Assembly: GCA_039679375.1 (NCBI GenBank)
Contig: JBDKVA010000076.1
Span: forward strand, 2,139 to 66,138
DNA length: 64,000 nucleotides
Direction: 5' to 3'
DNA from: Clostridiaceae bacterium
Lineage (GTDB): Bacteria; Bacillota; Clostridia; Acetivibrionales; DTU013
Part shown: piece by piece, positions 1 to 64,000 of the stretch
Layout of the letters: every line of letters starts with the position of its first letter
Position numbering within the stretch: the first letter of the stretch is position 1
Position numbers and translations under genes: made by a program
Notes under the pieces: model-generated
The model's input: the letters and a program-made list of their open reading frames with translations, nothing else
What the model was told of the DNA's origin: nothing
Databases searched by the model: none

Positions 1-700
1 TGTTATTTTCATCAAGGATAAAAATTGAACCCTGGTTTATCCATTTGCCCTTTTTGACAACATCCTGAATCATGCCTTTGTTAATTACTACAGAAACGGT
101 TGCCAATGATTCCTTCTGGTTGCCCAAAGGCAATGAAAGCATATAAATAATCACGTCATATTCCAGTCCGTTGGGATTTAGCTTCTTTGCCGGTAAATAT
201 TTGCCGTTGCTTTGCTCTTCGATTAGAGTACGCCACATATTTATCGGGAGGTCATCGCTTTGAAATGTATTTTTATAAAAGCTTTCAATATCGTATTTCC
301 CGTTTGGCGACAAAATGATATTGCTATTTTTCAGATAAATAAAAAAATTGTCAATGAAATCGTTTAGTACATAATATGTACTGAAATCATTTATAATTTG
401 ATATATTTCATATTGATATTCACTTGCATATGAGTACTGTTCATAAAGCTGTTTCTGAATACGCGGATTTAGTGCGATATGAAGGCTTAATTGCTTAACC
501 TCCGATAATTTACCGTCTATACCTTCCTGTAGGTGCTTTAGCGTAGATGCATTGGCAGCGTTGATTTCGTTTTCAATGATATTAGCCGCGGCAAAATAAA
601 TGCCGAATCCGACAAGAACCGGAATTAATAAAATTAGAAAATATGAAATTAGCCATGATACAAAAATTCCCCTTTTTTTAAATAAGCTTTTAATACCCAT
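1..700 (-). CDS. Membrane sensor protein, N-terminal ~233 aa; probably a YesM-type two-component sensor histidine kinase (C-terminus lies beyond the window start)
   Basis: Absent from the ORF track because it runs off the window. Hand translation from ATG (complement 698-700) gives MGIKSLFKKRGIFVSWLISYFLILLIPVLVGFGIYFAAANIIENEINAANASTLKHLQEGIDGKL..., open down to position 1. It has a basic N-terminus, one TM helix and then an extracytoplasmic region, as in YesM-like kinases found beside LplABC-type sugar ABC systems. The kinase core is not visible. Confidence 0.45.
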   Translation of the reverse strand, partial: MGIKSLFKKRGIFVSWLISYFLILLIPVLVGFGIYFAAANIIENEINAANASTLKHLQEGIDGKLSEVKQLSLHIALNPRIQKQLYEQYSYASEYQYEIYQIINDFSTYYVLNDFIDNFFIYLKNSNIILSPNGKYDIESFYKNTFQSDDLPINMWRTLIEEQSNGKYLPAKKLNPNGLEYDVIIYMLSLPLGNQKESLATVSVVINKGMIQDVVKKGKWINQGSIFILDENN

Positions 701-1006
701 TTATGGCCCCCGTTTTGTTTATAGCGAGTTATTGGCTATTAACCGGCTGTTAGCTAAACTATTCTGCATCGATAGTTTATCAAAGTCTATATCATATTTT
801 ATAGCATAATAAAGCTCAGTTGCAATTTTTTCCCCAATAGAACAGAACACAGATAATCTGGTGAAATTATCTGTGCCGGGTATACCGTATAGATGTTAGT
901 TCCGTTTATTACCGGAAAATACTGTTGCAAGTGCTGCGATCATGTGTGTCAAAACAGCGGAAATAACCGGAAACCGGCTGCTTGAAAGGCCCCGCATCAG
1001 CTGTGG

Positions 1007-1885
1007 TTAACTTTTTATTGCTCCTATTAAAGCGCCTTTGACAAAGTACTTCTGTAGGAACGGATATATACACAGAATCGGCACTGTAGCTACTATTATG
1101 GAAGAATAACGTACAGTCTGGGCTATGGCTGTCTTTTCGTTGCTTGCATCAAATATGGACTGGTCCTGCAGATCCAGATCTACAAGAAGCTTTCTAAGTA
1201 CCATCTGCAATGGATATTTTTTTTCGTCGTTTAAATAAATCAATGCGCTGAAATAGGTATTCCAATGTGCAACCGCGCAAAACAGAGATATAACCGCCAG
1301 TATCGGCTTGGATAAAGGAAGTATGATCTTGTAAAAAGCATACCATTCACCCGCTCCGTCTATTTTTGCCGCTTCCTGAATCTCTTCTGGAATAGCTTCT
1401 AAAAACGTGCGCACCAGAATAAGATTGTATGTACTTATGGCCGATGGCAATATAAGCGCCCACATCGAATCTATAAGGCCGAGTCCCCTGACTACCAGAA
1501 AAGTCGGAACCAGACCGCCGTTAAACCACATTGTAAAGGCAAAAAACATCATAATGGTATTTCTGACTTTAAATTGCCTTCTCGAAAGAGGGTATCCGGT
1601 AATAAAGGTCAGAAATAAATTTACCAGCGTACCTACTGTCACATATACGATTGTATTGCGGTAAGATAACCAGATTTCGGCGTCGTTTATAACCCTTCTG
1701 TAAGCTTCAAGGGTAATCTTTTTAGGGAAGAGGAATATGCTTCCCTTTATAACTTCGTCGGGATCGCTTATTGAACAGCTCAATATATACAGCATAGGAT
1801 ATAAGGTTATTATAACAATAAATATAACGAACGCATAAGCTGCCAACTTAAATGCCATATCGCCCTTATTCAATTTTTTTGCCAT
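1007..1885 (-). CDS. Carbohydrate ABC transporter permease (LplC/YtcP-like)
   Basis: 292-aa multi-TM ORF with an EAA-type loop 'EAAKIDGAGEWYAFYKIILPLSKP'. It lies 15 nt downstream of the partner permease. Confidence 0.85.
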   Translation of the reverse strand: MAKKLNKGDMAFKLAAYAFVIFIVIITLYPMLYILSCSISDPDEVIKGSIFLFPKKITLEAYRRVINDAEIWLSYRNTIVYVTVGTLVNLFLTFITGYPLSRRQFKVRNTIMMFFAFTMWFNGGLVPTFLVVRGLGLIDSMWALILPSAISTYNLILVRTFLEAIPEEIQEAAKIDGAGEWYAFYKIILPLSKPILAVISLFCAVAHWNTYFSALIYLNDEKKYPLQMVLRKLLVDLDLQDQSIFDASNEKTAIAQTVRYSSIIVATVPILCIYPFLQKYFVKGALIGAIKS

Positions 1886-1900
1886 TTTTTCTACCTTCCT

Positions 1901-2881
1901 TTACCAAAGACTTACTTCATTTATACGCTTACTGAGACGATTAACAAATAGCAGCAGTATATAGCTTAAAACAGCCTGGAATAATCCTACGGCGGTAGCA
2001 TAGCTGTAACTGCCGTCCGCAAGACCGCGCCGGTACACATATGAACTTATTACGTCGGACGTCTCGTAATTCAACGGGTTATACATAAGAATGATTTTTT
2101 CGTAACCTACACTGAAAAGGTGGCCTAGCTGCAGCAAAAGCATTATTACTATAGTTTCTTTTATGCCGGTAAGTGAAATGTGCCACATCTGACGGAGCTT
2201 GCTTGCGCCGTCCACTGTAGCTGCTTCGTACAAGCCGGGATCTATACTGCTTAACGCGGCTAAATATATAATTGATCCCCAGCCTATGCCCTGCCATATA
2301 CCGGATAAAATGTACATAGGCCGGAACCAGGCCGGATCTGTCATGAACGGAATCGCTTTTAAGCCTATTTTCATAAGCAGAGTATTTACAATACCGGTTG
2401 AGGGCGACATGAAGTTTACAAATATTCCAACTACGACGACTGTCGATATAAAATGCGGCATATAGCTGATAGTTTGCGAAATTTTTTTAAATTTCGCGCT
2501 CTTGATTTCGTTCAGCATTAAAGCCAGTATGATAGGAGCCGGAAATGCAAAAATAATATAAAAAATATTCAGGAGCAGGGTATTTTTTAACGTCCTGAAG
2601 AAATATATGGACTGGCAGTAATCAATAAACCATTTGAAGCCTACCCATGGTCCCGCCAAAAGTCCGCGGAAAGGCGAGTAATTTTCAAACGCAATAACTA
2701 TTCCATATACGGGTAAATAAAGAAAGATTACGTACCAGACTATTCCGGGCAATATCATAAGCCATAATATTTTATTATGCTTAAGCTGCCCCATGGTTCT
2801 TGTAAGAAAAGACTTGGTTTCACAATTTACCTGCCCATTGTCCGCACTGATGTCAGGTAAGTTATTATTTGCTGCATTCAT
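1901..2881 (-). CDS. Carbohydrate ABC transporter permease (LplB/YteP-like)
   Basis: 326-aa multi-TM ORF with an EAA-type loop 'EAATVDGASKLRQMWHISLTGIKETI'. It is in the same operon as the binding protein and the second permease. Confidence 0.85.
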   Translation of the reverse strand: MNAANNNLPDISADNGQVNCETKSFLTRTMGQLKHNKILWLMILPGIVWYVIFLYLPVYGIVIAFENYSPFRGLLAGPWVGFKWFIDYCQSIYFFRTLKNTLLLNIFYIIFAFPAPIILALMLNEIKSAKFKKISQTISYMPHFISTVVVVGIFVNFMSPSTGIVNTLLMKIGLKAIPFMTDPAWFRPMYILSGIWQGIGWGSIIYLAALSSIDPGLYEAATVDGASKLRQMWHISLTGIKETIVIMLLLQLGHLFSVGYEKIILMYNPLNYETSDVISSYVYRRGLADGSYSYATAVGLFQAVLSYILLLFVNRLSKRINEVSLW

Positions 2882-3004
2882 TTGGGGTTGTCTCCTTTGA
2901 CCTTTTAATTATTTAATCCGGACTTTGCTCAGATTATGAACAGAGGCAGGGTAGAAACGCAGACAATCTTGCTGATTGCCTGCGTTTCCTGTATTAAATA
3001 TGAC

Positions 3005-4621
3005 TTATTTGCCGCTGTTTGAGAGGTATTTACGGTAAGCCTCATTATATATAGTAAGAAGCTTATCTACACCTAACTTGCTAAAGCCGCTTACATAACT
3101 GTCATAGCTGGATATGGGCGAAGCTCCGGTAATAAGCTTGCTCAGGTTTTCCTCTATATATGTATCCAGCTGGGTCAGGGTTGACGCTTTTATGCTCTGA
3201 TGCTCTTCACTAAGAGGAAGATTCGGAAATGCGGCTTCTATAACATTTGATTTCGTATATAAGTTGTATGCGTCATAGTAAGTTTGATCCGTTGTCGCTG
3301 CGCTGTCGGAAAGACGGGATATAACCGGTACGGCTATTCCAAACACTCTCTGCGGATTTTGTTTGGGATCATCGTATACTATTCTTTCAGGTTTGCCGTT
3401 TACCATTTTATAGGTAGAATCTTCGATACCGAATAAGTTCAGCAGATTGCCTTCGTCGCTGTAGCAGTAATCTATCCACTTCATTGTAGTTTCAATATTT
3501 TTATTGTCCTTACTGATCAAAAGCTTTTGGATCATCAAAGGCTGTGGATCCTCCTTGAATTGGTCTCCATAAGGTCCCTTAACCGGAAGCATCGGAACGA
3601 ATTTTTTGTTCGGATCCTCCTTTTTGAGTATGTTATTGGCATTAATTGCACCGCTTTGCGACCAGCAGTACATCGCTCCCACTTTATCGCTGCTGGCTTT
3701 CGATTTGAATTGATCGCTTTTTGTCGTTGAGAATTCCGGATCGATTAGTCCTTCATCATATAATTTCTTAATCCAATTAAGAGCTTCCAGCTGCCTGTCT
3801 TTATCATCCACAGGTCCGAATTTTATTGTTTGATCCTTTGCCACATAGAAACCCTTGTGGACTCCGAAAGCGCTCATTAAGGCTCTTAAGTCTGCAACTC
3901 TGTGATGGTCGCAGCAGAACGGTATTTCATCCTTCTGGTTGTTTCCGTTGGGGTCATTTTCTTTAAACGCTTTGAGCATGCCGTAGTACTCATCTGTTGT
4001 CGCCGGTATTTTTAAGTTTAGTTTTTTCAGCCAATCTTCCCTTACATAATAGACTTCACCCATGTAGTCGTCTGAAAACTGCGGAAATGCATAAATATGC
4101 CCGTCTCCTGCCGACAATTCAGCTTTAATGTTCGGAATAGGAAATGGGGGGTTATCCAATATTGCCTGGAAATGCGGAGCATATTGCTTGATAAGGTCTT
4201 CAAGCGGTACGAATGCGCCCTGCATTGCATATTTGTAACAAACGGTCATATCTGTGTAATTTATCAGATCGGGTAAATTTCCCGACAGCATGATGAGATT
4301 GAATTTGTCGGCTGCGCCCGACGCAGGCAGCAGTGTCCACTCAAGATGCACGTTTGTTCTTTTTTCCAACTCTTTAAAGGTCGGAAGATCATTGCTTATA
4401 GTGGTCGATGTCAGCGATGTCGTTAAAATTGTCAATGTCACCGGGGCATCTGCAATCGGCAGCTTGACAGAACCTTCTGCTGTCGTGCTTTCTGCTGCCG
4501 TGCTGACCGTACTTGAGGCGGTGCCTGTATCAATGTCAGCTTGTTTACCGCAGCCGCCCAATGAAAATAACATCATTAGTACAAGCAGAAGCACGGTGAT
4601 TTTGGTAATACTTTTTTTCAT
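3005..4621 (-). CDS. Extracellular solute-binding lipoprotein of the sugar ABC transporter (LplA-like, large family-1 SBP)
   Basis: 538 aa. It has a signal peptide with lipobox 'LFSLGGC', then a Ser/Thr/Ala-rich linker. Its size and position upstream of two permeases are typical of LplA-type binding proteins. Confidence 0.8.
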   Translation of the reverse strand: MKKSITKITVLLLVLMMLFSLGGCGKQADIDTGTASSTVSTAAESTTAEGSVKLPIADAPVTLTILTTSLTSTTISNDLPTFKELEKRTNVHLEWTLLPASGAADKFNLIMLSGNLPDLINYTDMTVCYKYAMQGAFVPLEDLIKQYAPHFQAILDNPPFPIPNIKAELSAGDGHIYAFPQFSDDYMGEVYYVREDWLKKLNLKIPATTDEYYGMLKAFKENDPNGNNQKDEIPFCCDHHRVADLRALMSAFGVHKGFYVAKDQTIKFGPVDDKDRQLEALNWIKKLYDEGLIDPEFSTTKSDQFKSKASSDKVGAMYCWSQSGAINANNILKKEDPNKKFVPMLPVKGPYGDQFKEDPQPLMIQKLLISKDNKNIETTMKWIDYCYSDEGNLLNLFGIEDSTYKMVNGKPERIVYDDPKQNPQRVFGIAVPVISRLSDSAATTDQTYYDAYNLYTKSNVIEAAFPNLPLSEEHQSIKASTLTQLDTYIEENLSKLITGASPISSYDSYVSGFSKLGVDKLLTIYNEAYRKYLSNSGK

Positions 4622-4995
4622 TTTTTATATCCCCCTTTTATATTTTAAGTCTTACGACTTAATTTTCTTGTTGAGGAAAAACGGAGTCCCATAAAAGGTA
4701 AGTCTCATATCATATGAAAGAGCATAATTTATCTTAACTTTTATTTCAATAATCATTATTATTTTTAGTATTCAAATTCTGATAAAGAGCTGGGGAAAAT
4801 ATGGGTTTATGTTGTTGCCATGTGGTTTGTTCAAATGGTTTACAAAGCACTCACTTTATAGTATCTTTTAGTAAGGGTATGGCAAAATGAAAATACACCA
4901 GCACTTTATTTACCTATTCATCACAAAGATATATTAGAAACGTAAAATATGCTGCACGATCTGTAACTTATAATATTAGGAGGTACGGAGAAAAA

Positions 4996-6384
4996 ATGAC
5001 TGAAACGATTGCGGATGAGTTCCTGAAAGTGTTTGACGAGAGCCGTTTCCCTAGAGACTTTTTACAAATGTATGAACCGATGGAATGTATGGCGCATAAT
5101 CAGATGGGCGAAACCCTGCTCGTCAGGGACAGACAAACCGGGTCGTTCTTCGTGGCAAAATGCTATGCCGATCAATCGCTTTTTTCAAGTAGAACTGAAA
5201 GTGAACTGCTCAAAGATCTTCACCATGAAGGATTACCGGCGTTTATTGGAGAATATCAAAACGAAGCGGTGCTGTGCGTTGTACGGGAGTACGCCGAAGG
5301 GCTGCCTCTGGATAAATATGTGCGGAACGGCAGCCTTTCAGAACAACAGATCATATCCATAGGTGTACAACTTTGCGATATTCTTGCACATCTGCATGGA
5401 CACATGCCGCCCATTATTCACAGGGATATTAAACCGCAAAACATTATTATTGACCAAAACGGTAAAGTCAAGCTCATTGATTTTGGCATTTCCCGCGTTT
5501 ATAATAAGGAGGCTAAAGCCGACACCGTATTTTTCGGGACGCAGGAATTTTCGCCGCCGGAGCAATATGGCTTTTCGCAGACCGATTGCCGCTCGGATAT
5601 TTTTTCCCTTGGCGTGGTGCTCTTATGGATGCTTACGGGCGAAACCGGCGTGGAAGCTGCCAGGGACAAGGTACGAAACAAGCGGCTTTACCACGTTGTC
5701 CGCAAGTGCACCGCATTTGCTCCGAAAGATCGTTACGCCGGAGCCGAAGCGGTAAAGAGGGCGCTTTTGCGGTCGCGTCCCGTGGCTCTGAAGAGAGATC
5801 GGATACTGTCGGCCGTTGCGGGAGTACTTGCCGTGGCGCTTTGCGTTACAGGGGGCGTTATGTGGCATAACTATAATTCACGTGAAATTTTTACAGAGGA
5901 CCATATTCCTGCCTATATTACATCTAAAGATTTGGTGGAGGAATCGGTAGAGTACTTAAACGAAAAATATGCGACAGACCTGTTTGCCGCCAGCGATGAA
6001 ATCACAAACATGGGATATGTCCGCAAGCTGCTGGCAGAAGTGTTCGGGTATGATAAAGAATATGCCTATGCTATGCCGCCGGAGGACTCGCCCTATCCCC
6101 ATGAAAGCGAGAGTAATTTCTTCCCATGGGGGCTGCCGGAAACGGAATCCGTACCAAAAGATGTCATGACCTATACCGCCGTCAAAATTTTCTGGCCGGA
6201 TGTGATTACGGATTATTCAAGCCTCAAGGACGACAACGGTGTTTACCCGGGCGTCCGCGTGGCAACGACTTTTGCAGAGGAACACGGTATACTGAACGGC
6301 ATTAACCGTCCGGCTCATCTTACCTACGGCGATATCGCGGCTATTCTGGCAAATGCGGACAAAGAGAAACAATCCGAAAAATAA
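4996..6384 (+). CDS. Hanks-type Ser/Thr protein kinase with one TM helix and an uncharacterised extracytoplasmic C-terminal domain
   Basis: GGAGG RBS upstream. Motifs seen are 'FVAKCY' (catalytic Lys region), 'HRDIKPQNIII', 'DFGIS' and 'GTQEFSPPE'. The TM segment is 'ILSAVAGVLAVALCVTGGVMW'. No PASTA repeats are recognisable in the C-terminal part. Confidence 0.85.
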   Translation: MTETIADEFLKVFDESRFPRDFLQMYEPMECMAHNQMGETLLVRDRQTGSFFVAKCYADQSLFSSRTESELLKDLHHEGLPAFIGEYQNEAVLCVVREYAEGLPLDKYVRNGSLSEQQIISIGVQLCDILAHLHGHMPPIIHRDIKPQNIIIDQNGKVKLIDFGISRVYNKEAKADTVFFGTQEFSPPEQYGFSQTDCRSDIFSLGVVLLWMLTGETGVEAARDKVRNKRLYHVVRKCTAFAPKDRYAGAEAVKRALLRSRPVALKRDRILSAVAGVLAVALCVTGGVMWHNYNSREIFTEDHIPAYITSKDLVEESVEYLNEKYATDLFAASDEITNMGYVRKLLAEVFGYDKEYAYAMPPEDSPYPHESESNFFPWGLPETESVPKDVMTYTAVKIFWPDVITDYSSLKDDNGVYPGVRVATTFAEEHGILNGINRPAHLTYGDIAAILANADKEKQSEK

Positions 6385-6400
6385 ATTTCCAAATATCTTG

Positions 6401-6429
6401 AAAGGTGTGCAGCCAGCACACCTTTTTTT
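6401..6429 (+). terminator. Rho-independent terminator after the kinase gene
   Basis: aaaGGTGTGCagccaGCACACCttttttt is a perfect 7-bp GC-rich stem extended by A/T pairs, followed by a T7 run. It lies 17 nt after the stop codon. Confidence 0.8.
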
Positions 6430-6495
6430 GTTGTATAAATTGTACAATTTATTTGTCAATGACAGATTGGCAAATCATAAAAAGGAGAATGATTT

Positions 6496-7773
6496 ATGAA
6501 GCAAAAAGCGAAGGGCATTATTTCTCTTATCCTGATGCTGGCCTTGGGCCTTACGATGTTTATCCCGGCATACGCTGCAAATAGTGCGGAAGCAGAGATA
6601 AAAGCGGAGGCGCTGAAGCAGCTCGGACTTTTCAAAGGTGTGTCCGACACCGACTTTGATCTAAAAAGGACCCCAACCCGCACGGAAGCGCTGGTCATGC
6701 TGATCCGCGTACTCGGCAGGGAATCGGAGGCTCTAAACGGAACCTTTACGCATCCGTTTACCGATGTACAGCCGTGGGCGGACAAATATGTCGGGTATGC
6801 ATATGAAAAAGGCCTGACCAAAGGAATATCTGCAACAGAATTCGGCGTCGGCAGCGCCAGCTCCGATATGTACCTGACCTTTGTGCTGCGCGCGCTGGGC
6901 TATGACGATTTAAAAGGAGACTTTACCTGGGATGAGCCTGATACGCTTGCCGCGGCTGTTGGCATTCTTCCAGGCGGCGTGGATACGGAGAATTTCCTGC
7001 GCGCGGACGTGGCGCTTGTATCCTGGGAAGCAGTGAAGGCGGATATGAAGGGCGGAAGCCAAACACTGGCGAAGAAACTGATATCGGAAAGCATATTTTC
7101 AAGCGATGATTACGCGGCCGCACAGCAGCTTGTAAACGAGCAGGCGCCGAAGTCCGTTTCCGTCTCTACTGCCGGGGAGCTTCAAGCTGCTTTGACGGAT
7201 TCAACAGTAAAAGCCGTCACAATTGATTCCATAGGAACCCCGGTTGTTGTCACAGGCAAGCTGACCATTTCGGAGGGTGTTACATTAACGGTCAATCGCG
7301 GTAACGATTTCTATATCGAGGGCACACTGACAAACAACGGCACAATCCGCATACTTGGCGCCGATTCCGTTAGCAACGATTTCATTAACTATTCTGTAAT
7401 GTCCGTTAAAAATGGCGGCAAAGTCATCAATAACGGGGCGCTGAGACTGTGCGCGGCGAAGATCGGGGATACCGAAGACCGCGGCCCGGTAGGCGGGCAG
7501 CTCCGGGTTTTCGACGGCACGTTAAACAATGCGGGCTCTGTCTATCTTGAAGCCGGAATAGTTAACACGCACGGCGGCGTGACCGCTGTAGTTGGCGGTA
7601 CGTTTACAAACGATGCAACGGTGGTCGTGGACGGTTTCTTCCTTCGTATCGAAAGCGGATCTTTTATCAACAACACCGGCGCGGTCGTGATCAACAATAC
7701 TAACATTATTACGGAAGGGACCGGGGTATTTACAAATAACGGCACACTTTCAGGAAAAGCTGTCAACGGGTGA
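6496..7773 (+). CDS. Secreted surface protein with SLH-like repeats and a C-terminal N/G/T-rich repeat (beta-helix-like) region
   Basis: Signal peptide 'MKQKAKGIISLILMLALGLTMFIPAYA'. SLH-like segments include 'FTDVQPWADKYVGYAYEKGLTKGISATEFGVGSASSDMYLTFVLRALGY'. Degenerate repeats follow: 'TLTNNGTIRILG', 'KVINNGALRL', 'TLNNAGSVYLE', 'TFTNDATVVVDG', 'SFINNTGAVVINN', 'VFTNNGTLSG'. Confidence 0.65.
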   Translation: MKQKAKGIISLILMLALGLTMFIPAYAANSAEAEIKAEALKQLGLFKGVSDTDFDLKRTPTRTEALVMLIRVLGRESEALNGTFTHPFTDVQPWADKYVGYAYEKGLTKGISATEFGVGSASSDMYLTFVLRALGYDDLKGDFTWDEPDTLAAAVGILPGGVDTENFLRADVALVSWEAVKADMKGGSQTLAKKLISESIFSSDDYAAAQQLVNEQAPKSVSVSTAGELQAALTDSTVKAVTIDSIGTPVVVTGKLTISEGVTLTVNRGNDFYIEGTLTNNGTIRILGADSVSNDFINYSVMSVKNGGKVINNGALRLCAAKIGDTEDRGPVGGQLRVFDGTLNNAGSVYLEAGIVNTHGGVTAVVGGTFTNDATVVVDGFFLRIESGSFINNTGAVVINNTNIITEGTGVFTNNGTLSGKAVNG

Positions 7774-7803
7774 TCCGACGGCAATAATAAAGGGAGGAAA
7801 ATC

Positions 7804-9333
7804 ATGCCGCATGCCGCGCAAAATCTAAAAACCGTGATGGGCTATTTTAGTATCACGAACAGTGAGCTTTCACGTGCGCTGGCGGTTGATCCCTCTCTCA
7901 TCAGCCGTTGGCTGAATGGGCAGCGTAAGCTTAATGCCGCGAGTATCTCCATGGACGCGCTTGCAGAATTCATACTATCGAAAAGCAAGCGCGTTCATGA
8001 CATTGAATGGCTGAAAGCGCAATTCGAAAAGGATGGACTGCCCACCGATCTTTCCACGGTATACCGTATAAAACAGAATCTCATTATGTGGCTGGCCTCT
8101 GACGGCGAGGCGCTGCGGCACAATCTTGGAAAAACGCCATCCATGCCGTGTTTTCAAAAGAACGTAATAAAAACGCCGGCTCATTCTGCTATTTACACAG
8201 AAGGTGCGGTAAAGATCGGTTGCCTGGAGCTTGCCCTGGGGCTTACACCGCTGCTTTCCGTGCTGCCCGGCGGCTCCGGCGTAGATATCTTCCTGTCCAA
8301 TGACGAAGTTATGACAATCGTCGCCGAAGATTTTTCACGTCTGCTTCTGCAAACGATCGGGGAAAAACAACTAAAAGTCAGATTGCTCATTTGCATTTCG
8401 GGCAATACACAGGCAATGTCGCAAATTATTGATACCTATATGCAGCCGCTTGTATCGGGGTATATCCGGCTGTCGCTGGTACATGGCATGACGCAGACCG
8501 TCACAAACCAGATGCACCTTATCATCCCCGGAAAATACTCGGTGCTGGTTACCGAAGCACCTAAGGCAGCCGCGCCGCCGGTGGCTACCATCGTGAGCGA
8601 GGAAACATTCGTAAAAGAAATGCAATCAAGCTTTGAACGCGCCATCCGCTACGCTCAGCCGGTATTGAACATCTACGACGACAATTATTCCCGCAATATC
8701 CTTGAAATTCTGTATGCCGAGTTTGCTGCTCCCGGCAATCTTGATATCGTTAAGGACAATATCAATCCAATGTATATGACTGCCGACGATTATGATCGTT
8801 TTTTGCGTACGCACGGGTACAGCGAAGCGGAATTCGCATGGCGAAGCGCGGAGTTTAAACGCTTTAAGACCGGCATGGATGATACGCTGAAAGGCGGCGC
8901 GGTGTTCCGGGAAATTTTATCCCTTAGGCGGCTGAATCAAATCGCACAGGATGGCTGCTGCCGTATGCCGGGACTGTACTTTATGAAAAAAGGCTTTGTG
9001 AAATTGGATAAAGAGGGCTGCGCCGCAATTTTGAACGGGTACATCCGCTGCCTCGAAACCGTGCCGAATTTTCATGTACTGATACTTGACGACATTACAA
9101 TGATGCATACCGACAACTGCTGGCAGCTGAAACAAAACCACCATTTAGCCATAAATCACTGGAGCGGCGGCGAACCGGTGATGATCCATTGTGATCAGCT
9201 CATGATTTTACGCGAATTTCAGGCATACTTTGATAACCTGTGGGCACAGGGGTCAGGATCACCGGGCAACCGAAACAATGTGATTGACATATTGCGTAAT
9301 CTGTCGGAGCGCATGGAAAATAGCAAGAGGTAG
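7804..9333 (+). CDS. XRE-family helix-turn-helix protein with a ~430-aa uncharacterised C-terminal region
   Basis: N-terminal 'ITNSELSRALAVDPSLISRWLNGQRKL' is a typical XRE/Cro-type HTH. It starts 30 nt after the SLH gene (GGAGG RBS), so the two are probably co-transcribed. Confidence 0.7.
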   Translation: MPHAAQNLKTVMGYFSITNSELSRALAVDPSLISRWLNGQRKLNAASISMDALAEFILSKSKRVHDIEWLKAQFEKDGLPTDLSTVYRIKQNLIMWLASDGEALRHNLGKTPSMPCFQKNVIKTPAHSAIYTEGAVKIGCLELALGLTPLLSVLPGGSGVDIFLSNDEVMTIVAEDFSRLLLQTIGEKQLKVRLLICISGNTQAMSQIIDTYMQPLVSGYIRLSLVHGMTQTVTNQMHLIIPGKYSVLVTEAPKAAAPPVATIVSEETFVKEMQSSFERAIRYAQPVLNIYDDNYSRNILEILYAEFAAPGNLDIVKDNINPMYMTADDYDRFLRTHGYSEAEFAWRSAEFKRFKTGMDDTLKGGAVFREILSLRRLNQIAQDGCCRMPGLYFMKKGFVKLDKEGCAAILNGYIRCLETVPNFHVLILDDITMMHTDNCWQLKQNHHLAINHWSGGEPVMIHCDQLMILREFQAYFDNLWAQGSGSPGNRNNVIDILRNLSERMENSKR

Positions 9334-9354
9334 TGCCTAAAGCCTGGGCTTTTG

Positions 9355-10998
9355 CTAATCATTCGGCTCCTGCCATTCTTTGGGTTCCTGCCATTCCTGC
9401 CACTCCTTCAGCTTATCCGGATCGAGGGACGGTGTGGTCTTTTTGGAAGTGCTGTTGACAGGAAGGGGCTGGGAGACGCCGCCCTGAGCAACATCTGGAG
9501 ATTCCGGCTCCACAGCACCGGAAGCGCCGGGTTTCCCGGCATTATCGTTTTGCAGTCCTGCAGCTTTGGAAGAATCGTCCTCAGCAGTATATCTGTTCTG
9601 TGATTTTACAGCCTTTGCGGATGCCTCGGCAGTATGCGCGGTCTGCGGTTCAGCAGCCTGAGAGGGAGTTTCATTTTGCCGGCTGTTCGGCTTTTTTAAC
9701 TGCCCTAACCGGCCTTCAAGCATATTCAGGCGGATGGCGTACTTTCCCAGCTCTTTGGTCAGCTCACTATAGCTGTTTGACAGCCTGGTCAATTCATCCC
9801 TGGCCGAGGACAGGCCTTCTCTGACCTCGCCGATACCGGTCTGCACCTGTTTATATGAATCCATGATAAGTCGCCTGATATCGCTGCCGGGTGAACCGTC
9901 TCCTTCACGATACCCTATCGGAAGCAGAGCGCCGTCTCCAATATCCGTATCCTGGACGAAGGCTAATCTGAGGCCGTTTGTCAGGCTGCCGGGATAGATG
10001 TCGGGCGAAAGCTGAGCAATGTCCTCTTCTCCGTTGCTCCCGTCCTGACCTCTGGGGATGTTCGCTTTATAACACAGGCACTGAAGCTGGCGTCCTGCGG
10101 AAAAACCTAGCCTTGAAGCCTTTCCCCAGCTGTTCCCGCCCTGCATGCCCATATTGTAGTAGATCGTATCTTCACGGACCCAATAAACCGCAATCGAATT
10201 GTTATTTGTCTGTAATATGGAAGCATTCTCGAAGGAGTGGATCGAGCTATGCACGACCACTTCGGGTGTCCAGAGGTTTTTATCAGGTGATTTTTGCTGG
10301 TATACCATTTCAAAGAGCTTCGGAGCCCGCCTTTGATAACATAAGTGTATAATGCCGCCGCCATCGGTGATGGCATGAGGATATTCACAATTGCCTGCAT
10401 ATTTGGTCACTGGTGTGAAATCACTCCAGTGTTTCTGCGCTGCCGACAGCTTTTTGTAGCCCAGCTGCAGATATTTTCCGTCATAGGACTGATAAAAGGC
10501 ATAAATATTCTGCATCTTATCATACAGGATCGAACACGGCTGGCTGCTGCCGGATACATAGTCGATCACCTTCGGGTTGCTGATCCTGCCGTTGCTAAGT
10601 ACCTGGCAGGCCAGCATGAAGGAGTTTTCATGCTGAAGCACATAAAAGATGTATATGTTGCTTCTGAGCGGCGCCAGATAGAGCTGTTTGTTATATACAG
10701 AGGGCGCCTTGCTGCTCAATACCGGAACTGTTTTTATTGATTGGCCGTCAAGCCTGGAATAATGTATGTTTCCATCATTGTCCTGAAAAAGGAGATGAAA
10801 GGTATTTTCCGCGTCCATCTCTGCATAAAACCAGGGCGATATGTTTTTGTGCAGTACGACGGCATTACTCCATATGCCGCGCTTTGTGAGCGTGTTATAG
10901 CAAAGGTTCTGCCTAGAATCACAGAAAAAATCCCAGATATCTCCACCGGACTGTTTGAATATGTATTGTCTGTTTTGGTAATTAAACATGGTTTCCAC
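9355..10998 (-). CDS. Hypothetical protein: beta-rich N-terminal ~330 aa, coiled-coil segment, low-complexity Pro/Glu/Gln tail
   Basis: 547-aa ORF. The C-terminal part has a heptad-like stretch 'LSSARDELTRLSNSYSELTKELGKYAIRLNMLEGRLGQL' and a tail ending 'KEWQEWQEPKEWQEPND'. No family recognised. Confidence 0.6.
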   Translation of the reverse strand: METMFNYQNRQYIFKQSGGDIWDFFCDSRQNLCYNTLTKRGIWSNAVVLHKNISPWFYAEMDAENTFHLLFQDNDGNIHYSRLDGQSIKTVPVLSSKAPSVYNKQLYLAPLRSNIYIFYVLQHENSFMLACQVLSNGRISNPKVIDYVSGSSQPCSILYDKMQNIYAFYQSYDGKYLQLGYKKLSAAQKHWSDFTPVTKYAGNCEYPHAITDGGGIIHLCYQRRAPKLFEMVYQQKSPDKNLWTPEVVVHSSIHSFENASILQTNNNSIAVYWVREDTIYYNMGMQGGNSWGKASRLGFSAGRQLQCLCYKANIPRGQDGSNGEEDIAQLSPDIYPGSLTNGLRLAFVQDTDIGDGALLPIGYREGDGSPGSDIRRLIMDSYKQVQTGIGEVREGLSSARDELTRLSNSYSELTKELGKYAIRLNMLEGRLGQLKKPNSRQNETPSQAAEPQTAHTAEASAKAVKSQNRYTAEDDSSKAAGLQNDNAGKPGASGAVEPESPDVAQGGVSQPLPVNSTSKKTTPSLDPDKLKEWQEWQEPKEWQEPND

Positions 10999-11194
10999 TC
11001 ACATTTCATATGATCCTCTCTTATATATATATGAGTGCTTACTGTATTTATGGCTGAATTTGAAGTTTGCAGGCTGTTTGATGTAAAAAAACCCAAGCGT
11101 CGGGAGTTATTTATTTTATTATTCTTAAATATCACAAATATTTAAATGCAACATATTATGAAAATGAGAGGGAAATCAAATCATATAGCTTAAA

Positions 11195-12124
11195 ATGAAG
11201 GGGGATTTAGATATGAGCTATAATCACGACAAAGTGCTTCCGGGCCTTATTTGTGAAAAAGATCTGTGCAAGATAAAGGAAGCAGTTTGTATACAGGTAG
11301 AAAAGATTTATGATTCCTGCAAGGAAAAAGATTGTATTGAAGATGCCAGAGTGCTTTTTAGGGACCCCGACAAAATACATTGGTTAACTTGCCATGCAAT
11401 CAACGTAAAAGCCAGACAGGCGGAAGTGATCAAAGTATTCTCCGATGTTGAAGCAGTACCGTTCAAGAGGGGTTTCTACACAGTTGACGTCAAATTCTTC
11501 ATCAAGGTTACGCTCGACTTCTTTGTGCCCAGACAAAATGGTGGTATTAGGATAATTACCGTTCCCGGTATCGTTGTGTTTGACAAAAAAGTCATCCTTT
11601 TCGGTTCCGAAGGCAACGTTAAAATATTCAAATCTCATTTTGTAGAGCATGGCATCGACAGACCTGTAGACTCACCTCTGCAGCAGGATAACCTGCCGAT
11701 TTCCAAGGTAGAGGTTGCCGAGCCGATCACACTGAATGCGAAGATTATCGAAGTGCTTGAGAATGCACACGACGATTGCTGTGACAGACATATTCCGCAA
11801 AATATCAGCGACCTGCTGGAAGACATCGATTTTGATGATGTTGACCTTGGAAGAGGCGGCGATGAAAGAGAGCTTGTAATCGGCAGACGCGTCGTGGCGA
11901 CCATTGGACTCTTCTCCATCATCAAGCTGGCAAGATTTGTGCAGCTTCTGATACCCGCATTCGACTTCTGCATACCGAACAAACAGTGCATCGCAGCGAC
12001 CGAAGAGGATGCCTGCGGATTATTTGACACCATTGACTTCCCGATAGATGAATTCTTCCCGCCTCAAAAAGCTGATTTCCCCGGGGCGCTCGAGGATGAA
12101 CGGTCTATGACAAAGGATGAATAA
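11195..12124 (+). CDS. Hypothetical Cys-rich protein (start may be ATG 11213, 'MSYNHDK')
   Basis: 309-aa ORF with GGGGA RBS-like sequence. The N-terminus is 'CEKDLCKIKEAVCIQVEKIYDSCKEKDCIED'. It is divergent from the 9355-10998 gene. No family recognised. Confidence 0.6.
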   Translation: MKGDLDMSYNHDKVLPGLICEKDLCKIKEAVCIQVEKIYDSCKEKDCIEDARVLFRDPDKIHWLTCHAINVKARQAEVIKVFSDVEAVPFKRGFYTVDVKFFIKVTLDFFVPRQNGGIRIITVPGIVVFDKKVILFGSEGNVKIFKSHFVEHGIDRPVDSPLQQDNLPISKVEVAEPITLNAKIIEVLENAHDDCCDRHIPQNISDLLEDIDFDDVDLGRGGDERELVIGRRVVATIGLFSIIKLARFVQLLIPAFDFCIPNKQCIAATEEDACGLFDTIDFPIDEFFPPQKADFPGALEDERSMTKDE

Positions 12125-12151
12125 AGAGATGATTACTCCATGAAAATACAT

Positions 12152-12176
12152 AAAGGGATGGCATAGCCATCCCTTT
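12152..12176. terminator. Bidirectional hairpin between convergent genes
   Basis: AAAGGGATGGCataGCCATCCCTTT has a perfect 11-bp stem, with A/T runs supplied by the stem ends on both strands. Confidence 0.6.
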
Positions 12177-12285
12177 ATTACTTTTCCGCTGCCGCCTCCC
12201 ATGCAGCTTCCCTGGACTGCATGTCTGCTGAGCAGCCTTACCGGTATGGTCAGAGTCTTACTGCCGCAAGGAATGCGGTTGTGCC

Positions 12286-12657
12286 TTACATGGTCTTGCC
12301 CGGTATCAAAAGATTTATGATGCCATAAACAAGAGCACCAAGCACTGCACCAAGCAATGTAACATTATAACCCGGTACAATAAATTTGACGACGTAGATG
12401 ATCACTGCAGCAACAATAAAACCTGTCAGTCCTCTTCCAAATGGTGTTGCGTCCACGCCAAGCACTCTTTGCACAAGGTAATCAAGCAGAGCGATTACAG
12501 CGGCGGCTATGATCAGCGGCCAAATGCCTGATATGGTGAAGCCCGGAGTCAGGAAGGCTGTTACAGCCAATACTACTGCGCCAACCAGCGCCCTTATTAT
12601 GAAATGTCCTAAACTGAAATGCTGTGTTCTTTCAACATTTTCAGCCAATCTTATCAC
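12286..12657 (-). CDS. Small integral membrane protein (about 4 TM; YvlD/DUF360 holin-like family is a guess)
   Basis: 123 aa, almost entirely hydrophobic helices ('GAVVLAVTAFLTPGF', 'IWPLIIAAAVIALLDYLV', 'LTGFIVAAVIIYVVKFIV', 'LLGAVLGALVYGIINLLI'). Confidence 0.6.
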   Translation of the reverse strand: MIRLAENVERTQHFSLGHFIIRALVGAVVLAVTAFLTPGFTISGIWPLIIAAAVIALLDYLVQRVLGVDATPFGRGLTGFIVAAVIIYVVKFIVPGYNVTLLGAVLGALVYGIINLLIPGKTM

Positions 12658-12770
12658 TTCCTTTCAAAGCATTTAATGAAAATACAATTTGCCGTCAATA
12701 CTATTATTTAATTGCTGCTTTATGTTTATGCAAACTCATTTGCCTTATTTGTTTACTTTTTAAGTAATTT

Positions 12771-12798
12771 TTGATAAGATTGTATTTAAGCATATAAT
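12771..12798 (+). promoter_or_regulatory. Putative sigma-A promoter of the cysE-cysS leader
   Basis: TTGATA, 16-nt spacer, TATAAT. The predicted transcription start falls just before the first conserved T-box leader element. Confidence 0.5.
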
Positions 12799-12807
12799 AA
12801 TGTAAAA

Positions 12808-13145
12808 AACGATGATCTGGAAAGTAATCCTTACGATTGCCTCAGAGAGGAGCCGCCGCCGGCTGAAAGCGGCTTTGGCTGATTTTATGGATGAAGTGCG
12901 CCAAGTGAGTTTGAAGCCTGAATATGGCATGTTGCGCATGTAAGGGCTTCACGGGAAAAGCACCGTTACGCTTTTGAGAGTGGCGGATTTATCATAAGAC
13001 GCAGGATAGCCTGATAAATACGCCGGGCGATTTCATTGAAACGAAATGCGGCATACCGGAAAATTCGTTGAAATGTGATACGCCTTAGAGTGGAACCGCG
13101 AAAAAGCATCGCCTCTAAAACAGAGACGGCGCTTTATTTTTTGCC
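12808..13145 (+). promoter_or_regulatory. T-box leader (tRNA-Cys-responsive) with intrinsic terminator
   Basis: Stem I elements are 'GATGAtctGGAAAGTA', 'CAGAGAGG' (AG box) and 'GCTGAAAG' (distal loop). The specifier region 'GAAG-TGC-G' carries a Cys codon. The T-box sequence 'TTAGAGTGGAACCGCG' is at ~13084-13099. A terminator hairpin (cgcctct...agagacggcg) and T-run lie at ~13107-13142. cysE follows immediately. Confidence 0.85.
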
Positions 13146-13210
13146 TTTGTTTTGCACCGGTTTCCGGGGGAATACTATAATGAATTATTGCAAGGGGTGG
13201 GAATATATTT

Positions 13211-13933
13211 ATGGGATTATTGGAGGATGCCAGATCGATAGCAAAAAGAGATCCGGCTGCAAAGAATATATTGGAAGTAATACTGTTGTATCCCGGTTTT
13301 CATGCTCTTTTTTTCCACCGGATCGCGCACTGGTTTTTTAAAAAGGGATTGTTTTTCCTGGCGCGCTTTACTTCCCAGTTCTCGCGGTTTTTGACCGGCA
13401 TCGAGATCCATCCGGGAGCTGTCATTGGACAGGGGTTATTCATTGATCACGGCATGAGCATTGTGATTGGTGAAACGGCGGAAATCGGCGACAACTGTAC
13501 CATATACCATGAAGTGACGCTTGGCGGCACGGGAAAGGATAAGGGAAAGAGGCATCCTACCATCGGAAGCAATGTTCTGATCGGTGCAGGAGCTAAACTG
13601 CTCGGCCCTATCGTCGTAGGCGACAATTGTATGATAGGGGCCGGATCCGTTGTTCTGGAGGACGTCAAATCGGACACAACGGTAACGGGTACAAAGGCCA
13701 GGCCTGTCAAACGCGCTGGAAGGAAACTTGCGCCTTCCGTTGAACTGGATCAGATACACATAGCGGACCCTGTTTCCCAGGAATTGTGCAGGCTTCAGGT
13801 GCGCATCGAGCATCTTGAGGCGGCACTCGGAGGGTCAACGGTAAAAGCAGAGGACTTCAACCGATGTAACGGGAAGACGGCTGAAACCGGCAGGGATATA
13901 CAGGATGAGCAGGCTGAGCAACAAAATGCGTAA
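13211..13933 (+). CDS. cysE: Serine O-acetyltransferase
   Basis: 240 aa. 'RDPAAKNILEVILLYPGFHALFFHRIAHWF' plus hexapeptide repeats 'GIEIHPGAVIGQGLFIDHGMSIVIGETAEIGDNCTIYHEVTLGG' are typical CysE. Confidence 0.95.
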   Translation: MGLLEDARSIAKRDPAAKNILEVILLYPGFHALFFHRIAHWFFKKGLFFLARFTSQFSRFLTGIEIHPGAVIGQGLFIDHGMSIVIGETAEIGDNCTIYHEVTLGGTGKDKGKRHPTIGSNVLIGAGAKLLGPIVVGDNCMIGAGSVVLEDVKSDTTVTGTKARPVKRAGRKLAPSVELDQIHIADPVSQELCRLQVRIEHLEAALGGSTVKAEDFNRCNGKTAETGRDIQDEQAEQQNA

Positions 13934-13956
13934 AATTAGTATAGGAGGATGTTGGT

Positions 13957-15357
13957 ATGAAGCTTTATAACACACTTACAAGACAGAAGGAAGAATTCAA
14001 GCCCATGGAGGAAGGGAAAGCGAGTATTTATTCATGCGGACCTACGGTTTATCAGTACGCGCATATAGGAAATCTGAGGACCTATGTATTTATGGATATC
14101 CTGAGGCGTGTGCTCAAATATAACGGATATGAGCTCAAGCATGTGATGAATATCACGGACGTAGGCCATCTTGTTGCCGATGCGGACGAAGGCGAGGACA
14201 AGATGATGAAGACGGCCAGGGAGACCCAAAAATCGCCATGGGAGATCGCAGAATATTATACCGGCTTTTTTATGAAGGATATCGCCGCGCTCAATATTGG
14301 CAGGCCTGAGATCATTTGCAAGGCAACCGGCCATATAAAGGAAATGATCGAGTTTGTGGAAGGGCTTGTAGAAAAAGGCTATGGCTATGAAACAAGTGAC
14401 GGGATCTATTTTGACATCATGAAATTCAAAGGGTACGGAAAGCTGTCGGGGCTGGATCTGGAAGGCCAGATAGCCGGTGCGAGGGTGGATGTGAACGATG
14501 AAAAGAGGCATCCCGCAGACTTCGCACTCTGGAAAAAAGCGCCTAAAGAGCATATTATGCAATGGCCTAGCCCATGGGGCATGGGGTATCCCGGATGGCA
14601 CATCGAATGCTCGGCCATGAGCAGGAAGTACCTTGGCGATGAGTTTGACATACACACCGGTGGCGTGGATCACATCCCGGTACACCATGAAAATGAAATC
14701 GCCCAGAGCGAGGCGCTCCTTGGAAAACCGGCAGTACATTACTGGCTCCATGGAGAGTTTCTGCTTGTCGATAATGGCAAAATGTCAAAGAGCCTTGGCA
14801 ATACCTATACCGTTGCCGACCTTGAAAAAAAAGGCTATAGCCCGCTGGCTTACCGTTACATGTGTTTGAACGCAAATTACAGGAGCAAGCTGAATTTCAC
14901 ATGGGACGGGATAAAAGCGGCACAGGTTTCATTGGACAGATTGCTCGAAGGCGTACTTTCCCATAAGAATTCCGGAGAGCAAGCTGAGGTGGATGCAGGC
15001 CTTATCGCTGCATTTGAGAAGGACTTCGACGAGGCGGTCAATGATGACCTGAACATACCAAGGGCGCTTGGCGTAGCATGGAATATCGCAAGATATGGGA
15101 CCAAATCTGTGAAGCTCTATAATTTGCTTCTTAAAATGGATGAAGTTTTGGGGCTCGATTTTGCCAATGCCGTTGAGAAGCCCGCTGCCGAAGCATCGTC
15201 TCTTGACCCTGAAATCGAAGAGCTTGTAAATCAAAGGCAGCAGGCAAGGAAGGACAAGAACTGGAAGCTGGCCGACGAGATACGGAACAGACTGAACGGA
15301 ATGGGCATCCAGCTTGAGGATACGCCCCAGGGAGTGAAATGGTCGGTGCAAAAATAA
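13957..15357 (+). CDS. cysS: Cysteine--tRNA ligase
   Basis: 466 aa. Class I signatures are 'HIGN' (HIGH) and 'KMSKS'; 'CGPTVY' is at the N-terminus. GGAGG RBS. Confidence 0.97.
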   Translation: MKLYNTLTRQKEEFKPMEEGKASIYSCGPTVYQYAHIGNLRTYVFMDILRRVLKYNGYELKHVMNITDVGHLVADADEGEDKMMKTARETQKSPWEIAEYYTGFFMKDIAALNIGRPEIICKATGHIKEMIEFVEGLVEKGYGYETSDGIYFDIMKFKGYGKLSGLDLEGQIAGARVDVNDEKRHPADFALWKKAPKEHIMQWPSPWGMGYPGWHIECSAMSRKYLGDEFDIHTGGVDHIPVHHENEIAQSEALLGKPAVHYWLHGEFLLVDNGKMSKSLGNTYTVADLEKKGYSPLAYRYMCLNANYRSKLNFTWDGIKAAQVSLDRLLEGVLSHKNSGEQAEVDAGLIAAFEKDFDEAVNDDLNIPRALGVAWNIARYGTKSVKLYNLLLKMDEVLGLDFANAVEKPAAEASSLDPEIEELVNQRQQARKDKNWKLADEIRNRLNGMGIQLEDTPQGVKWSVQK

Positions 15358-15447
15358 AGCGTATGGCCGGTTTTAATATTATGTAATGTATAATGCAACT
15401 TTTGAAGCACATTTTAATATACTGATTATGTATAATAACAAATTAGT

Positions 15448-15690
15448 TTGTTAGGATGTGTATTTATGAAAACAAATATCATTAAATGGGATGAAAGTAT
15501 GGCAGTCAGATGCCTGGCGAGATGTCAGGACAAATTTGCCAAAAAGTATCTTCCCTATGGAACGAATATCAAAAAGCCGGTGCAGAAAAAAGCTTCTGCA
15601 GAAAAGGACTATTCGGTCGATATCGCCAAAGGGGAGTGGGATGATTTCCAATATGCCGTAAGCAATACGTTAAAGAAAAAAAACCAGTGA
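15448..15690 (+). CDS. Small hypothetical protein (80 aa; start may be ATG 15466)
   Basis: The only ORF in a 550-nt gap. Lys-rich, with no recognisable family and a weak RBS. Coding status uncertain. Confidence 0.3.
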   Translation: MLGCVFMKTNIIKWDESMAVRCLARCQDKFAKKYLPYGTNIKKPVQKKASAEKDYSVDIAKGEWDDFQYAVSNTLKKKNQ

Positions 15691-15907
15691 AATGCGGATC
15701 GGCTACATGTAATGCACGGCATCTAATGTGGGCTACCGCCCACAACCCAATGAATGTACTTATTGCCGCGAATGTGTAACTATTTTCTTGTTTTTTATTG
15801 CAATTTCGCGGCAATAAGTTACTAAAATGACATAATGCCCAGCGGACGGCTCTTCCGGTACAAATACGCAGGAAGGGCCGTCCCCCTGTGTTCCCCGGAA
15901 GGTTGAT

Positions 15908-17056
15908 GTGAACGTCTTGAAAATTGCTTTGATATGTACTGAGAAGCTACCTGTGCCCGCTATTTTGGGCGGCGCTATACAAACCTATATCGACGGGATC
16001 CTTCCCTATCTTGCCCAATACCATCATATAACAGTATTCAGCACAGCATTTCAAGGCCTGCCTTCCTATGAAAGGAAGGGTAATGTCCGGTACGTAAGGA
16101 TTTCCCACACATGCACCAGGGATTACATCCATTCGGTAAATTCACGGCTCGATAAAAGCTTTGACCTCGTATACATTTTCAACAGGCCTCTTTGGGTACT
16201 GTCAATATGCGAAAGCCATCCAAAACTGAATTACAGCCTGAGTCTCCATAATGAAATGTTCCATCCTGACAGGATCACCAAAAGTGAAGCACTTGAATGC
16301 ATAGACAGGTTAGAATTCATTACGGCAGTAAGCCGGTACATAGCAAATATGGTATCGGATTTCGTTCCGCAGGCAAAGGAAAAAATCAGCGTCGTTTACT
16401 CAGGTGCAGAAGAGCAGCCATTCTGCCGGCCTGACAGCGAAGGATACCGGCTTGAAAAAAAGAGGCTTAAGGAAAGCATTGGCCTTGGTGATAAAAAAAT
16501 CGTACTGTTTGTGGGAAGATTGATCCCGGACAAGGGAATCCATGTACTTATCGAAGCAATGAAACAGGTAATGGAGGAAAGAAATGACGCCGCCCTTGTG
16601 GTCGTCGGCAGCAGTTCATGGAGCATAGCATCTGACGCATATGTAAAATCGATCGTGCGCCTTTCAGGGAAATTAAGCGAGAATGCTCTATTCACCGGTT
16701 TTTTGCCCCCGTCTGAAATCACAGCTTATTATCATATGGCTGATCTTTTTGTTTGCCCATCCCAATGGGCAGAACCTTTGGCAAGAGTCCTGTACGAGGC
16801 GATGGCCGCAGGTCTTCCGGTCATAACGACAAACAGGGGCGGGAATCCGGAAGTAGTCAGGAATGATATAAACGGTATTGTTGTTGATGATTATAAAAGC
16901 GCGCAGTGCCTGGCCAAGGCGATCTGCTTTTTGCTCGATAACGCGTCAATAGCGCTTGAAATGGGCAAAACAGGCCATTCACAGGTGGCTGACATATATA
17001 ATTGGAGAAGGGTGGCTAAAGACATACAGAACCTTATTATCAGCTCTCATCTATAA
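15908..17056 (+). CDS. GT4-family glycosyltransferase, CotSA-like (spore-coat-associated)
   Basis: 382 aa with a GTG start after GGAAGG. The N-terminus 'LKIALICTEKLPVPAILGGAIQTYIDGILPYL' and C-terminal 'EPLARVLYEAMAAGLPVITTNRGGNPEVV' (E-x7-E region) are typical GT4. It is a paralogue of 21596-22759. Confidence 0.8.
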   Translation: MNVLKIALICTEKLPVPAILGGAIQTYIDGILPYLAQYHHITVFSTAFQGLPSYERKGNVRYVRISHTCTRDYIHSVNSRLDKSFDLVYIFNRPLWVLSICESHPKLNYSLSLHNEMFHPDRITKSEALECIDRLEFITAVSRYIANMVSDFVPQAKEKISVVYSGAEEQPFCRPDSEGYRLEKKRLKESIGLGDKKIVLFVGRLIPDKGIHVLIEAMKQVMEERNDAALVVVGSSSWSIASDAYVKSIVRLSGKLSENALFTGFLPPSEITAYYHMADLFVCPSQWAEPLARVLYEAMAAGLPVITTNRGGNPEVVRNDINGIVVDDYKSAQCLAKAICFLLDNASIALEMGKTGHSQVADIYNWRRVAKDIQNLIISSHL

Positions 17057-17064
17057 TTGATTTT

Positions 17065-17097
17065 ACTGCAACAAGTCCCAAAGCGACTTGTTGCAGT
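17065..17097. terminator. Bidirectional hairpin between convergent genes
   Basis: ACTGCAACAAGTCccaaagcGACTTGTTGCAGT has a perfect 13-bp stem, 9 nt after the GT stop and 5 nt after the stop of the minus-strand gene. Confidence 0.65.
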
Positions 17098-17101
17098 GCA
17101 A

Positions 17102-17413
17102 TCATAATTGCCTGGCAGTGCATTTCATGAATTTGAGAAGACTGCGAAGTATTTTTAGTCTGTCGCGCATGTAGAGGTAACCTTCGAATGATTCATCGGA
17201 GGATTTGAAAATTTTTGCCGGTACGGCCAGACTAAATATTCTGGATTCAATAAGTTTCTGAAATTTGCCTGCCAACTTTTCGTTCTGTTCTATTTCTTCC
17301 AAAAGATACTTAACTGCCTCCTGTCTTGTTAACGGGCTGACTGCCGGTTGTTTTGCTTCTTCCGGGCCTTCGGCCACCTGCCCTGCACAGGTATCCACAT
17401 CGTTAACTTCCAT
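17102..17413 (-). CDS. Small hypothetical protein (104 aa from the ATG with the best RBS; the ORF track extends to 17473)
   Basis: GGGGAGG lies 7 nt upstream of ATG (complement 17411-17413, 'MEVNDVDTC...'). The longer ORF would overlap the upstream gene by 20 nt. Confidence 0.55.
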   Translation of the reverse strand: MEVNDVDTCAGQVAEGPEEAKQPAVSPLTRQEAVKYLLEEIEQNEKLAGKFQKLIESRIFSLAVPAKIFKSSDESFEGYLYMRDRLKILRSLLKFMKCTARQL

Positions 17414-17453
17414 AAAACTGCCTCCCCGCATGTGTTTCTGTGAACCATCCGCG

Positions 17454-17726
17454 CTAGTAATCACTGTCGTCAATCATGCCGCTCACCTCTTCAAGCTTAA
17501 ATTCCAACAATATTTGAAGCTTGATTATGTTTTTAAGGCAGTGGCATACGGAATTATTAATTCCGATTAAATCCGATTTGTCAGGGCATATACAGTCTAT
17601 TACTTTTTGGATCTTTTTGGCTTCGACCTTTAATATAGCGGCAATGCCCTTCTCCTCCATTGCAATGGATTCAATCACATCGGTTATAGCCTGCCTCCTG
17701 CTGATCTGTTCATTCTCCTCACACAT
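17454..17726 (-). CDS. Small protein consisting of one copy of a ~65-aa helical domain (divergent paralogue of 17939-18202)
   Basis: GGAGG lies 9 nt upstream of ATG (complement 17724-17726, 'MCEENEQ...'). 'VIESIAMEEKGIAAILKVEAKKIQKVI...LIGINNSVCHCLKNIIKLQILLEFKLEEV' aligns with the domain in the two upstream genes. Confidence 0.65.
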   Translation of the reverse strand: MCEENEQISRRQAITDVIESIAMEEKGIAAILKVEAKKIQKVIDCICPDKSDLIGINNSVCHCLKNIIKLQILLEFKLEEVSGMIDDSDY

Positions 17727-17758
17727 GATCCTATACCTCCGAAGATGCTTCATAATAA

Positions 17759-17789
17759 TAGAGTATGAAGATATTACATAATAGGTTAC
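17759..17789 (-). promoter_or_regulatory. Putative sigma-K-type (late mother-cell) promoter
   Basis: Minus strand reads GTAAC, 17-nt spacer, CATACTCTA. This matches the B. subtilis sigma-K consensus AC-17-CATAnnnTA and lies ~30 nt upstream of the 17726 start. Confidence 0.3.
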
Positions 17790-17810
17790 TTTGAGCTTTA
17801 CAAACAGTAT

Positions 17811-17840
17811 ATAAGGCAGGATTGTGCAATCCTGCCTTAT
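17811..17840. terminator. Perfect 11-bp hairpin between two minus-strand genes
   Basis: ATAAGGCAGGAttgtgcaaTCCTGCCTTAT. There is no strong U-tract in the minus orientation, so a terminator function is uncertain. Confidence 0.35.
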
Positions 17841-17842
17841 AC

Positions 17843-17903
17843 TTAGGGAACATGCTAAAAGGCATGTGTCCCAAAATCAAGTGGAGCTCGATGCTCCCGA
17901 GAT
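17843..17903 (+). repeat. Copy A of a ~61-nt two-hairpin intergenic element (second copy at 61333-61393)
   Basis: TTAGGGAACATGctaAAAGGCATGtGTCCCaAAATCaAGtGGaGCtCGAtGCtCCCGaGA. By hand count about 48 of 61 positions are identical to copy B. See findings. Confidence 0.6.
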
Positions 17904-17938
17904 TTTTTTTCGAACCAATTCAGGCAGATATGCGGATA

Positions 17939-18202
17939 TCAGCCGCCGGAGGAATTATCCGCTGCATTTGTGCCTGCCTCCAGTGCTTCATCCAGAAGCA
18001 ATTCCAGGACAATCTCTTTTTTGATCAGAAGCCTTAAAAATCTTAAAATACTGTCATTGATTGCATTCAGGCTATCAATATCGCCGACAAGTGCAAGAAG
18101 CTTGGTGAGTTTATTGACCTCTACCTGTGTCAGGCTTGCAAGTCCTGCCTCCTGGTTTGCAATAGCCGTAATAAGAGCATTCACATTAGCTGGCAGTGAC
18201 AT
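17939..18202 (-). CDS. Small protein (88 aa) consisting of one copy of the ~65-aa helical domain
   Basis: GAAGGAGG lies 7 nt upstream of ATG (complement 18200-18202, 'MSLPANVNALITAIANQEAGLASLTQVEVNKLTKLL...'). The track ORF start at 18271 would overlap the upstream gene. Confidence 0.7.
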   Translation of the reverse strand: MSLPANVNALITAIANQEAGLASLTQVEVNKLTKLLALVGDIDSLNAINDSILRFLRLLIKKEIVLELLLDEALEAGTNAADNSSGG

Positions 18203-18264
18203 AATATTACCTCCTTCAATTTTGGATTCCAAATGCGACTGCAAATTGAAACGCAACTTGCAGA

Positions 18265-19212
18265 TCAACATTCGCTTCGGCCTTCGAGTGCTTCATCCAG
18301 CAGTAATTCGAGTGTGATTTCCTTTTTGATCAGGAGCTTCAGGAAAGCTTCTATACTATCATTTATTCTGTTCAGGCCTTGAATGTCATTTACAAGTGCG
18401 AGCAATTTTACAAGCTTATTGACCTCCAGCTGTGTCAGGCTTGCAAGCCCTGCTTCCTGGTTGGCTATTGCCTCGATCAGCTTATCAAAGGGGCATGGGC
18501 ATGTGATCTCCCAGGCGCGGATGCGGTTACCGGCAAAGGTAGCTTCATTGGTCCATAATGCGCATTTGGGAGCAAAGGTGACCGGATCATATTCGATATC
18601 TTCGGCATCATAATTTGTTGTAGGGAAGCGTACCAGTACGTTTCCATTCAAATCCGTCTGAACAATTTCCCTGTCGGAACCACTCAGCAGAACAAATGCA
18701 AGCCAAAGATTATTGCTATCGGATGCCAGGCCTGAGTTGGCGCCATTTTGTGCCGTACCACTTGGCGGTGTGCTGAATTTTCTTATAAACTGGCCGGTCT
18801 TTGTTGTGTTGTAAACCGTAAAACCGGCATCGGTACTGAAAAACAAGGTATCTGTTGTCTGATCTACGGTTACGCCGTCAATAAAGCCGGGGAATGGATC
18901 GGCAGGATCTACAAAGGATTGATAATTGAATGAGGAAAGTACGTTGCCGTTAAGGTCTATCTTGTGTATTTCGAAATTTCCGATATAATTGCCCGCCCAA
19001 AAGGCATTTTCCTTACTGTCGAACTGCAAGGCACCGTAGACAATGGTAGTGGGTATTGTCTGCAGGAATACGCCGGTTGTTGTAACCTTGTAAATCTCTG
19101 CCCTGTCCGAGACGGTAAGATAGAGATTTGTACCGTCAAAGGCAACAGCTCTCCCATTGCCCTGAGCTTCCTGCGGAGCGTTGAACTCGCGGAGAATATC
19201 TCCAACTGCCAT
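18265..19212 (-). CDS. Two-domain protein: beta-propeller-like N-terminal region plus a C-terminal copy of the ~65-aa helical domain
   Basis: 315 aa with GGAGG RBS. The N-terminal ~240 aa has repeated 'G..Y/F...D..G' strands ('FDGTNLYLTV', 'NAFWAGNY', 'DTLFFSTDAG', 'NNLWLAFV'). The C-terminus 'LIEAIANQEAGLASLTQLEVNKLVKLLALVNDIQGLNRINDSIEAFLKLLIKKEITLELLLDEALEG' is close to the 88-aa protein. Confidence 0.75.
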   Translation of the reverse strand: MAVGDILREFNAPQEAQGNGRAVAFDGTNLYLTVSDRAEIYKVTTTGVFLQTIPTTIVYGALQFDSKENAFWAGNYIGNFEIHKIDLNGNVLSSFNYQSFVDPADPFPGFIDGVTVDQTTDTLFFSTDAGFTVYNTTKTGQFIRKFSTPPSGTAQNGANSGLASDSNNLWLAFVLLSGSDREIVQTDLNGNVLVRFPTTNYDAEDIEYDPVTFAPKCALWTNEATFAGNRIRAWEITCPCPFDKLIEAIANQEAGLASLTQLEVNKLVKLLALVNDIQGLNRINDSIEAFLKLLIKKEITLELLLDEALEGRSEC

Positions 19213-19268
19213 ATTACGACCTCCTTATTCATAAAAGTGCAGATGGTGCGATCGTTCACCACCTATCC

Positions 19269-19299
19269 TATATTATGAATATCAAATAAATAAGGTTAC
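19269..19299 (-). promoter_or_regulatory. Putative sigma-K-type promoter
   Basis: Minus strand reads GTAAC, 17-nt spacer, CATAATATA. It shares the GTAACCT -35 context with the site at 17759-17789 and lies ~55 nt upstream of the 19212 start. Confidence 0.3.
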
Positions 19300-19317
19300 A
19301 TAATATGTTGCCATTTA

Positions 19318-20274
19318 TTATCTTTCATCAGAATAATTCATGTACCAGCCGACGAACCTTTCTATTCCCTCTTCCAGCTTCACCTTCGGGCTGTAGCCGA
19401 GCAGACCGGCAGCCTTGCCAATATCGGCGCAGGTAGCGGGCACGTCGCCCTGCTGCTCCGGCAGAAAGCAAATGTGCACTTCCTTTTTCAGTTTGTTTCC
19501 GAGAATTTCAACAAGGTTCATTATGTTAACTGTATTGGAATTTCCAAGGTTAAATATTTCAAACTCGCGGTCCAGATCCAATGCAGCAATGATGCCATCG
19601 ACAATATCGTCCACATAGGTATAGTCTCTGGAACTGCTCCCGTCGCCGTATATGAAGATATCGCGGCCTTCGGATATGGCTTTGGTAAATGTGCGTATCG
19701 CCATGTCGGGCCTCTGCCTTGGGCCATAGACTGTAAAGAACCTAAGGCATGAGGCTTTAATACCGTAAAGAAGGCTGTATGTCCTGCAGTACAGTTCGCC
19801 GCAATGCTTGGCAGCCGCATATGGCGAGGTCTGCGCCCCCGGCGCCGCATCCTCCCTGAAGGGCGGTCGGCATGTACCGTACACAGATGATGAGGAGGCA
19901 AATATAAATTTTTTTACATTATTCTTCTGGCATGCTTCCAGAAGAGAAACAGTGCCTTTTATGTCCACATCGACATAGTCGAGCGGCGTCAGGATGGACC
20001 TTCTGACGCCGGCGAGCGCTGCAAGATGGACGACGGCATCCGTCCCTGAGCTTTTCAAAAGGCCCCTGACCAGGCTTTCATCCAGTATGTCGTCTTCTAC
20101 AAGCCTGTAATGGGAGTGGCGCAATGCTTTTGCCACATTGCACCTCTTTATGGCGGGATCATAACTGTTGTTGAAATTGTCCAGGCATAATACCTCATGA
20201 CCCAGCAATAAAAGCCTCTCGCAAAGATGCGATCCAATGAAGCCTGCTCCTCCGGTAACAAGTATGCTGCTCAT
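19318..20274 (-). CDS. NAD-dependent nucleotide-sugar epimerase (UDP-glucuronate/UDP-glucose 4-epimerase-like; YtcB-like)
   Basis: 318 aa. Rossmann motif 'VTGGAGFIGSHL' and catalytic 'SPYAAAK' (YxxxK). It overlaps the upstream dehydrogenase gene by 4 nt. Confidence 0.85.
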   Translation of the reverse strand: MSSILVTGGAGFIGSHLCERLLLLGHEVLCLDNFNNSYDPAIKRCNVAKALRHSHYRLVEDDILDESLVRGLLKSSGTDAVVHLAALAGVRRSILTPLDYVDVDIKGTVSLLEACQKNNVKKFIFASSSSVYGTCRPPFREDAAPGAQTSPYAAAKHCGELYCRTYSLLYGIKASCLRFFTVYGPRQRPDMAIRTFTKAISEGRDIFIYGDGSSSRDYTYVDDIVDGIIAALDLDREFEIFNLGNSNTVNIMNLVEILGNKLKKEVHICFLPEQQGDVPATCADIGKAAGLLGYSPKVKLEEGIERFVGWYMNYSDER

Positions 20275-21599
20275 TTCCTGCCCACTCCTTCATATTGGAA
20301 TCCAAAGCCTTTTACGGTATCCGGATCATAGACGTTCCGCAAATCCATGAATATGGGCTTTGCTACAATAGATTTCAATTTTTTGAGGTCCAGATGGCAA
20401 AACTCCTTCCACTCGGTGACAAGTACGATGCAATCGCTGTGGGCGCAGGCTGAATAAACATCCCTGCAATATTTTAAATCCCAATCGGGATATTCCTTTT
20501 TCATGTTTTGCATAGCCTGTGGGTCATAAACCTTTAAAACTGCTTTTTTTTCCAGCAGCGAGGAGATGATCGCCAGGGAAGGCGATTCACGGATATCGTC
20601 CGTTTCAGGTTTGAAAGAAAGCCCTAATATGGCGATTTTCCTGCCTTCCAGCCCGCCAAGTGCACGCTCTATTTTTTCTACCATATGTTCTCTCTGATGG
20701 CTGTTCACATTCAGGATGCTGTATAACAGTTCGGGTGTATAACCGTGTTCCCTGCTTATTCCTGCCAATGCCCTGACATCCTTGGGGAAACAGCTGCCTC
20801 CAAATCCGGGACCCGGACTTAAGAATTTTGATCCGATCCTGCTGTCCAGCCCCATCCCTTTTACGACCTGCAGAATATCCGCGCCGCATAGCTCGCATAT
20901 ATTGGCTATTTCATTGATAAAACTGATTTTTGACGCCAGAAATGCATTGGAGGCATACTTGATCATTTCTGCCGTTTCGATGCTTGTTACAAGCACGGGA
21001 ATGTTGTACAGGATCTGGTCTTCATATATTTTTTTGACTGCTTCGGCAGCGCTTTCATTCTCCGCACCGATGACGATCCTTTCCGGATTGATGAAGTCAT
21101 AGACTGCCGAGCCCTCCTTGAGAAATTCGGGATTGGAGACTACATCGAATCCGAGCTGTTTGTTTTGCTCCTTCAGTGCCTGTGCTATTTCCTTTTTTAC
21201 CCTCTGGCCGGTACCGACCGGGACGGTGCTTTTATCCACGATTATTTTATAACCGTTCATGTGCCTTGCGATTTCCCGGGCGACTTCAAAAACGTGGGTC
21301 AAATCACATGTATCGTCAGACCGTGTTGGCGTATTGACTGTAATAAATATGATATCCGCATGATTGACGGCTTTCCCCATATCTGTTGTAAATTCGAGCC
21401 TTTTTACGATTCTGATGCAATTATTCACAAGGCTTTCAAGGCAGGGCTCAAAAATCGTCAATATACCCTTTTTCAAATTTTCGATTTTATCCTCATCAGC
21501 ATCACAGCATACCACATTCATTCCCATGGATGCCAGGCATGCACCTGTAACCAGTCCGACATAGCCCGTGCCAATGATTGAAATATTCATTACCTTCAC
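20271..21599 (-). CDS. ugd: UDP-glucose 6-dehydrogenase
   Basis: 442 aa. 'IIGTGYVGLVTGACLA' and 'GFGGSCFPKD' (catalytic Cys) are typical of the UDP-glucose/GDP-mannose dehydrogenase family. 4-nt overlaps on both sides. Confidence 0.9.
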   Translation of the reverse strand: MKVMNISIIGTGYVGLVTGACLASMGMNVVCCDADEDKIENLKKGILTIFEPCLESLVNNCIRIVKRLEFTTDMGKAVNHADIIFITVNTPTRSDDTCDLTHVFEVAREIARHMNGYKIIVDKSTVPVGTGQRVKKEIAQALKEQNKQLGFDVVSNPEFLKEGSAVYDFINPERIVIGAENESAAEAVKKIYEDQILYNIPVLVTSIETAEMIKYASNAFLASKISFINEIANICELCGADILQVVKGMGLDSRIGSKFLSPGPGFGGSCFPKDVRALAGISREHGYTPELLYSILNVNSHQREHMVEKIERALGGLEGRKIAILGLSFKPETDDIRESPSLAIISSLLEKKAVLKVYDPQAMQNMKKEYPDWDLKYCRDVYSACAHSDCIVLVTEWKEFCHLDLKKLKSIVAKPIFMDLRNVYDPDTVKGFGFQYEGVGRK

Positions 21600-22759
21600 C
21601 CCTCTATGCTTTGTATTGCCTCTGCGGCAACCCTTTTCCAGTTGTATTTTTCTTCAGCAAGCTTTCTTCCCTTCATACCCATTTCAAGTGCTTTGTCCGG
21701 ATTGTCCAACAGGTAGGAAATATGCCCGGCTATTACATCCGGATTTCTATAATCGCCAATTACAATGCCGTTTCCATAGCCGTCTACAACTTCACGGTTT
21801 CCGCCCCGGTCTGTTGTGATGATCGGAAGCCCTGCAGCCATAGCCTCATAGTGGACTCTGGCCAGCGGCTCATTCCATTGGGAGGCGCAAATAAAAACAT
21901 CGCCCATGCAAAAATACCTAGGAATTTTTGAAGGAGGGACAAAGCCGGTGAACAGGATAGGACCGGTGAGAGCTTTGGAAAGCTCATGGAGGGATGCGGT
22001 ATACTCATCCGATTCATTTCTGCCGTACCACTTGCTTCCTACGATCACCAGCGCAACCTTCTTATGGCGGTCCATGACCTTTTTCATTGCTTTAAGAAGC
22101 ACATGCACTCCCTTTTTTACACTTAATCTGCCGACAAAAAGGACAACTTTGCAGTCCTCAAGGCCGAACTTCTTTTTCATATCCAGCTTGATTTGCATAC
22201 CTTCCCGGGTCCATGGCGGCGCGTATTTTTGAGTGTCTACCCCGGAGTAAACAACATGCAGTTTCTGTGCGGCATTGGGCAGGCGCTGTTTAACGGTATT
22301 GGCGATATATTGGCTTACTGTATTGATGAATTCAGCTTTCTCAACGCATAAGGCCGCAGCACCGTCCGATATTTTCTTGGTGTCGAGCATTTCATTATGG
22401 AGGCTCAGGCTGAATTTTGAATCCGGAAGGTGTTCGGCAAACGAAAGCAGAAAACGGGGCCGGTTGAATACATGGATCAGGTCATATGAAGAATCCAGCC
22501 TGTCCTTAACGCTATTTATATAAATGGTATCGGTTTTACCGGGCACCCGGATATAATGAACATTTCCTTTTTCCTCTTCATCCGGCAAATCGGGATGTTG
22601 TACGCTAAAAACAGTGATATCATGCTGCTTTGATAAAAATGGAACGATGCCGTCGATATATAATTGAACTGCGCCTCCTGCTATAGGCGGCACAGGTAGT
22701 TTCTCGGTACAGATGAGGGCGATCTTCAAGCTGTTCACTCCTTTTCGTCGTTGATCCAT
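21596..22759 (-). CDS. GT4-family glycosyltransferase, CotSA-like
   Basis: 387 aa with 'LKIALICTEKLPVPPIAGGAVQLYIDGIVPFL' and 'EPLARVHYEAMAAGLPIITTDRGGNREVV'. It is a paralogue of 15908-17056 and lies directly downstream of the CotS-like genes. Confidence 0.85.
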   Translation of the reverse strand: MDQRRKGVNSLKIALICTEKLPVPPIAGGAVQLYIDGIVPFLSKQHDITVFSVQHPDLPDEEEKGNVHYIRVPGKTDTIYINSVKDRLDSSYDLIHVFNRPRFLLSFAEHLPDSKFSLSLHNEMLDTKKISDGAAALCVEKAEFINTVSQYIANTVKQRLPNAAQKLHVVYSGVDTQKYAPPWTREGMQIKLDMKKKFGLEDCKVVLFVGRLSVKKGVHVLLKAMKKVMDRHKKVALVIVGSKWYGRNESDEYTASLHELSKALTGPILFTGFVPPSKIPRYFCMGDVFICASQWNEPLARVHYEAMAAGLPIITTDRGGNREVVDGYGNGIVIGDYRNPDVIAGHISYLLDNPDKALEMGMKGRKLAEEKYNWKRVAAEAIQSIEG

Positions 22760-23769
22760 CAGCGGCCTTGCTGGTCTATCAGCGCCCTTATGAGGGGCGC
22801 CTTGGCCTCTTCAAGCCGTGCAATCTTTTCGATTGCGGAAGCCTTTACAGGCTTATCATTTTTAAACTGGTTTTTCACCAAACCGAAAAACCAGTGCGGG
22901 AATAAAAGGTCTGCGTACAGGACCTCAATTTCAGCCTCATTCATGGGATTTATTTCCGCATACCAGCCAAGTATCTGTCTGATGGCGCCAGCTTGCCATT
23001 GTCCTGCATTTTCAGCATTTTTACCGATGATTTTCCTCAAATCGCGGGCAGGCAGATCAAAAGTCACTCCGTCCAGATCAAGCACATATACTCCGTCAGG
23101 GGCTGCAAGTACATTGCCCCGTCCAAAATCCTGATGACACAGCACAATAGACCTGGAACCTGCTTCGGTAAGAGTGCTGTAAGCTGATTTGCCGATGCGC
23201 TCCAAGGCCTGGTCAGCTATGGCGGCCATTGAATCCGCATAGGTGGAATATGCTTTGTAATGTGGTTGTGAACTGTTACTGTCTGCGATTTTCTTCCATG
23301 CGAGCAGTTTGTTTTTCATAGATTCATACTGTTCCGGCCATTTCCCAAGCTTTGAAGAAATCCTCGACTGCTCTGCCGGACTGTAGCCTTTTGAAGCAAT
23401 ATGAAAGTGCGCCAGGCCTTGCAAAGCTTTATGCAGATCGGCAGGAACGCTGAAGTCAAGATCATTTCCGTCGATCCATTCATAGAGGACGAAAAGCTGT
23501 TCATTTTGCTGAACGATAGGCTCTTTGGATTTATTTAAAATAACTCCGGGAACTTTGCCGCCGGAGTTCTTTATATGGATCTGGGCATGGACTGAAAATA
23601 AAGCTTTGTCAAGTGTTTGTTTCAGGCGCTTCAGACAGAGCAGCCTGCCTCGCGAGCTTAGCTTCCATACCGTTTTCACTGTTCCGCCCTGCACCAGTGA
23701 CAAATTTTCCGGCACGATGCCATATTCCTTTAAGACGCTAAGCGCAATGTTTTGGGTATCGTCCAACAT
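22759..23769 (-). CDS. CotS-family spore coat protein (kinase-like, aminoglycoside-phosphotransferase fold)
   Basis: 336 aa. 'CHQDFGRGNVL' (Brenner-type catalytic loop) and 'VLDLDGVTFDLPARDLRKII' are typical of CotS/CotI/YtaA. Confidence 0.8.
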   Translation of the reverse strand: MLDDTQNIALSVLKEYGIVPENLSLVQGGTVKTVWKLSSRGRLLCLKRLKQTLDKALFSVHAQIHIKNSGGKVPGVILNKSKEPIVQQNEQLFVLYEWIDGNDLDFSVPADLHKALQGLAHFHIASKGYSPAEQSRISSKLGKWPEQYESMKNKLLAWKKIADSNSSQPHYKAYSTYADSMAAIADQALERIGKSAYSTLTEAGSRSIVLCHQDFGRGNVLAAPDGVYVLDLDGVTFDLPARDLRKIIGKNAENAGQWQAGAIRQILGWYAEINPMNEAEIEVLYADLLFPHWFFGLVKNQFKNDKPVKASAIEKIARLEEAKAPLIRALIDQQGR

Positions 23770-23787
23770 ACTCAGTCCTTTCTGCTT

Positions 23788-24837
23788 TTAAATTGGAATG
23801 ACGGAGTTGAAATTCTTTAATACAGGCTCGATCGTTTTTTCAAAAGACGACATTTCAACAATCCGCTGAAGATATTTGTCAGCCGACCATTCCTTATCAC
23901 GCTTATAGTAGAATTTATTGACAGCTCCCAGGAAAAGGTGGGGGAACATCAGGTCCAGCATGACGACCTTCCACTGAGGACGTGTGAGCGGATTATTCTT
24001 CTGATAAATCTTAAGGATCTTTTTAGTCAGCTCCATATCCCATTTGCCGGCCTTTTTCATAATCTTGTTCAGAAGCTTTCGGATATCTCTGGCTGGTATA
24101 TCTACTGTCAGGGAATCCGTATCTAGGACATATATGGTATCCGAGGGAGTCAAAATAAGGTTGCCTGCCGCAAAATCCTGATGACACAGGCATCCTTTTC
24201 CCTGACTTTCCCTGACCCAATCCGGGTATTCTGTTCCCTTTAAGCCTTCAATCGCCCTTGTGGCGCGTTCGTAAAAGTATGGGAACTCCTTGATGACGGC
24301 TGCATTCACTAAATCATGTTCACTTTTTGAAAGCTCATTTTTATAAAATGAATTCACGTCCTCCAATTGATCCGTATAATCCTCGACCCATAAACCAAGG
24401 TGATACTTTGGCTTGGTCCCTGCCTGAGGCTGAAAGCCGGAGGATGCCTTGTGGAATTTCGCCAGTTCACCTACAAGCAAAGTCAGTTCGCTTGAGGAAG
24501 AATAAGAAGGGTTCCTGCCCTCTATGGCATCTGTGAGTACATAGCAAATACCGTTAATCATGGCATAATCTTTGCCGTTACTGGTTTGTTGCACTTTCGG
24601 AAGGCGGATGCCATTATTTGTAAGGTGGCGGACCGCATCAAGTATAAAGCGGAGGGTTTCTTCCGAATTGGATATTTTTTTAAGTATTTTCATCCCCTTA
24701 TCGGTCTGAATCCACCATACTCCCTTTTTATCTTTATAGGATTCATTTTTGGTATCCAGCACTTTTATGGGGTAATTACCCAATACGGCATTCAACGGTT
24801 CATCTGCAGCGGACGACATGCCTGTCACCTCTTTCAT
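23788..24837 (-). CDS. CotS-family spore coat protein (kinase-like); likely true start at ATG complement 24817-24819
   Basis: 349-aa ORF with 'CHQDFAAGNLIL' and 'VLDTDSLTVDIPARDIRKLL'. AGAGGTG lies 5 nt before the second ATG ('MSSAADEP'); the first ATG has no RBS. Confidence 0.8.
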   Translation of the reverse strand: MKEVTGMSSAADEPLNAVLGNYPIKVLDTKNESYKDKKGVWWIQTDKGMKILKKISNSEETLRFILDAVRHLTNNGIRLPKVQQTSNGKDYAMINGICYVLTDAIEGRNPSYSSSSELTLLVGELAKFHKASSGFQPQAGTKPKYHLGLWVEDYTDQLEDVNSFYKNELSKSEHDLVNAAVIKEFPYFYERATRAIEGLKGTEYPDWVRESQGKGCLCHQDFAAGNLILTPSDTIYVLDTDSLTVDIPARDIRKLLNKIMKKAGKWDMELTKKILKIYQKNNPLTRPQWKVVMLDLMFPHLFLGAVNKFYYKRDKEWSADKYLQRIVEMSSFEKTIEPVLKNFNSVIPI

Positions 24838-24920
24838 GCGGAGATATTAAGTCGGGGAAACAGTACCAGGGGGATGGACTCCCCCTTTGGTAACTGCAGT
24901 GCTTCGGGGAAGCAAGCGGA

Positions 24921-25154
24921 TCATTCCTCCAGCTCTACTTCAACATCTTCATTTTTCCATGCGACTTTGATGGTAAATGATCCACTCTGTTCGTCTTCAT
25001 CAAACTTGACTTTATAGTCAAGATCTTTATCTGTCGGCAATGTAACGGTCTTACCCTCGATTGCCAGTCTGCCTGCAAATAAATCGGGGACAGTCTTTTT
25101 TACGTAATCTCCGAAATCTGCTTTGGAACCGACATATGTGTCCTGATACTTCAT
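24921..25154 (-). CDS. Amphi-Trp domain protein (small acidic protein)
   Basis: 77 aa. The layout 'LAIEGKTVTLPTDKDLDYKVKFDEDEQSGSFTIKVAWKNEDVEVELEE' fits the amphi-Trp family as I recall it. GGAG RBS. Confidence 0.55.
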   Translation of the reverse strand: MKYQDTYVGSKADFGDYVKKTVPDLFAGRLAIEGKTVTLPTDKDLDYKVKFDEDEQSGSFTIKVAWKNEDVEVELEE

Positions 25155-25300
25155 GAATCTACACTCCTTATATATAATTGATCCTTTTACATAATATTTA
25201 TTTCATGAATTATGTGTTACAGTAATATGCTGAAATATATACATTGAAAAAAAAAGTTCCTGTGGAGCGTGTAAAATGTCGGGGCCGGCAAATGGAAGAA

Positions 25301-25329
25301 TTGAAATTTACAGGAAGGCCGGATATAAT
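25301..25329 (+). promoter_or_regulatory. Putative sigma-A promoter of the lipoate ligase gene
   Basis: TTGAAA, 17-nt spacer, TATAAT. Its position argues against the track ORF start at 25336 and for the ATG at 25399. Confidence 0.45.
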
Positions 25330-25398
25330 TAGAGCATGCTGAAGATGCAAAAGGTTGGAAGTCCGGTATTAAATCAAACCGGATACAGGAGGATGGAG

Positions 25399-26472
25399 AT
25401 GGAACGTAATATACGGATCATACGAACACATACACATGACCCATGGCGGAATCTGGCCGTTGAAGAGTATATGCTCGACCGTGTGGAGAGAGGCCAATGC
25501 ATTTTATACCTCTGGCAAAACGAAAATACCATAGTAATAGGAAGAAATCAGAATCCATGGAAGGAATGCAAGACAGAACTCTTTGAAAACGAAGGCGGCA
25601 AGCTTGCAAGACGGCTTTCGGGCGGCGGAGCGGTCTATCATGACCTTGGCAACCTGAACTTCACTTTTATTGCCAGCCGTGAGCGATACGACCTTGAAAA
25701 GCAGTTGAGCGTCATACTTGGCGCCGTCAACAGCCTTGGCATAAAAGCTGAGATGAGCGGGAGAAACGATCTGACTGCAGACGGCCGGAAATTCTCCGGC
25801 AATGCGTTCTGTTTCCGGAAAAACGGAGCTTACCACCACGGGACAGTGCTGGTTTCGGCCGACTTTGGAAAGCTCTCGAAATATCTGCAGGTATCGGAAG
25901 AAAAGATGCGTTCAAAGGGAGTACAGTCCGTTCGGTCGAGGGTGGTCAACCTGAAGGAATTGCTGCCGTCGCTTACGATCGATAAAGTGGCTCAGGCGCT
26001 GATTGAATCTTTTATGTCGGTCTATGGCGGTACGGCGCGTGTCGAAGATGCGTTCAATGACGGGCAGGCAGGAAAGCCGGCATTAGAGGAGCTTTACAGC
26101 AAGTACGCTTCCTGGGACTGGAGATATGGAGAAGCGCCGAAGTTTGACGTGGATATGGAGACGAGATTCCCGTGGGGCGGCGTTGAAATAGGCTTTAAGC
26201 TGGAAAATGGGCAGGTCAGGGAGGCCTCCGTCTACTCGGATGCGATGGATGAAGCGTATATTGCTGCGCTGCCCGGTATTTTCAAGGGCTGTATCTTCAG
26301 CTCAAAGCAACTGGCTGAGCGGCTCCGGCTTGCGGTAGCGCCGGATAACGCCGAAGCAGCCCGGATGCCGGACTTTGCGGGCACTGCCGGAGCAATGATG
26401 CAGGACATGGCGGGGATCACAAGGACAATGACGCTTGATCTGGCGGAATGGCTTGAGGGCAAGGGATTCTAA
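25399..26472 (+). CDS. lplA: Lipoate--protein ligase
   Basis: 'NPWRNLAVEEYML', 'LYLWQNENTIVIGRNQN', 'RRLSGGGAVYHDLGNLNF' and 'GRKFSGNA' are typical LplA/LplJ motifs. GGAGG lies 6 nt before ATG 25399. The ORF track begins at 25336. Confidence 0.9.
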   Translation: MERNIRIIRTHTHDPWRNLAVEEYMLDRVERGQCILYLWQNENTIVIGRNQNPWKECKTELFENEGGKLARRLSGGGAVYHDLGNLNFTFIASRERYDLEKQLSVILGAVNSLGIKAEMSGRNDLTADGRKFSGNAFCFRKNGAYHHGTVLVSADFGKLSKYLQVSEEKMRSKGVQSVRSRVVNLKELLPSLTIDKVAQALIESFMSVYGGTARVEDAFNDGQAGKPALEELYSKYASWDWRYGEAPKFDVDMETRFPWGGVEIGFKLENGQVREASVYSDAMDEAYIAALPGIFKGCIFSSKQLAERLRLAVAPDNAEAARMPDFAGTAGAMMQDMAGITRTMTLDLAEWLEGKGF

Positions 26473-26527
26473 GATTAATAATGATATATGATCTTATACA
26501 TAGTTTTTCAAGAGGTGTCAGTTTTAT

Positions 26528-28129
26528 ATGAGCATAGACGTTAAACCAATTAATGTAGGTGCTATGGATTGCTTTGAAAGTATTTTTGCATCCGTACTGG
26601 AATGGAAGAAAATCCATCATGAAATCCTATGGATCAATTCCATAGGATTTGATTTTATAAGGGACGATAATGCTGCAACAGACAAAATTGGCAAGAGAGT
26701 AACTGCAGGTAAAGACATTTTTGAATTCAACAGCTTTGCAAAAGAGTTTTTAAACATATATTGCACGGAGCATTTAAAAAAAGATCCTGATGAGGATTTG
26801 ATCGCAATCACGGGCGAAATATCGGAAGGCCGTCCCGTTATGCTTTTGATCGATCCATTCTGGCTCCCGTGGAAAAAGGAAGCATACGGAGTGCACCATT
26901 TATTGCCGGGACATTCATGTCTTGCTGTCGGAATGGATAATGAAATAATTCATTGCATAGATACTGTACCAAAGATATTGGATGACGCCATTTTACCAAT
27001 AAGTGATTTTAAGCAGGGCTGCAATGCATATATTACGTTTTGCTTTGACAATAGCATACCGTTGCGGTTGTTGCGTGACGATCTATTAGACATGATGATT
27101 GGCAACCTGAAATATTCTTCGTATTATACGGACTCTTTTCGTGCTATGAGGGAATTTGGCAGATGTGTGAATGAATTGCCCGATTATTCATTAGAGACGG
27201 CAGGCTATACGGAACATACCTTCTGGCTGGCTCCTATAATAAATAGCAGCGACAGGATTTTTAGATCATATGGCAAATTTTCAATGCTGGTAGAATTTCT
27301 TAATACACAATATCATATGGATATACCATCAACGGTGCCGGAGCTTATTGAACGTGGAGAACTGATATGGAATACGGTTTTGGGTCTTTTCACAAAAGCA
27401 TTTTTTTCTCCCGGGAAAGCGAAAGCAATTTTAACCAGGACGTCAGCAAAAATTATCGAAGCAGCAGACACTGCGGAAGAGATATGCAATGAATTACAGA
27501 AATTTAGAAATAATGATTATACCTCCATGTCAGCAGCGCATGAAAAAAACAGTCCCCAAAAGGGCAGGAGTATAAAAGATGTAACCTTCATCAATTTAAC
27601 GGACCATTTTAATAATAAAGGCTTCGGCAGAGGAATTTCACCGGATAACAGAGCGGACCTGAACGGGTTCGGATATTACCTTCTATCAGACGGCATCCCT
27701 GATGATATATGGGCGGTACAGGAAATAAAATATCAGCTTCCTGATTTATTTACTGATGATAATGACAATATATCCTGCGACAATCAAGTCGTTGATATCC
27801 GGCCGGGACGCTACAATGGCATTTCTATACTTGGATGCGCAGAGGCAAGAAATCAAGGGGGCTTTTTGAATATATTTTATTCAGACGGGAGCAGTGATGA
27901 AATAATTGTAAAATTCACAGATTGGTGCGCCAAACCGCTTTTTGGAGAAACGGTAGCATGGACTGGTTTACGGGTATGCAAATACGAAGGGAAAGCAACA
28001 GTCTGCGAAGAAAAAGCTAATTTATTGATTCAGCAGTATGAGATCAATCACAACAAAACAGTTGTAAAAATAGTATTGCCGGACTGCTGGAATCTTCATA
28101 TTTTTGCAATATCGCTGTTCAGATATTGA
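26528..28129 (+). CDS. Free-standing BtrH-like (papain-fold Cys/His) protein with an additional ~190-aa beta-rich C-terminal domain
   Basis: 533 aa. The N-terminal 'GAMDCFESIFASVL' (Cys15), 'EGRPVMLLIDPFWLPW' and 'GHSCLAVGMD' align in order and spacing with the C-terminal domain of the last megasynthase (59690-60720). The C-terminal domain is not recognised. Confidence 0.55.
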   Translation: MSIDVKPINVGAMDCFESIFASVLEWKKIHHEILWINSIGFDFIRDDNAATDKIGKRVTAGKDIFEFNSFAKEFLNIYCTEHLKKDPDEDLIAITGEISEGRPVMLLIDPFWLPWKKEAYGVHHLLPGHSCLAVGMDNEIIHCIDTVPKILDDAILPISDFKQGCNAYITFCFDNSIPLRLLRDDLLDMMIGNLKYSSYYTDSFRAMREFGRCVNELPDYSLETAGYTEHTFWLAPIINSSDRIFRSYGKFSMLVEFLNTQYHMDIPSTVPELIERGELIWNTVLGLFTKAFFSPGKAKAILTRTSAKIIEAADTAEEICNELQKFRNNDYTSMSAAHEKNSPQKGRSIKDVTFINLTDHFNNKGFGRGISPDNRADLNGFGYYLLSDGIPDDIWAVQEIKYQLPDLFTDDNDNISCDNQVVDIRPGRYNGISILGCAEARNQGGFLNIFYSDGSSDEIIVKFTDWCAKPLFGETVAWTGLRVCKYEGKATVCEEKANLLIQQYEINHNKTVVKIVLPDCWNLHIFAISLFRY

Positions 28130-28241
28130 TTCGAGATCTATACTTATGGTTCTTTACATATGTCTTTATGCCAATAAATAAAAATGTATCTATGATGAAT
28201 TATGTCGAAATATACAAAATTTATATATAGAATGTTAACTA

Positions 28242-28270
28242 TTGACTTTTTTAAAGATTATAAATATAAT
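28242..28270 (+). promoter_or_regulatory. Near-consensus sigma-A promoter in front of the PKS/NRPS operon
   Basis: TTGACT, 17-nt spacer, TATAAT, 46 nt upstream of the thioesterase start. It sits in an A+T-rich 186-nt gap. Confidence 0.55.
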
Positions 28271-28315
28271 ATTTAAAACGACATTAATGTAATTAATGGG
28301 AAATGGTGTATATTT

Positions 28316-29056
28316 ATGAGGGGATCCGAACATTTGTCAAGTATAATAAAGTTATTCTGTTTCCCCTATGCAGGCGGTTCAGCATCCGTATACGGTAAAC
28401 TGAAACAGTATTTGGATAAAAATATTGAAATCGTACCTATTGAGTATACCGGAAGAGGAAAAAGGATAAATGAGAAGTTCTATACCGATATTTCCGGTGC
28501 AATCGACGATATTTATGAAGTGATCCGCAAACATATTAATGGTCATGAGTTTGCATTTTTAGGTCACAGCATGGGATGCGTCATTGCTTATGAAATTTGC
28601 AAAAGAGTAAGGGAGGATTGCGGAAGGGAACCGGCGCACATTTTTGTATCGGGAAGATATCCGCCGCACGTCAGGAAGAAGAGTACCATTTTACATACTC
28701 TCCCAAACGACAGGTTTAAAAATGAAATTATGAAAATAGGAGGTACTCCGAAAGAAATATTTGAAAATGAAGAATTGTCACAAATTTTTATTCCCATACT
28801 GAAGGCTGATTATAGGTTGGTAGAGCTTTATGAATTTCAGGATGAGAATGTAAGATTCAACTCCGGGATCACCGTATTAAGCGGTAAGGATGACAAAATA
28901 GTTGAAAAGGATGAATTATATGAATGGCAAAAGTATTCATTCTATGCAATAGATTTATATGAATTTGACGGCGGACATTTTTTTATCAACAACTATGTTA
29001 AGGAAATAGCGGAGATCATTAATCATTCACTAGACGTTCGTTCTATACCGGTATAA
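28316..29056 (+). CDS. Type II (editing) thioesterase
   Basis: 246 aa with 'FCFPYAGGSASVY', nucleophile elbow 'GHSMG', and 'GKDD' / 'GGHFF' at the C-terminus. Confidence 0.9.
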   Translation: MRGSEHLSSIIKLFCFPYAGGSASVYGKLKQYLDKNIEIVPIEYTGRGKRINEKFYTDISGAIDDIYEVIRKHINGHEFAFLGHSMGCVIAYEICKRVREDCGREPAHIFVSGRYPPHVRKKSTILHTLPNDRFKNEIMKIGGTPKEIFENEELSQIFIPILKADYRLVELYEFQDENVRFNSGITVLSGKDDKIVEKDELYEWQKYSFYAIDLYEFDGGHFFINNYVKEIAEIINHSLDVRSIPV

Positions 29057-29082
29057 TCTAAAACGCCTGTTTATGGAAGGAA

Positions 29083-31059
29083 ATGAACATGCTCGATAGT
29101 GGAATGTCGACGACCGTTTTTTTAGTTTCGGGTGCATTTATACTTGTAACAATATTTCATCTCTTCATACTTCTTAAAGAGATCGTGACGAAGCAGCGCA
29201 GTTTTCGAACGAAAGGGATAAAAGATGCTGGTACTGTTCTATTTTCTTTCGCACTTATCGGCGCGATTTTTTATTGCCTCTACAAGGCTCCGTTTGCGTT
29301 GTTTTACGGAACAACATGGGAAATGATTGATGAATTCGGACCTTCACTACTTATTAAAGTAGCTGTTTGCATGGTTTTTGTCATCCCATTATTTTATCTG
29401 TATTTTATTCTTTCACACTTCTTTGTTAAGAAAAATGGCAAGCCCTATTTTTTGATTATTATACTCAGCATATTGAGTGCGTTAGGGAACTCGATGATTA
29501 TTGTAATAATAAATCAGGCGCTAAACAGGGTAATGGGAGATGAAAGCCGCAGGGCCGGGATAGAAAGCGGATTATACCTATACTTCCTGCTGGGTATTGC
29601 GCTTTTTACAGTAAGCGCAATGATCGTCAGAAAAAAGTTAATTGTCATTACAAGCCAGATGGTTTACGAAAAGCGGGTAGAGATTATCGACAGGTTAATG
29701 AACGCTCCCTATGAAAAATTTGAAGCGATGGAAGACGGCAAGATACATGCCGCCCTTAATAATGACACCGAAGCAGTCAGCGGGTTTGTTAATGCATTAG
29801 TCAATGGATTGACCGGAGTTATTACATTAATTACATGCTTCATCTATTTGGGAACAATCAACCTGTTAGGAATGCTTTTCTCAATTTTAATGATATGCGT
29901 TGCCGTAGGACTATTCCTTTCTGTCAGTGACAAAGCGGAAAAGAAGTTTGAAGAGAACAGAGATATACAAAATCATTTTTTCAGGTTTATTAATGATATG
30001 GTAAAAGGCTTTAAAGAGCTGTACATAAATAAAAAGAAGTGCCGTGAATTCACGGATGATATTCAAAAAAGCTGCCTGGATTACCGGGATTCACGCGTCG
30101 AAGGGGAGTTCAGCTTTGTCGGAGTCTCAATATTGGGGGAAATACTTTATATCCTGGTAGTCGGTATTGTCGTGTTTATTTTCCCGTTGATATTTCCGAA
30201 TCTGGAGAACACCAGACTAAACAACTATGTTCTTGTATATTTATACATGGGCGGGATCGTAAATCAGGAAATTTACCTGGTGCCGGGAATCATGCGGGTG
30301 CTGGTCAGCTGGAGAAGGATAAATCAATTTATAAATGAGCTTTCATCCCAGAATCCTGCAAACCGCCATACTTCTGCTCCTTTAAACAACAAGGCTGCTT
30401 TGGATATAAGCTTGAAAGACGTCAGGTTCCAATACAAAAATGAAACCGGAGAAAACTTCTCTGTAGGTCCTCTCAATTGCAACTTCAAATCAGGAGAAAT
30501 TGTTTTCATATCCGGTGGAAACGGGAGCGGCAAATCAACTCTGGTCAAGCTGCTGACAGGTCTTTACAGACCTGATGAAGGCAATATTACCATAAATGGA
30601 CTTCCTGTTGATACAGAAACTCTCGGGAGCTGCTTCTCAACTGTTTTCAGTGATTTTTTTCTTTTTGACAAAATGTATGGCATCGACTATGAAAGGAAAA
30701 CTGCGGAAATCAGTCACTACCTGGATGTGCTGCGTATCCGGGATAAAGTCCGGATATGCGACGGAGTATTCAGCACAGTTAAGCTTTCTACCGGACAGAG
30801 GAAAAGGCTGGCTCTTTTGATCAGTTATCTGGAGGACCGCCCTGCTTATGTTTTTGATGAATGGGCGGCAGATCAGGATCCGGAATACAGGAACTTCTTT
30901 TACAGGGCATTGCTGCCCGAACTGAAGGCAAGAGGCAAGGCGGTTGTTGCCATAACGCATGACGACCGCTATTTCAGTGAAGCGGATATACATATAAAGA
31001 TGGAAACAGGTCAGATCATCAGCTGTGTAAGGAATCACGCACAAGCTGTGACTGCATGA
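29083..31059 (+). CDS. Cyclic-peptide-type ABC exporter (SyrD/YojI-like fused TMD-NBD) with an N-terminal extension
   Basis: 658 aa. Walker A 'GGNGSGKST', signature 'LSTGQRKRL', Walker B 'YVFDEWAADQD'. About 110 extra N-terminal residues carry about 3 additional hydrophobic helices. Confidence 0.85.
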   Translation: MNMLDSGMSTTVFLVSGAFILVTIFHLFILLKEIVTKQRSFRTKGIKDAGTVLFSFALIGAIFYCLYKAPFALFYGTTWEMIDEFGPSLLIKVAVCMVFVIPLFYLYFILSHFFVKKNGKPYFLIIILSILSALGNSMIIVIINQALNRVMGDESRRAGIESGLYLYFLLGIALFTVSAMIVRKKLIVITSQMVYEKRVEIIDRLMNAPYEKFEAMEDGKIHAALNNDTEAVSGFVNALVNGLTGVITLITCFIYLGTINLLGMLFSILMICVAVGLFLSVSDKAEKKFEENRDIQNHFFRFINDMVKGFKELYINKKKCREFTDDIQKSCLDYRDSRVEGEFSFVGVSILGEILYILVVGIVVFIFPLIFPNLENTRLNNYVLVYLYMGGIVNQEIYLVPGIMRVLVSWRRINQFINELSSQNPANRHTSAPLNNKAALDISLKDVRFQYKNETGENFSVGPLNCNFKSGEIVFISGGNGSGKSTLVKLLTGLYRPDEGNITINGLPVDTETLGSCFSTVFSDFFLFDKMYGIDYERKTAEISHYLDVLRIRDKVRICDGVFSTVKLSTGQRKRLALLISYLEDRPAYVFDEWAADQDPEYRNFFYRALLPELKARGKAVVAITHDDRYFSEADIHIKMETGQIISCVRNHAQAVTA

Positions 31060-32414
31060 ATAAAAAGACGGGAAAGCAGCTTAGATCAATAAAAAGTGGG
31101 GTTCATGGAATGATAAAGAGGTTTTTTACAGTTTGCCTGCTATCCATATTTCTGCTCCAATCAGGATGCAGCAGTGTGATATCCGTTCCTTCCGCACCGG
31201 TCGGCAGCTACAGCGTCGATGGGGTAAGCATTACGGATAAAGGTAATTACTTTAGTGTTGTACTTGATTTTACCACCGGTCTGACACACAGGCAGGTCGG
31301 AGAAGCTTATGCAAAGGGAATACTGCAGTTGGTGCCCGACTATGAAGCACTTGTTGATTCATACATTGCTGAAAATATTATTCATTCCGATTACAAACCC
31401 GCTTTTAACCGTATAGAGGACATTAAACCCGGTATAAATGATGATTTTATAGAAGAGATCGATGCAATGGCGTCAGTTTTGTCCGGTGGCGGGAATGATT
31501 TGAGAAGAGATGGAAAAGTGTCGCGAAATGAATTTTATCTCTTTAACCTGTTCACAGATGTAGTTCGTGGTACCCAATGCAGTTATATCTCGGTTTTCGG
31601 AACGCGTTCCGCAACGAAAAAAACGATCACGGGAAGGAACCTGGATTGGTACGGAGGCAGCAGGAACCAGCTTCCAAGGCTCCAGGCAGTAATTACCCAC
31701 CTTTATCCTGACAAAAAGGTATGTTCTATCGGTTACATGGGTTTTATGGGAGTTATTACAGGTTTTAATGACAGCAGGATTTTCGCGGGTATCCTTGATT
31801 CAGGTACAAATGCGGCATATACATCCGAAGGAAGGCGCTCCTATGTTTTTGATCTGAGATATGCGCTGGAGAATATGAGAACGATGGATGATGCGGCGGA
31901 ATTTATGAGAGATCCCTCAAAGCTTTATACATATAACCATATCATCGGGTTTTCCGATCCGGACAGGAGCATTATTCTGGAAAATAATTTCAGCGGGAGC
32001 GGATCGGACGGGAACAGAGTAAAACGCGCAATAAGAGAGAGCGATTCCGGGCTGAACAAAAATATAACCTGGGGGATCAGTAATGCCGCAGCTGCAGTAA
32101 ATTCCTTTGTGCTTTACGGTAATCATGATAATCATACACCCAATAAATATAATACGAAAAGGTGGTCAAATATTAAAACACAATTGCAGAATGAAGGCTC
32201 AGAGGTATCCTCCGAGAAAATGAAGAGGATCATTTCCTATAACCGCGGCAAACCGGGCAACTTTTCCGAGAGCGGCGATATTTATAATAAAATGACTTTG
32301 CAAATGATCGTATTTCAGCCGGATACCCTGTCGCTTGAGATTTATTTTCGTCCGAAGGGTAACAGGATCAACCCGGTTCAACCTGTTTTTGAAAAGATTG
32401 AGGTTTTTGAGTAA
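31056..32414 (+). CDS. Secreted or lipid-anchored Ntn-hydrolase-like protein (peptidase C45 / acyl-CoA:6-APA acyltransferase-like)
   Basis: 452 aa; 4-nt overlap with the exporter gene. Signal/lipobox-like 'FTVCLLSIFLLQSGCSS'. 'GTQCSYISVFG...ITGRNLDWYGG' resembles the self-processing Gly/x-Cys nucleophile and the 'GxNxDW' motif of C45/C59 Ntn hydrolases. An alternative start is ATG 31110. Confidence 0.5.
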   Translation: MNKKTGKQLRSIKSGVHGMIKRFFTVCLLSIFLLQSGCSSVISVPSAPVGSYSVDGVSITDKGNYFSVVLDFTTGLTHRQVGEAYAKGILQLVPDYEALVDSYIAENIIHSDYKPAFNRIEDIKPGINDDFIEEIDAMASVLSGGGNDLRRDGKVSRNEFYLFNLFTDVVRGTQCSYISVFGTRSATKKTITGRNLDWYGGSRNQLPRLQAVITHLYPDKKVCSIGYMGFMGVITGFNDSRIFAGILDSGTNAAYTSEGRRSYVFDLRYALENMRTMDDAAEFMRDPSKLYTYNHIIGFSDPDRSIILENNFSGSGSDGNRVKRAIRESDSGLNKNITWGISNAAAAVNSFVLYGNHDNHTPNKYNTKRWSNIKTQLQNEGSEVSSEKMKRIISYNRGKPGNFSESGDIYNKMTLQMIVFQPDTLSLEIYFRPKGNRINPVQPVFEKIEVFE

Positions 32415-32446
32415 TAAACGATGAGATAGAATGGGGGAAGCGAAAA

Positions 32447-35400
32447 ATGTCCCAATATGCTACTCTTGTTGATTTGATCAAGGCGAGAAAAGAAGAGGAA
32501 CAAAAAGGAATAACATTCATTCTCGGCGATAAGGAAGAGCGCTATGTATCATATAAGCAGCTGTACCTGACGTCTTTACGGCTTCTGTATACTCTCCGGC
32601 AATCAGGCTACAGGCAGGGAGACGAGGTCCTGTTTCAAATCGAGGATAACGAGCGCTTTGTTTATTCCTTCTGGGCATGCATTCTTGGCGGTATGATACC
32701 TGTACCCGTATCTACAGGCAATAACGATGAACACAAGCTGAAGCTGTTTAAAATATGGGGTAAACTGAAGAATCCAAGAGTGATCATATCAGCCGAGTTC
32801 CTGAACAAAATGGAAGCATTCGCCGAAAAAAACGGATTAAGCGCTCAAATGGAGGCTGTCAGGAACAGCGCGACGTTTATTGAGGATGCCATTCAGACAG
32901 AGATGTATGGGGATATTTGCCGCCCCGACCCGGAAGATATTGTACTGATCCAATTTTCATCGGGCTCCACAGGCGACCCGAAAGGTGTGATCATTACACA
33001 TGGAAATGTTCTGACAGATTTGAACGCAGTGATCCGGTGGGAGCATATCGGCATGAACGACGCCGGACTTAACTGGATGCCTCTTACGCATGACATGGGG
33101 TTGATCGGCACGCACATAAAAGGGATCATGGCATGCATAAACCAATTCAATATCCAGACACAGCTGTTTATAAGGCATCCCTCCCTATGGATCGAAAAAG
33201 CCAGCGAGCATAAGGCTACCTTGCTGTACTCGCCTAATTTCGGATATAAACATTTTCTGAAGTTCTATAATCCTGAAGCAATGAAGGAATGGGATTTGTC
33301 AAGCGTACGTCTGATTTTCAACGGGGCTGAGCCGATATCTCTCGACCTCTGCAATGAATTTCTGGACAAGATGGCTGTCTATGGTCTAAAGAGGAATGCC
33401 ATGCATCCCGTATACGGCCTGGCGGAAGGTACCATTGCCGTTGCCTTCCCGAATGACGGCGAAGAATTATTGTTCCACACGCTTGACAGAAACCATCTTA
33501 GGATCGGAGAAACAGTAGTCGACTTATCGAATGAAAATAAGAATTCCATTGTTTTTTTGGACGAGGGTTATCCGATTTACAATAGCTTTGTCCGCATCTG
33601 TGATGAAGAAAATCATGATATAGGCGAAAACAGGGTGGGCTGCATTCAGATATCGGGAGGAAATGTCACTTCGGGATACTATAATGACATTCAGGCTACA
33701 AAAGAGGCTATAACACCCGATGGATGGCTGAAAACCGGCGACCTTGGCTTCATGAGGAACAGAAGGCTTACCATCACCGGGCGTTCAAAGGATGTTATTT
33801 TTGCAGCCGGGCAGAATTTTTATTCCCATGATATCGAGCGCGTCTGTGAATCGGTTGATGGCATGGAACTTGGCAAAATAGCGGCAGCGGGAGTATTCAA
33901 TGACCGCCTGGGATGTGATGAACTGATTCTTTTCGTCATGTACAGGCAAAAGCTTGAATCCTTTATTCCTGTTGCAGCAAGCCTGCGGAATGCGATCAGC
34001 CGGAAAATGGGTATTGAGGCCACGGAGATCATACCGGTAAAAAATATCCCCAAAACAACGAGTGGAAAGCTTCAACGGTATAAATTGCGTGAGGAATACA
34101 TAAATGGGGAGTATGACTTCATCAAGCAGCAAATGCATGCTTTACTGGAAGAAGATTTTAAAAGAAGGGAAATTGTTCCGCCTGCTAATCCCATCCAGGA
34201 AGAGCTGGTTAAAATATGGTCGGAGGTTCTGAACATTGAGCGGATAGGTATCCGGGACAATTTCTTTGATTTGGGAGGGGATTCCTTACGGATTACCCAA
34301 ATCGCTTCCAGAATTAGAGATCGTTTTCAAGTCGATTTGAATCAGGCAGCGCTTTTTGAAAATACTGATATACAAAAGCTTGCAGAGGTGGTGGAAAATG
34401 CGGCTTGCAAGCGGAAAGACACGTCTGGTGAGATCCGTACGGCAGCGTGTTTAAGTGAAAGGGCTCCCCTTTCCTTTGCGCAGCAAAGGCTATGGTTTCT
34501 TGACCGCCTGCATTTGCAAAGCCCCCAGTATAATCTGTATACGGGGTTTATTTTGAAAGGCATCCTGAATAGGGAGGTACTGCAAAAGAGCCTTAATAGT
34601 ATCATGAAGCGGCATAAAATATTGCAGTCCTATTTTATTGAAGAAAACGGTAAACCTGTGCAGATGCTGGACCAGGAAGCTATAATGCCACTGAAGTATG
34701 TCGACTTGAGGAACATACCGGAAGCGGACAGGAGGACAAAAGCCGAGGATCTGGCAAAAATGGAAGCGGGAAAGTCCTTTGACCTTGAAAAGCCTCCGCT
34801 TATCAGAGGCAGGCTGATCTGCACCGGTGATGCGGAGCATATGCTGATTTTAGCGGTACATCACATCGTTTTTGACGGATGGTCTTTCGGAATACTCCTG
34901 CATGATCTGAATCTATTTTATGAAGCGCTTCTGAATGGAGAGGAGCAAACGCTGTCTGAGCCGGATATACAATATGCTGATTTTTCCAGGTGGCAGAATG
35001 AAAATGAATGGCCAGGATATTTGAACGGGCAGCTTGCATATTGGAGGAAGCAGCTTGAAGGCCGCTTGCCCGTATTGGATTTGCCGCTCGACAATCCAAG
35101 GCCTCCGGTCCAAACCTACAATGGAGCAAGGTTTACATGCGGCATTCCGGCGGAACTGGTGAATAAGCTGCAGAAATATGCAAGGAAAGAGAATGCAACA
35201 TTGTTCATGGTGCTGCTGGCGGCATTTAAAACTCTTCTATGCAGGTATTCAGGCCAATCGGACATCATTGTAGGCTCGCCCATAGCTAATAGAAACCGGA
35301 AAGATATTGAGGGCTTGATTGGATTTTTCACCAACAATATTATCCTGCGCACCCGCTTTTCAAATAAGATCGTGTTTAGCGAGCTTTTAGCAAAGGTGAG

Positions 35401-38400
35401 GCAGGTAACCGTCGAAGCCTATACGAATCAGGATGTTCCGTTTGAAAAGCTTGTCGGGGAGCTGCATGCGGAACGGGATATGAGCAGGAATCCATTGTTT
35501 CAGGTACTGTTCGGAATGCAGAATGCGCCTGTACCGAAAATGGAATTTTCCGAACTGAATGTCTCAATACTGGAACTGGATGCAGGATATTCAAGGTTTG
35601 ACCTGTCTGTTGATATCCGTGATGCCGGAGATAGATTATTCGCTGATTTCGAGTACAATACTGATCTCTTTAGTGAAGACACAATTTCAAGAATGGCAGG
35701 CCATTACCGGCAGTTGCTTTCGTGTATTGCATATAATCCTAATTTGCCGTTGGACAGCTATGAAATAATGACGGCGGGGGAAAAGAAAACTATACTTTAT
35801 AAATGGAATGATACAAAGAAAGATATAAATGCCTGTTCCAACTGGACCGAGCTTTTTGAAAGGCAAGCGGCGGCATCGCCGGATGCTGTTGCAGCGGTTT
35901 GCGGGAAACAGCAGGTAACTTACTCCGAGCTGGATGAACGCTCCAATCGCCTGGCTCATTACCTGCATTCGGCCGGGGTGGGACCGGAGACCGTTGTAGG
36001 AGTTTATACCGACCGTTCTATTGATATGCTTGCAGTGCTTATTGGGATACATAAAACAGGAGCTGCCTATTTGCCGATGGATCCCATTTTCCCAAAGGAG
36101 CGCCTTGCCTATATCATTGAAGATGCAAATGTTGGTTTGATCTTATCGGAAAAGAAGCTGTCCGGTACTCTTCCCCGCCATAATGCCAGGGTTGTCAGCC
36201 TGGATTCCGAGTGGGACATTATTTCCGGATATAGCGCCGCCAGAATTGATGTTAATAAAAATTCCCGCGATCTTGCCTATGTGATATATACCTCGGGTTC
36301 TACAGGCAAGCCGAAGGGTGTTCTGATCGAGCAGCATTCATTGATAAATTTTCTGTTATCTATGGCTGAAAAGACCGGCGTAAAAAAGAAGGATTCTTTG
36401 CTGGCTGTTACGACATTATCCTTTGATATTGCAGGTCTGGAGCTTTATATGCCTCTGATTTGCGGCGCCCGGGTCGTGATCGCCCAAAGGGATGATGTTT
36501 CTGACGGCAGCAGACTGGAACGGCTGCTGCATGAGCAGGGTATTTCCATAATGCAGGCGACGCCTGCAACATGGAGGCTTCTCATAGAGTCGGGATGGAC
36601 CGGCTGCAGCGGCCTGAAGGTATTATGCGGCGGTGAAGCACTGTCCCAGGATCTTGCCGGTCAGCTTTTGGACAGATGTTCTGCTCTGTTTAACGTATAC
36701 GGTCCGACGGAAACTACAATATGGTCGACGATAGAACGCGTAGAATCCGGGAGCGGAATGGTATCCATCGGCAGGCCGATTGCAAATACGCAGGTGTATG
36801 TGGTGGATGATTCCATGAACCCCGTCCCCGCAGGAGTACCCGGTGAACTGCTTATTGGCGGTGACGGGCTGGCGCGGGGATATATGAACCTGCCCGATCT
36901 GACCGGCGAGAAATTTATTCCTGACCGGTTTGGTAAAAAACACGGTGCGCTGCTCTACAGAACGGGGGACACCGTCAGGTTCATACAGGATGGAAAGCTT
37001 GAATTTATGGGCCGTAAGGACAATCAGGTAAAAATCAGGGGATATAGGATCGAGCTTGGGGAAATCGAAAATTTGATAAATCAGGAGCCGTCCGTAAAGG
37101 AAAGCGTTGTTGCCGCAAGGGAGCTTATTCCGGGAGAAAAGGCCCTGGTAGCGTATATCATACCCTCTAGGGAAAAAGGTGGGGATATCAGCATCGAACA
37201 CATGCGTAAAAACCTGGCGGACAAGCTGCCGGCTTATATGATACCATCCTCCTATATGGTAATGGATTTCTTCCCAATGACGCCAAATGGCAAAATTGAC
37301 AGAAAAGCTTTACCTTTACCTCAAAGCGCAAGTATAAAGCTGGGTGTAAATTATATAGCACCGTCAAGTGAAATAGAAAAGCAGCTTGTTTCAATTTGGA
37401 AGGAAGTCTTGAAAACAGATGCAGTCGGCTTGAACCAAAATTTCTTTGATTCGGGAGGGCATTCGCTGTTGTTGGCCCAGGTGAGGAGCAGGATCGGGAG
37501 TGCCTTAAAAAAGGATGTCTCTATGATGGACCTGTTCAAATACCCCACAATAGCTGCGTTATCAGGTTTTCTCTCGGAGGACGGCAAGCTTGCGGCAGGG
37601 ACGGGATCCGCTGCAATGACTGGGGCTGGACACGCTGATACGCAAGAAGGTGGGAAAATGTGCGAAAAAGTAGCAGTGATAGGGCTCAGCGGCAGATTCC
37701 CGGGTGCGGATGATATAGAGCAATTCTGGAATAATCTTTGCAGCGGAGTTGAGTCCATATCACGGTTTTCAGATGAGCAGGTATCAGGAGAAGGCATTGA
37801 TGCGGATATGCTGAGGAAACCCGGCTATGTAAAGGCGTGGGGAGCACTTGACGGTATAGACAGATTTGATGCCGGATTCTTTGAGTACAACCCAAGGGAG
37901 GCGGAAATCCTTGATCCGCAGCAAAGGGTATTTCTGGAGGAATCATGGAAGGCTCTGGAGAATGCAGGTTATGATGTGGAGAAATTTAACGGCCTGGTGG
38001 GAGTATTTGCAAGCGTAGGCATGAATACCTACGCACAAAGGCTGAAGGACAGTTATGCTTCAAATGGCCTGGCAAGCGATTATCAGATCATGGTCGGCAA
38101 TGATAAGGATTTTCTTGCGACACGCATTGCCTATAAGCTAAACCTTGAAGGTCCCGGCATTACTGTTCAGACAGCATGCTCTTCATCACTGGTAGCCGTT
38201 CATCTGGCATGCCGGAGCCTGATCAGCAGGGAATGCGATATGGCACTGGCAGGCGGCGTTAGCATCAGACTGCCGCAACAAGCCGGATATCTGTATCAGG
38301 AAGGAATGATCCTGTCCCCTGACGGCCATTGCAGAGCTTTTGACGAGCAGGCGCAGGGTACTGTGGGAGGCAACGGCGCAGGCGTTGTAGTATTAAAACG

Positions 38401-41400
38401 CCTTGACGACGCCATTTCGGACGGAGATGATATAAGCGCCGTCATTCTCGGAACAGCGGTCAATAATGACGGAGCAATGAAAGTGGGATATACGGCGCCG
38501 CGTATCGGCGGGCAGGCAAAGGCGGTCGCGAAAGCGCAGGCAAAGGCAGGAGTTGAGCCCGAATCAATAACATACATTGAAGCGCATGGGACAGGAACTC
38601 CTCTTGGTGATCCGATAGAGATAGAGGCGCTGACGCAAGTCTTCAGGGAAAAGACAGAGAAAAAGGAGTACTGTGCGATCGGTTCGGTGAAAACGAATAT
38701 AGGGCATCTGGATGCGGCGGCGGGCGTAACGGGGCTGATCAAAACCGTGTTATCGCTGCGTAACAGGATGATACCTCCGAGCTTGAATTTTACAAAACCC
38801 AATCCAAAAATAAAATTCAGTGAAAGCCCGTTTTACGTAAACCGCTCGCTGACCGGCTGGAGTAATGCATCAGGTCCGCTCAGAGCAGGGGTGAGTTCCT
38901 TCGGGATCGGAGGGACAAACGCACATGCCGTACTGGAAGAAGGACCGGCAATAAAAAGTGATGAAAATACAGGCAGGCCTTTATTATTCATATTATCAGC
39001 CAAAAGCAAAAAAGCCCTGGAGAGCATGACGGCAAATTTCATCCGCTTTTTGGAAAACAACAGCGCCGTTAACCTTGCGGACGTTGCATATACGCTGCAG
39101 CTCGGGCGCAAGGAGTTTGAATACAGGAGGTTCTTCGTAAGCGCGACCGTTCAGGAAGCTTTGGAGGCACTGAGAAATAACGCCGGTCAGCAAAAATATG
39201 ACGGTCGGCAAAATAACAAAGGGGGGTCCGGGGATTATCCATTGGAGCAGATCGGACAAATGTGGCTGAACGGCGACAGCATAGATTGGGTAAAGCTTTA
39301 TAAAGGACAGAAGAGAAAACGTATTCCCCTTCCGGTATATCCCTTTGAAGGTCAATCCTATTGGGCAAAAAAAGCCATGCCTGTAAAGATGGAGCAGCCT
39401 GCGGCAATGATAACCGGAAGGGCTGACATTTCCGGGTGGTTTTATACGCCGGTATGGAAGCAGTCAGTTGAGAGCAGCGGCAGTCCCGACCCGGGAAGCT
39501 TCAGAAAAGGAGTCATTCTTATTTTGATGGATCGCTGCGGTTTTTCTGAGGCTTTTTCCGTCCATTTGAAGCAAAGGTACATAAATACGGTTGTAGCTAC
39601 AACATATGAAGAATATAGACAGGCAGATCAGCATCGCTATCTTTTTAATCCGGCGGATCCTGCGCATTATGACCGGTTAATCGGCGATCTGGCGAAAAAA
39701 GGGGAAACGCCTGAGATGATTGTAAATATGCTTGGAATAGATACAGATACACATGAAGTGAGTGCACAAGATGGTTTATATTTTGGAGAGAGGTTGTTTT
39801 TCAGTATGATGTATCTGGCGCAAGCCGCAGGCAGGAATGCCATGAATACGCCGATACAGCTTAAAGTGCTGGCAAACCGCTCTCAAAAGATATTGAGCGG
39901 CGAGACGATCTCTCCTGAAAAAGCGCTTCATCTCGGGGCTTGCAGAGTTATACCCAGAGAGTATCCGAATATCAGGTGCTGCAGCATTGATTGCGTATTG
40001 CCGGAAACAGGAGGCATACAGGAGCAGGAACTGTATGATCTGCTTGCGGACGAAATTTGCTTCATGCCCTGTGAAGGGCTGATCGCATATCGAGGAATGG
40101 AAAGGTGGAAACAGGAGTACGAAAGATTTAGTCCCAATGAGAAAAACCGCCGGACCGTCAAGCTTAAGAATAACGGCGTGTATATCATAACAGGGGGTTT
40201 GGGCGGGATCGGGCTTGAAACGGCCGGTTACATTGCAAATAAAACGCATACAGCGATAATTCTGCTGGGGCGGTCCTGGTTTCCTGACGCCTCGCAGTGG
40301 GAACAATGGCTGGAAACGCACAGCAAAAAGGATGTGATATCGCGCAGGATAAAGCGGCTGAAAGAGATACAGAAAACCGGTGCTGAGCTGTTTATATGCC
40401 GTGCGGATGTTTCCGACCGCGATCAGCTGAGGAATATCCGTGACGAAGTGATAAAGAGGTATGGGAAAATAGATGGGATCATACATGCCGCAGGCATTCC
40501 CGGAGGCGGTATGATTCAGCTTAAAAAGAAGGAAGATGCAAAGAAGGTCCTGACGCCAAAAGTAAAGGGGACACTGGCCTTATTTGATACATTCGTGGAT
40601 TGCCGCCTTGATTTCATGGTATTTTACTCATCGCTTAACGCCGTTACAGGCGGCTTCGGGCAGATTGATTACAGCGCTGCGAATGCATTTCTTGATGCTT
40701 TTGCCCTAGTACACGACAGCCATAAAGGCACCAGGTTCATATCGATTGATTGGGACAGATGGGCGGGAATCGGTATGGCATCCGGGATACTGCCGGGCAT
40801 GGACGATAAAACAGAGGATGTGCATCCGCTTTTAGGCAGATGTTTGAATGAACGTGAGGATACCGTCATTTTCTTAATAGAAATAAGCCCCGAAAAGAAC
40901 TGGGTGTTATCAGAGCATCTGGTGCTCGGCATACCTACGGTTGCCGGTACGACTTATCTTGAAATGGCCAGAGCTGCTTTGGAGGAGTTGACCGGAAGCA
41001 GTAAAGCTGAAATTACCGATGTGTTGTTTTTATATCCGCTGGCGGTTAAACCGGGAGAAAAACGGAATGTCTTCACCTTCATGATGAAAAATGGGAACGC
41101 CTACGATTTCAGGATTATCAGCAAGGCCGGCGGCGAAGATAATGAAAATGCAAACTGGCTGGAGCATATACGAGGGAAGATTGCGCCATTTGATAATGAA
41201 AGAGGCGGTGTCTTCACTCTCCAGGATCTAAAAGAGAAGTATGGCGCTGAAACGATATATTCTGACGGCGGACAGTATAAGCTTTCCGAAGAATTTATCA
41301 GCTTCGGCGGCAGGTGGAGGTCGCTCAGAAGCTTTACATGCAGTAATGACGGCGGATTGGTTGTAGTCCGGCTGGAGGATGAATTCATAAAAGATCTTGA

Positions 41401-42337
41401 AAGCTGCCCTCTCCATCCGGCGCTGCTGGATATCGCTACCGGCGCTGTCAGGTTTGCGGCGGGAGGCAATTATCTGCCGTTCTCATACGGAAATTTAAAA
41501 ATATATGAGCTGCTGCCGGGCACGATTTACTGTCATATAAAATTTGCGGACAGAAGCGGTTTATCCGGGGAGATCATAACATGCGACATCGATATCATAG
41601 GAGAAAACGGAGCGCGGTTGCTGGAGATTAAAGATTTCTCCATGAAACTGGTTAGTGAGGCGTCTGCAGATAATTTCAGAAGACGGACCCGTTCCGATTC
41701 AAAACAGGTTGAGGCTGACTCCGTAATGAAGCTTGCCGAGCAGATTCCGCAAGGAATGAAGAGATCAGTGCAGGAAGGCATTAGCGCATCAGAAGGAACG
41801 GAAGCTTTGCACCGCATCATCAACGGATGCTTCAGGCCTCAGATCATCGTCTCTGCCAGAGACATGCGTGATGCCATGGAGAATGCGGATTACATAAGCC
41901 GGTCCGGTCTGAAGGATGCGTTTATCGAGGCTGCAGTTTCAAATGACAGGCATCCGAGACCTGAATTGGAAAATGATTATGCGCCTCCCAGGAATGAGAC
42001 GGAAAAGAAACTGGCTGAACTATGGCAGGATGTTCTTGGTATAGATAAGGTTGGCATTCATGATGAGTTTTTTGCTCTCGGCGGAGATTCATTATTGCTG
42101 ATACAGTTCCATACGAAGCTAAAAGAAGCCGTTACAAGTGAAATTGCGGTCGTGGACCTGTATAAATACAACACGATCGCACTGCTTGCAAAACGGATCA
42201 AAAATGAATGTGAGGAAGAAGAACAGCCGGCCTTTGAGAAAGTAAACAGCAGGGTCAACAGGCAGCTGGAGCTGATGAAAAAAAGAAGACGGCAGATGTC
42301 AGGAGATAAAGGAGCGGGTTCAGATGAATCATATTGA
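32447..42337 (+). CDS. Hybrid NRPS/PKS, 3296 aa: FAAL-ACP-C-A(Gly)-T-KS-[linker]-KR-DH-ACP
   Basis: FAAL/AMP-ligase core 'FSSGSTGDPKGV' (32954-32989). ACP 'GGDSL' (Ser 34283-85). C 'HHIVFDG' (34859-79). A 'YTSGSTGKPKGV'. T 'GGHSL' (Ser 37463-65). KS 'TACSSS' (Cys 38177-79), 'EAHGTGT', 'NIGHL'. No AT domain. KR 'GGLGGIG' (~40190). DH 'HPLLG', 'EHLVLGIPTVAG' (His 40916-18), 'HPALLD'. ACP 'GGDSL' (Ser 42089-91). Confidence 0.9.
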   Translation: MSQYATLVDLIKARKEEEQKGITFILGDKEERYVSYKQLYLTSLRLLYTLRQSGYRQGDEVLFQIEDNERFVYSFWACILGGMIPVPVSTGNNDEHKLKLFKIWGKLKNPRVIISAEFLNKMEAFAEKNGLSAQMEAVRNSATFIEDAIQTEMYGDICRPDPEDIVLIQFSSGSTGDPKGVIITHGNVLTDLNAVIRWEHIGMNDAGLNWMPLTHDMGLIGTHIKGIMACINQFNIQTQLFIRHPSLWIEKASEHKATLLYSPNFGYKHFLKFYNPEAMKEWDLSSVRLIFNGAEPISLDLCNEFLDKMAVYGLKRNAMHPVYGLAEGTIAVAFPNDGEELLFHTLDRNHLRIGETVVDLSNENKNSIVFLDEGYPIYNSFVRICDEENHDIGENRVGCIQISGGNVTSGYYNDIQATKEAITPDGWLKTGDLGFMRNRRLTITGRSKDVIFAAGQNFYSHDIERVCESVDGMELGKIAAAGVFNDRLGCDELILFVMYRQKLESFIPVAASLRNAISRKMGIEATEIIPVKNIPKTTSGKLQRYKLREEYINGEYDFIKQQMHALLEEDFKRREIVPPANPIQEELVKIWSEVLNIERIGIRDNFFDLGGDSLRITQIASRIRDRFQVDLNQAALFENTDIQKLAEVVENAACKRKDTSGEIRTAACLSERAPLSFAQQRLWFLDRLHLQSPQYNLYTGFILKGILNREVLQKSLNSIMKRHKILQSYFIEENGKPVQMLDQEAIMPLKYVDLRNIPEADRRTKAEDLAKMEAGKSFDLEKPPLIRGRLICTGDAEHMLILAVHHIVFDGWSFGILLHDLNLFYEALLNGEEQTLSEPDIQYADFSRWQNENEWPGYLNGQLAYWRKQLEGRLPVLDLPLDNPRPPVQTYNGARFTCGIPAELVNKLQKYARKENATLFMVLLAAFKTLLCRYSGQSDIIVGSPIANRNRKDIEGLIGFFTNNIILRTRFSNKIVFSELLAKVRQVTVEAYTNQDVPFEKLVGELHAERDMSRNPLFQVLFGMQNAPVPKMEFSELNVSILELDAGYSRFDLSVDIRDAGDRLFADFEYNTDLFSEDTISRMAGHYRQLLSCIAYNPNLPLDSYEIMTAGEKKTILYKWNDTKKDINACSNWTELFERQAAASPDAVAAVCGKQQVTYSELDERSNRLAHYLHSAGVGPETVVGVYTDRSIDMLAVLIGIHKTGAAYLPMDPIFPKERLAYIIEDANVGLILSEKKLSGTLPRHNARVVSLDSEWDIISGYSAARIDVNKNSRDLAYVIYTSGSTGKPKGVLIEQHSLINFLLSMAEKTGVKKKDSLLAVTTLSFDIAGLELYMPLICGARVVIAQRDDVSDGSRLERLLHEQGISIMQATPATWRLLIESGWTGCSGLKVLCGGEALSQDLAGQLLDRCSALFNVYGPTETTIWSTIERVESGSGMVSIGRPIANTQVYVVDDSMNPVPAGVPGELLIGGDGLARGYMNLPDLTGEKFIPDRFGKKHGALLYRTGDTVRFIQDGKLEFMGRKDNQVKIRGYRIELGEIENLINQEPSVKESVVAARELIPGEKALVAYIIPSREKGGDISIEHMRKNLADKLPAYMIPSSYMVMDFFPMTPNGKIDRKALPLPQSASIKLGVNYIAPSSEIEKQLVSIWKEVLKTDAVGLNQNFFDSGGHSLLLAQVRSRIGSALKKDVSMMDLFKYPTIAALSGFLSEDGKLAAGTGSAAMTGAGHADTQEGGKMCEKVAVIGLSGRFPGADDIEQFWNNLCSGVESISRFSDEQVSGEGIDADMLRKPGYVKAWGALDGIDRFDAGFFEYNPREAEILDPQQRVFLEESWKALENAGYDVEKFNGLVGVFASVGMNTYAQRLKDSYASNGLASDYQIMVGNDKDFLATRIAYKLNLEGPGITVQTACSSSLVAVHLACRSLISRECDMALAGGVSIRLPQQAGYLYQEGMILSPDGHCRAFDEQAQGTVGGNGAGVVVLKRLDDAISDGDDISAVILGTAVNNDGAMKVGYTAPRIGGQAKAVAKAQAKAGVEPESITYIEAHGTGTPLGDPIEIEALTQVFREKTEKKEYCAIGSVKTNIGHLDAAAGVTGLIKTVLSLRNRMIPPSLNFTKPNPKIKFSESPFYVNRSLTGWSNASGPLRAGVSSFGIGGTNAHAVLEEGPAIKSDENTGRPLLFILSAKSKKALESMTANFIRFLENNSAVNLADVAYTLQLGRKEFEYRRFFVSATVQEALEALRNNAGQQKYDGRQNNKGGSGDYPLEQIGQMWLNGDSIDWVKLYKGQKRKRIPLPVYPFEGQSYWAKKAMPVKMEQPAAMITGRADISGWFYTPVWKQSVESSGSPDPGSFRKGVILILMDRCGFSEAFSVHLKQRYINTVVATTYEEYRQADQHRYLFNPADPAHYDRLIGDLAKKGETPEMIVNMLGIDTDTHEVSAQDGLYFGERLFFSMMYLAQAAGRNAMNTPIQLKVLANRSQKILSGETISPEKALHLGACRVIPREYPNIRCCSIDCVLPETGGIQEQELYDLLADEICFMPCEGLIAYRGMERWKQEYERFSPNEKNRRTVKLKNNGVYIITGGLGGIGLETAGYIANKTHTAIILLGRSWFPDASQWEQWLETHSKKDVISRRIKRLKEIQKTGAELFICRADVSDRDQLRNIRDEVIKRYGKIDGIIHAAGIPGGGMIQLKKKEDAKKVLTPKVKGTLALFDTFVDCRLDFMVFYSSLNAVTGGFGQIDYSAANAFLDAFALVHDSHKGTRFISIDWDRWAGIGMASGILPGMDDKTEDVHPLLGRCLNEREDTVIFLIEISPEKNWVLSEHLVLGIPTVAGTTYLEMARAALEELTGSSKAEITDVLFLYPLAVKPGEKRNVFTFMMKNGNAYDFRIISKAGGEDNENANWLEHIRGKIAPFDNERGGVFTLQDLKEKYGAETIYSDGGQYKLSEEFISFGGRWRSLRSFTCSNDGGLVVVRLEDEFIKDLESCPLHPALLDIATGAVRFAAGGNYLPFSYGNLKIYELLPGTIYCHIKFADRSGLSGEIITCDIDIIGENGARLLEIKDFSMKLVSEASADNFRRRTRSDSKQVEADSVMKLAEQIPQGMKRSVQEGISASEGTEALHRIINGCFRPQIIVSARDMRDAMENADYISRSGLKDAFIEAAVSNDRHPRPELENDYAPPRNETEKKLAELWQDVLGIDKVGIHDEFFALGGDSLLLIQFHTKLKEAVTSEIAVVDLYKYNTIALLAKRIKNECEEEEQPAFEKVNSRVNRQLELMKKRRRQMSGDKGAGSDESY

Positions 42338-45300
42338 CGAAAACAATCCGGTTGGCTCGATTGCCATTATAGGAATGACTGGCAGATTCCCCGGCGCAAA
42401 GGACATGGAAGGCTTCTGGGAGAATCTGTGCAACGGCGTCGAATCAGTGAGGTTCTTCGGGAGGGAAGAGCTTGTAAGGATGGGGATAAGCGAGCAATTG
42501 CTAGACAACCCGCGGTTTGTACCAGCCGATGCCATCCTTGATGGAATGGATGAGTTTGACGCATCATTTTTCGACTACTCGGCAAGAGAGGCTGAGATCA
42601 TGGATCCCCAGCACAGATTATTCCTGGAAAGCGCGTGGGAGGTGCTTGAAAGCGCCGGATACAATTCGGAGCTTTATGATGGCAGAGTTGCTGTTTACGG
42701 GAGCGCGAATCTAAGCGGATATATGATACGCAATCTATACTCTAATCCCGGTCTGGTGGATACCGTAGGTTCTTTTAAGATTATGCTTGCGAACGGCCAG
42801 GACTTTTTAGCGACCAAGGTGTCTTACAAAATGAACCTGATGGGGCCGAGCGTCAATGTAAATACACTGTGTTCATCCTCTGTCGTTGCCGTGCATTATG
42901 CCTGCCAGAACCTGATGAGCTATGGGTGTGATCTGGCTCTTGCCGGAGGGGTGAGCTTCCAGGTATCAAGAAGCGATGCCTTCTTCTATCAGGAAGGTGG
43001 GATAGGCTCTTCCGACGGGCATTGCCACGCCTTTGATTCAAAAGCGAGCGGAACAGTCAGCGGAAGCGGCCTTGCCGTTGTTGTGCTGAAGCGGCTGGAG
43101 GATGCCGTAGCAGATGGCGATCATATTCTTGCTGTTATCCGCGGAATCGGGATCAACAACGACGGGTCGTCCAAAAACAGCTATACCGCTCCAAACGCAG
43201 ACGGGCAGGCAGAGTGCATCGCAGAGGCGATTGCGATGTCGGGTGTTAATCCGGAAACGATTACATATATCGATGCGCACGGAACGGGAACAGACCTTGG
43301 CGATCCTATTGAAATAGCGGCTCTGACAAAAGCGTTCCGCGCGTATACAAGAAAAAGACAGTTCTGTGCGATCGGATCCGTTAAAACGAATATAGGGCAT
43401 CTCGTAAACGCGGGAGGCCTTGCAAGCCTTGTAAAGACAGTCTTGTCGCTTCAGCATGGAGTTTTGCCTTCAAGCCTCAATTTCGCGGAACCAAATCCAA
43501 AAATCGATTTCGAAAACAGTCCATTCTATGTAAATACAAGGCTGACAAAATGGGAAGCGGACGGATACCCACGGAGGGCGGGCGTCAGTTCTTTCGGGAT
43601 CGGCGGAACGAACACGCATGTCATACTTGAGGAAGCCCCTGAACAGGATGCGCCGGAAGCTTCAAAACGTCCGTTCCACCTGATAATGCTGTCTGCAAAG
43701 ACTGGTACCGCACTTGAGAAGATGACGGGAAACCTTTTGGAATTTGTCAGGATGAATCCTCAAATGAACATTGCCGATCTGGCGTTTACGCTTCAAGTAG
43801 GAAGAAGAAATTTCAACCACCGGAGATTTCTTGTTTGCAGCGATGCAAATGATCTTCGGGAGAAATTGGAAAGCATGTCCGGACAATATGTATTCTCACG
43901 CTTTCAGAAACCCAAAGAGCTGAGTGTTGCTTTCATTTTTCCGGCAAACGCCTGTCATGTCAATATGGGGCCAGAGCTGTACAGGACGGAAAGCGGGTTC
44001 AGGAGCGCTGTGGACAAATGCGCCAATATTCTCCGGAATCTGACCGGCCTGGATATCCGCAAGGTGCTTTATCCTGCCGAAGAGGATAAGGAGCAGGCAG
44101 TTAAGCAGCTGCAAAACAGGAATGTCGGAAGGGGCGTCCTGTTTACTGTGGAGTATGCCCTGGCAAGGCTTTGGATGAGCTGGGGCATAGAACCGCAAAA
44201 TATGCTGGGCGGGGATGCGGGCGAATACGTAGCGGCCTGTCTGGCAGGAGTTTTAGATATTGAAGATGCGCTGAAATTAGCTGTTTCAAAAGACGGGGAA
44301 CTGCCTGAATGTGTATCGGGCCTGAATTTCGGGAGAATGAAGCTTCCCTTTGTCTCATCGGTTACCGGCAGACCGGTTTCGGACCCTGAGGCCGGGAACG
44401 CACAATATTGGATACGCCAGAGAATAGCTGCACGCTTTATGGATGGCATGCAGGAATTACTGAAGGCTCCGGATCAGATTATTATTGAAATGGGCCCAGG
44501 GATCAAATTTACGGCGGATACACCGGGATATTGGCGAACAGATGATGATAATGCTATGTTAAGCTGCATGCCGGGAAGCGGAGAAGATACCTCTGAAGCC
44601 GAAACGATACTGAACTGTGCCGGCAAGCTGTGGCTGGCAGGCGGGAAACCGGACTGGCGGAGGCTTTATCCGGATGAGAAGCGCCGCCGCATACCATTGC
44701 CTACATATCCGTTTGAAAGGCAGCGTTACTGGATCGAACCGGGCACAAGGGGAGATCAGAAGCCGGGCATGATCATTGAGAGGAAAGAAGAAATAACGAA
44801 TGAAATTATCCATTCCGGGATAAAGGAAGGCACAATTACCTTAACGGTCGATCTGGATGCAGACCATTCGGGAGAAGATCCAGGCAATCGTAAAAATCAG
44901 CTTGATGAACTGCTTGCATTCCGGAGGCGTCTTGAGGAGCTGGGCAGGGAGTTTCCGGGCATTTATCCGGGGTTGAAGGTATCCGGGATAGGGTTGAAGA
45001 CCGGCAGCCAATATGGGTCTCATGAATCGGCAGATAATGGTAAGCTGAAAAAGAGGCCGCGGCCGGATTTGGAAACAGCCTATGCCGCACCGCGAAATGA
45101 ACTGGAACGTGCAATTATTGAGAAATGGCAAGAAGTGCTTGGCTTTGATACCATCGGCGTAAATGACGACTTTTTTGAACTGGGAGGTCATTCTCTGATT
45201 GCAGCAGCGGTGGCTACCGAGCTAAGTAAAAAATTTCAGGTACAGATACCGATGAGAACACTTTTTGAGACAACCACCGCAGCAGGGATCGCCAAACTGA

Positions 45301-45398
45301 TTGAGACATGGAAGTGGGCTGCGGAAAGCCTCGGTGAATCGGCGGCAAGCCATAATGGATCGGCTGCCGGCCAGGATTACGATGGAGGGACGATTTAA
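42324..45398 (+). CDS. PKS module, 1024 aa: KS - degenerate AT remnant - ACP
   Basis: 14-nt overlap with the upstream gene. KS 'LCSSSVVAVHYA' (Cys 42870-72), 'DAHGTGT', 'NIGHL'. The AT-like region (~43900-44520) has 'GGDAGE' (44208-44225) where GHSxGE is expected. 'YPFERQRYW' follows. ACP 'GGHSL' (Ser 45192-94). Confidence 0.9.
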   Translation: MNHIDENNPVGSIAIIGMTGRFPGAKDMEGFWENLCNGVESVRFFGREELVRMGISEQLLDNPRFVPADAILDGMDEFDASFFDYSAREAEIMDPQHRLFLESAWEVLESAGYNSELYDGRVAVYGSANLSGYMIRNLYSNPGLVDTVGSFKIMLANGQDFLATKVSYKMNLMGPSVNVNTLCSSSVVAVHYACQNLMSYGCDLALAGGVSFQVSRSDAFFYQEGGIGSSDGHCHAFDSKASGTVSGSGLAVVVLKRLEDAVADGDHILAVIRGIGINNDGSSKNSYTAPNADGQAECIAEAIAMSGVNPETITYIDAHGTGTDLGDPIEIAALTKAFRAYTRKRQFCAIGSVKTNIGHLVNAGGLASLVKTVLSLQHGVLPSSLNFAEPNPKIDFENSPFYVNTRLTKWEADGYPRRAGVSSFGIGGTNTHVILEEAPEQDAPEASKRPFHLIMLSAKTGTALEKMTGNLLEFVRMNPQMNIADLAFTLQVGRRNFNHRRFLVCSDANDLREKLESMSGQYVFSRFQKPKELSVAFIFPANACHVNMGPELYRTESGFRSAVDKCANILRNLTGLDIRKVLYPAEEDKEQAVKQLQNRNVGRGVLFTVEYALARLWMSWGIEPQNMLGGDAGEYVAACLAGVLDIEDALKLAVSKDGELPECVSGLNFGRMKLPFVSSVTGRPVSDPEAGNAQYWIRQRIAARFMDGMQELLKAPDQIIIEMGPGIKFTADTPGYWRTDDDNAMLSCMPGSGEDTSEAETILNCAGKLWLAGGKPDWRRLYPDEKRRRIPLPTYPFERQRYWIEPGTRGDQKPGMIIERKEEITNEIIHSGIKEGTITLTVDLDADHSGEDPGNRKNQLDELLAFRRRLEELGREFPGIYPGLKVSGIGLKTGSQYGSHESADNGKLKKRPRPDLETAYAAPRNELERAIIEKWQEVLGFDTIGVNDDFFELGGHSLIAAAVATELSKKFQVQIPMRTLFETTTAAGIAKLIETWKWAAESLGESAASHNGSAAGQDYDGGTI

Positions 45399-45474
45399 AC
45401 ATCCGGTATTTGCATAAACAATCGGGCCTGTTTCAGAAATCCGGCTCAGAAGGGCCGGGGCCGTAAAGGTATGT

Positions 45475-48400
45475 ATGGGAAATGGTGAGGTGATGCATTT
45501 GTCGACGATCAATTTTTTATCACGTCTGAGAGAATTGGGCGTTAAGCTCCGGCTGGAAAACGGCGCACTCAGATATCAGGCTCCAAAGGGCGCTGTTTCC
45601 TCTGAGTTGCTCGGTGAAATCGCAGATAGAAAGAACGAACTGATTACTTTTTTAAAACAGATAAATATGGGGATGAATGCCGATAAGGAGCCTATACCCA
45701 GGATCCCCGGCGATTGCAGGAATGATTTGCCGCTTTCGTTTTCGCAGCAATCCATGTGGTTTTTTGACAGGCTGACCGGTGGCAATCCGGTGTTCAATAT
45801 TTGCAACGCAGTACGGATGCGCGGCAGCCTGAAGAAGGATATGCTTGAAAAAGCGTTGAGTGAACTTGCAGCCCGGCACGAATCCTTGAGGACGACCTTT
45901 AAAAGCGTGGAAGGAAAACCTGTGCAGGTGATCCATGCGGCTTCCGGAATCGTGCTTCCGGAAATTGATCTGAGGTCCGTCCCTGAAAATGAATTGGAAA
46001 ATTATTTGTCGCTTGCCGTAAAAGAAGAGGCAAGACGTATTTTTAACCTTGAAAAAGGCCCATTGTACCGGTTTTGCCTTTTCATAACGGGTGGAAGCGA
46101 ATATGTGCTTTGTATGACGATACACCACATTATTTCGGATGCTTGGTCGAATGCAATTTTTACAGCGGAATTATTCAAGCTTTATGAGTCTTATATCAAG
46201 GGTGTAAATGCAAACCTGCCTGAGCTGCAGGTACAATATGCAGACTATGCCATGTGGGAAAGAGAAAGGCTTAAGGGGGAAGAGCTGGAAAACCTGTCGG
46301 GTTATTGGAGAAAACAGCTTGCAAATGCTGCAACATTGCAGCTTCCCACCGATTTTCCAAGGCCCAGGAGCCAGAATTATGAAGGGGGCTTTCAGGAATT
46401 CACCGTACCTTCCTGCATATGCGAAAGGTTAAAAGCGATCTGTAAAAAGGAAGGCACAACAATGTTTATGATCATCCTTTCTGCATTTCAGACGCTTCTG
46501 CAACGCTATTCGGGACAGACAGACATACTGACCGGAACGGTGGTTGCAAACCGGAACAGGAAGGAAGCTGAGAACCTCGTCGGTTATTTTATGAATACTC
46601 TTGTGCTGCGCACGAGCTTTGAAGGCGACCTCTCCTTTATTGACGTATTGCGCCGGGTGAAGCAAATGACGCTGGATGCCTATACATACCAGGAATTGCC
46701 TTTCGATAAGCTGCTTGAGGAGCTGAAGCCGGAAAGGGACGTCAGCAGGACACCTTTGTTTCAGGTGATGTTCATACTGCATAATACACAGAAGACAGAG
46801 CTTGAGCTTCCGGGCCTGAAAATGGACCGGATGGATACGCAAAGCGGAATGGCGCCATTTGACCTGAGGCTTCAGCTGACTGAAACCGATGAAGGTCTTA
46901 AAGGGGGCTTTGACTACAGCGCGGTGCTTTTCAAACCTTCTACCATAAAAAGAACGGGCGATCACCTGCTGAATATTCTTGAGTATGTGTCGGCTGCGCC
47001 GGAAGGGAAGATCTCGACTGTTCCCATGCTGACGGAGCGTGAAGAGAAGCAGATACGATATGAATTCAATAACACCGATGCATATTATCCGAAGGAGAAG
47101 ACGGTATACCAATTCTTCGAGGAACAGGCAGACCGGGTTCCCGATTATACTGCGGCGGTGTTTGGGGATAAAATGATATCCTACAGGGAGCTGAATGAAA
47201 AGTCCAATCAACTCGCGAGGATCCTGCGTGAAAAGGGTGTGAAGCAGGGAAGCATTGCTGCTGTTATGCTGGAGCGCTCCCTGGAGATGATCATAGGGAT
47301 TATGGCCGCGGAAAAGGCCGGAGGGGCTTATTTGCCTATCGACCCGCACTACCCCGAAGACAGGATAAATTATATGCTTAAGGACAGCAACGCAGCGCTT
47401 CTTTTATTGAATGAACGTTCAAGTATGGTAAAAACGGAAGGTAATATCCATAAAATTTTATTGGATGATGAAGGCCTATATCAGGGCGACTGCTCAAATC
47501 TGCCGGATAAAGCCGACCCCGACAGCATCGCCTACCTGATCTATACCTCCGGTTCCACCGGCAGGCCGAAGGGGACGATGATCAGGCATCATTCACTTGT
47601 AAACCGGTTGAACTGGATGCAGAAGAAGTACCCTATAGACTGCAGCGATACTATTCTGCAAAAAACCCCCTTTACATTTGATGTTTCGGTATGGGAGATG
47701 TTCTGGTGGGCCATGCAGGGAGCCAAGGTCTGCTTCCTGGAGCCAGGAGGTGAGAAGGATCCCGGAAGGATCGCAAATGCTGTTGAAGAACATGCAATCA
47801 CTGTCATGCATTTTGTTCCTTCCATGCTGACTGCATTTCTCGAATATTTAAAGGATACGGGCAACATTGAAAAAGTAGCCTGCCTGAAACAGGTCTTTTC
47901 CAGCGGCGAAGCATTGTCGGCAACGCAGGTCGGCCTTTTCAGGAGCCTCCTTAAAAAGAACGGCGCCAGATTGGCAAATTTGTATGGTCCGACTGAAGCA
48001 ACGATAGATGTTTCGTACTTTGACTGCGACATGGAAGACGACCCGGCAAGCATACCAATTGGCAAGCCGGTCGATAATACCAGACTGTACGTCATGGACG
48101 GCAAAATGCAATTGCAGCCGATCGGCGTACCTGGAGAATTATGCATTGCAGGCGTATGCCTGGCAAGCGGGTACCTGAACCGTCCGGATCTGACCGGGGA
48201 GAAGTTTGTCAGAGATCCGTTTCACCGTGAGGAAAAATTATACCGTACAGGCGACCTTGCCAGGTGGAGGGATGACGGCAACATCGAATACCTTGGCAGG
48301 CTGGACTTCCAGGTAAAAATACGAGGGCTGAGGATCGAACCTGGCGAAATTGAAAAAGTTATCCTCTCGCATCCCTCCGTCAGGGAATGCATTGTTTCCG

Positions 48401-48942
48401 TATGGGAAAAAAGGCCGGGAGATTTGCACCTGGTTGCATATATAGTGTGTGAAAAAGAGAAAAATGCGGAGCCTTCGGAGCTTCAGAGCTTTCTGGAGAA
48501 AACGCTGCCAGAGTACATGGTCCCGAGGATTTTTGTTTTTCTGGAAGCCATACCTCTTTCGGCAAATGGAAAGGCGGACAGGAAAGCGCTGCCCAAACCC
48601 GTATTGGAGAAGAAAGAGGATTATGTGGCTCCGCGCAATGATGTGGAAAACCTGATTGCAAATATCTGGAAGGAAGAACTTGGACTTGACGGCATAGGTA
48701 TAAACGAGAACTTTTTTGAGGCGGGAGGGCATTCTCTTCTTCTGGCACGCGTTCATAGCCGTTTAAACAAGCATTTTGGAAAAGAGTTCCCCCTTGTAGA
48801 CCTGTTTACACATTCTACGATCCGCTCACTTGCCGGTTATATAACGGGTGACAGCGCCGGACCCGCGTTTTTGAAAAATGTGGAGAGGTTGCAAAAACAA
48901 AAGGAAGCCAGGCTTTTGAGGAGAGAAATGCACAGGAGATGA
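45475..48942 (+). CDS. NRPS module, 1155 aa: TubC-type N-terminal docking domain - C - A(Ser) - T
   Basis: Docking 'INFLSRLRELGVKLRLENGALRYQAPKGAVSSELLGEIADRKNELITFLK'. C 'HHIISDAWS' (46123-). A 'YTSGSTGRPKG'. T 'GGHSL' (Ser 48733-35). The start codon choice (45475 vs 45493) is uncertain. Confidence 0.9.
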   Translation: MGNGEVMHLSTINFLSRLRELGVKLRLENGALRYQAPKGAVSSELLGEIADRKNELITFLKQINMGMNADKEPIPRIPGDCRNDLPLSFSQQSMWFFDRLTGGNPVFNICNAVRMRGSLKKDMLEKALSELAARHESLRTTFKSVEGKPVQVIHAASGIVLPEIDLRSVPENELENYLSLAVKEEARRIFNLEKGPLYRFCLFITGGSEYVLCMTIHHIISDAWSNAIFTAELFKLYESYIKGVNANLPELQVQYADYAMWERERLKGEELENLSGYWRKQLANAATLQLPTDFPRPRSQNYEGGFQEFTVPSCICERLKAICKKEGTTMFMIILSAFQTLLQRYSGQTDILTGTVVANRNRKEAENLVGYFMNTLVLRTSFEGDLSFIDVLRRVKQMTLDAYTYQELPFDKLLEELKPERDVSRTPLFQVMFILHNTQKTELELPGLKMDRMDTQSGMAPFDLRLQLTETDEGLKGGFDYSAVLFKPSTIKRTGDHLLNILEYVSAAPEGKISTVPMLTEREEKQIRYEFNNTDAYYPKEKTVYQFFEEQADRVPDYTAAVFGDKMISYRELNEKSNQLARILREKGVKQGSIAAVMLERSLEMIIGIMAAEKAGGAYLPIDPHYPEDRINYMLKDSNAALLLLNERSSMVKTEGNIHKILLDDEGLYQGDCSNLPDKADPDSIAYLIYTSGSTGRPKGTMIRHHSLVNRLNWMQKKYPIDCSDTILQKTPFTFDVSVWEMFWWAMQGAKVCFLEPGGEKDPGRIANAVEEHAITVMHFVPSMLTAFLEYLKDTGNIEKVACLKQVFSSGEALSATQVGLFRSLLKKNGARLANLYGPTEATIDVSYFDCDMEDDPASIPIGKPVDNTRLYVMDGKMQLQPIGVPGELCIAGVCLASGYLNRPDLTGEKFVRDPFHREEKLYRTGDLARWRDDGNIEYLGRLDFQVKIRGLRIEPGEIEKVILSHPSVRECIVSVWEKRPGDLHLVAYIVCEKEKNAEPSELQSFLEKTLPEYMVPRIFVFLEAIPLSANGKADRKALPKPVLEKKEDYVAPRNDVENLIANIWKEELGLDGIGINENFFEAGGHSLLLARVHSRLNKHFGKEFPLVDLFTHSTIRSLAGYITGDSAGPAFLKNVERLQKQKEARLLRREMHRR

Positions 48943-51900
48943 TGTCGATGGATGGTTTATATGCAAAGGAAGCACTGGACGGTGTTGCCGTAATAGGTAT
49001 GGCAGGACGTTTTCCGGGCGCCCGGAATGTGCATGAGTTTTGGGAAAATATCAAGAACGGTGTGGAATCCGTCACATATTTTACTAAAGAAGAGGCTCTG
49101 GCATGCGGAGCGGATGAACAGCTCGTCAATGATCCGGATTATGTATTCGCAGGCGGCATAGTGGATAATATCGAAATGTTTGACGCCGGCTTTTTCGGCT
49201 TTAATCCGAGAGAGGCTGAGAATATGGATCCGCAGCAAAGACTCTTTCTGGAGTGCTGTTATGAAGCCCTGGAGGATGCGGGCTATGCCCGCAATGATTA
49301 TGAGTACCCGGTAGGCGTATACGCAGGAAGCAACATGAGCTATTACTTTTTGTATCACCTTATGAATAAAATCGGCGTAAAGGACGATCTGGCGATAGCT
49401 GTCGGAAATGACAAGGATTATCTGGCAACGCGGGCGTCGTATGAGTTCAACCTGAAGGGGCCCGGTGTTAACGTACAGACAGCCTGTTCCACATCAGCGA
49501 CTGCTGTAGCGATGGCATTTGAAGGCTTGCTGAACTATCACTGCGACATGGCTCTTGCAGGAGGTTCGGGGCTTAAGCTTCCGCAAAAGCTCGGGTACCT
49601 GTATCAAACCGGATTTATAGGCTCTCCCGACGGCCATACAAGGCCGTTTGACGAAAAAGCATGCGGCACTGTCTTTACAAGCGCCGCGGGGGTCATATTG
49701 CTGAAGCGCCTTGAGGATGCGGTGAGGGACGGCGACCATGTTTACGCGGTCATAAAGGGTATGGCCGTAAATAATGACGGTTCCGATAAAGTAGGTTTTA
49801 CGGCGCCAAGCAGGGAAGGGCAGGCAGAGGTGATCGCGGCGGCTCAAAATCTGGCCGGTGTAAATCCTGAGGATATAGGCTATATTGAAACCCATGGTAC
49901 GGGAACATCCCTGGGGGATCCTATTGAAATATCGGCGCTTACGAATGTTTTCGGGCAAAGTACCCGAAAGAAATCCTTTTGCGCCATCGGCTCGGTGAAA
50001 GGCAATATAGGACATGCCATATCGGGAGCGGGCATTTCCGGAATCATCAAAACCGTATTGGCACTGAAAAACAGGCAGTTGCCTCCTAATATCCATTTTG
50101 AAGTTCCAAATTCAAAAATCGATTTTGAGAATAGCCCCTTCTATGTAAACACACGGCTGTGTGACTGGAAAAGTGAAGGAAAGCCAAGGATTGCGGGAGT
50201 AAGCTCTTTTGGCTTCGGAGGGACGAATGTCCATATGGTGATTGAGGAAGCGCCTAAAGCAGAATCGCTGCCTGAAACTGGATCACTGCCTGACAAAAAA
50301 CGATGGAGGCTGATGACGATCTCCGCAAGGACGCCCGGCGCGCTGGAGAATATGGAGAAAAACCTCGCTGCATATTTCAGGAACAACCCGGGAATCCATT
50401 TTGGAGACGCGGTATACACGCTTAATGTCGGAAGAAGGGAGTTTGAATACCGGCGTGCGATCGTATGCTCCGGCCTGGAAGAGGCGGCAGATCTTCTTGA
50501 AATGGGCAATGGCAAAGGGCTTAATGACTTTTCCGGCGTCGCGCAAAGCGGAGAGATTGATAATAACTGCGCCAGCGGGATCATTAAGTCGGGTGATACG
50601 GATACAAAGGTAACACTGATAGGGCTTGCAAAGCTTTGGGTGAACGGTGCGCCGATCGATTGGCAGTCCTTCTATGAAAATGAAAGGAGAAGGCGCATTC
50701 CGCTGCCCACCTATCCCTTCGAAAGGAAACGGTACTGGGTGGAGCAATACAATATAAAAGGCAAATCTTCCGAAAGCGGCAAGACGGCCAATACAAGTGC
50801 ACGTGCAGATTTCAGCGATTGGGCTTATTTTCCGTCCTGGAAAAGGGCCGTATCCATATCGCCTGACAGTAAAAGGCTTGTCAGCGGCGATACCTGGTTG
50901 TTATTTACCGATGAAACAGGTCTGGGAGATAAAATAAAGATCTATTTGGAGAATAAGGGCATTGAGGTAATGGAGGTCTCAAAAGGGGGCACATTTGGTA
51001 AAATCAATGAAATGTCATACCGGATCCATGCTCCGGATAAGCAGGATTATAACCTTTTGATAAAGGATATCATGGATTCGGGAAGAAAGCCCAGGGTCAT
51101 ACTACATTTATGGGGTGTAACCGGGAGTCCTGAATGTACTTCCAGGGTTGAATTGCCGGAATACTGCCTGAAAAACGGATTTTACAGTATCCTGTATCTT
51201 GCACAGGCACTTGGTGTAAATGGGCCGGAGGATAAAATCAGAATTGCGGCTATTACGGATAATATGCATTACATATCAGGCGAAAGAGAGCCGCAGCCGG
51301 AAAAATCAACAGTCATAGGTCCGTGTAAAGTGATACCGAGAGAGTATACGGGCATTTCATGCCAGAGCATCGACATCATCTTGCCTGAATCAGGAAGCTC
51401 GACAGAGAAGAAGCTGATTGAAGCAATAATTTCGGAAGTCACTGCAAAGGCGCCTGAATTCATAGTAGCTCTTCGGGACGGGCACAGATGGCTGCAGGCT
51501 TATGAAAGCTTCAGATTGGAAGAAGTTGAGGGCGCAAGCATGGCCAGGGACGGGGGCACCTATCTCATAACGGGCGGCCTTGGCGGTCTGGGACTGGCTA
51601 TTGCCAGGTACATGTCAAAAAAAGCAAGGATTAATTTAATTCTGACAAGAAGGTCGGCTTTCCCTGAAAGGGAGAAGTGGATGGATTGGCTTGCAGCGCA
51701 TGGCGAAAGTGATAAAACCTCAATTAAAATAAAGCAACTGATGGAAGTGGAAAAGAACGGATCCCGGGTGATGATCGCCAATATCAACGCCTCGGACCGG
51801 GAGCGGATGAAGCAGTGCGTATCTCAGGCAGAATCGGTATTCGGAGCGGTCAACGGTGTGATACATGCTGCAGGCATAGCGGACAACGGGCTTATCGCAG

Positions 51901-52670
51901 GCAAAAAAACGGAAACGGCTGCAAAAGTCCTGGAGCCAAAAGTGAAAGGCACACTGGTGCTTGATGAAATATTCAGGGACCGGGACCTGGATTACTTTGT
52001 TTTGTTCTCCTCAAGCAGTGCGGTTCTGGGAAATGCAGGTTTCATTGATTATTGCGCCGCAAATTCATTTCTTGATGCTTACGCACAATTTAAAAGCAGC
52101 AGCGCAAAGAATTATACCGTGGCAATCAATTGGGATGAGTGGGATGAAGTGGGCATGGCCGCCGAAAACAAGACAATTGACCGTGTGCGAAGCAAGGTAA
52201 CTTTAAAGGAGGGTCTGGTACTGTTGGAAAGGATCGTCACAGCAAAGCCTTCTCCACAGGTTATTGTGTCTCCGGGTGATTTTATCGGAATGCTTAAAAA
52301 TATCAATGACTTCATGCTGGCTTCAATTGAAGGCACTGTATTTAAAGAGAAAAGCCTGCAGACCGAAAACAACAGGCCTGACCTGCGGACAGCTTATAAA
52401 GCGCCCTGCGGCAAGACAGAAGAGTGTATTGCCGAAATCTGGCAGGAGCTTCTGGGGATCTGTCCGGTTGGCATTAATGATGACTTTTTTGATCTGGGCG
52501 GAGATTCCCTTCTTGCTACGACGCTGGTTTCGGAACTCGCGAAAAAATTCCATAAAACCGTTACACTGCAGAACCTTTTTGAAAGGTCTACGGTTGCGCA
52601 ATTGGCAGAAATTTTCAAGCCGGAGGATGAAACCGGAACAGAGGATAATTATGAGGAAGGACAGCTTTAA
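48939..52670 (+). CDS. trans-AT PKS module, 1243 aa: KS-[linker]-KR-ACP
   Basis: 4-nt overlap (ATGA) with the upstream gene. KS 'TACSTS' (Cys 49485-87), 'ETHGTGT', 'NIGHA'. 'YPFERKRYW'. KR 'GGLGGLG' (~51575) and 'YCAANSF'. ACP 'GGDSL' (Ser 52506-08). Acidic C-terminal tail 'EDETGTEDNYEEGQL'. Confidence 0.9.
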   Translation: MMSMDGLYAKEALDGVAVIGMAGRFPGARNVHEFWENIKNGVESVTYFTKEEALACGADEQLVNDPDYVFAGGIVDNIEMFDAGFFGFNPREAENMDPQQRLFLECCYEALEDAGYARNDYEYPVGVYAGSNMSYYFLYHLMNKIGVKDDLAIAVGNDKDYLATRASYEFNLKGPGVNVQTACSTSATAVAMAFEGLLNYHCDMALAGGSGLKLPQKLGYLYQTGFIGSPDGHTRPFDEKACGTVFTSAAGVILLKRLEDAVRDGDHVYAVIKGMAVNNDGSDKVGFTAPSREGQAEVIAAAQNLAGVNPEDIGYIETHGTGTSLGDPIEISALTNVFGQSTRKKSFCAIGSVKGNIGHAISGAGISGIIKTVLALKNRQLPPNIHFEVPNSKIDFENSPFYVNTRLCDWKSEGKPRIAGVSSFGFGGTNVHMVIEEAPKAESLPETGSLPDKKRWRLMTISARTPGALENMEKNLAAYFRNNPGIHFGDAVYTLNVGRREFEYRRAIVCSGLEEAADLLEMGNGKGLNDFSGVAQSGEIDNNCASGIIKSGDTDTKVTLIGLAKLWVNGAPIDWQSFYENERRRRIPLPTYPFERKRYWVEQYNIKGKSSESGKTANTSARADFSDWAYFPSWKRAVSISPDSKRLVSGDTWLLFTDETGLGDKIKIYLENKGIEVMEVSKGGTFGKINEMSYRIHAPDKQDYNLLIKDIMDSGRKPRVILHLWGVTGSPECTSRVELPEYCLKNGFYSILYLAQALGVNGPEDKIRIAAITDNMHYISGEREPQPEKSTVIGPCKVIPREYTGISCQSIDIILPESGSSTEKKLIEAIISEVTAKAPEFIVALRDGHRWLQAYESFRLEEVEGASMARDGGTYLITGGLGGLGLAIARYMSKKARINLILTRRSAFPEREKWMDWLAAHGESDKTSIKIKQLMEVEKNGSRVMIANINASDRERMKQCVSQAESVFGAVNGVIHAAGIADNGLIAGKKTETAAKVLEPKVKGTLVLDEIFRDRDLDYFVLFSSSSAVLGNAGFIDYCAANSFLDAYAQFKSSSAKNYTVAINWDEWDEVGMAAENKTIDRVRSKVTLKEGLVLLERIVTAKPSPQVIVSPGDFIGMLKNINDFMLASIEGTVFKEKSLQTENNRPDLRTAYKAPCGKTEECIAEIWQELLGICPVGINDDFFDLGGDSLLATTLVSELAKKFHKTVTLQNLFERSTVAQLAEIFKPEDETGTEDNYEEGQL

Positions 52671-52699
52671 TAATAAATTAACACAAGTTTACGGGAGGT

Positions 52700-53965
52700 T
52701 TGTTTATGAAAAGGGTAGTTCTGATTTTTCCAGGCCAGGGCTCACAATATGTGGGAATGGCAAAAAGCCTTTGCGGGTCATTCAGGGAAGCAAAGGAAGC
52801 ATTTCAAGAGGCGGGCGATACGCTGGGCTTTGATATCGAAAAGCTTTGCAATGAAGGCAGTATGGAGGAACTGACACGGACGGAAAACACCCAGCCTGCT
52901 GTTTTAACGGCAAGCGTGGCAGCTTACAGAGTATATATGAAGGAAATAGGCATTGAGCCGGTGTATGCTGCAGGGCACAGTTTAGGTGAAATTTCAGCTC
53001 TATGCTGCGCAGGAGGCATACGATTTGCCGATGCGGTCAGCATAGTAAGGCAACGCGGGATATTTATGCAGGAGGCCGTTCCCGCCGGGGTTGGAGGTAT
53101 GGCGGCCATAAGCGGCGCAGGTCAGGATGCCATTGAGGCGGAATGCAGAAAAGCATCTGTTAATGGGAAGCTGGCAGCGATCTCAAACTATAATTCTCCG
53201 GAGCAGATTGTTATTTCAGGGAATATCGAAGCGGTAAACGAAGCCGCTGACAGGCTGAAAGCAGCAGGCGCCAGAGTAATCCCGCTGAAGGTGAGCGCGC
53301 CGTTCCATACGCCGCTTATGAGGCCGGCGGCGGACAAACTTGGGAAAGTACTGGAGCAATACAGCTATGGAGAGCTGCGGTATAAAGTAATATCAAATGT
53401 AACGGCACAGCCATATCCGGGTAGGGAAAGCATCATTGAATACCTGACCGGGCAAATGATCCGGCCTGTCAGATGGCAATCTTCCATGGAGTTTGTCTGG
53501 AAGCATGGAGTGGATTTGGCTGTTGAACTTGGACCGCAGACTGTTCTGAAAAATCTGATGAAGAAAAATGTTCCGGAACTGATGACTTGTTCTATTGGCC
53601 AGGAGCCTGACATACAAGCTTTAAAAAGTCAACTGGCTTTAAGCGGGCAGGAAGCAGGCAACGGCATTGATTTTATTACACGGTGCATCGCGATTGCGGT
53701 GTGCACTAAAAACAGCAATTGGGACGAACAGGAATATCAGAGGGGCGTTGTAGAGCCATACAGGGAAGTAAAAAGCATGAAGGAAAAAATCATGAAAGAG
53801 GGCAGGAATCCTTCTCCGGAGGAAATCAAAAAATCGCTCGACATGCTGAAGAGCGTGTTTATTACTAAGAAATCACCTGTAGAGGAGCAGGCGGAAAGAT
53901 TTAATGAATTATTCGAAAAGACAGGCACAAGGCATCTGTTTCCGGACTTTAAAATGCCTTTATAA
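52700..53965 (+). CDS. Discrete (trans-acting) malonyl-CoA:ACP acyltransferase with a ~110-aa C-terminal extension; likely start ATG 52706
   Basis: 'FPGQGSQYVGM', 'GHSLGE', 'SAPFHT'. GGGAGG lies 7 nt before ATG 52706; the track start at 52700 is a TTG. Confidence 0.9.
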   Translation: MFMKRVVLIFPGQGSQYVGMAKSLCGSFREAKEAFQEAGDTLGFDIEKLCNEGSMEELTRTENTQPAVLTASVAAYRVYMKEIGIEPVYAAGHSLGEISALCCAGGIRFADAVSIVRQRGIFMQEAVPAGVGGMAAISGAGQDAIEAECRKASVNGKLAAISNYNSPEQIVISGNIEAVNEAADRLKAAGARVIPLKVSAPFHTPLMRPAADKLGKVLEQYSYGELRYKVISNVTAQPYPGRESIIEYLTGQMIRPVRWQSSMEFVWKHGVDLAVELGPQTVLKNLMKKNVPELMTCSIGQEPDIQALKSQLALSGQEAGNGIDFITRCIAIAVCTKNSNWDEQEYQRGVVEPYREVKSMKEKIMKEGRNPSPEEIKKSLDMLKSVFITKKSPVEEQAERFNELFEKTGTRHLFPDFKMPL

Positions 53966-53982
53966 AAACTGTGCCTTAACTT

Positions 53983-56900
53983 TTGCAGCCGCAGTATTCA
54001 GGGGGAAGCCATATGTTTGGAAATCAAGAGGTTAAACCTGTGGAACAGTCTATTGATGAATTTGTAGCCGGGCTGGAAGATAAAAAAATTAAATTATGGG
54101 CAGAAGGTGATTCACTTCGGTATAAAGCACCGGCAGGAGTAATAACAAAAGAGGTGTTAAAAAGCCTGAGTGACAAAAAGGCTGCAATATTGGACTACTT
54201 AAAGTATAAAGACGCCGGCGGGATCTTTTCTATTCCGATCAGCAAGGCGGGAGAAAAGGAATGCTACCCTTTGTCTGCCGCCCAGATGAGGATGTTTTTG
54301 CTCAATCGGCTTGATGACAGCAGTACCGCTTACAACCTGACGCAGGTCCTTAAAATAAAGGGAGAGATTGATAAGGAACGTCTTCATGCAGTTTTAAGAC
54401 AGCTTGCAGCCAGACATGAAGCCCTCAGGACCTCTTTTGAAATGGCGGATGGGAGGCCTGTACAGAGGATACATGATGATGTGGATTTTGAAGTGGATTA
54501 TCAGGAGGCTGATGCTGCAGATGAGAATATTGCAGGAATAATAAAGGACTTTATAAAACCGTATGACCTGTCAAAAGCGCCTTTGTTCAGGTTTAAGCTG
54601 GTAAAGCTTATTGGTACCGACGGTAAGCCGTCATACATCCTGATCCAGGATATGCATCATATTATATCCGATGGTGTTTCAGAAGGTTTATTGGTCCGGG
54701 AGGTAAATGGATTATTTTCAGGAAAACGCTTGCCTGATCAGAGGATACAATACAAGGATTATGCAGAGTGGCACGAAAAGCTCTTAAAAAGCAGCGGGAT
54801 TCAACGTCAGAAGCAGTACTGGCTTGAAAGGCTGAAGCCCGAAATCCCTCTGCTCAATTTGCCGACTGATCACGCCAGGCCGCCTATATTCAGCTTTGAG
54901 GGGAGCTCTTTAAAATTCCGTATTGGAAGAGGCATGGTTTGCAAGCTGCATAACCTTGCGCGTGAAAACAGGGTGACGCTATTTACTCTGCTGCTTGCGG
55001 CATATGCCATTTTGCTTGAGCGTTATACCGGCCAGGATGATATCATGATCGGGACGCCTGTTGCGGGAAGAAGACATGCCGATATTCTCAATACCATCGG
55101 CGTTTTTATCAATACGCTGGCACTGAGGATTTCATACGCACCTGAAAGCAGTTTTGCAGAATTCCTGAAAAGTCTTGGACAGGATGTTTTGCAGGCCTTC
55201 GACAATCAGGATTATCCTTTTGCAAATCTTGTTGATGATATTGTTGTAAAGCGGGATATGAGCAGGAATCCGGTTTTTGATACCATGTTTATACTGCAGA
55301 ATATGGATGTTGACGAAATCAAGGTCGAAGGTCTGGAGATATCCGGCTATGAATTTGATAAGGGTATGGCGCAGTTCGATATTACACTTATAGCAACTGA
55401 GATAAAAGATGAAATAGAAATCGAATTGAATTATTGCACGAGCCTGTTCTCAGAGGACACCATCCGCAGATTCGGCGCGCACTATATCAACATATTGGCT
55501 TATATGTCGGAGCACCCCGAAGTAAGGCTCCGGGAAATTGATATGTTATCGGATGCGGAGAAGCATCAGCTTTTATATGAGTTTAACAACACGACTGTTC
55601 CTTATCCTAAAGAAAAATTGGTCCACAGTCTTTTCGAAGAACAGGTCAGGAGGACGCCCGGAAATGTGGCGCTTGTATTAAGAGACAGACAGGTTACTTA
55701 TAAGAAATTGAACGATATGGCAAATTGCATAGCAAACAAATTACGTGAAAAAGGTGCTGACAGAAATAGCATTGTAGGGATACTGGCAAACCGTTCGTTT
55801 GAAATGCTGGCAGGCATAATTGGCATACTGAAGTCAGGCGGCGCATATTTGCCGATCGATCCCGGATATCCTGAGGACAGGATCAATTATATGATAGAAG
55901 ACAGCGAGACCCGTGTATTGCTGACGATGAGCCATTTAAAGTGCAAGATCGGATTTGACGGAGAAACCGTTTTTCTTGATGAGCTGGATTACGCCGATTC
56001 TCCGGCAGTTGACCCGGAAATCATAAACAGACCGGAAGATCTTGCGTATATGATCTATACGTCGGGTTCTACAGGAAAGCCTAAAGCAGTTATGATAAGC
56101 CACCGGGCGCTGAATAATTTTATCAGGGGCATGACGGATAAAATTGAGTTCAGGCAGGAGAAGTCCATCCTGGCACTAACAACGGTTTGCTTTGATATAT
56201 TTGCACTGGAGACACACCTGCCGTTAACATGCGGAATGAAAGTCGTTATTGCGGATGAGAATCAGCAGATGGATTCAAAACTTCTTTATGATCTTATTAC
56301 CGAGCATAATATTGATATGCTTCAGATGACGCCTTCCAGGATGAAGCTGCTTTTAAGCAATAAAAACAGTGCAAATTGTTTAAACAAGGTAACCGATATC
56401 ATCGTCGGGGGAGAGATGCTGTCCGACAACCTGCTCAAGGAGATAAGCAGCATAACGAAGGCCAGGATATTCAATGCCTACGGGCCTACGGAAACGACTG
56501 TGTGGTCCGCATTAAAAGAATTGTCGGGATCAGAACAGGTCAATATAGGAAGACCGATAGCAAATACGCAGATATATATATTGGGCAGCACAAACAGGCT
56601 GCAGCCGGTCAATGTAACCGGCGAGCTGTGCATAGGAGGAGATGGCCTTGCCAGGGGGTATTGGAAAAGAGAAGATCTGACAAAAGAAAAATTTATCACC
56701 AACCCCCATACGAACAGCCGAATTTATAAGACCGGCGACCTGGCGTGCTGGACGGCGGATGGAGAGCTGAAGCTAGCGGGCAGGATGGATCATCAGGTAA
56801 AAATAAGAGGCTACAGGGTGGAGCTTGAGGAAATCGAAAAACAGCTGATGGGTTATACCGGCATGGAGGATTGTGTCGTAACTGCCCGTGAGGACAGCTT

Positions 56901-59900
56901 GGGGAATAAATATATCGCGGCGTATTATGTTTCTGCCGGGGAGCAAAATGTAGGGCAGATGCGTGCATTCCTTTCCGGAACGCTGCCCGAATATATGGTG
57001 CCGGGGACGTATACCAGGCTTGAACAGTTTCCGAGAACAGCAAACGGTAAAATAGACAGAAAGTCATTGCCGGAGCCTGTGTTGGTGCGCCAGTCTCTAG
57101 GTAACGAATTTATTGAGGCAAAAACAAGAAGTGAAAAAGTGTTGGAGGATATCTGGAAATCACTTTTGGGCACAGATCAGATCGGCATCCATGATAATTT
57201 TTTTGATGCAGGCGGCAATTCGCTTTTACTGGTACAAATGCATGCAAAAATCGAAGAAAAGTTTCCGGGGAAAATATCCGTTGCCAGAATCTTTGCTTAC
57301 CCGACCATTTCAAAATTAGCCGGCTTTCTGGATGAAGATTGTACCTTATCCATGGATGAGCGGAAAGCAGCTTCAACTGCTTTACAGGATGCGATGGAAT
57401 CAGGTGCTTGCGGGAAAGCACCCGTGAAGGATATTGCAATCATAGGCATGCACGGAGTATTTGCCGGAGCCGAAGACTTTGATGAATATTGGGAAGCTTT
57501 GAGGACCGGAAAGGATTGCACCAGAGAAATACCTGCAAATAGAAGGACGGATCTGGAAAATATTCTAGCATCGGCCGGAGCTGCGGATCAAAAAAGGAAT
57601 CCGGAATACATGCGGTGTGGGTATATGAAGGAAATCGACAAATTTGATTACAGCTTTTTTAATATATCTCCGCGGGAAGCAAGCTTTATGGATCCCAATC
57701 AGCGGCTTTTTCTGCAAACAGCGTGGAAAGCGGCGGAGGACTCCGGATATGGGGGAGGACTGCTAAGAGGGAGTAAAACAGGCGTATATGTCGGATATAG
57801 CAGTGATTTCGGAAAAGAATACAAGGATATCATCCGGCTGACCGGAGAGGATCCTGCAGCTCAGCTGGTACCCGGAAATATCAAATCAATTATCGCAGGC
57901 AGGATCGCATATCTGATGGATCTGAAAGGCCCGTGCATTACGGTCGATACAGCCTGCTCATCCGCCCTTGCCGCCGTTCATCTGGCCTGCAGCGGAATCA
58001 GAAACGGAGAATGCACAATGGCGCTGGCCGGGAGTGTAAAAATAAGCCTTACGCCGTTTGACACGGACAGGGAAAGCAGAACAGGCGCAGGGCTTTCGAA
58101 CGGAAAGGCAAGGGTATTTGATGAAGCTTCGGACGGCACAGGCTTTGGAGAAGGTGTTGCGGCGGTTTTACTCAAGCCGCTTGACGAAGCTGTTCACGAT
58201 CGCGATCATATATATGCGGTCATAAAAGGTAGCGCAATGAATCAGGACGGCGCCTCCGTCGGGTTAACGGCGCCGAACTCCGCCGCCCAGGAAGAGCTTA
58301 TATTGCAGGCATGGGATAATGCAGGGGTGGATCCCCTTACCATTTCCTATATTGAGGCAAACGGAACGGGAACTAAATTAGGGGATTCTATCGAAATCGA
58401 AGCTATTACCGGAGCATTCAGAAAATATACAAACAGAAAACAATTTTGTGCGATCGGTTCAGTGAAAGGCAATATGGGGCATCTGGATCATACGGCAGGT
58501 ATGGCCAGGCTTATTAAAGCGGTGCTGTCATTGAAAAACAGCATGATACCGCCCACTCTGCATTTTGAAAATCCAAATACGATGATTGATTTTACAGGTT
58601 CACCGGTATATGTAAACGACAAACCGGAAAAATGGGAGACGGCGGGATTCCCGAAGAGGTGCGGAGTCAGCGCTTTCGGCTTAAGCGGGACGAACTGCCA
58701 TATTATACTGGAAGAGCCGCCATTGGGAATGCCTGCGCGGGAAGATAAAGCAAGCCCGGAAGTCAATATTCTGTCGATGTCTGCAAAAAGTAAAGCGACG
58801 CTTAAGGAAATCGTCCGGCAGTATAAAGCATTTCTCGGGAAGAATGAAAAGATTGATTTAAGGGATGTTTGCCATACGGCTAACACCGGAAGGGGACATT
58901 ACAATTTCAGGTTGGCTGTTATGTTTAAAAGAAGGGACGACCTTACGGACAAAATTGAAACGCTTATCAGCTCCGATCTGGATATTCGCAATCATAACAG
59001 CATACATACCGGAGAATTTAAGATAATATCAGGACAGCATTGCATGGGTAAAATGGGAGAACTGACACAGGAGGATGTAAAAAAGCTAAATCAGGAAGTG
59101 AATATTATTTTAAAAAGGATGGAAGAAGAGCCGGACAATGAAGTTTTACATGGAGCTTTGTGCGGTTTGTATGTAAAGGGAGCGGATATTGACTGGAATA
59201 AGCTCTATACCGGTAAAGGATCAAAACGGGTAAGTCTGCCGACCTACCCGTTTGAAAGAAAAAGATGCTGGATTGAGCCTGTAATAGATGAAAGCGGATA
59301 CCGGCCAAACGAATTGAACTGCTCTGCAAATCGCTCCCGCATAATGAATGTAAGGCTTGAGGGGAGAGATGACGGACGCTACACGGTAACGGAAATGAAA
59401 ATAAGCTCAATATGGGGAGAATTATTGGGGCTTGATGTAATCAATATACGGGATGACTTTTTCATGCTAGGCGGCAACTCACTCATAGCGCTTAGGTTTG
59501 AAGCGGAAATGGAAAAGAAACAGCTTAAGGTTGATCATTCTATGGTTTATACTTATCCGACAATTATAGGATTGGCGGAATACCTGGATAAAAATGATAA
59601 ACATCCTGATACAGATAGCGGACAAATGATTAACAGCACTGCTGCAATGATTGCGGGAGCAAATATGGATTGCCGCGAGAAAGGGATTGAACTTGAAAAT
59701 ATCGAGCCATTCAACGATATTATCTATAAAGGATGCTTTTACAGCGCTTACCTTCCGGTAGTAAACCTGTATGGAATACCGGTGCTTGCTGTTTTAGTAA
59801 ATGAAGTCAGTACGTATAAATTACTGGATGATGGAAAAACCAAAATACTTAATATTGATTATCTGCCAGGCAAGCCTTTCTATGCCTTGTCCGAAAGTAT

Positions 59901-60723
59901 GGGCATCAAGGCATACGTCAGGCATAAGTCCGGCGATATCATCAATGATACATTAACAGCGCTTCGAGGTAACAGGCCGGTTATAGTATGTGTCGATCTG
60001 TATCATGTATCAATTAGACCGGATATGTATAACAAGACGCATGAACCGCATTGTTTATTGATTTATGGTTTTGAAGAAACCGGGCAAGTATTCCGTATTC
60101 TTGAACACCGCCATTCAGGAAGCCTGGTGTATGAAAAGCGTACGTTAAGATATGCGGATCTGGAAAAGTCATATGCAGGATACCTTGATCATTTCAATAA
60201 ATTGGATATAATAAAAAGCAACCTTTATAATCTGGAATATATAAATGATAAGGAAGCCCCGTCATTCTTTGAGTTTGACAGGATCGGACAGAATAATACC
60301 GTTACCGACATGGATGTTTTAGGGGTTTTCTCTGTGAACCTTAAGTGTCAGGAGAAAAAAGTCCAGGAAGGATTGGAATGCTTGAAAGCCTTTTCACCGG
60401 AGTTTGCAAAAGTAATTTTGGATGAGCAAAAGGCCGTTAAAAATGCAGAAAATATCATCGTCTTTCTTAGCGAGGTGATACTTTCAAAACAGGCCGAGTA
60501 CTATAGAAATTCAAAGCTGTTGGAGCACCGGCCTGAATTGCATGAAGCACTTAATCAAAGTCTTGTATATTGGAATTTCATCAGGGCGAATATTGGTAAA
60601 ATGCACTATACATCGAAGTATAGAAGGGGAAATATGGAGGATTGTGCTGAAAAGTTGAATTCGATATATCAGCTTGAAAAAAGTTACTATGAAAATCTGT
60701 ATTCTATATTGAATAGTAAATGA
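53983..60723 (+). CDS. Hybrid NRPS/PKS terminal protein: docking - C - A(Gly-like) - T - KS0 - [linker] - ACP - BtrH-like papain-fold domain; likely start ATG 54013
   Basis: Docking 'IDEFVAGLEDKKIKLWAEGDSLRYKAPAGVITKEVLKSLSDKKAAILDYLK'. C 'HHIISDG'. A 'YTSGSTGKPKA'. T 'GGNSL' (Ser 57220-22). KS 'TACSSA' (Cys 57955-57) but 'EANGTGT' (Asn 58360-62 where His is expected). 'YPFERKRCW'. ACP 'GGNSL' (Ser 59479-81). The C-terminal ~340 aa carry Cys (59734-36) and His motifs. No TE, R or terminal C domain. Confidence 0.9.
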   Translation: MQPQYSGGSHMFGNQEVKPVEQSIDEFVAGLEDKKIKLWAEGDSLRYKAPAGVITKEVLKSLSDKKAAILDYLKYKDAGGIFSIPISKAGEKECYPLSAAQMRMFLLNRLDDSSTAYNLTQVLKIKGEIDKERLHAVLRQLAARHEALRTSFEMADGRPVQRIHDDVDFEVDYQEADAADENIAGIIKDFIKPYDLSKAPLFRFKLVKLIGTDGKPSYILIQDMHHIISDGVSEGLLVREVNGLFSGKRLPDQRIQYKDYAEWHEKLLKSSGIQRQKQYWLERLKPEIPLLNLPTDHARPPIFSFEGSSLKFRIGRGMVCKLHNLARENRVTLFTLLLAAYAILLERYTGQDDIMIGTPVAGRRHADILNTIGVFINTLALRISYAPESSFAEFLKSLGQDVLQAFDNQDYPFANLVDDIVVKRDMSRNPVFDTMFILQNMDVDEIKVEGLEISGYEFDKGMAQFDITLIATEIKDEIEIELNYCTSLFSEDTIRRFGAHYINILAYMSEHPEVRLREIDMLSDAEKHQLLYEFNNTTVPYPKEKLVHSLFEEQVRRTPGNVALVLRDRQVTYKKLNDMANCIANKLREKGADRNSIVGILANRSFEMLAGIIGILKSGGAYLPIDPGYPEDRINYMIEDSETRVLLTMSHLKCKIGFDGETVFLDELDYADSPAVDPEIINRPEDLAYMIYTSGSTGKPKAVMISHRALNNFIRGMTDKIEFRQEKSILALTTVCFDIFALETHLPLTCGMKVVIADENQQMDSKLLYDLITEHNIDMLQMTPSRMKLLLSNKNSANCLNKVTDIIVGGEMLSDNLLKEISSITKARIFNAYGPTETTVWSALKELSGSEQVNIGRPIANTQIYILGSTNRLQPVNVTGELCIGGDGLARGYWKREDLTKEKFITNPHTNSRIYKTGDLACWTADGELKLAGRMDHQVKIRGYRVELEEIEKQLMGYTGMEDCVVTAREDSLGNKYIAAYYVSAGEQNVGQMRAFLSGTLPEYMVPGTYTRLEQFPRTANGKIDRKSLPEPVLVRQSLGNEFIEAKTRSEKVLEDIWKSLLGTDQIGIHDNFFDAGGNSLLLVQMHAKIEEKFPGKISVARIFAYPTISKLAGFLDEDCTLSMDERKAASTALQDAMESGACGKAPVKDIAIIGMHGVFAGAEDFDEYWEALRTGKDCTREIPANRRTDLENILASAGAADQKRNPEYMRCGYMKEIDKFDYSFFNISPREASFMDPNQRLFLQTAWKAAEDSGYGGGLLRGSKTGVYVGYSSDFGKEYKDIIRLTGEDPAAQLVPGNIKSIIAGRIAYLMDLKGPCITVDTACSSALAAVHLACSGIRNGECTMALAGSVKISLTPFDTDRESRTGAGLSNGKARVFDEASDGTGFGEGVAAVLLKPLDEAVHDRDHIYAVIKGSAMNQDGASVGLTAPNSAAQEELILQAWDNAGVDPLTISYIEANGTGTKLGDSIEIEAITGAFRKYTNRKQFCAIGSVKGNMGHLDHTAGMARLIKAVLSLKNSMIPPTLHFENPNTMIDFTGSPVYVNDKPEKWETAGFPKRCGVSAFGLSGTNCHIILEEPPLGMPAREDKASPEVNILSMSAKSKATLKEIVRQYKAFLGKNEKIDLRDVCHTANTGRGHYNFRLAVMFKRRDDLTDKIETLISSDLDIRNHNSIHTGEFKIISGQHCMGKMGELTQEDVKKLNQEVNIILKRMEEEPDNEVLHGALCGLYVKGADIDWNKLYTGKGSKRVSLPTYPFERKRCWIEPVIDESGYRPNELNCSANRSRIMNVRLEGRDDGRYTVTEMKISSIWGELLGLDVINIRDDFFMLGGNSLIALRFEAEMEKKQLKVDHSMVYTYPTIIGLAEYLDKNDKHPDTDSGQMINSTAAMIAGANMDCREKGIELENIEPFNDIIYKGCFYSAYLPVVNLYGIPVLAVLVNEVSTYKLLDDGKTKILNIDYLPGKPFYALSESMGIKAYVRHKSGDIINDTLTALRGNRPVIVCVDLYHVSIRPDMYNKTHEPHCLLIYGFEETGQVFRILEHRHSGSLVYEKRTLRYADLEKSYAGYLDHFNKLDIIKSNLYNLEYINDKEAPSFFEFDRIGQNNTVTDMDVLGVFSVNLKCQEKKVQEGLECLKAFSPEFAKVILDEQKAVKNAENIIVFLSEVILSKQAEYYRNSKLLEHRPELHEALNQSLVYWNFIRANIGKMHYTSKYRRGNMEDCAEKLNSIYQLEKSYYENLYSILNSK

Positions 60724-60741
60724 CAAATTATAGGGGATGAT

Positions 60742-60999
60742 GTGTTGAGCAGCGTATATGAAAAAATAGTGGAAATAGTAAAAAGGCATCTGTATGAAAT
60801 AGCGCCGGAAATGGAAGTGACACTTGAAAGCAGGTTAATAGACTTAGGAATTAATTCAATAGGGTTTATAAAAATAATCGTTGAAGTTGAAAATGAATAT
60901 GATTTTGAATTCAATGACCTGGATTTGGATTTTAAAAAGTATGTTACGATCAAAGATTTTTGTGATTATATATTAAAAAAATACATTCAATTAATATAG
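60742..60999 (+). CDS. Stand-alone acyl/peptidyl carrier protein
   Basis: 85 aa with a GTG start after AGGGGA. 'LIDLGINSIGFIKIIVEVENEY' has the D-x-G-x-x-S phosphopantetheine-attachment motif (Ser 60856-58). It starts 18 nt after the terminal megasynthase gene. Confidence 0.7.
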   Translation: MLSSVYEKIVEIVKRHLYEIAPEMEVTLESRLIDLGINSIGFIKIIVEVENEYDFEFNDLDLDFKKYVTIKDFCDYILKKYIQLI

Positions 61000-61079
61000 G
61001 TCAAAATAAAAAATAAACTGTAGCAAATATATCGATCCTAGGATATAATGTAAGTGGTGTTTATAAATAATGTTGAATG

Positions 61080-61330
61080 ATGGCTGCAGGAGAGTTCCGC
61101 AAGTAGCGGGAGCCGAAGAAGTAAGCTGTACGGGATAGTCAGCCCGGCGGTGAAACTTTCAGGAAAAAGGGCTGCAGTCGGACAATACTCTGAAAAGCTG
61201 ATCAACAGCACCGAAGGAGCAAGATTGCCGGAGTGATTTGCAGGAAAGCGAATACTTCGGCCATGGAATCTCTCAGGTTCATAAACAGAGGAAGATGACA
61301 AGTGTTATTTGTCGTTTTCCTCTGTTTTTT
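61080..61330 (+). promoter_or_regulatory. Tandem glycine riboswitch with terminator-type expression platform
   Basis: Aptamer 1 is 'GGCTGCAGGAGAG...GGGAGCCGAAGAAGTAAGC...CTGCAG'. Aptamer 2 is 'CTCTGAAAAG...CACCGAAGGAGCAAG...CTCTCAGG'. The terminator AACAGAGGAA...TTCCTCTGTT plus a T6 run lies at ~61284-61332. gcvT follows. Confidence 0.85.
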
Positions 61331-61332
61331 AT

Positions 61333-61393
61333 TTAGGGAACATGTCCAAAGGCATGCGTCCCGAAATCGAGCGGGGCCCGACGCCCCCGGGAC
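61333..61393 (+). repeat. Copy B of the ~61-nt two-hairpin element (copy A at 17843-17903)
   Basis: TTAGGGAACATGtccAAAGGCATGcGTCCCgAAATCgAGcGGgGCcCGAcGCcCCCGgGA. It lies between the riboswitch terminator and the gcvT RBS. Confidence 0.6.
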
Positions 61394-61455
61394 TTCAATC
61401 AGATGATTTATGCTATATTGCTGCAATATATTTTTGATAAAGGAAGGATGTTGAG

Positions 61456-62565
61456 ATGATGGATATGGATAATCATGGTCAGGTCAAAAAAACCCCTCTT
61501 TATGAAGCACATGTAGCTGCGGGAGGAAAGCTTATTGATTTTCATGGCTGGATGCTGCCTGTACAGTACAGCGGCGGTATACTGCAGGAGCATGAAAGCG
61601 TGCGGACAAAAGCAGGGCTGTTTGATGTATCACACATGGGAGAAATTGAGGTCAGCGGTCCTGATTCTTTTAGTTTTCTCCAATCACTGCTGGTAAACGA
61701 TATCGTCGCCAAGCCAGGGAAGGCAGTATATTCGCCCATGTGCTACCCGGATGGGGGAACGGTGGACGACCTTATTGTCTATAAGCTATCGGACGAGAAT
61801 TATTTGCTGGTGGTAAATGCTTCGAATTCGGATAAGGATTTCCAGTGGATCAAGGATAATAAAAAAGGAAAGGTATCCGTTATCAATCATTCCGATGAGT
61901 ACTCCCAGCTGGCTCTTCAGGGTCCCAAGGCAAAGGATATACTCCAGCGGCTTGTTTCGATGGACCTTGATAACCTGCGCACCTTCCAGTTTGTTAACAA
62001 TGCTGCGGCAGGGGGAATCAGTATGATCCTTTCAAGGACCGGCTATACAGGGGAAGACGGGTTTGAACTGTATTGCCGTCCCGACGAGGTAAATAAACTT
62101 TGGGATTTGCTGCTGGAAAAGGGCAGACCATACGGCCTGGTCCCGGTAGGACTTGGAGCAAGAGATACGCTGCGGCTTGAAGCAGATTTGCCTCTATACG
62201 GGCAGGAACTGTCGGAAACCATCTCACCTGTTATGGCTGGACTAAAACGTTTCATTAAGCCTGACAAAGGCGATTTTATCGGGAAAGGGCCGATCGTTGA
62301 TCAATTAAATGGAAATATAAAGCAAAAGCTGGCGGGATTTGAAATGACAGACCGGGCTTTACCAAGAACGGGCTACGAAGTCTATTGCGGTACGGAGAAG
62401 GCAGGCTATGTCACAAGCGGAGGCTTTTTCCCGACATTAAAGAAAAATATGGGGCTGGCGTTGCTGGATGTGGACTGTGCGAATGAGGGCAATATGATCA
62501 AAGTGAAAGTGAGAGAAGGTCTGTATGCTGCAAAAATAGTCAAGCTTCCTTTTTATAAAAGGTAG
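61456..62565 (+). CDS. gcvT: Glycine cleavage system aminomethyltransferase (T protein)
   Basis: 369 aa with 'TPLYEAHVAAGGKLIDFHGWMLPVQY' and 'GLFDVSHMGEIEVSG'. AAGGAAGG RBS. Confidence 0.95.
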   Translation: MMDMDNHGQVKKTPLYEAHVAAGGKLIDFHGWMLPVQYSGGILQEHESVRTKAGLFDVSHMGEIEVSGPDSFSFLQSLLVNDIVAKPGKAVYSPMCYPDGGTVDDLIVYKLSDENYLLVVNASNSDKDFQWIKDNKKGKVSVINHSDEYSQLALQGPKAKDILQRLVSMDLDNLRTFQFVNNAAAGGISMILSRTGYTGEDGFELYCRPDEVNKLWDLLLEKGRPYGLVPVGLGARDTLRLEADLPLYGQELSETISPVMAGLKRFIKPDKGDFIGKGPIVDQLNGNIKQKLAGFEMTDRALPRTGYEVYCGTEKAGYVTSGGFFPTLKKNMGLALLDVDCANEGNMIKVKVREGLYAAKIVKLPFYKR

Positions 62566-62661
62566 TTTGAAAGCAGGGGGTTTAGCCAGGTGACTTAAAG
62601 TGAGCAGGCAGGTAACAATATTATAAATTGAAATATGAATTAATAAAAATAGGAGGTTTTT

Positions 62662-63045
62662 ATGAAGACTTATCAGGGAATGAAGTATTCGAAGGAACAC
62701 GAATGGGTCAGGGAGGAAAAGGGTCTGTTGTATATAGGGATCACAAATTATGCCCAGCTTGCGCTGGGAGATATCGTATTTGTTGAGCTCCCCAAAGAAG
62801 GCAAGAAGCTTCAGGCCGGGAATGTACTGGGTGTTGTGGAGTCTGTCAAGGCTGCATCCGACGTTTACTCGCCGGTATCGGGAACGGTAGCAAAAATAAA
62901 TAAAGCTTTGATCGATTCTCCCGAATTGCTGAACGCTGAACCTTACGAGAACTGGATGGCTGCTGTCCAGCCTAATGACCTTTCTGAACTGGAAAAACTG
63001 ATGGACGAGGTACAGTATGGGGAATTCTGTACAAAGGGGGCATAA
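62662..63045 (+). CDS. gcvH: Glycine cleavage system H protein (lipoyl carrier)
   Basis: 127 aa with 'YSKEHEWV' and the lipoyl-lysine motif 'VESVKAASDVYSPVSG'. AGGAGG RBS. Confidence 0.95.
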   Translation: MKTYQGMKYSKEHEWVREEKGLLYIGITNYAQLALGDIVFVELPKEGKKLQAGNVLGVVESVKAASDVYSPVSGTVAKINKALIDSPELLNAEPYENWMAAVQPNDLSELEKLMDEVQYGEFCTKGA

Positions 63046-63049
63046 GATT

Positions 63050-64000
63050 ATGAGCACGTCCCGATATATACCCAACACGGATGAGGATCGGGGGCAAATG
63101 CTATCGTCGCTGGGGATGAAAAGCATCGATGAGCTTTTTGCCGATGTGCCCTCTGATCTTAAGCTTAAAAGAATGCTGAACCTGCCGGAAAGCATGTCCG
63201 AAATGGAGCTGACTGCCCATATGAAAGCAATTGCGGGCAAAAATGATGACACATCCGAATGTACATGCTTTTTGGGAGCAGGTGCGTATGATCATTTCAT
63301 CCCTTCCATTGTGAAACATATTATTTCGCGGTCTGAATTTTATACATCCTACACGCCTTATCAGCCTGAAATCAGCCAGGGTATGCTGCAAGCCATTTTC
63401 GAGTATCAGACGATGATATGCCAGATGACCGGTATGGACGTATCCAATGCTTCCATGTACGATGGGGCAACCGCGCTTGCTGAGGCCGCTTTTATGGCGG
63501 TACGTTCAACCGGAAGGAATATGGTGGCGGTCTCCGCCGCAGTTCATCCGGAATACAGAGAGGTCCTCAAAACATACTCCGGATTTTATGGAGTAGAGGT
63601 AGTAGAAGTAGGGCTTTCAGGCGGAAAAACGGATATTGTAAAAATGGAAGAAAATGCAGATGACCGCTGTGCTGCCGTTATTGTCCAGAGCCCCAACTTT
63701 TTCGGCGCAATTGAAGACTTGAACGGTGCGGCAGGACTGGCTGCAAAAGCCGGAGCCCTATCCATCGCCTGTGTAGACCCCATTTCGCTTGCATTACTGC
63801 AAACACCCGGCGAATGCGGTATTGATATTGCAATTGGCGACGGGCAGTCGCTCGGTAACCCTCTGAGCTTCGGCGGACCGTATCTCGGTTTTCTGACAGC
63901 AAAGAAAGATCTGGTCAGAAAAATGCCGGGCAGGATCGTTGGACAGACGACGGATCATGAAGGCAGAAGAGGCTTTGTGCTCACACTGCAAGCCAGGGAA
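63050..64000 (+). CDS. gcvPA: Glycine dehydrogenase (decarboxylating) subunit 1, N-terminal 317 aa (runs off the window end)
   Basis: Absent from the ORF track (no stop in the window). Hand translation from ATG 63050 gives MSTSRYIPNTDEDRGQMLSSLGMKSIDELFADVP...FLGAGAYDHFIPSIVKHIISRSEFYTSYTPYQPEISQGMLQAIFEYQTMICQMTGMDVSNASMYDGATALAEA, which is typical GcvPA. Confidence 0.9.
   Translation, partial: MSTSRYIPNTDEDRGQMLSSLGMKSIDELFADVPSDLKLKRMLNLPESMSEMELTAHMKAIAGKNDDTSECTCFLGAGAYDHFIPSIVKHIISRSEFYTSYTPYQPEISQGMLQAIFEYQTMICQMTGMDVSNASMYDGATALAEAAFMAVRSTGRNMVAVSAAVHPEYREVLKTYSGFYGVEVVEVGLSGGKTDIVKMEENADDRCAAVIVQSPNFFGAIEDLNGAAGLAAKAGALSIACVDPISLALLQTPGECGIDIAIGDGQSLGNPLSFGGPYLGFLTAKKDLVRKMPGRIVGQTTDHEGRRGFVLTLQARE

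Follow-up and report, generated by a model that had tools for sequence, protein, structure and literature searches.

How does an assembly line hand off its product when none of its proteins ends in a recognised release domain? The window, the 64,000-nucleotide stretch of DNA analysed here, raises this question with a trans-AT PKS-NRPS cluster in which, by Pfam, no assembly-line protein ends in a cis-acting thioesterase (TE), reductase (R) or terminal condensation (C) domain. A first-pass annotation had proposed that the line ends instead in a papain-fold, BtrH-like domain, termed X here, and X does occupy the exact TE position.

A non-canonical end to a trans-AT PKS-NRPS assembly line

The terminal ORF has the layout dock-C-A-T-KS0(C-N-H)-ACP-X from either start, the ATG being the one chosen by the gene caller on the identical contig (Table 1). 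In its last module, Asn1460 (EANGTGT) stands for the first His of the KS triad, whereas the three other KS domains of the cluster carry C-H-H. Because of this C-N-H active site, the domain is a non-elongating KS0, as had been called before. The terminal ACP, which is presumably the acyl donor for X, bears its phosphopantetheine on Ser1833 (GGNS), found at the previously assigned 59479-59481. The AT-less PKS modules are served by the trans-acting transacylase.

Table 1. Features of the terminal ORF and of associated genes in the window
Feature	Position	Strand	Evidence and details
X2, 533-aa free-standing distant X paralogue	26528-28129	+	Cys15, His129; BtrH_N 30.5 bits
Discrete type II-like thioesterase	28316-29056	+	Pfam Thioesterase, E 5e-45
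Trans-acting malonyl-CoA:ACP transacylase	52700-53965	+	Pfam Acyl_transf_1; NCBIfam fabD 307 bits, above cut-off
Terminal assembly-line ORF	53983 (TTG)-60723		Uninterrupted; alternative ATG start 54013
KS0 of last module	57427-58569	+	Pfam ketoacyl-synt / Ketoacyl-synt_C; Cys1325, Asn1460, His1500
Terminal ACP	59395-59607	+	Pfam PP-binding (two stretches in ORF); GGNS motif
X, whole	59674-60720	+	BtrH_N / Peptidase_C39_2 matches
X, N-terminal papain-like alpha/beta half	59674-60288	+	Pfam, conservation, AF2, Foldseek
X, C-terminal all-helical half	60289-60720	+	AF2 helices 215-348 of model; conserved Lys2169, Trp2197, Arg2201, Glu2232
X, Cys1918	59734-36
X, Asp2005	59995-97
X, Arg2012	60016-18
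X, His2020	60040-42
X, His2023	60049-51
X, Glu2041	60103-05
X, His2042	60106-08
Free-standing 85-aa AcpP-like carrier protein	60742-60999	+	Pfam PP-binding; Ser39 at 60856-58

Domain X has a papain-like fold with a conserved Cys-His-Glu set

The 371 residues past the last carrier domain contain none of the motifs GxSxG, HHxxxDG, TGxxGxxG or GxGxxG and yield no match to Pfam thioesterase, reductase or condensation families, in line with the absence of such domains reported from first inspection. What they do contain is YKGCFYSAYLPVV at 59725-59763, which includes Cys1918 at the position originally given for it, GNRPVIVCVDLYHV at 59968-60009 and HEPHCLLIYGF at 60040-60072, all three as quoted before. 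X matches Pfam BtrH_N with 27.4 bits (E 4.5e-6), just under the gathering cut-off of 29.7, and Peptidase_C39_2 with 25.0 bits (E 3e-5), above the cut-off of 24; BtrH_N is matched by 67 of 68 relatives, which upholds the proposed family. In contrast, two further likenesses suggested at first pass found no support: a DUF4872 helical tail is matched by 0 of the 68 family members, and no transglutaminase family of Pfam, as expected for an AdmF-type domain, matches the X region at E ≤ 1. NCBIfam likewise returned no match to X at E ≤ 1.

The AlphaFold (AF2) model of X (pLDDT 90.9, pTM 0.87) gives full-length Foldseek matches to the papain-fold transferases CtaG and CcbD and to AziU3 (probability 1.00, TM 0.55-0.64), the last being also the sole match among PDB sequences, and a weak one (E 0.2). 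The cysteine lies at the N-terminal end of a helix, with the His and Glu on successive strands, a predicted placement that would fit a papain-like site. Counted over 151 sequences of the family, Cys1918 is kept in 149, the remaining two being gaps; His2023 and Asp2005 are present in all 151 and His2020 in 150, while the position of Glu2041 holds 146 Glu and five Asp. The Cys/His pair picked out at first pass is therefore a conserved feature of the family. X departs from the family consensus in its second shell (DLYHVSIR versus DCFYESIR; Leu1924 versus Phe).

X recurs at the ends of modular synthases, often with a small carrier protein

By an exhaustive HMMER scan, 808 homologous 50%-identity clusters reach E ≤ 1e-3 and 230 of them E ≤ 1e-30; together with the BtrH_N and Peptidase_C39_2 E-values, this makes the family likeness more than chance. 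Among the best 150 of the 808, T-X fusions at the C-terminus of PKS or NRPS modules account for 80 and free-standing proteins for 67; X is terminal in 80 of the 83 fused cases, and a T domain directly precedes it in nearly all of these 83 larger relatives. P0001, which at 42% identity is the closest relative, likewise ends in T-X (C-A-T-KS-KR-T-X), and in three loci (L003, L005, L008) a free-standing X gene directly follows the last module. X recurs in many uncharacterised gene clusters of spore-forming bacteria, often with a small carrier protein of its own, and from this recurrence we conclude that the T-X ending probably represents an undescribed route by which a finished molecule is handed off. 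Our literature search found no paper on a BtrH-like domain fused to a modular synthase, consistent with the initial view that this release logic is not established.

The first-pass annotation had also noted that X is more A+T-rich than KS0, which holds (38.1% G+C and GC3 0.40 versus 49.0% and 0.475), and had taken this as a hint of a recent fusion. Low GC3 is found as well in the terminal ACP (0.38), the downstream carrier gene (0.29), the type II thioesterase gene (0.36) and the second BtrH-like gene (0.38), and the low G+C of X is partly due to its amino-acid composition (GC2 0.28). With 80 of the best 150 relatives carrying T-X, P0001 fused too, and fused and free forms intermixed, a recent fusion appears unlikely.

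The gene for the small carrier protein starts 18 nt past the stop codon of X. Its product has weak NCBIfam ACP and AsbD matches and scores 61 bits against an HMM built from the small carriers of other X loci, compared with at most 22 bits for in-line T domains. Of 19 distinct loci, 10 have a member of this subfamily after X, at a distance of 60 nt or less in six of them, and in P0022 such a carrier is part of a T-X-CP fusion, the CP scoring 54 bits against the small-carrier HMM and 2.5 against the in-line T HMM. We presume that the small carrier serves X as a second carrier partner. It is absent from about half of the X loci (e.g., L001, L008, L014, L025), so X is evidently able to work without it. 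Loci of the L026 type combine a decarboxylase, a small carrier and X. No adenylation enzyme or ligase that would be dedicated to the 85-aa carrier is encoded in the window.

The paralogue X2 matches the X family by hhalign (96.5%) and bears a C-terminal AziU2-like domain (residues 412-483, E 9e-8). It also resembles the N-terminal domain of an Alkaliphilus X2-T-C-A-T NRPS (E 4e-21), where X2 is fused ahead of a T domain lacking its own A domain, which suggests that domains of the X2 kind are able to load the thiol of a carrier. The discrete thioesterase is the only alpha/beta-hydrolase thioesterase of the cluster; in L008, L015, L025 and L027, too, a discrete thioesterase is encoded no more than about 2 kb from X.

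How the finished chain may leave the terminal ACP

The fold and family of X, its conserved triad, its place at the end of the line and its recurrent pairing with a small carrier are shown above; acyl transfer by X, its direction, its acceptor and the final release step we infer as follows. Most likely, the fused ACP hands the chain to Cys1918, which passes it on to a nucleophile, either on the small carrier or a free amine. Transfer onto an amine or another carrier, as envisaged at first pass, is the activity of characterised relatives, CtaG (PMC7183216, PMC12865890) and CcbD (PMC12945683), which use Cys-His-Asp/Glu ping-pong chemistry with carrier-bound donors (PMC7183216, PMC12865890, PMC12945683). 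Our preferred explanation, held tentatively and at somewhat less than even confidence, is that X is a catalytically competent BtrH/CtaG/CcbD-type Cys-His-Glu transacylase for which the small carrier presents the acceptor. KS0 would move the finished chain to Ser1833 of the last ACP, from where it would be taken up as a thioester by Cys1918, with His2023 (together with His2020) and Glu2041 completing the triad. A nucleophile on the dedicated 85-aa carrier would then resolve the acyl-enzyme, either the phosphopantetheine thiol of that carrier (a carrier-to-carrier shuttle) or an amine tethered to it (a CtaG-like two-carrier ligation), and another enzyme, the discrete thioesterase or X2, could release the product from the small carrier. 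In favour of this reading are, besides the triad and the terminal position, the pairing of X with the small carrier, the lack of a loading enzyme dedicated to that carrier and the precedent of X2 ahead of a T domain in Alkaliphilus. Against this reading stand the score of X below the BtrH_N cut-off, its second-shell departures and the many loci without a small carrier; a KS0 step plus a further carrier-to-carrier step looks redundant. In BtrH/BtrI, AsbE/AsbD (PMC12865890) and L026-type loci, moreover, the small carrier is most simply a donor.

A possible but more doubtful course is that a free amine (a polyamine, amino sugar or amino acid) attacks acyl-Cys1918 directly to give a C-terminal amide, with the small carrier used otherwise. 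Gly-polyamine termini are known among Bacillales peptides, and the last A domain may be glycine-like by a specificity code read by eye (low confidence). The strictly terminal position of X and the loci without a nearby small carrier agree with such a release, and BtrH, AsbE and CcbD take free amine acceptors (PMC12865890, PMC12945683). However, the cluster has no evident gene for polyamine or amine supply, the tight, repeated linkage of X to the small carrier, T-X-CP included, is left unexplained, and the established route to such products in NRPS is through terminal C domains (PMC10587159). That X is a cysteine-type thioesterase or cyclase, in which water or an amine or hydroxyl of the chain itself resolves acyl-Cys to a free acid or macrocycle, is unlikely. 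Papain-fold enzymes are natively hydrolases, the Peptidase_C39_2 match lies above cut-off, and X takes the TE position in lines without a cis TE; yet the nearest functionally known structural relatives, CtaG and CcbD, are transferases and AziU3 is no hydrolase (PMC12865890), the discrete thioesterases beside X in several loci would be redundant, and the conserved partner carrier would not be accounted for.

Slightly less probable still is the reverse direction, in which the small carrier donates a unit such as malonyl or acetyl, loaded by the trans-AT, and X, much as in CtaG capping, transfers it to a distal amine of the ACP-held chain, which another enzyme releases. The donor role of the small carrier in BtrI/BtrH, AsbD/AsbE (PMC12865890) and L026-type loci, the distal elongation between two carriers by CtaG (PMC12865890) and the presence of an AcpP-like carrier with a FabD-type transacylase are compatible with this tailoring, but the order is always T-X-(CP), where colinearity favours T as donor, and a tailoring domain would not be expected to keep to the very C-terminus of the last module, as X does in 80 of the 83 fused cases. 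Finally, X might perform no acyl transfer at all, as a structural or docking remnant or through AziU3-like non-acyl chemistry. Its top Foldseek match is the aziridine-forming AziU3, described as functionally unrelated to CtaG (PMC12865890), and several positions of X differ from the family consensus; nevertheless, the complete Cys/His/Glu set is intact here and does not vary across the family, be it fused or free, and X never occurs uncoupled from a carrier domain, which makes this very improbable.

Comparison with known systems

Relays of comparable purpose exist with other folds. In the enacyloxin system, the chain is relayed via a KS0 and a free-standing shuttle carrier to a C domain unrelated in fold to X. 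Similarly, the glidonin C13-type terminal C domains perform the same task, chain release onto an amine, with an unrelated fold (PMC10587159). Within the papain-like group, the best structural match is AziU3 (E 2e-8) of the azinomycin aziridine-forming AziU3/AziU2 complex, a likeness extended by the AziU2-like domain of X2; AziU3 is reported to have no functional relation to acyl transfer (PMC12865890), whereas X retains the entire Cys/His/Glu set and is associated with carrier domains. BtrH (butirosin) and AsbE (petrobactin) belong to the BtrH_N family and form amides from acyl groups on small free carriers (BtrI, AsbD; PMC12865890), the latter weakly matched by the small carrier of the window; X differs in scoring under the BtrH_N cut-off, in lacking a DUF4872-type tail and in its fusion to a megasynthase. 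MllDE (methylolanthanin), likened here by its description, joins a carrier domain and a papain-like transacylase in one polypeptide (PMC12865890), but is small, has two domains and belongs to a siderophore pathway, while X is the C-terminus of a multi-module synthase.

The lincosamide condensation enzymes CcbD and LmbD match X over its full length (E 7e-7) and share the Cys-His-Glu triad, which in these enzymes passes a carrier-bound acyl group to an amine by a ping-pong mechanism (PMC12945683). They are 12% identical to X and free-standing, with an amino sugar as acceptor and neither a fused carrier nor a partner small carrier. CtaG of closthioamide biosynthesis in Ruminiclostridium cellulolyticum is a papain-like ligase acting between two carrier proteins (PMC12865890). 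It has the papain-like N-domain and helical C-domain of X (Foldseek E 5e-7, TMt 0.64), an architecture shared with CcbD (PMC12865890), and its C11/H128/D144 are spaced similarly to C1918/H2023/E2041 (domain positions 21/126/144); in both systems the donor is carrier-bound and a second carrier protein is present. However, CtaG is about 14% identical to X, its acid is Asp rather than Glu, and it is a free-standing enzyme of a non-modular pathway. X, in contrast, follows the last ACP of a modular trans-AT PKS-NRPS within one polypeptide, and would thus place a known enzyme type, the papain-fold transacylase, in a new setting at the end of a megasynthase.

Cluster organization and the terminal module

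The biosynthetic cluster spans ~26.5-61.0 kb, and none of its synthases has a TE, R or terminal C domain at its end (table below). A glycine riboswitch and gcvT mark its 3' boundary. The C45-family lipoprotein, which belongs to an autoproteolytic acyltransferase/hydrolase family and is encoded after the ABC exporter and before the synthase genes, may act as an extracellular maturation or prodrug-cleaving enzyme. A tandem pair of CotS/YutH-like spore-coat kinase genes lies upstream of the cluster, together with a glycosyltransferase operon (22759-24837, -), which indicates an endospore-forming Bacillota host. The cluster is probably neither that of edeine, whose module order does not appear to fit, nor that of paenilamicin, for which it looks too small.

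Features of the window and of comparison loci (coordinates are those of each stretch)
Locus	Feature	Coordinates	Strand	Remarks
Window	X2, second BtrH_N protein	26528-28129	+	Pfam BtrH_N
Window	Type II-like thioesterase (TEII)	28316-29056
Window	ABC exporter	29083-31059
Window	C45-family lipoprotein	31056-32414	+	LLQSGC lipobox; NCBIfam 193 bits
Window	Five synthase genes			A-T-C-A-T-KS-KR-DH-T; KS-T; C-A-T; KS-KR-T; C-A-T-KS0-T-X
Window	FabD-type trans-AT	52700-53965
Window	Last carrier serine	59479-81
Window	Three peptides of X	59725-59763, 59968-60009, 60040-60072		Cys1918 at 59734-36
Window	Small carrier, 85 aa	60742-60999	+
Window	Glycine riboswitch aptamer	61077-61184	+	Rfam 54 bits
Window	Terminator-like hairpin	61283-61327	+
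Window	gcvT	61456-62565		Downstream of riboswitch and hairpin
L003	Small carrier	10998-11252
L003	NRPS X2-T-C-A-T	16678-20970		Same cluster as free X and small carrier
L003	Free-standing X			After last module; Alkaliphilus transvaalensis
L005	Free-standing X			After last module; Paenibacillus sp. FSL R7-0273
L008	Free-standing X			After last module; Clostridium algidicarnis
L015	Small carrier	6983-7273
L018	Small carrier	7006-7254
L025	Free-standing X			After last module; C. botulinum
L026	Small carrier	12043-12297

The last synthase is encoded by an uninterrupted ORF from 53983 (TTG) to 60723, for which a gene caller sets the start at ATG 54013 on an identical public contig. Pfam resolves a TubC-type docking domain, condensation, adenylation and carrier domains, a ketosynthase with KS-AT linker remnants and a second carrier (T), followed by the C-terminal region X, where its two matches are weak. 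The last carrier serine and the three peptides singled out in the first-pass annotation were all recovered at the coordinates tabulated here. Its view that TE, SDR and condensation motifs are missing after this carrier also holds: a motif search of the 371 residues that follow found no GxSxG, HHxxxDG, TGxxGxxG or GxGxxG, and Pfam returned no type I thioesterase, thioester reductase or terminal condensation domain in the post-carrier region.

The ketosynthase of the last module carries Cys-Asn-His (EANGTGT) in place of the Cys-His-His found in the other three of the cluster, and is therefore non-elongating (KS0), as had been called by eye. Most ketosynthases preceding T-X in relatives are C-H-H and fully active; KS0 was consequently rejected as a general trait of KS-T-X termini and is a trait of this cluster, not of the X family. 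We read the specificity code of the last A domain (55633-57051, +) by eye as ~D-I-L-Q-I-G-A-V-W-K, which we take to resemble the glycine code; if this reading is correct, the chain reaching X would end in glycine.

X is predicted to adopt a papain-like transacylase fold

The first-pass annotation had proposed a BtrH N-terminal/DUF4872-type domain, with the transglutaminase homologue AdmF as a functional parallel. As to the BtrH part of this assignment, X scores 27.4-27.8 bits against BtrH_N (PF14399; E ~4e-6 (4.5e-6)), just under the cut-off of 29.7; 67 of 68 aligned free-standing relatives match this family at E<=0.01 (best 1.9e-12) and most database relatives carry a precomputed PF14399 match. 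X also exceeds the gathering cut-off of 24 for Peptidase_C39_2 (PF13529; 25.0-25.3 bits), a family that 59 of the 68 relatives also match. This second match shows clan-level, papain-fold relatedness; X has no ABC-transporter fusion and no leader-peptide context. The remainder of the proposal found no support: HMM searches found DUF4872 neither in the helical tail of X nor in any of the 68 relatives, and no transglutaminase family is among the Pfam matches of the region at E<=1. No NCBIfam model matched X at E<=1.

The AF2 model of X, built with a 25-sequence alignment, reached a pLDDT of 90.9 and a pTM of 0.87 (single-sequence model, pLDDT 33). The predicted fold is two-part, with a papain-like alpha/beta N-domain and a helical C-domain (a bundle of model residues 215-348). 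Cys1918 is placed at the N-end of a helix, and His2023 and Glu2041 on two successive strands; judged by these secondary-structure positions, the predicted arrangement fits a papain-like site. The Foldseek comparison with the PDB that had been proposed at first pass returned a single group of significant full-length matches (345-378 columns, probability 1.00), formed by AziU3 (8gs1/7wuw, E 2e-8) and the papain-like transferases CtaG (9qvl, E 5e-7, TMt 0.64) and CcbD (7yn1/7yn2/9dks, E 7e-7 and weaker). PDB sequence searches with X or its profile gave a weak AziU3 match and coiled-coil noise only, and the kinship of the modelled domain with CtaG and CcbD is visible by fold only. Because both the predicted fold and the active-site pattern match, we place X in the BtrH/CtaG/CcbD superfamily, though it lies just under the Pfam cut-off.

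A word-index homologue search with the single X domain found nothing. Scanning 1.84 billion representatives exhaustively with HMMER yielded 808 clusters of relatives at E<=1e-3, of which 602 reach <=1e-10 and 230 reach <=1e-30. We aligned window X with the best 150 of the 808 (n=151). Cys1918 is kept in 149 sequences, the other two having gaps; Asp2005 and His2023 occur in all 151 and His2020 in 150, so that the Cys/His pair picked at first pass is invariant or nearly so. Position 2041 is Glu in 146 sequences and Asp in 5, His2042 is found in 145, and Arg2012, Lys2169, Trp2197, Arg2201 and Glu2232 are each present in >90%. Window X retains every one of these residues and differs at second-shell positions, where the family motif DCFYESIR reads DLYHVSIR. 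Its relatives are annotated only as "hypothetical protein", "BtrH N-terminal domain-containing protein" or "amino acid adenylation domain-containing protein", and their named sources so far are Bacillota in every case.

T-X fusions are widespread and unlikely to be recent

Fusions of this kind, for which a survey had been suggested, proved common: among the best 150 relatives, X forms the extreme C-terminus of a larger protein in 80, stands alone in 67 (~330-350 aa) and is followed by a short or carrier-domain tail in 3. Domain mapping places X directly after T in the window, as it does for most of the 80 fused forms. The commonest contexts among the best 150 are C-A-T-X (19), KS-KR-T-X (17), KS-T-X (11), DH-KR-T-X (8) and A-T-X (7), with X behind PKS modules in 46 cases and behind NRPS modules in 36. 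Free-standing X is usually encoded directly after the last module (table). The architecture, with T before X and free forms beside a terminal T, suggests that the acyl donor of X would be tethered to a carrier.

The first-pass annotation had read the low G+C of X as a hint of recent fusion. Its spot counts were right (38.1% in X, 49.0% in KS0), but the conclusion is not supported. The closest relative, the database protein P0001 (42% identity, C-A-T-KS-KR-T-X), already carries the fusion, and fused and free forms are intermixed in a nearest-neighbour analysis, which implies repeated fusion and fission. A recent fusion was thus rejected. Neither is the composition specific to X (GC3 0.40): GC3 is similarly low in the terminal ACP (0.38) and the genes for the small carrier (0.29), TEII (0.36) and X2 (0.38), against 0.475 in KS0 and 0.52 in the A domain. 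The low G+C of X owes partly to amino-acid composition (GC2 0.28), and the overall pattern fits a mosaic cluster.

A small carrier and a second BtrH-like protein accompany X

Downstream of X, 18 nt separate its stop codon from the gene for a free-standing small carrier. Genome scans found 4 loci with a single-protein query and 12 with a 9-sequence query, and the survey covers 19 distinct loci carrying X. A small carrier of 82-104 aa lies <=60 nt downstream in 6 of the 19 (window, L003, L005, L015, L017 and the L018 group) and elsewhere in the retrieved flank in 4 (within ~3 kb downstream in the L011 group, L016 and L026; ~9 kb away in L009); about half of the loci have none. A 12-kb contig found via the small carrier (L024) is 100% identical to the window over ORF6. 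An HMM of the small carriers from other loci scores the window protein at 61 bits and the window's in-line T domains at <=22, while the in-line T HMM gives the small carrier 5.7 bits. In the database protein P0022 a member of this subfamily is fused behind X (...A-T-X-CP; 54 vs 2.5 bits). The small carriers form an AcpP-like subfamily of their own, found with X in modular and non-modular clusters; that of the window is AcpP-like with a weak AsbD match. The small carrier is a co-evolving partner of X, and the P0022 fusion together with synteny argues that X would work with two carriers, like CtaG.

The window encodes a second, free-standing BtrH-like protein, X2 (533 aa). Over its first 340 aa it is a distant, full-length paralogue of X, with Cys15 and His129 (hhalign 96.5%, 291 columns including Cys and His). 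Since residues 412-483 of X2 match the AziU3 partner subunit AziU2 (E 9e-8), X2 is a single-chain AziU3+AziU2-like protein. An NRPS of the Alkaliphilus locus L003 starts with a domain homologous to X2 (E 4e-21), and the T that follows this domain lacks its own A domain; X2-type domains may therefore be able to load a carrier thiol, and papain-like domains may also open or link assembly lines. In two metagenome contigs (L022, L023) the same cluster begins with a 98% identical copy of X2. Extra BtrH-like paralogues also occur in L001, L002, L007 and L012, and a discrete thioesterase lies ~2 kb or less from X in L008, L015, L025 and L027. Beta-lactamase/PBP-family genes at L003 14893-16071 and L017 1111-2280, near the X/small-carrier pair and ABC exporters, may encode PBP-type off-loading cyclases acting after X.

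Possible fates of the chain

The transacylase-type papain fold of X, its intact triad, its strict position after the terminal carrier and the lack of another release domain in cis are well supported. We infer that the chain on Ser1833 of the last ACP would pass to Cys1918, and that this acyl-enzyme would then be resolved by an acceptor. That X passes the chain to the small carrier, as thiol or tethered amine, with final release by TEII or X2, is the option we rank first, though somewhat short of an even chance. It is favoured by the T-X-CP order, seen in genes and in a fusion, and by the window's having no dedicated loading enzyme for the small carrier, but weakened by the half of loci that have no small carrier and by butirosin/petrobactin-type systems, where the small carrier is the donor. 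L026, which pairs a small carrier with an Orn/DAP-type decarboxylase, looks by analogy like such a donor system. Such donor systems speak for the reverse direction, in which the small carrier would be the donor and cap a distal amine of the ACP-bound chain, a reading to which we nevertheless give only a slim chance. Direct aminolysis by a free amine, by analogy with BtrH, AsbE and CcbD, ranks second, as a somewhat less likely alternative. Hydrolysis or cyclisation of the chain by X itself seems quite improbable, and that X does no acyl transfer is very unlikely.

A broader and doubtful extension of transfer to the small carrier is that X, small carrier and X2 form an undescribed hand-over system, in which papain-like domains move a finished or half-finished chain from carrier thiol to carrier thiol. 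The chain would then travel from the assembly-line ACP via X to the small ACP, and via X2 to a final acceptor or the next assembly line, and would be freed for trans-acting tailoring or cyclisation before release. If true, PKS/NRPS lines in Bacillota would have a general logic of termination and relay that needs no thioesterase.

The shape in which a polyketide or non-ribosomal peptide ends up is decided by chain release, which is also a main engineering handle; apart from a few oddities, the known release catalysts are thioesterases, reductases and terminal condensation domains. X is well supported as an object, and its function is a prediction from sequence and models. The family is large: it comprises 808 clusters, and the best 150 relatives alone include at least 80 distinct fused forms, with X in the release position of PKS and NRPS modules and often a dedicated small carrier. 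If the proposal holds, X would give assembly lines a further domain for release or hand-over, account for termination of many "TE-less" clusters in clostridia and paenibacilli, and supply genome-mining tools with a new termination rule.

Comparison with known systems

In the literature, with subscription journals poorly covered, we found no account of a modular PKS/NRPS that ends in a BtrH/CtaG-like domain, and likewise no description of a dedicated small-carrier partner of X. Amine-terminated release in NRPSs uses terminal C domains (PMC10587159). The closthioamide ligase CtaG, a papain-like enzyme, takes an acyl group from a carrier via Cys11 and transfers it to an amine of the substrate that another carrier holds, using the triad C11/H128/D144 (PMC7183216, PMC12865890); the spacing of the X triad, at domain positions 21/126/144, matches it. 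BtrH, AsbE and MllDE have been placed in the same structural class as CtaG, and MllDE is one carrier-transacylase fusion already noted (PMC12865890). With a Cys-His-Glu triad and a ping-pong mechanism, CcbD/LmbD attach the prolyl unit carried by a carrier protein to an amino sugar (PMC12945683). AziU3 matches X structurally, although X is without an AziU2-like partner domain, which X2 carries instead. Free-standing enzymes already show this reaction type and fold; what surprises here is the architecture and the partner carrier.
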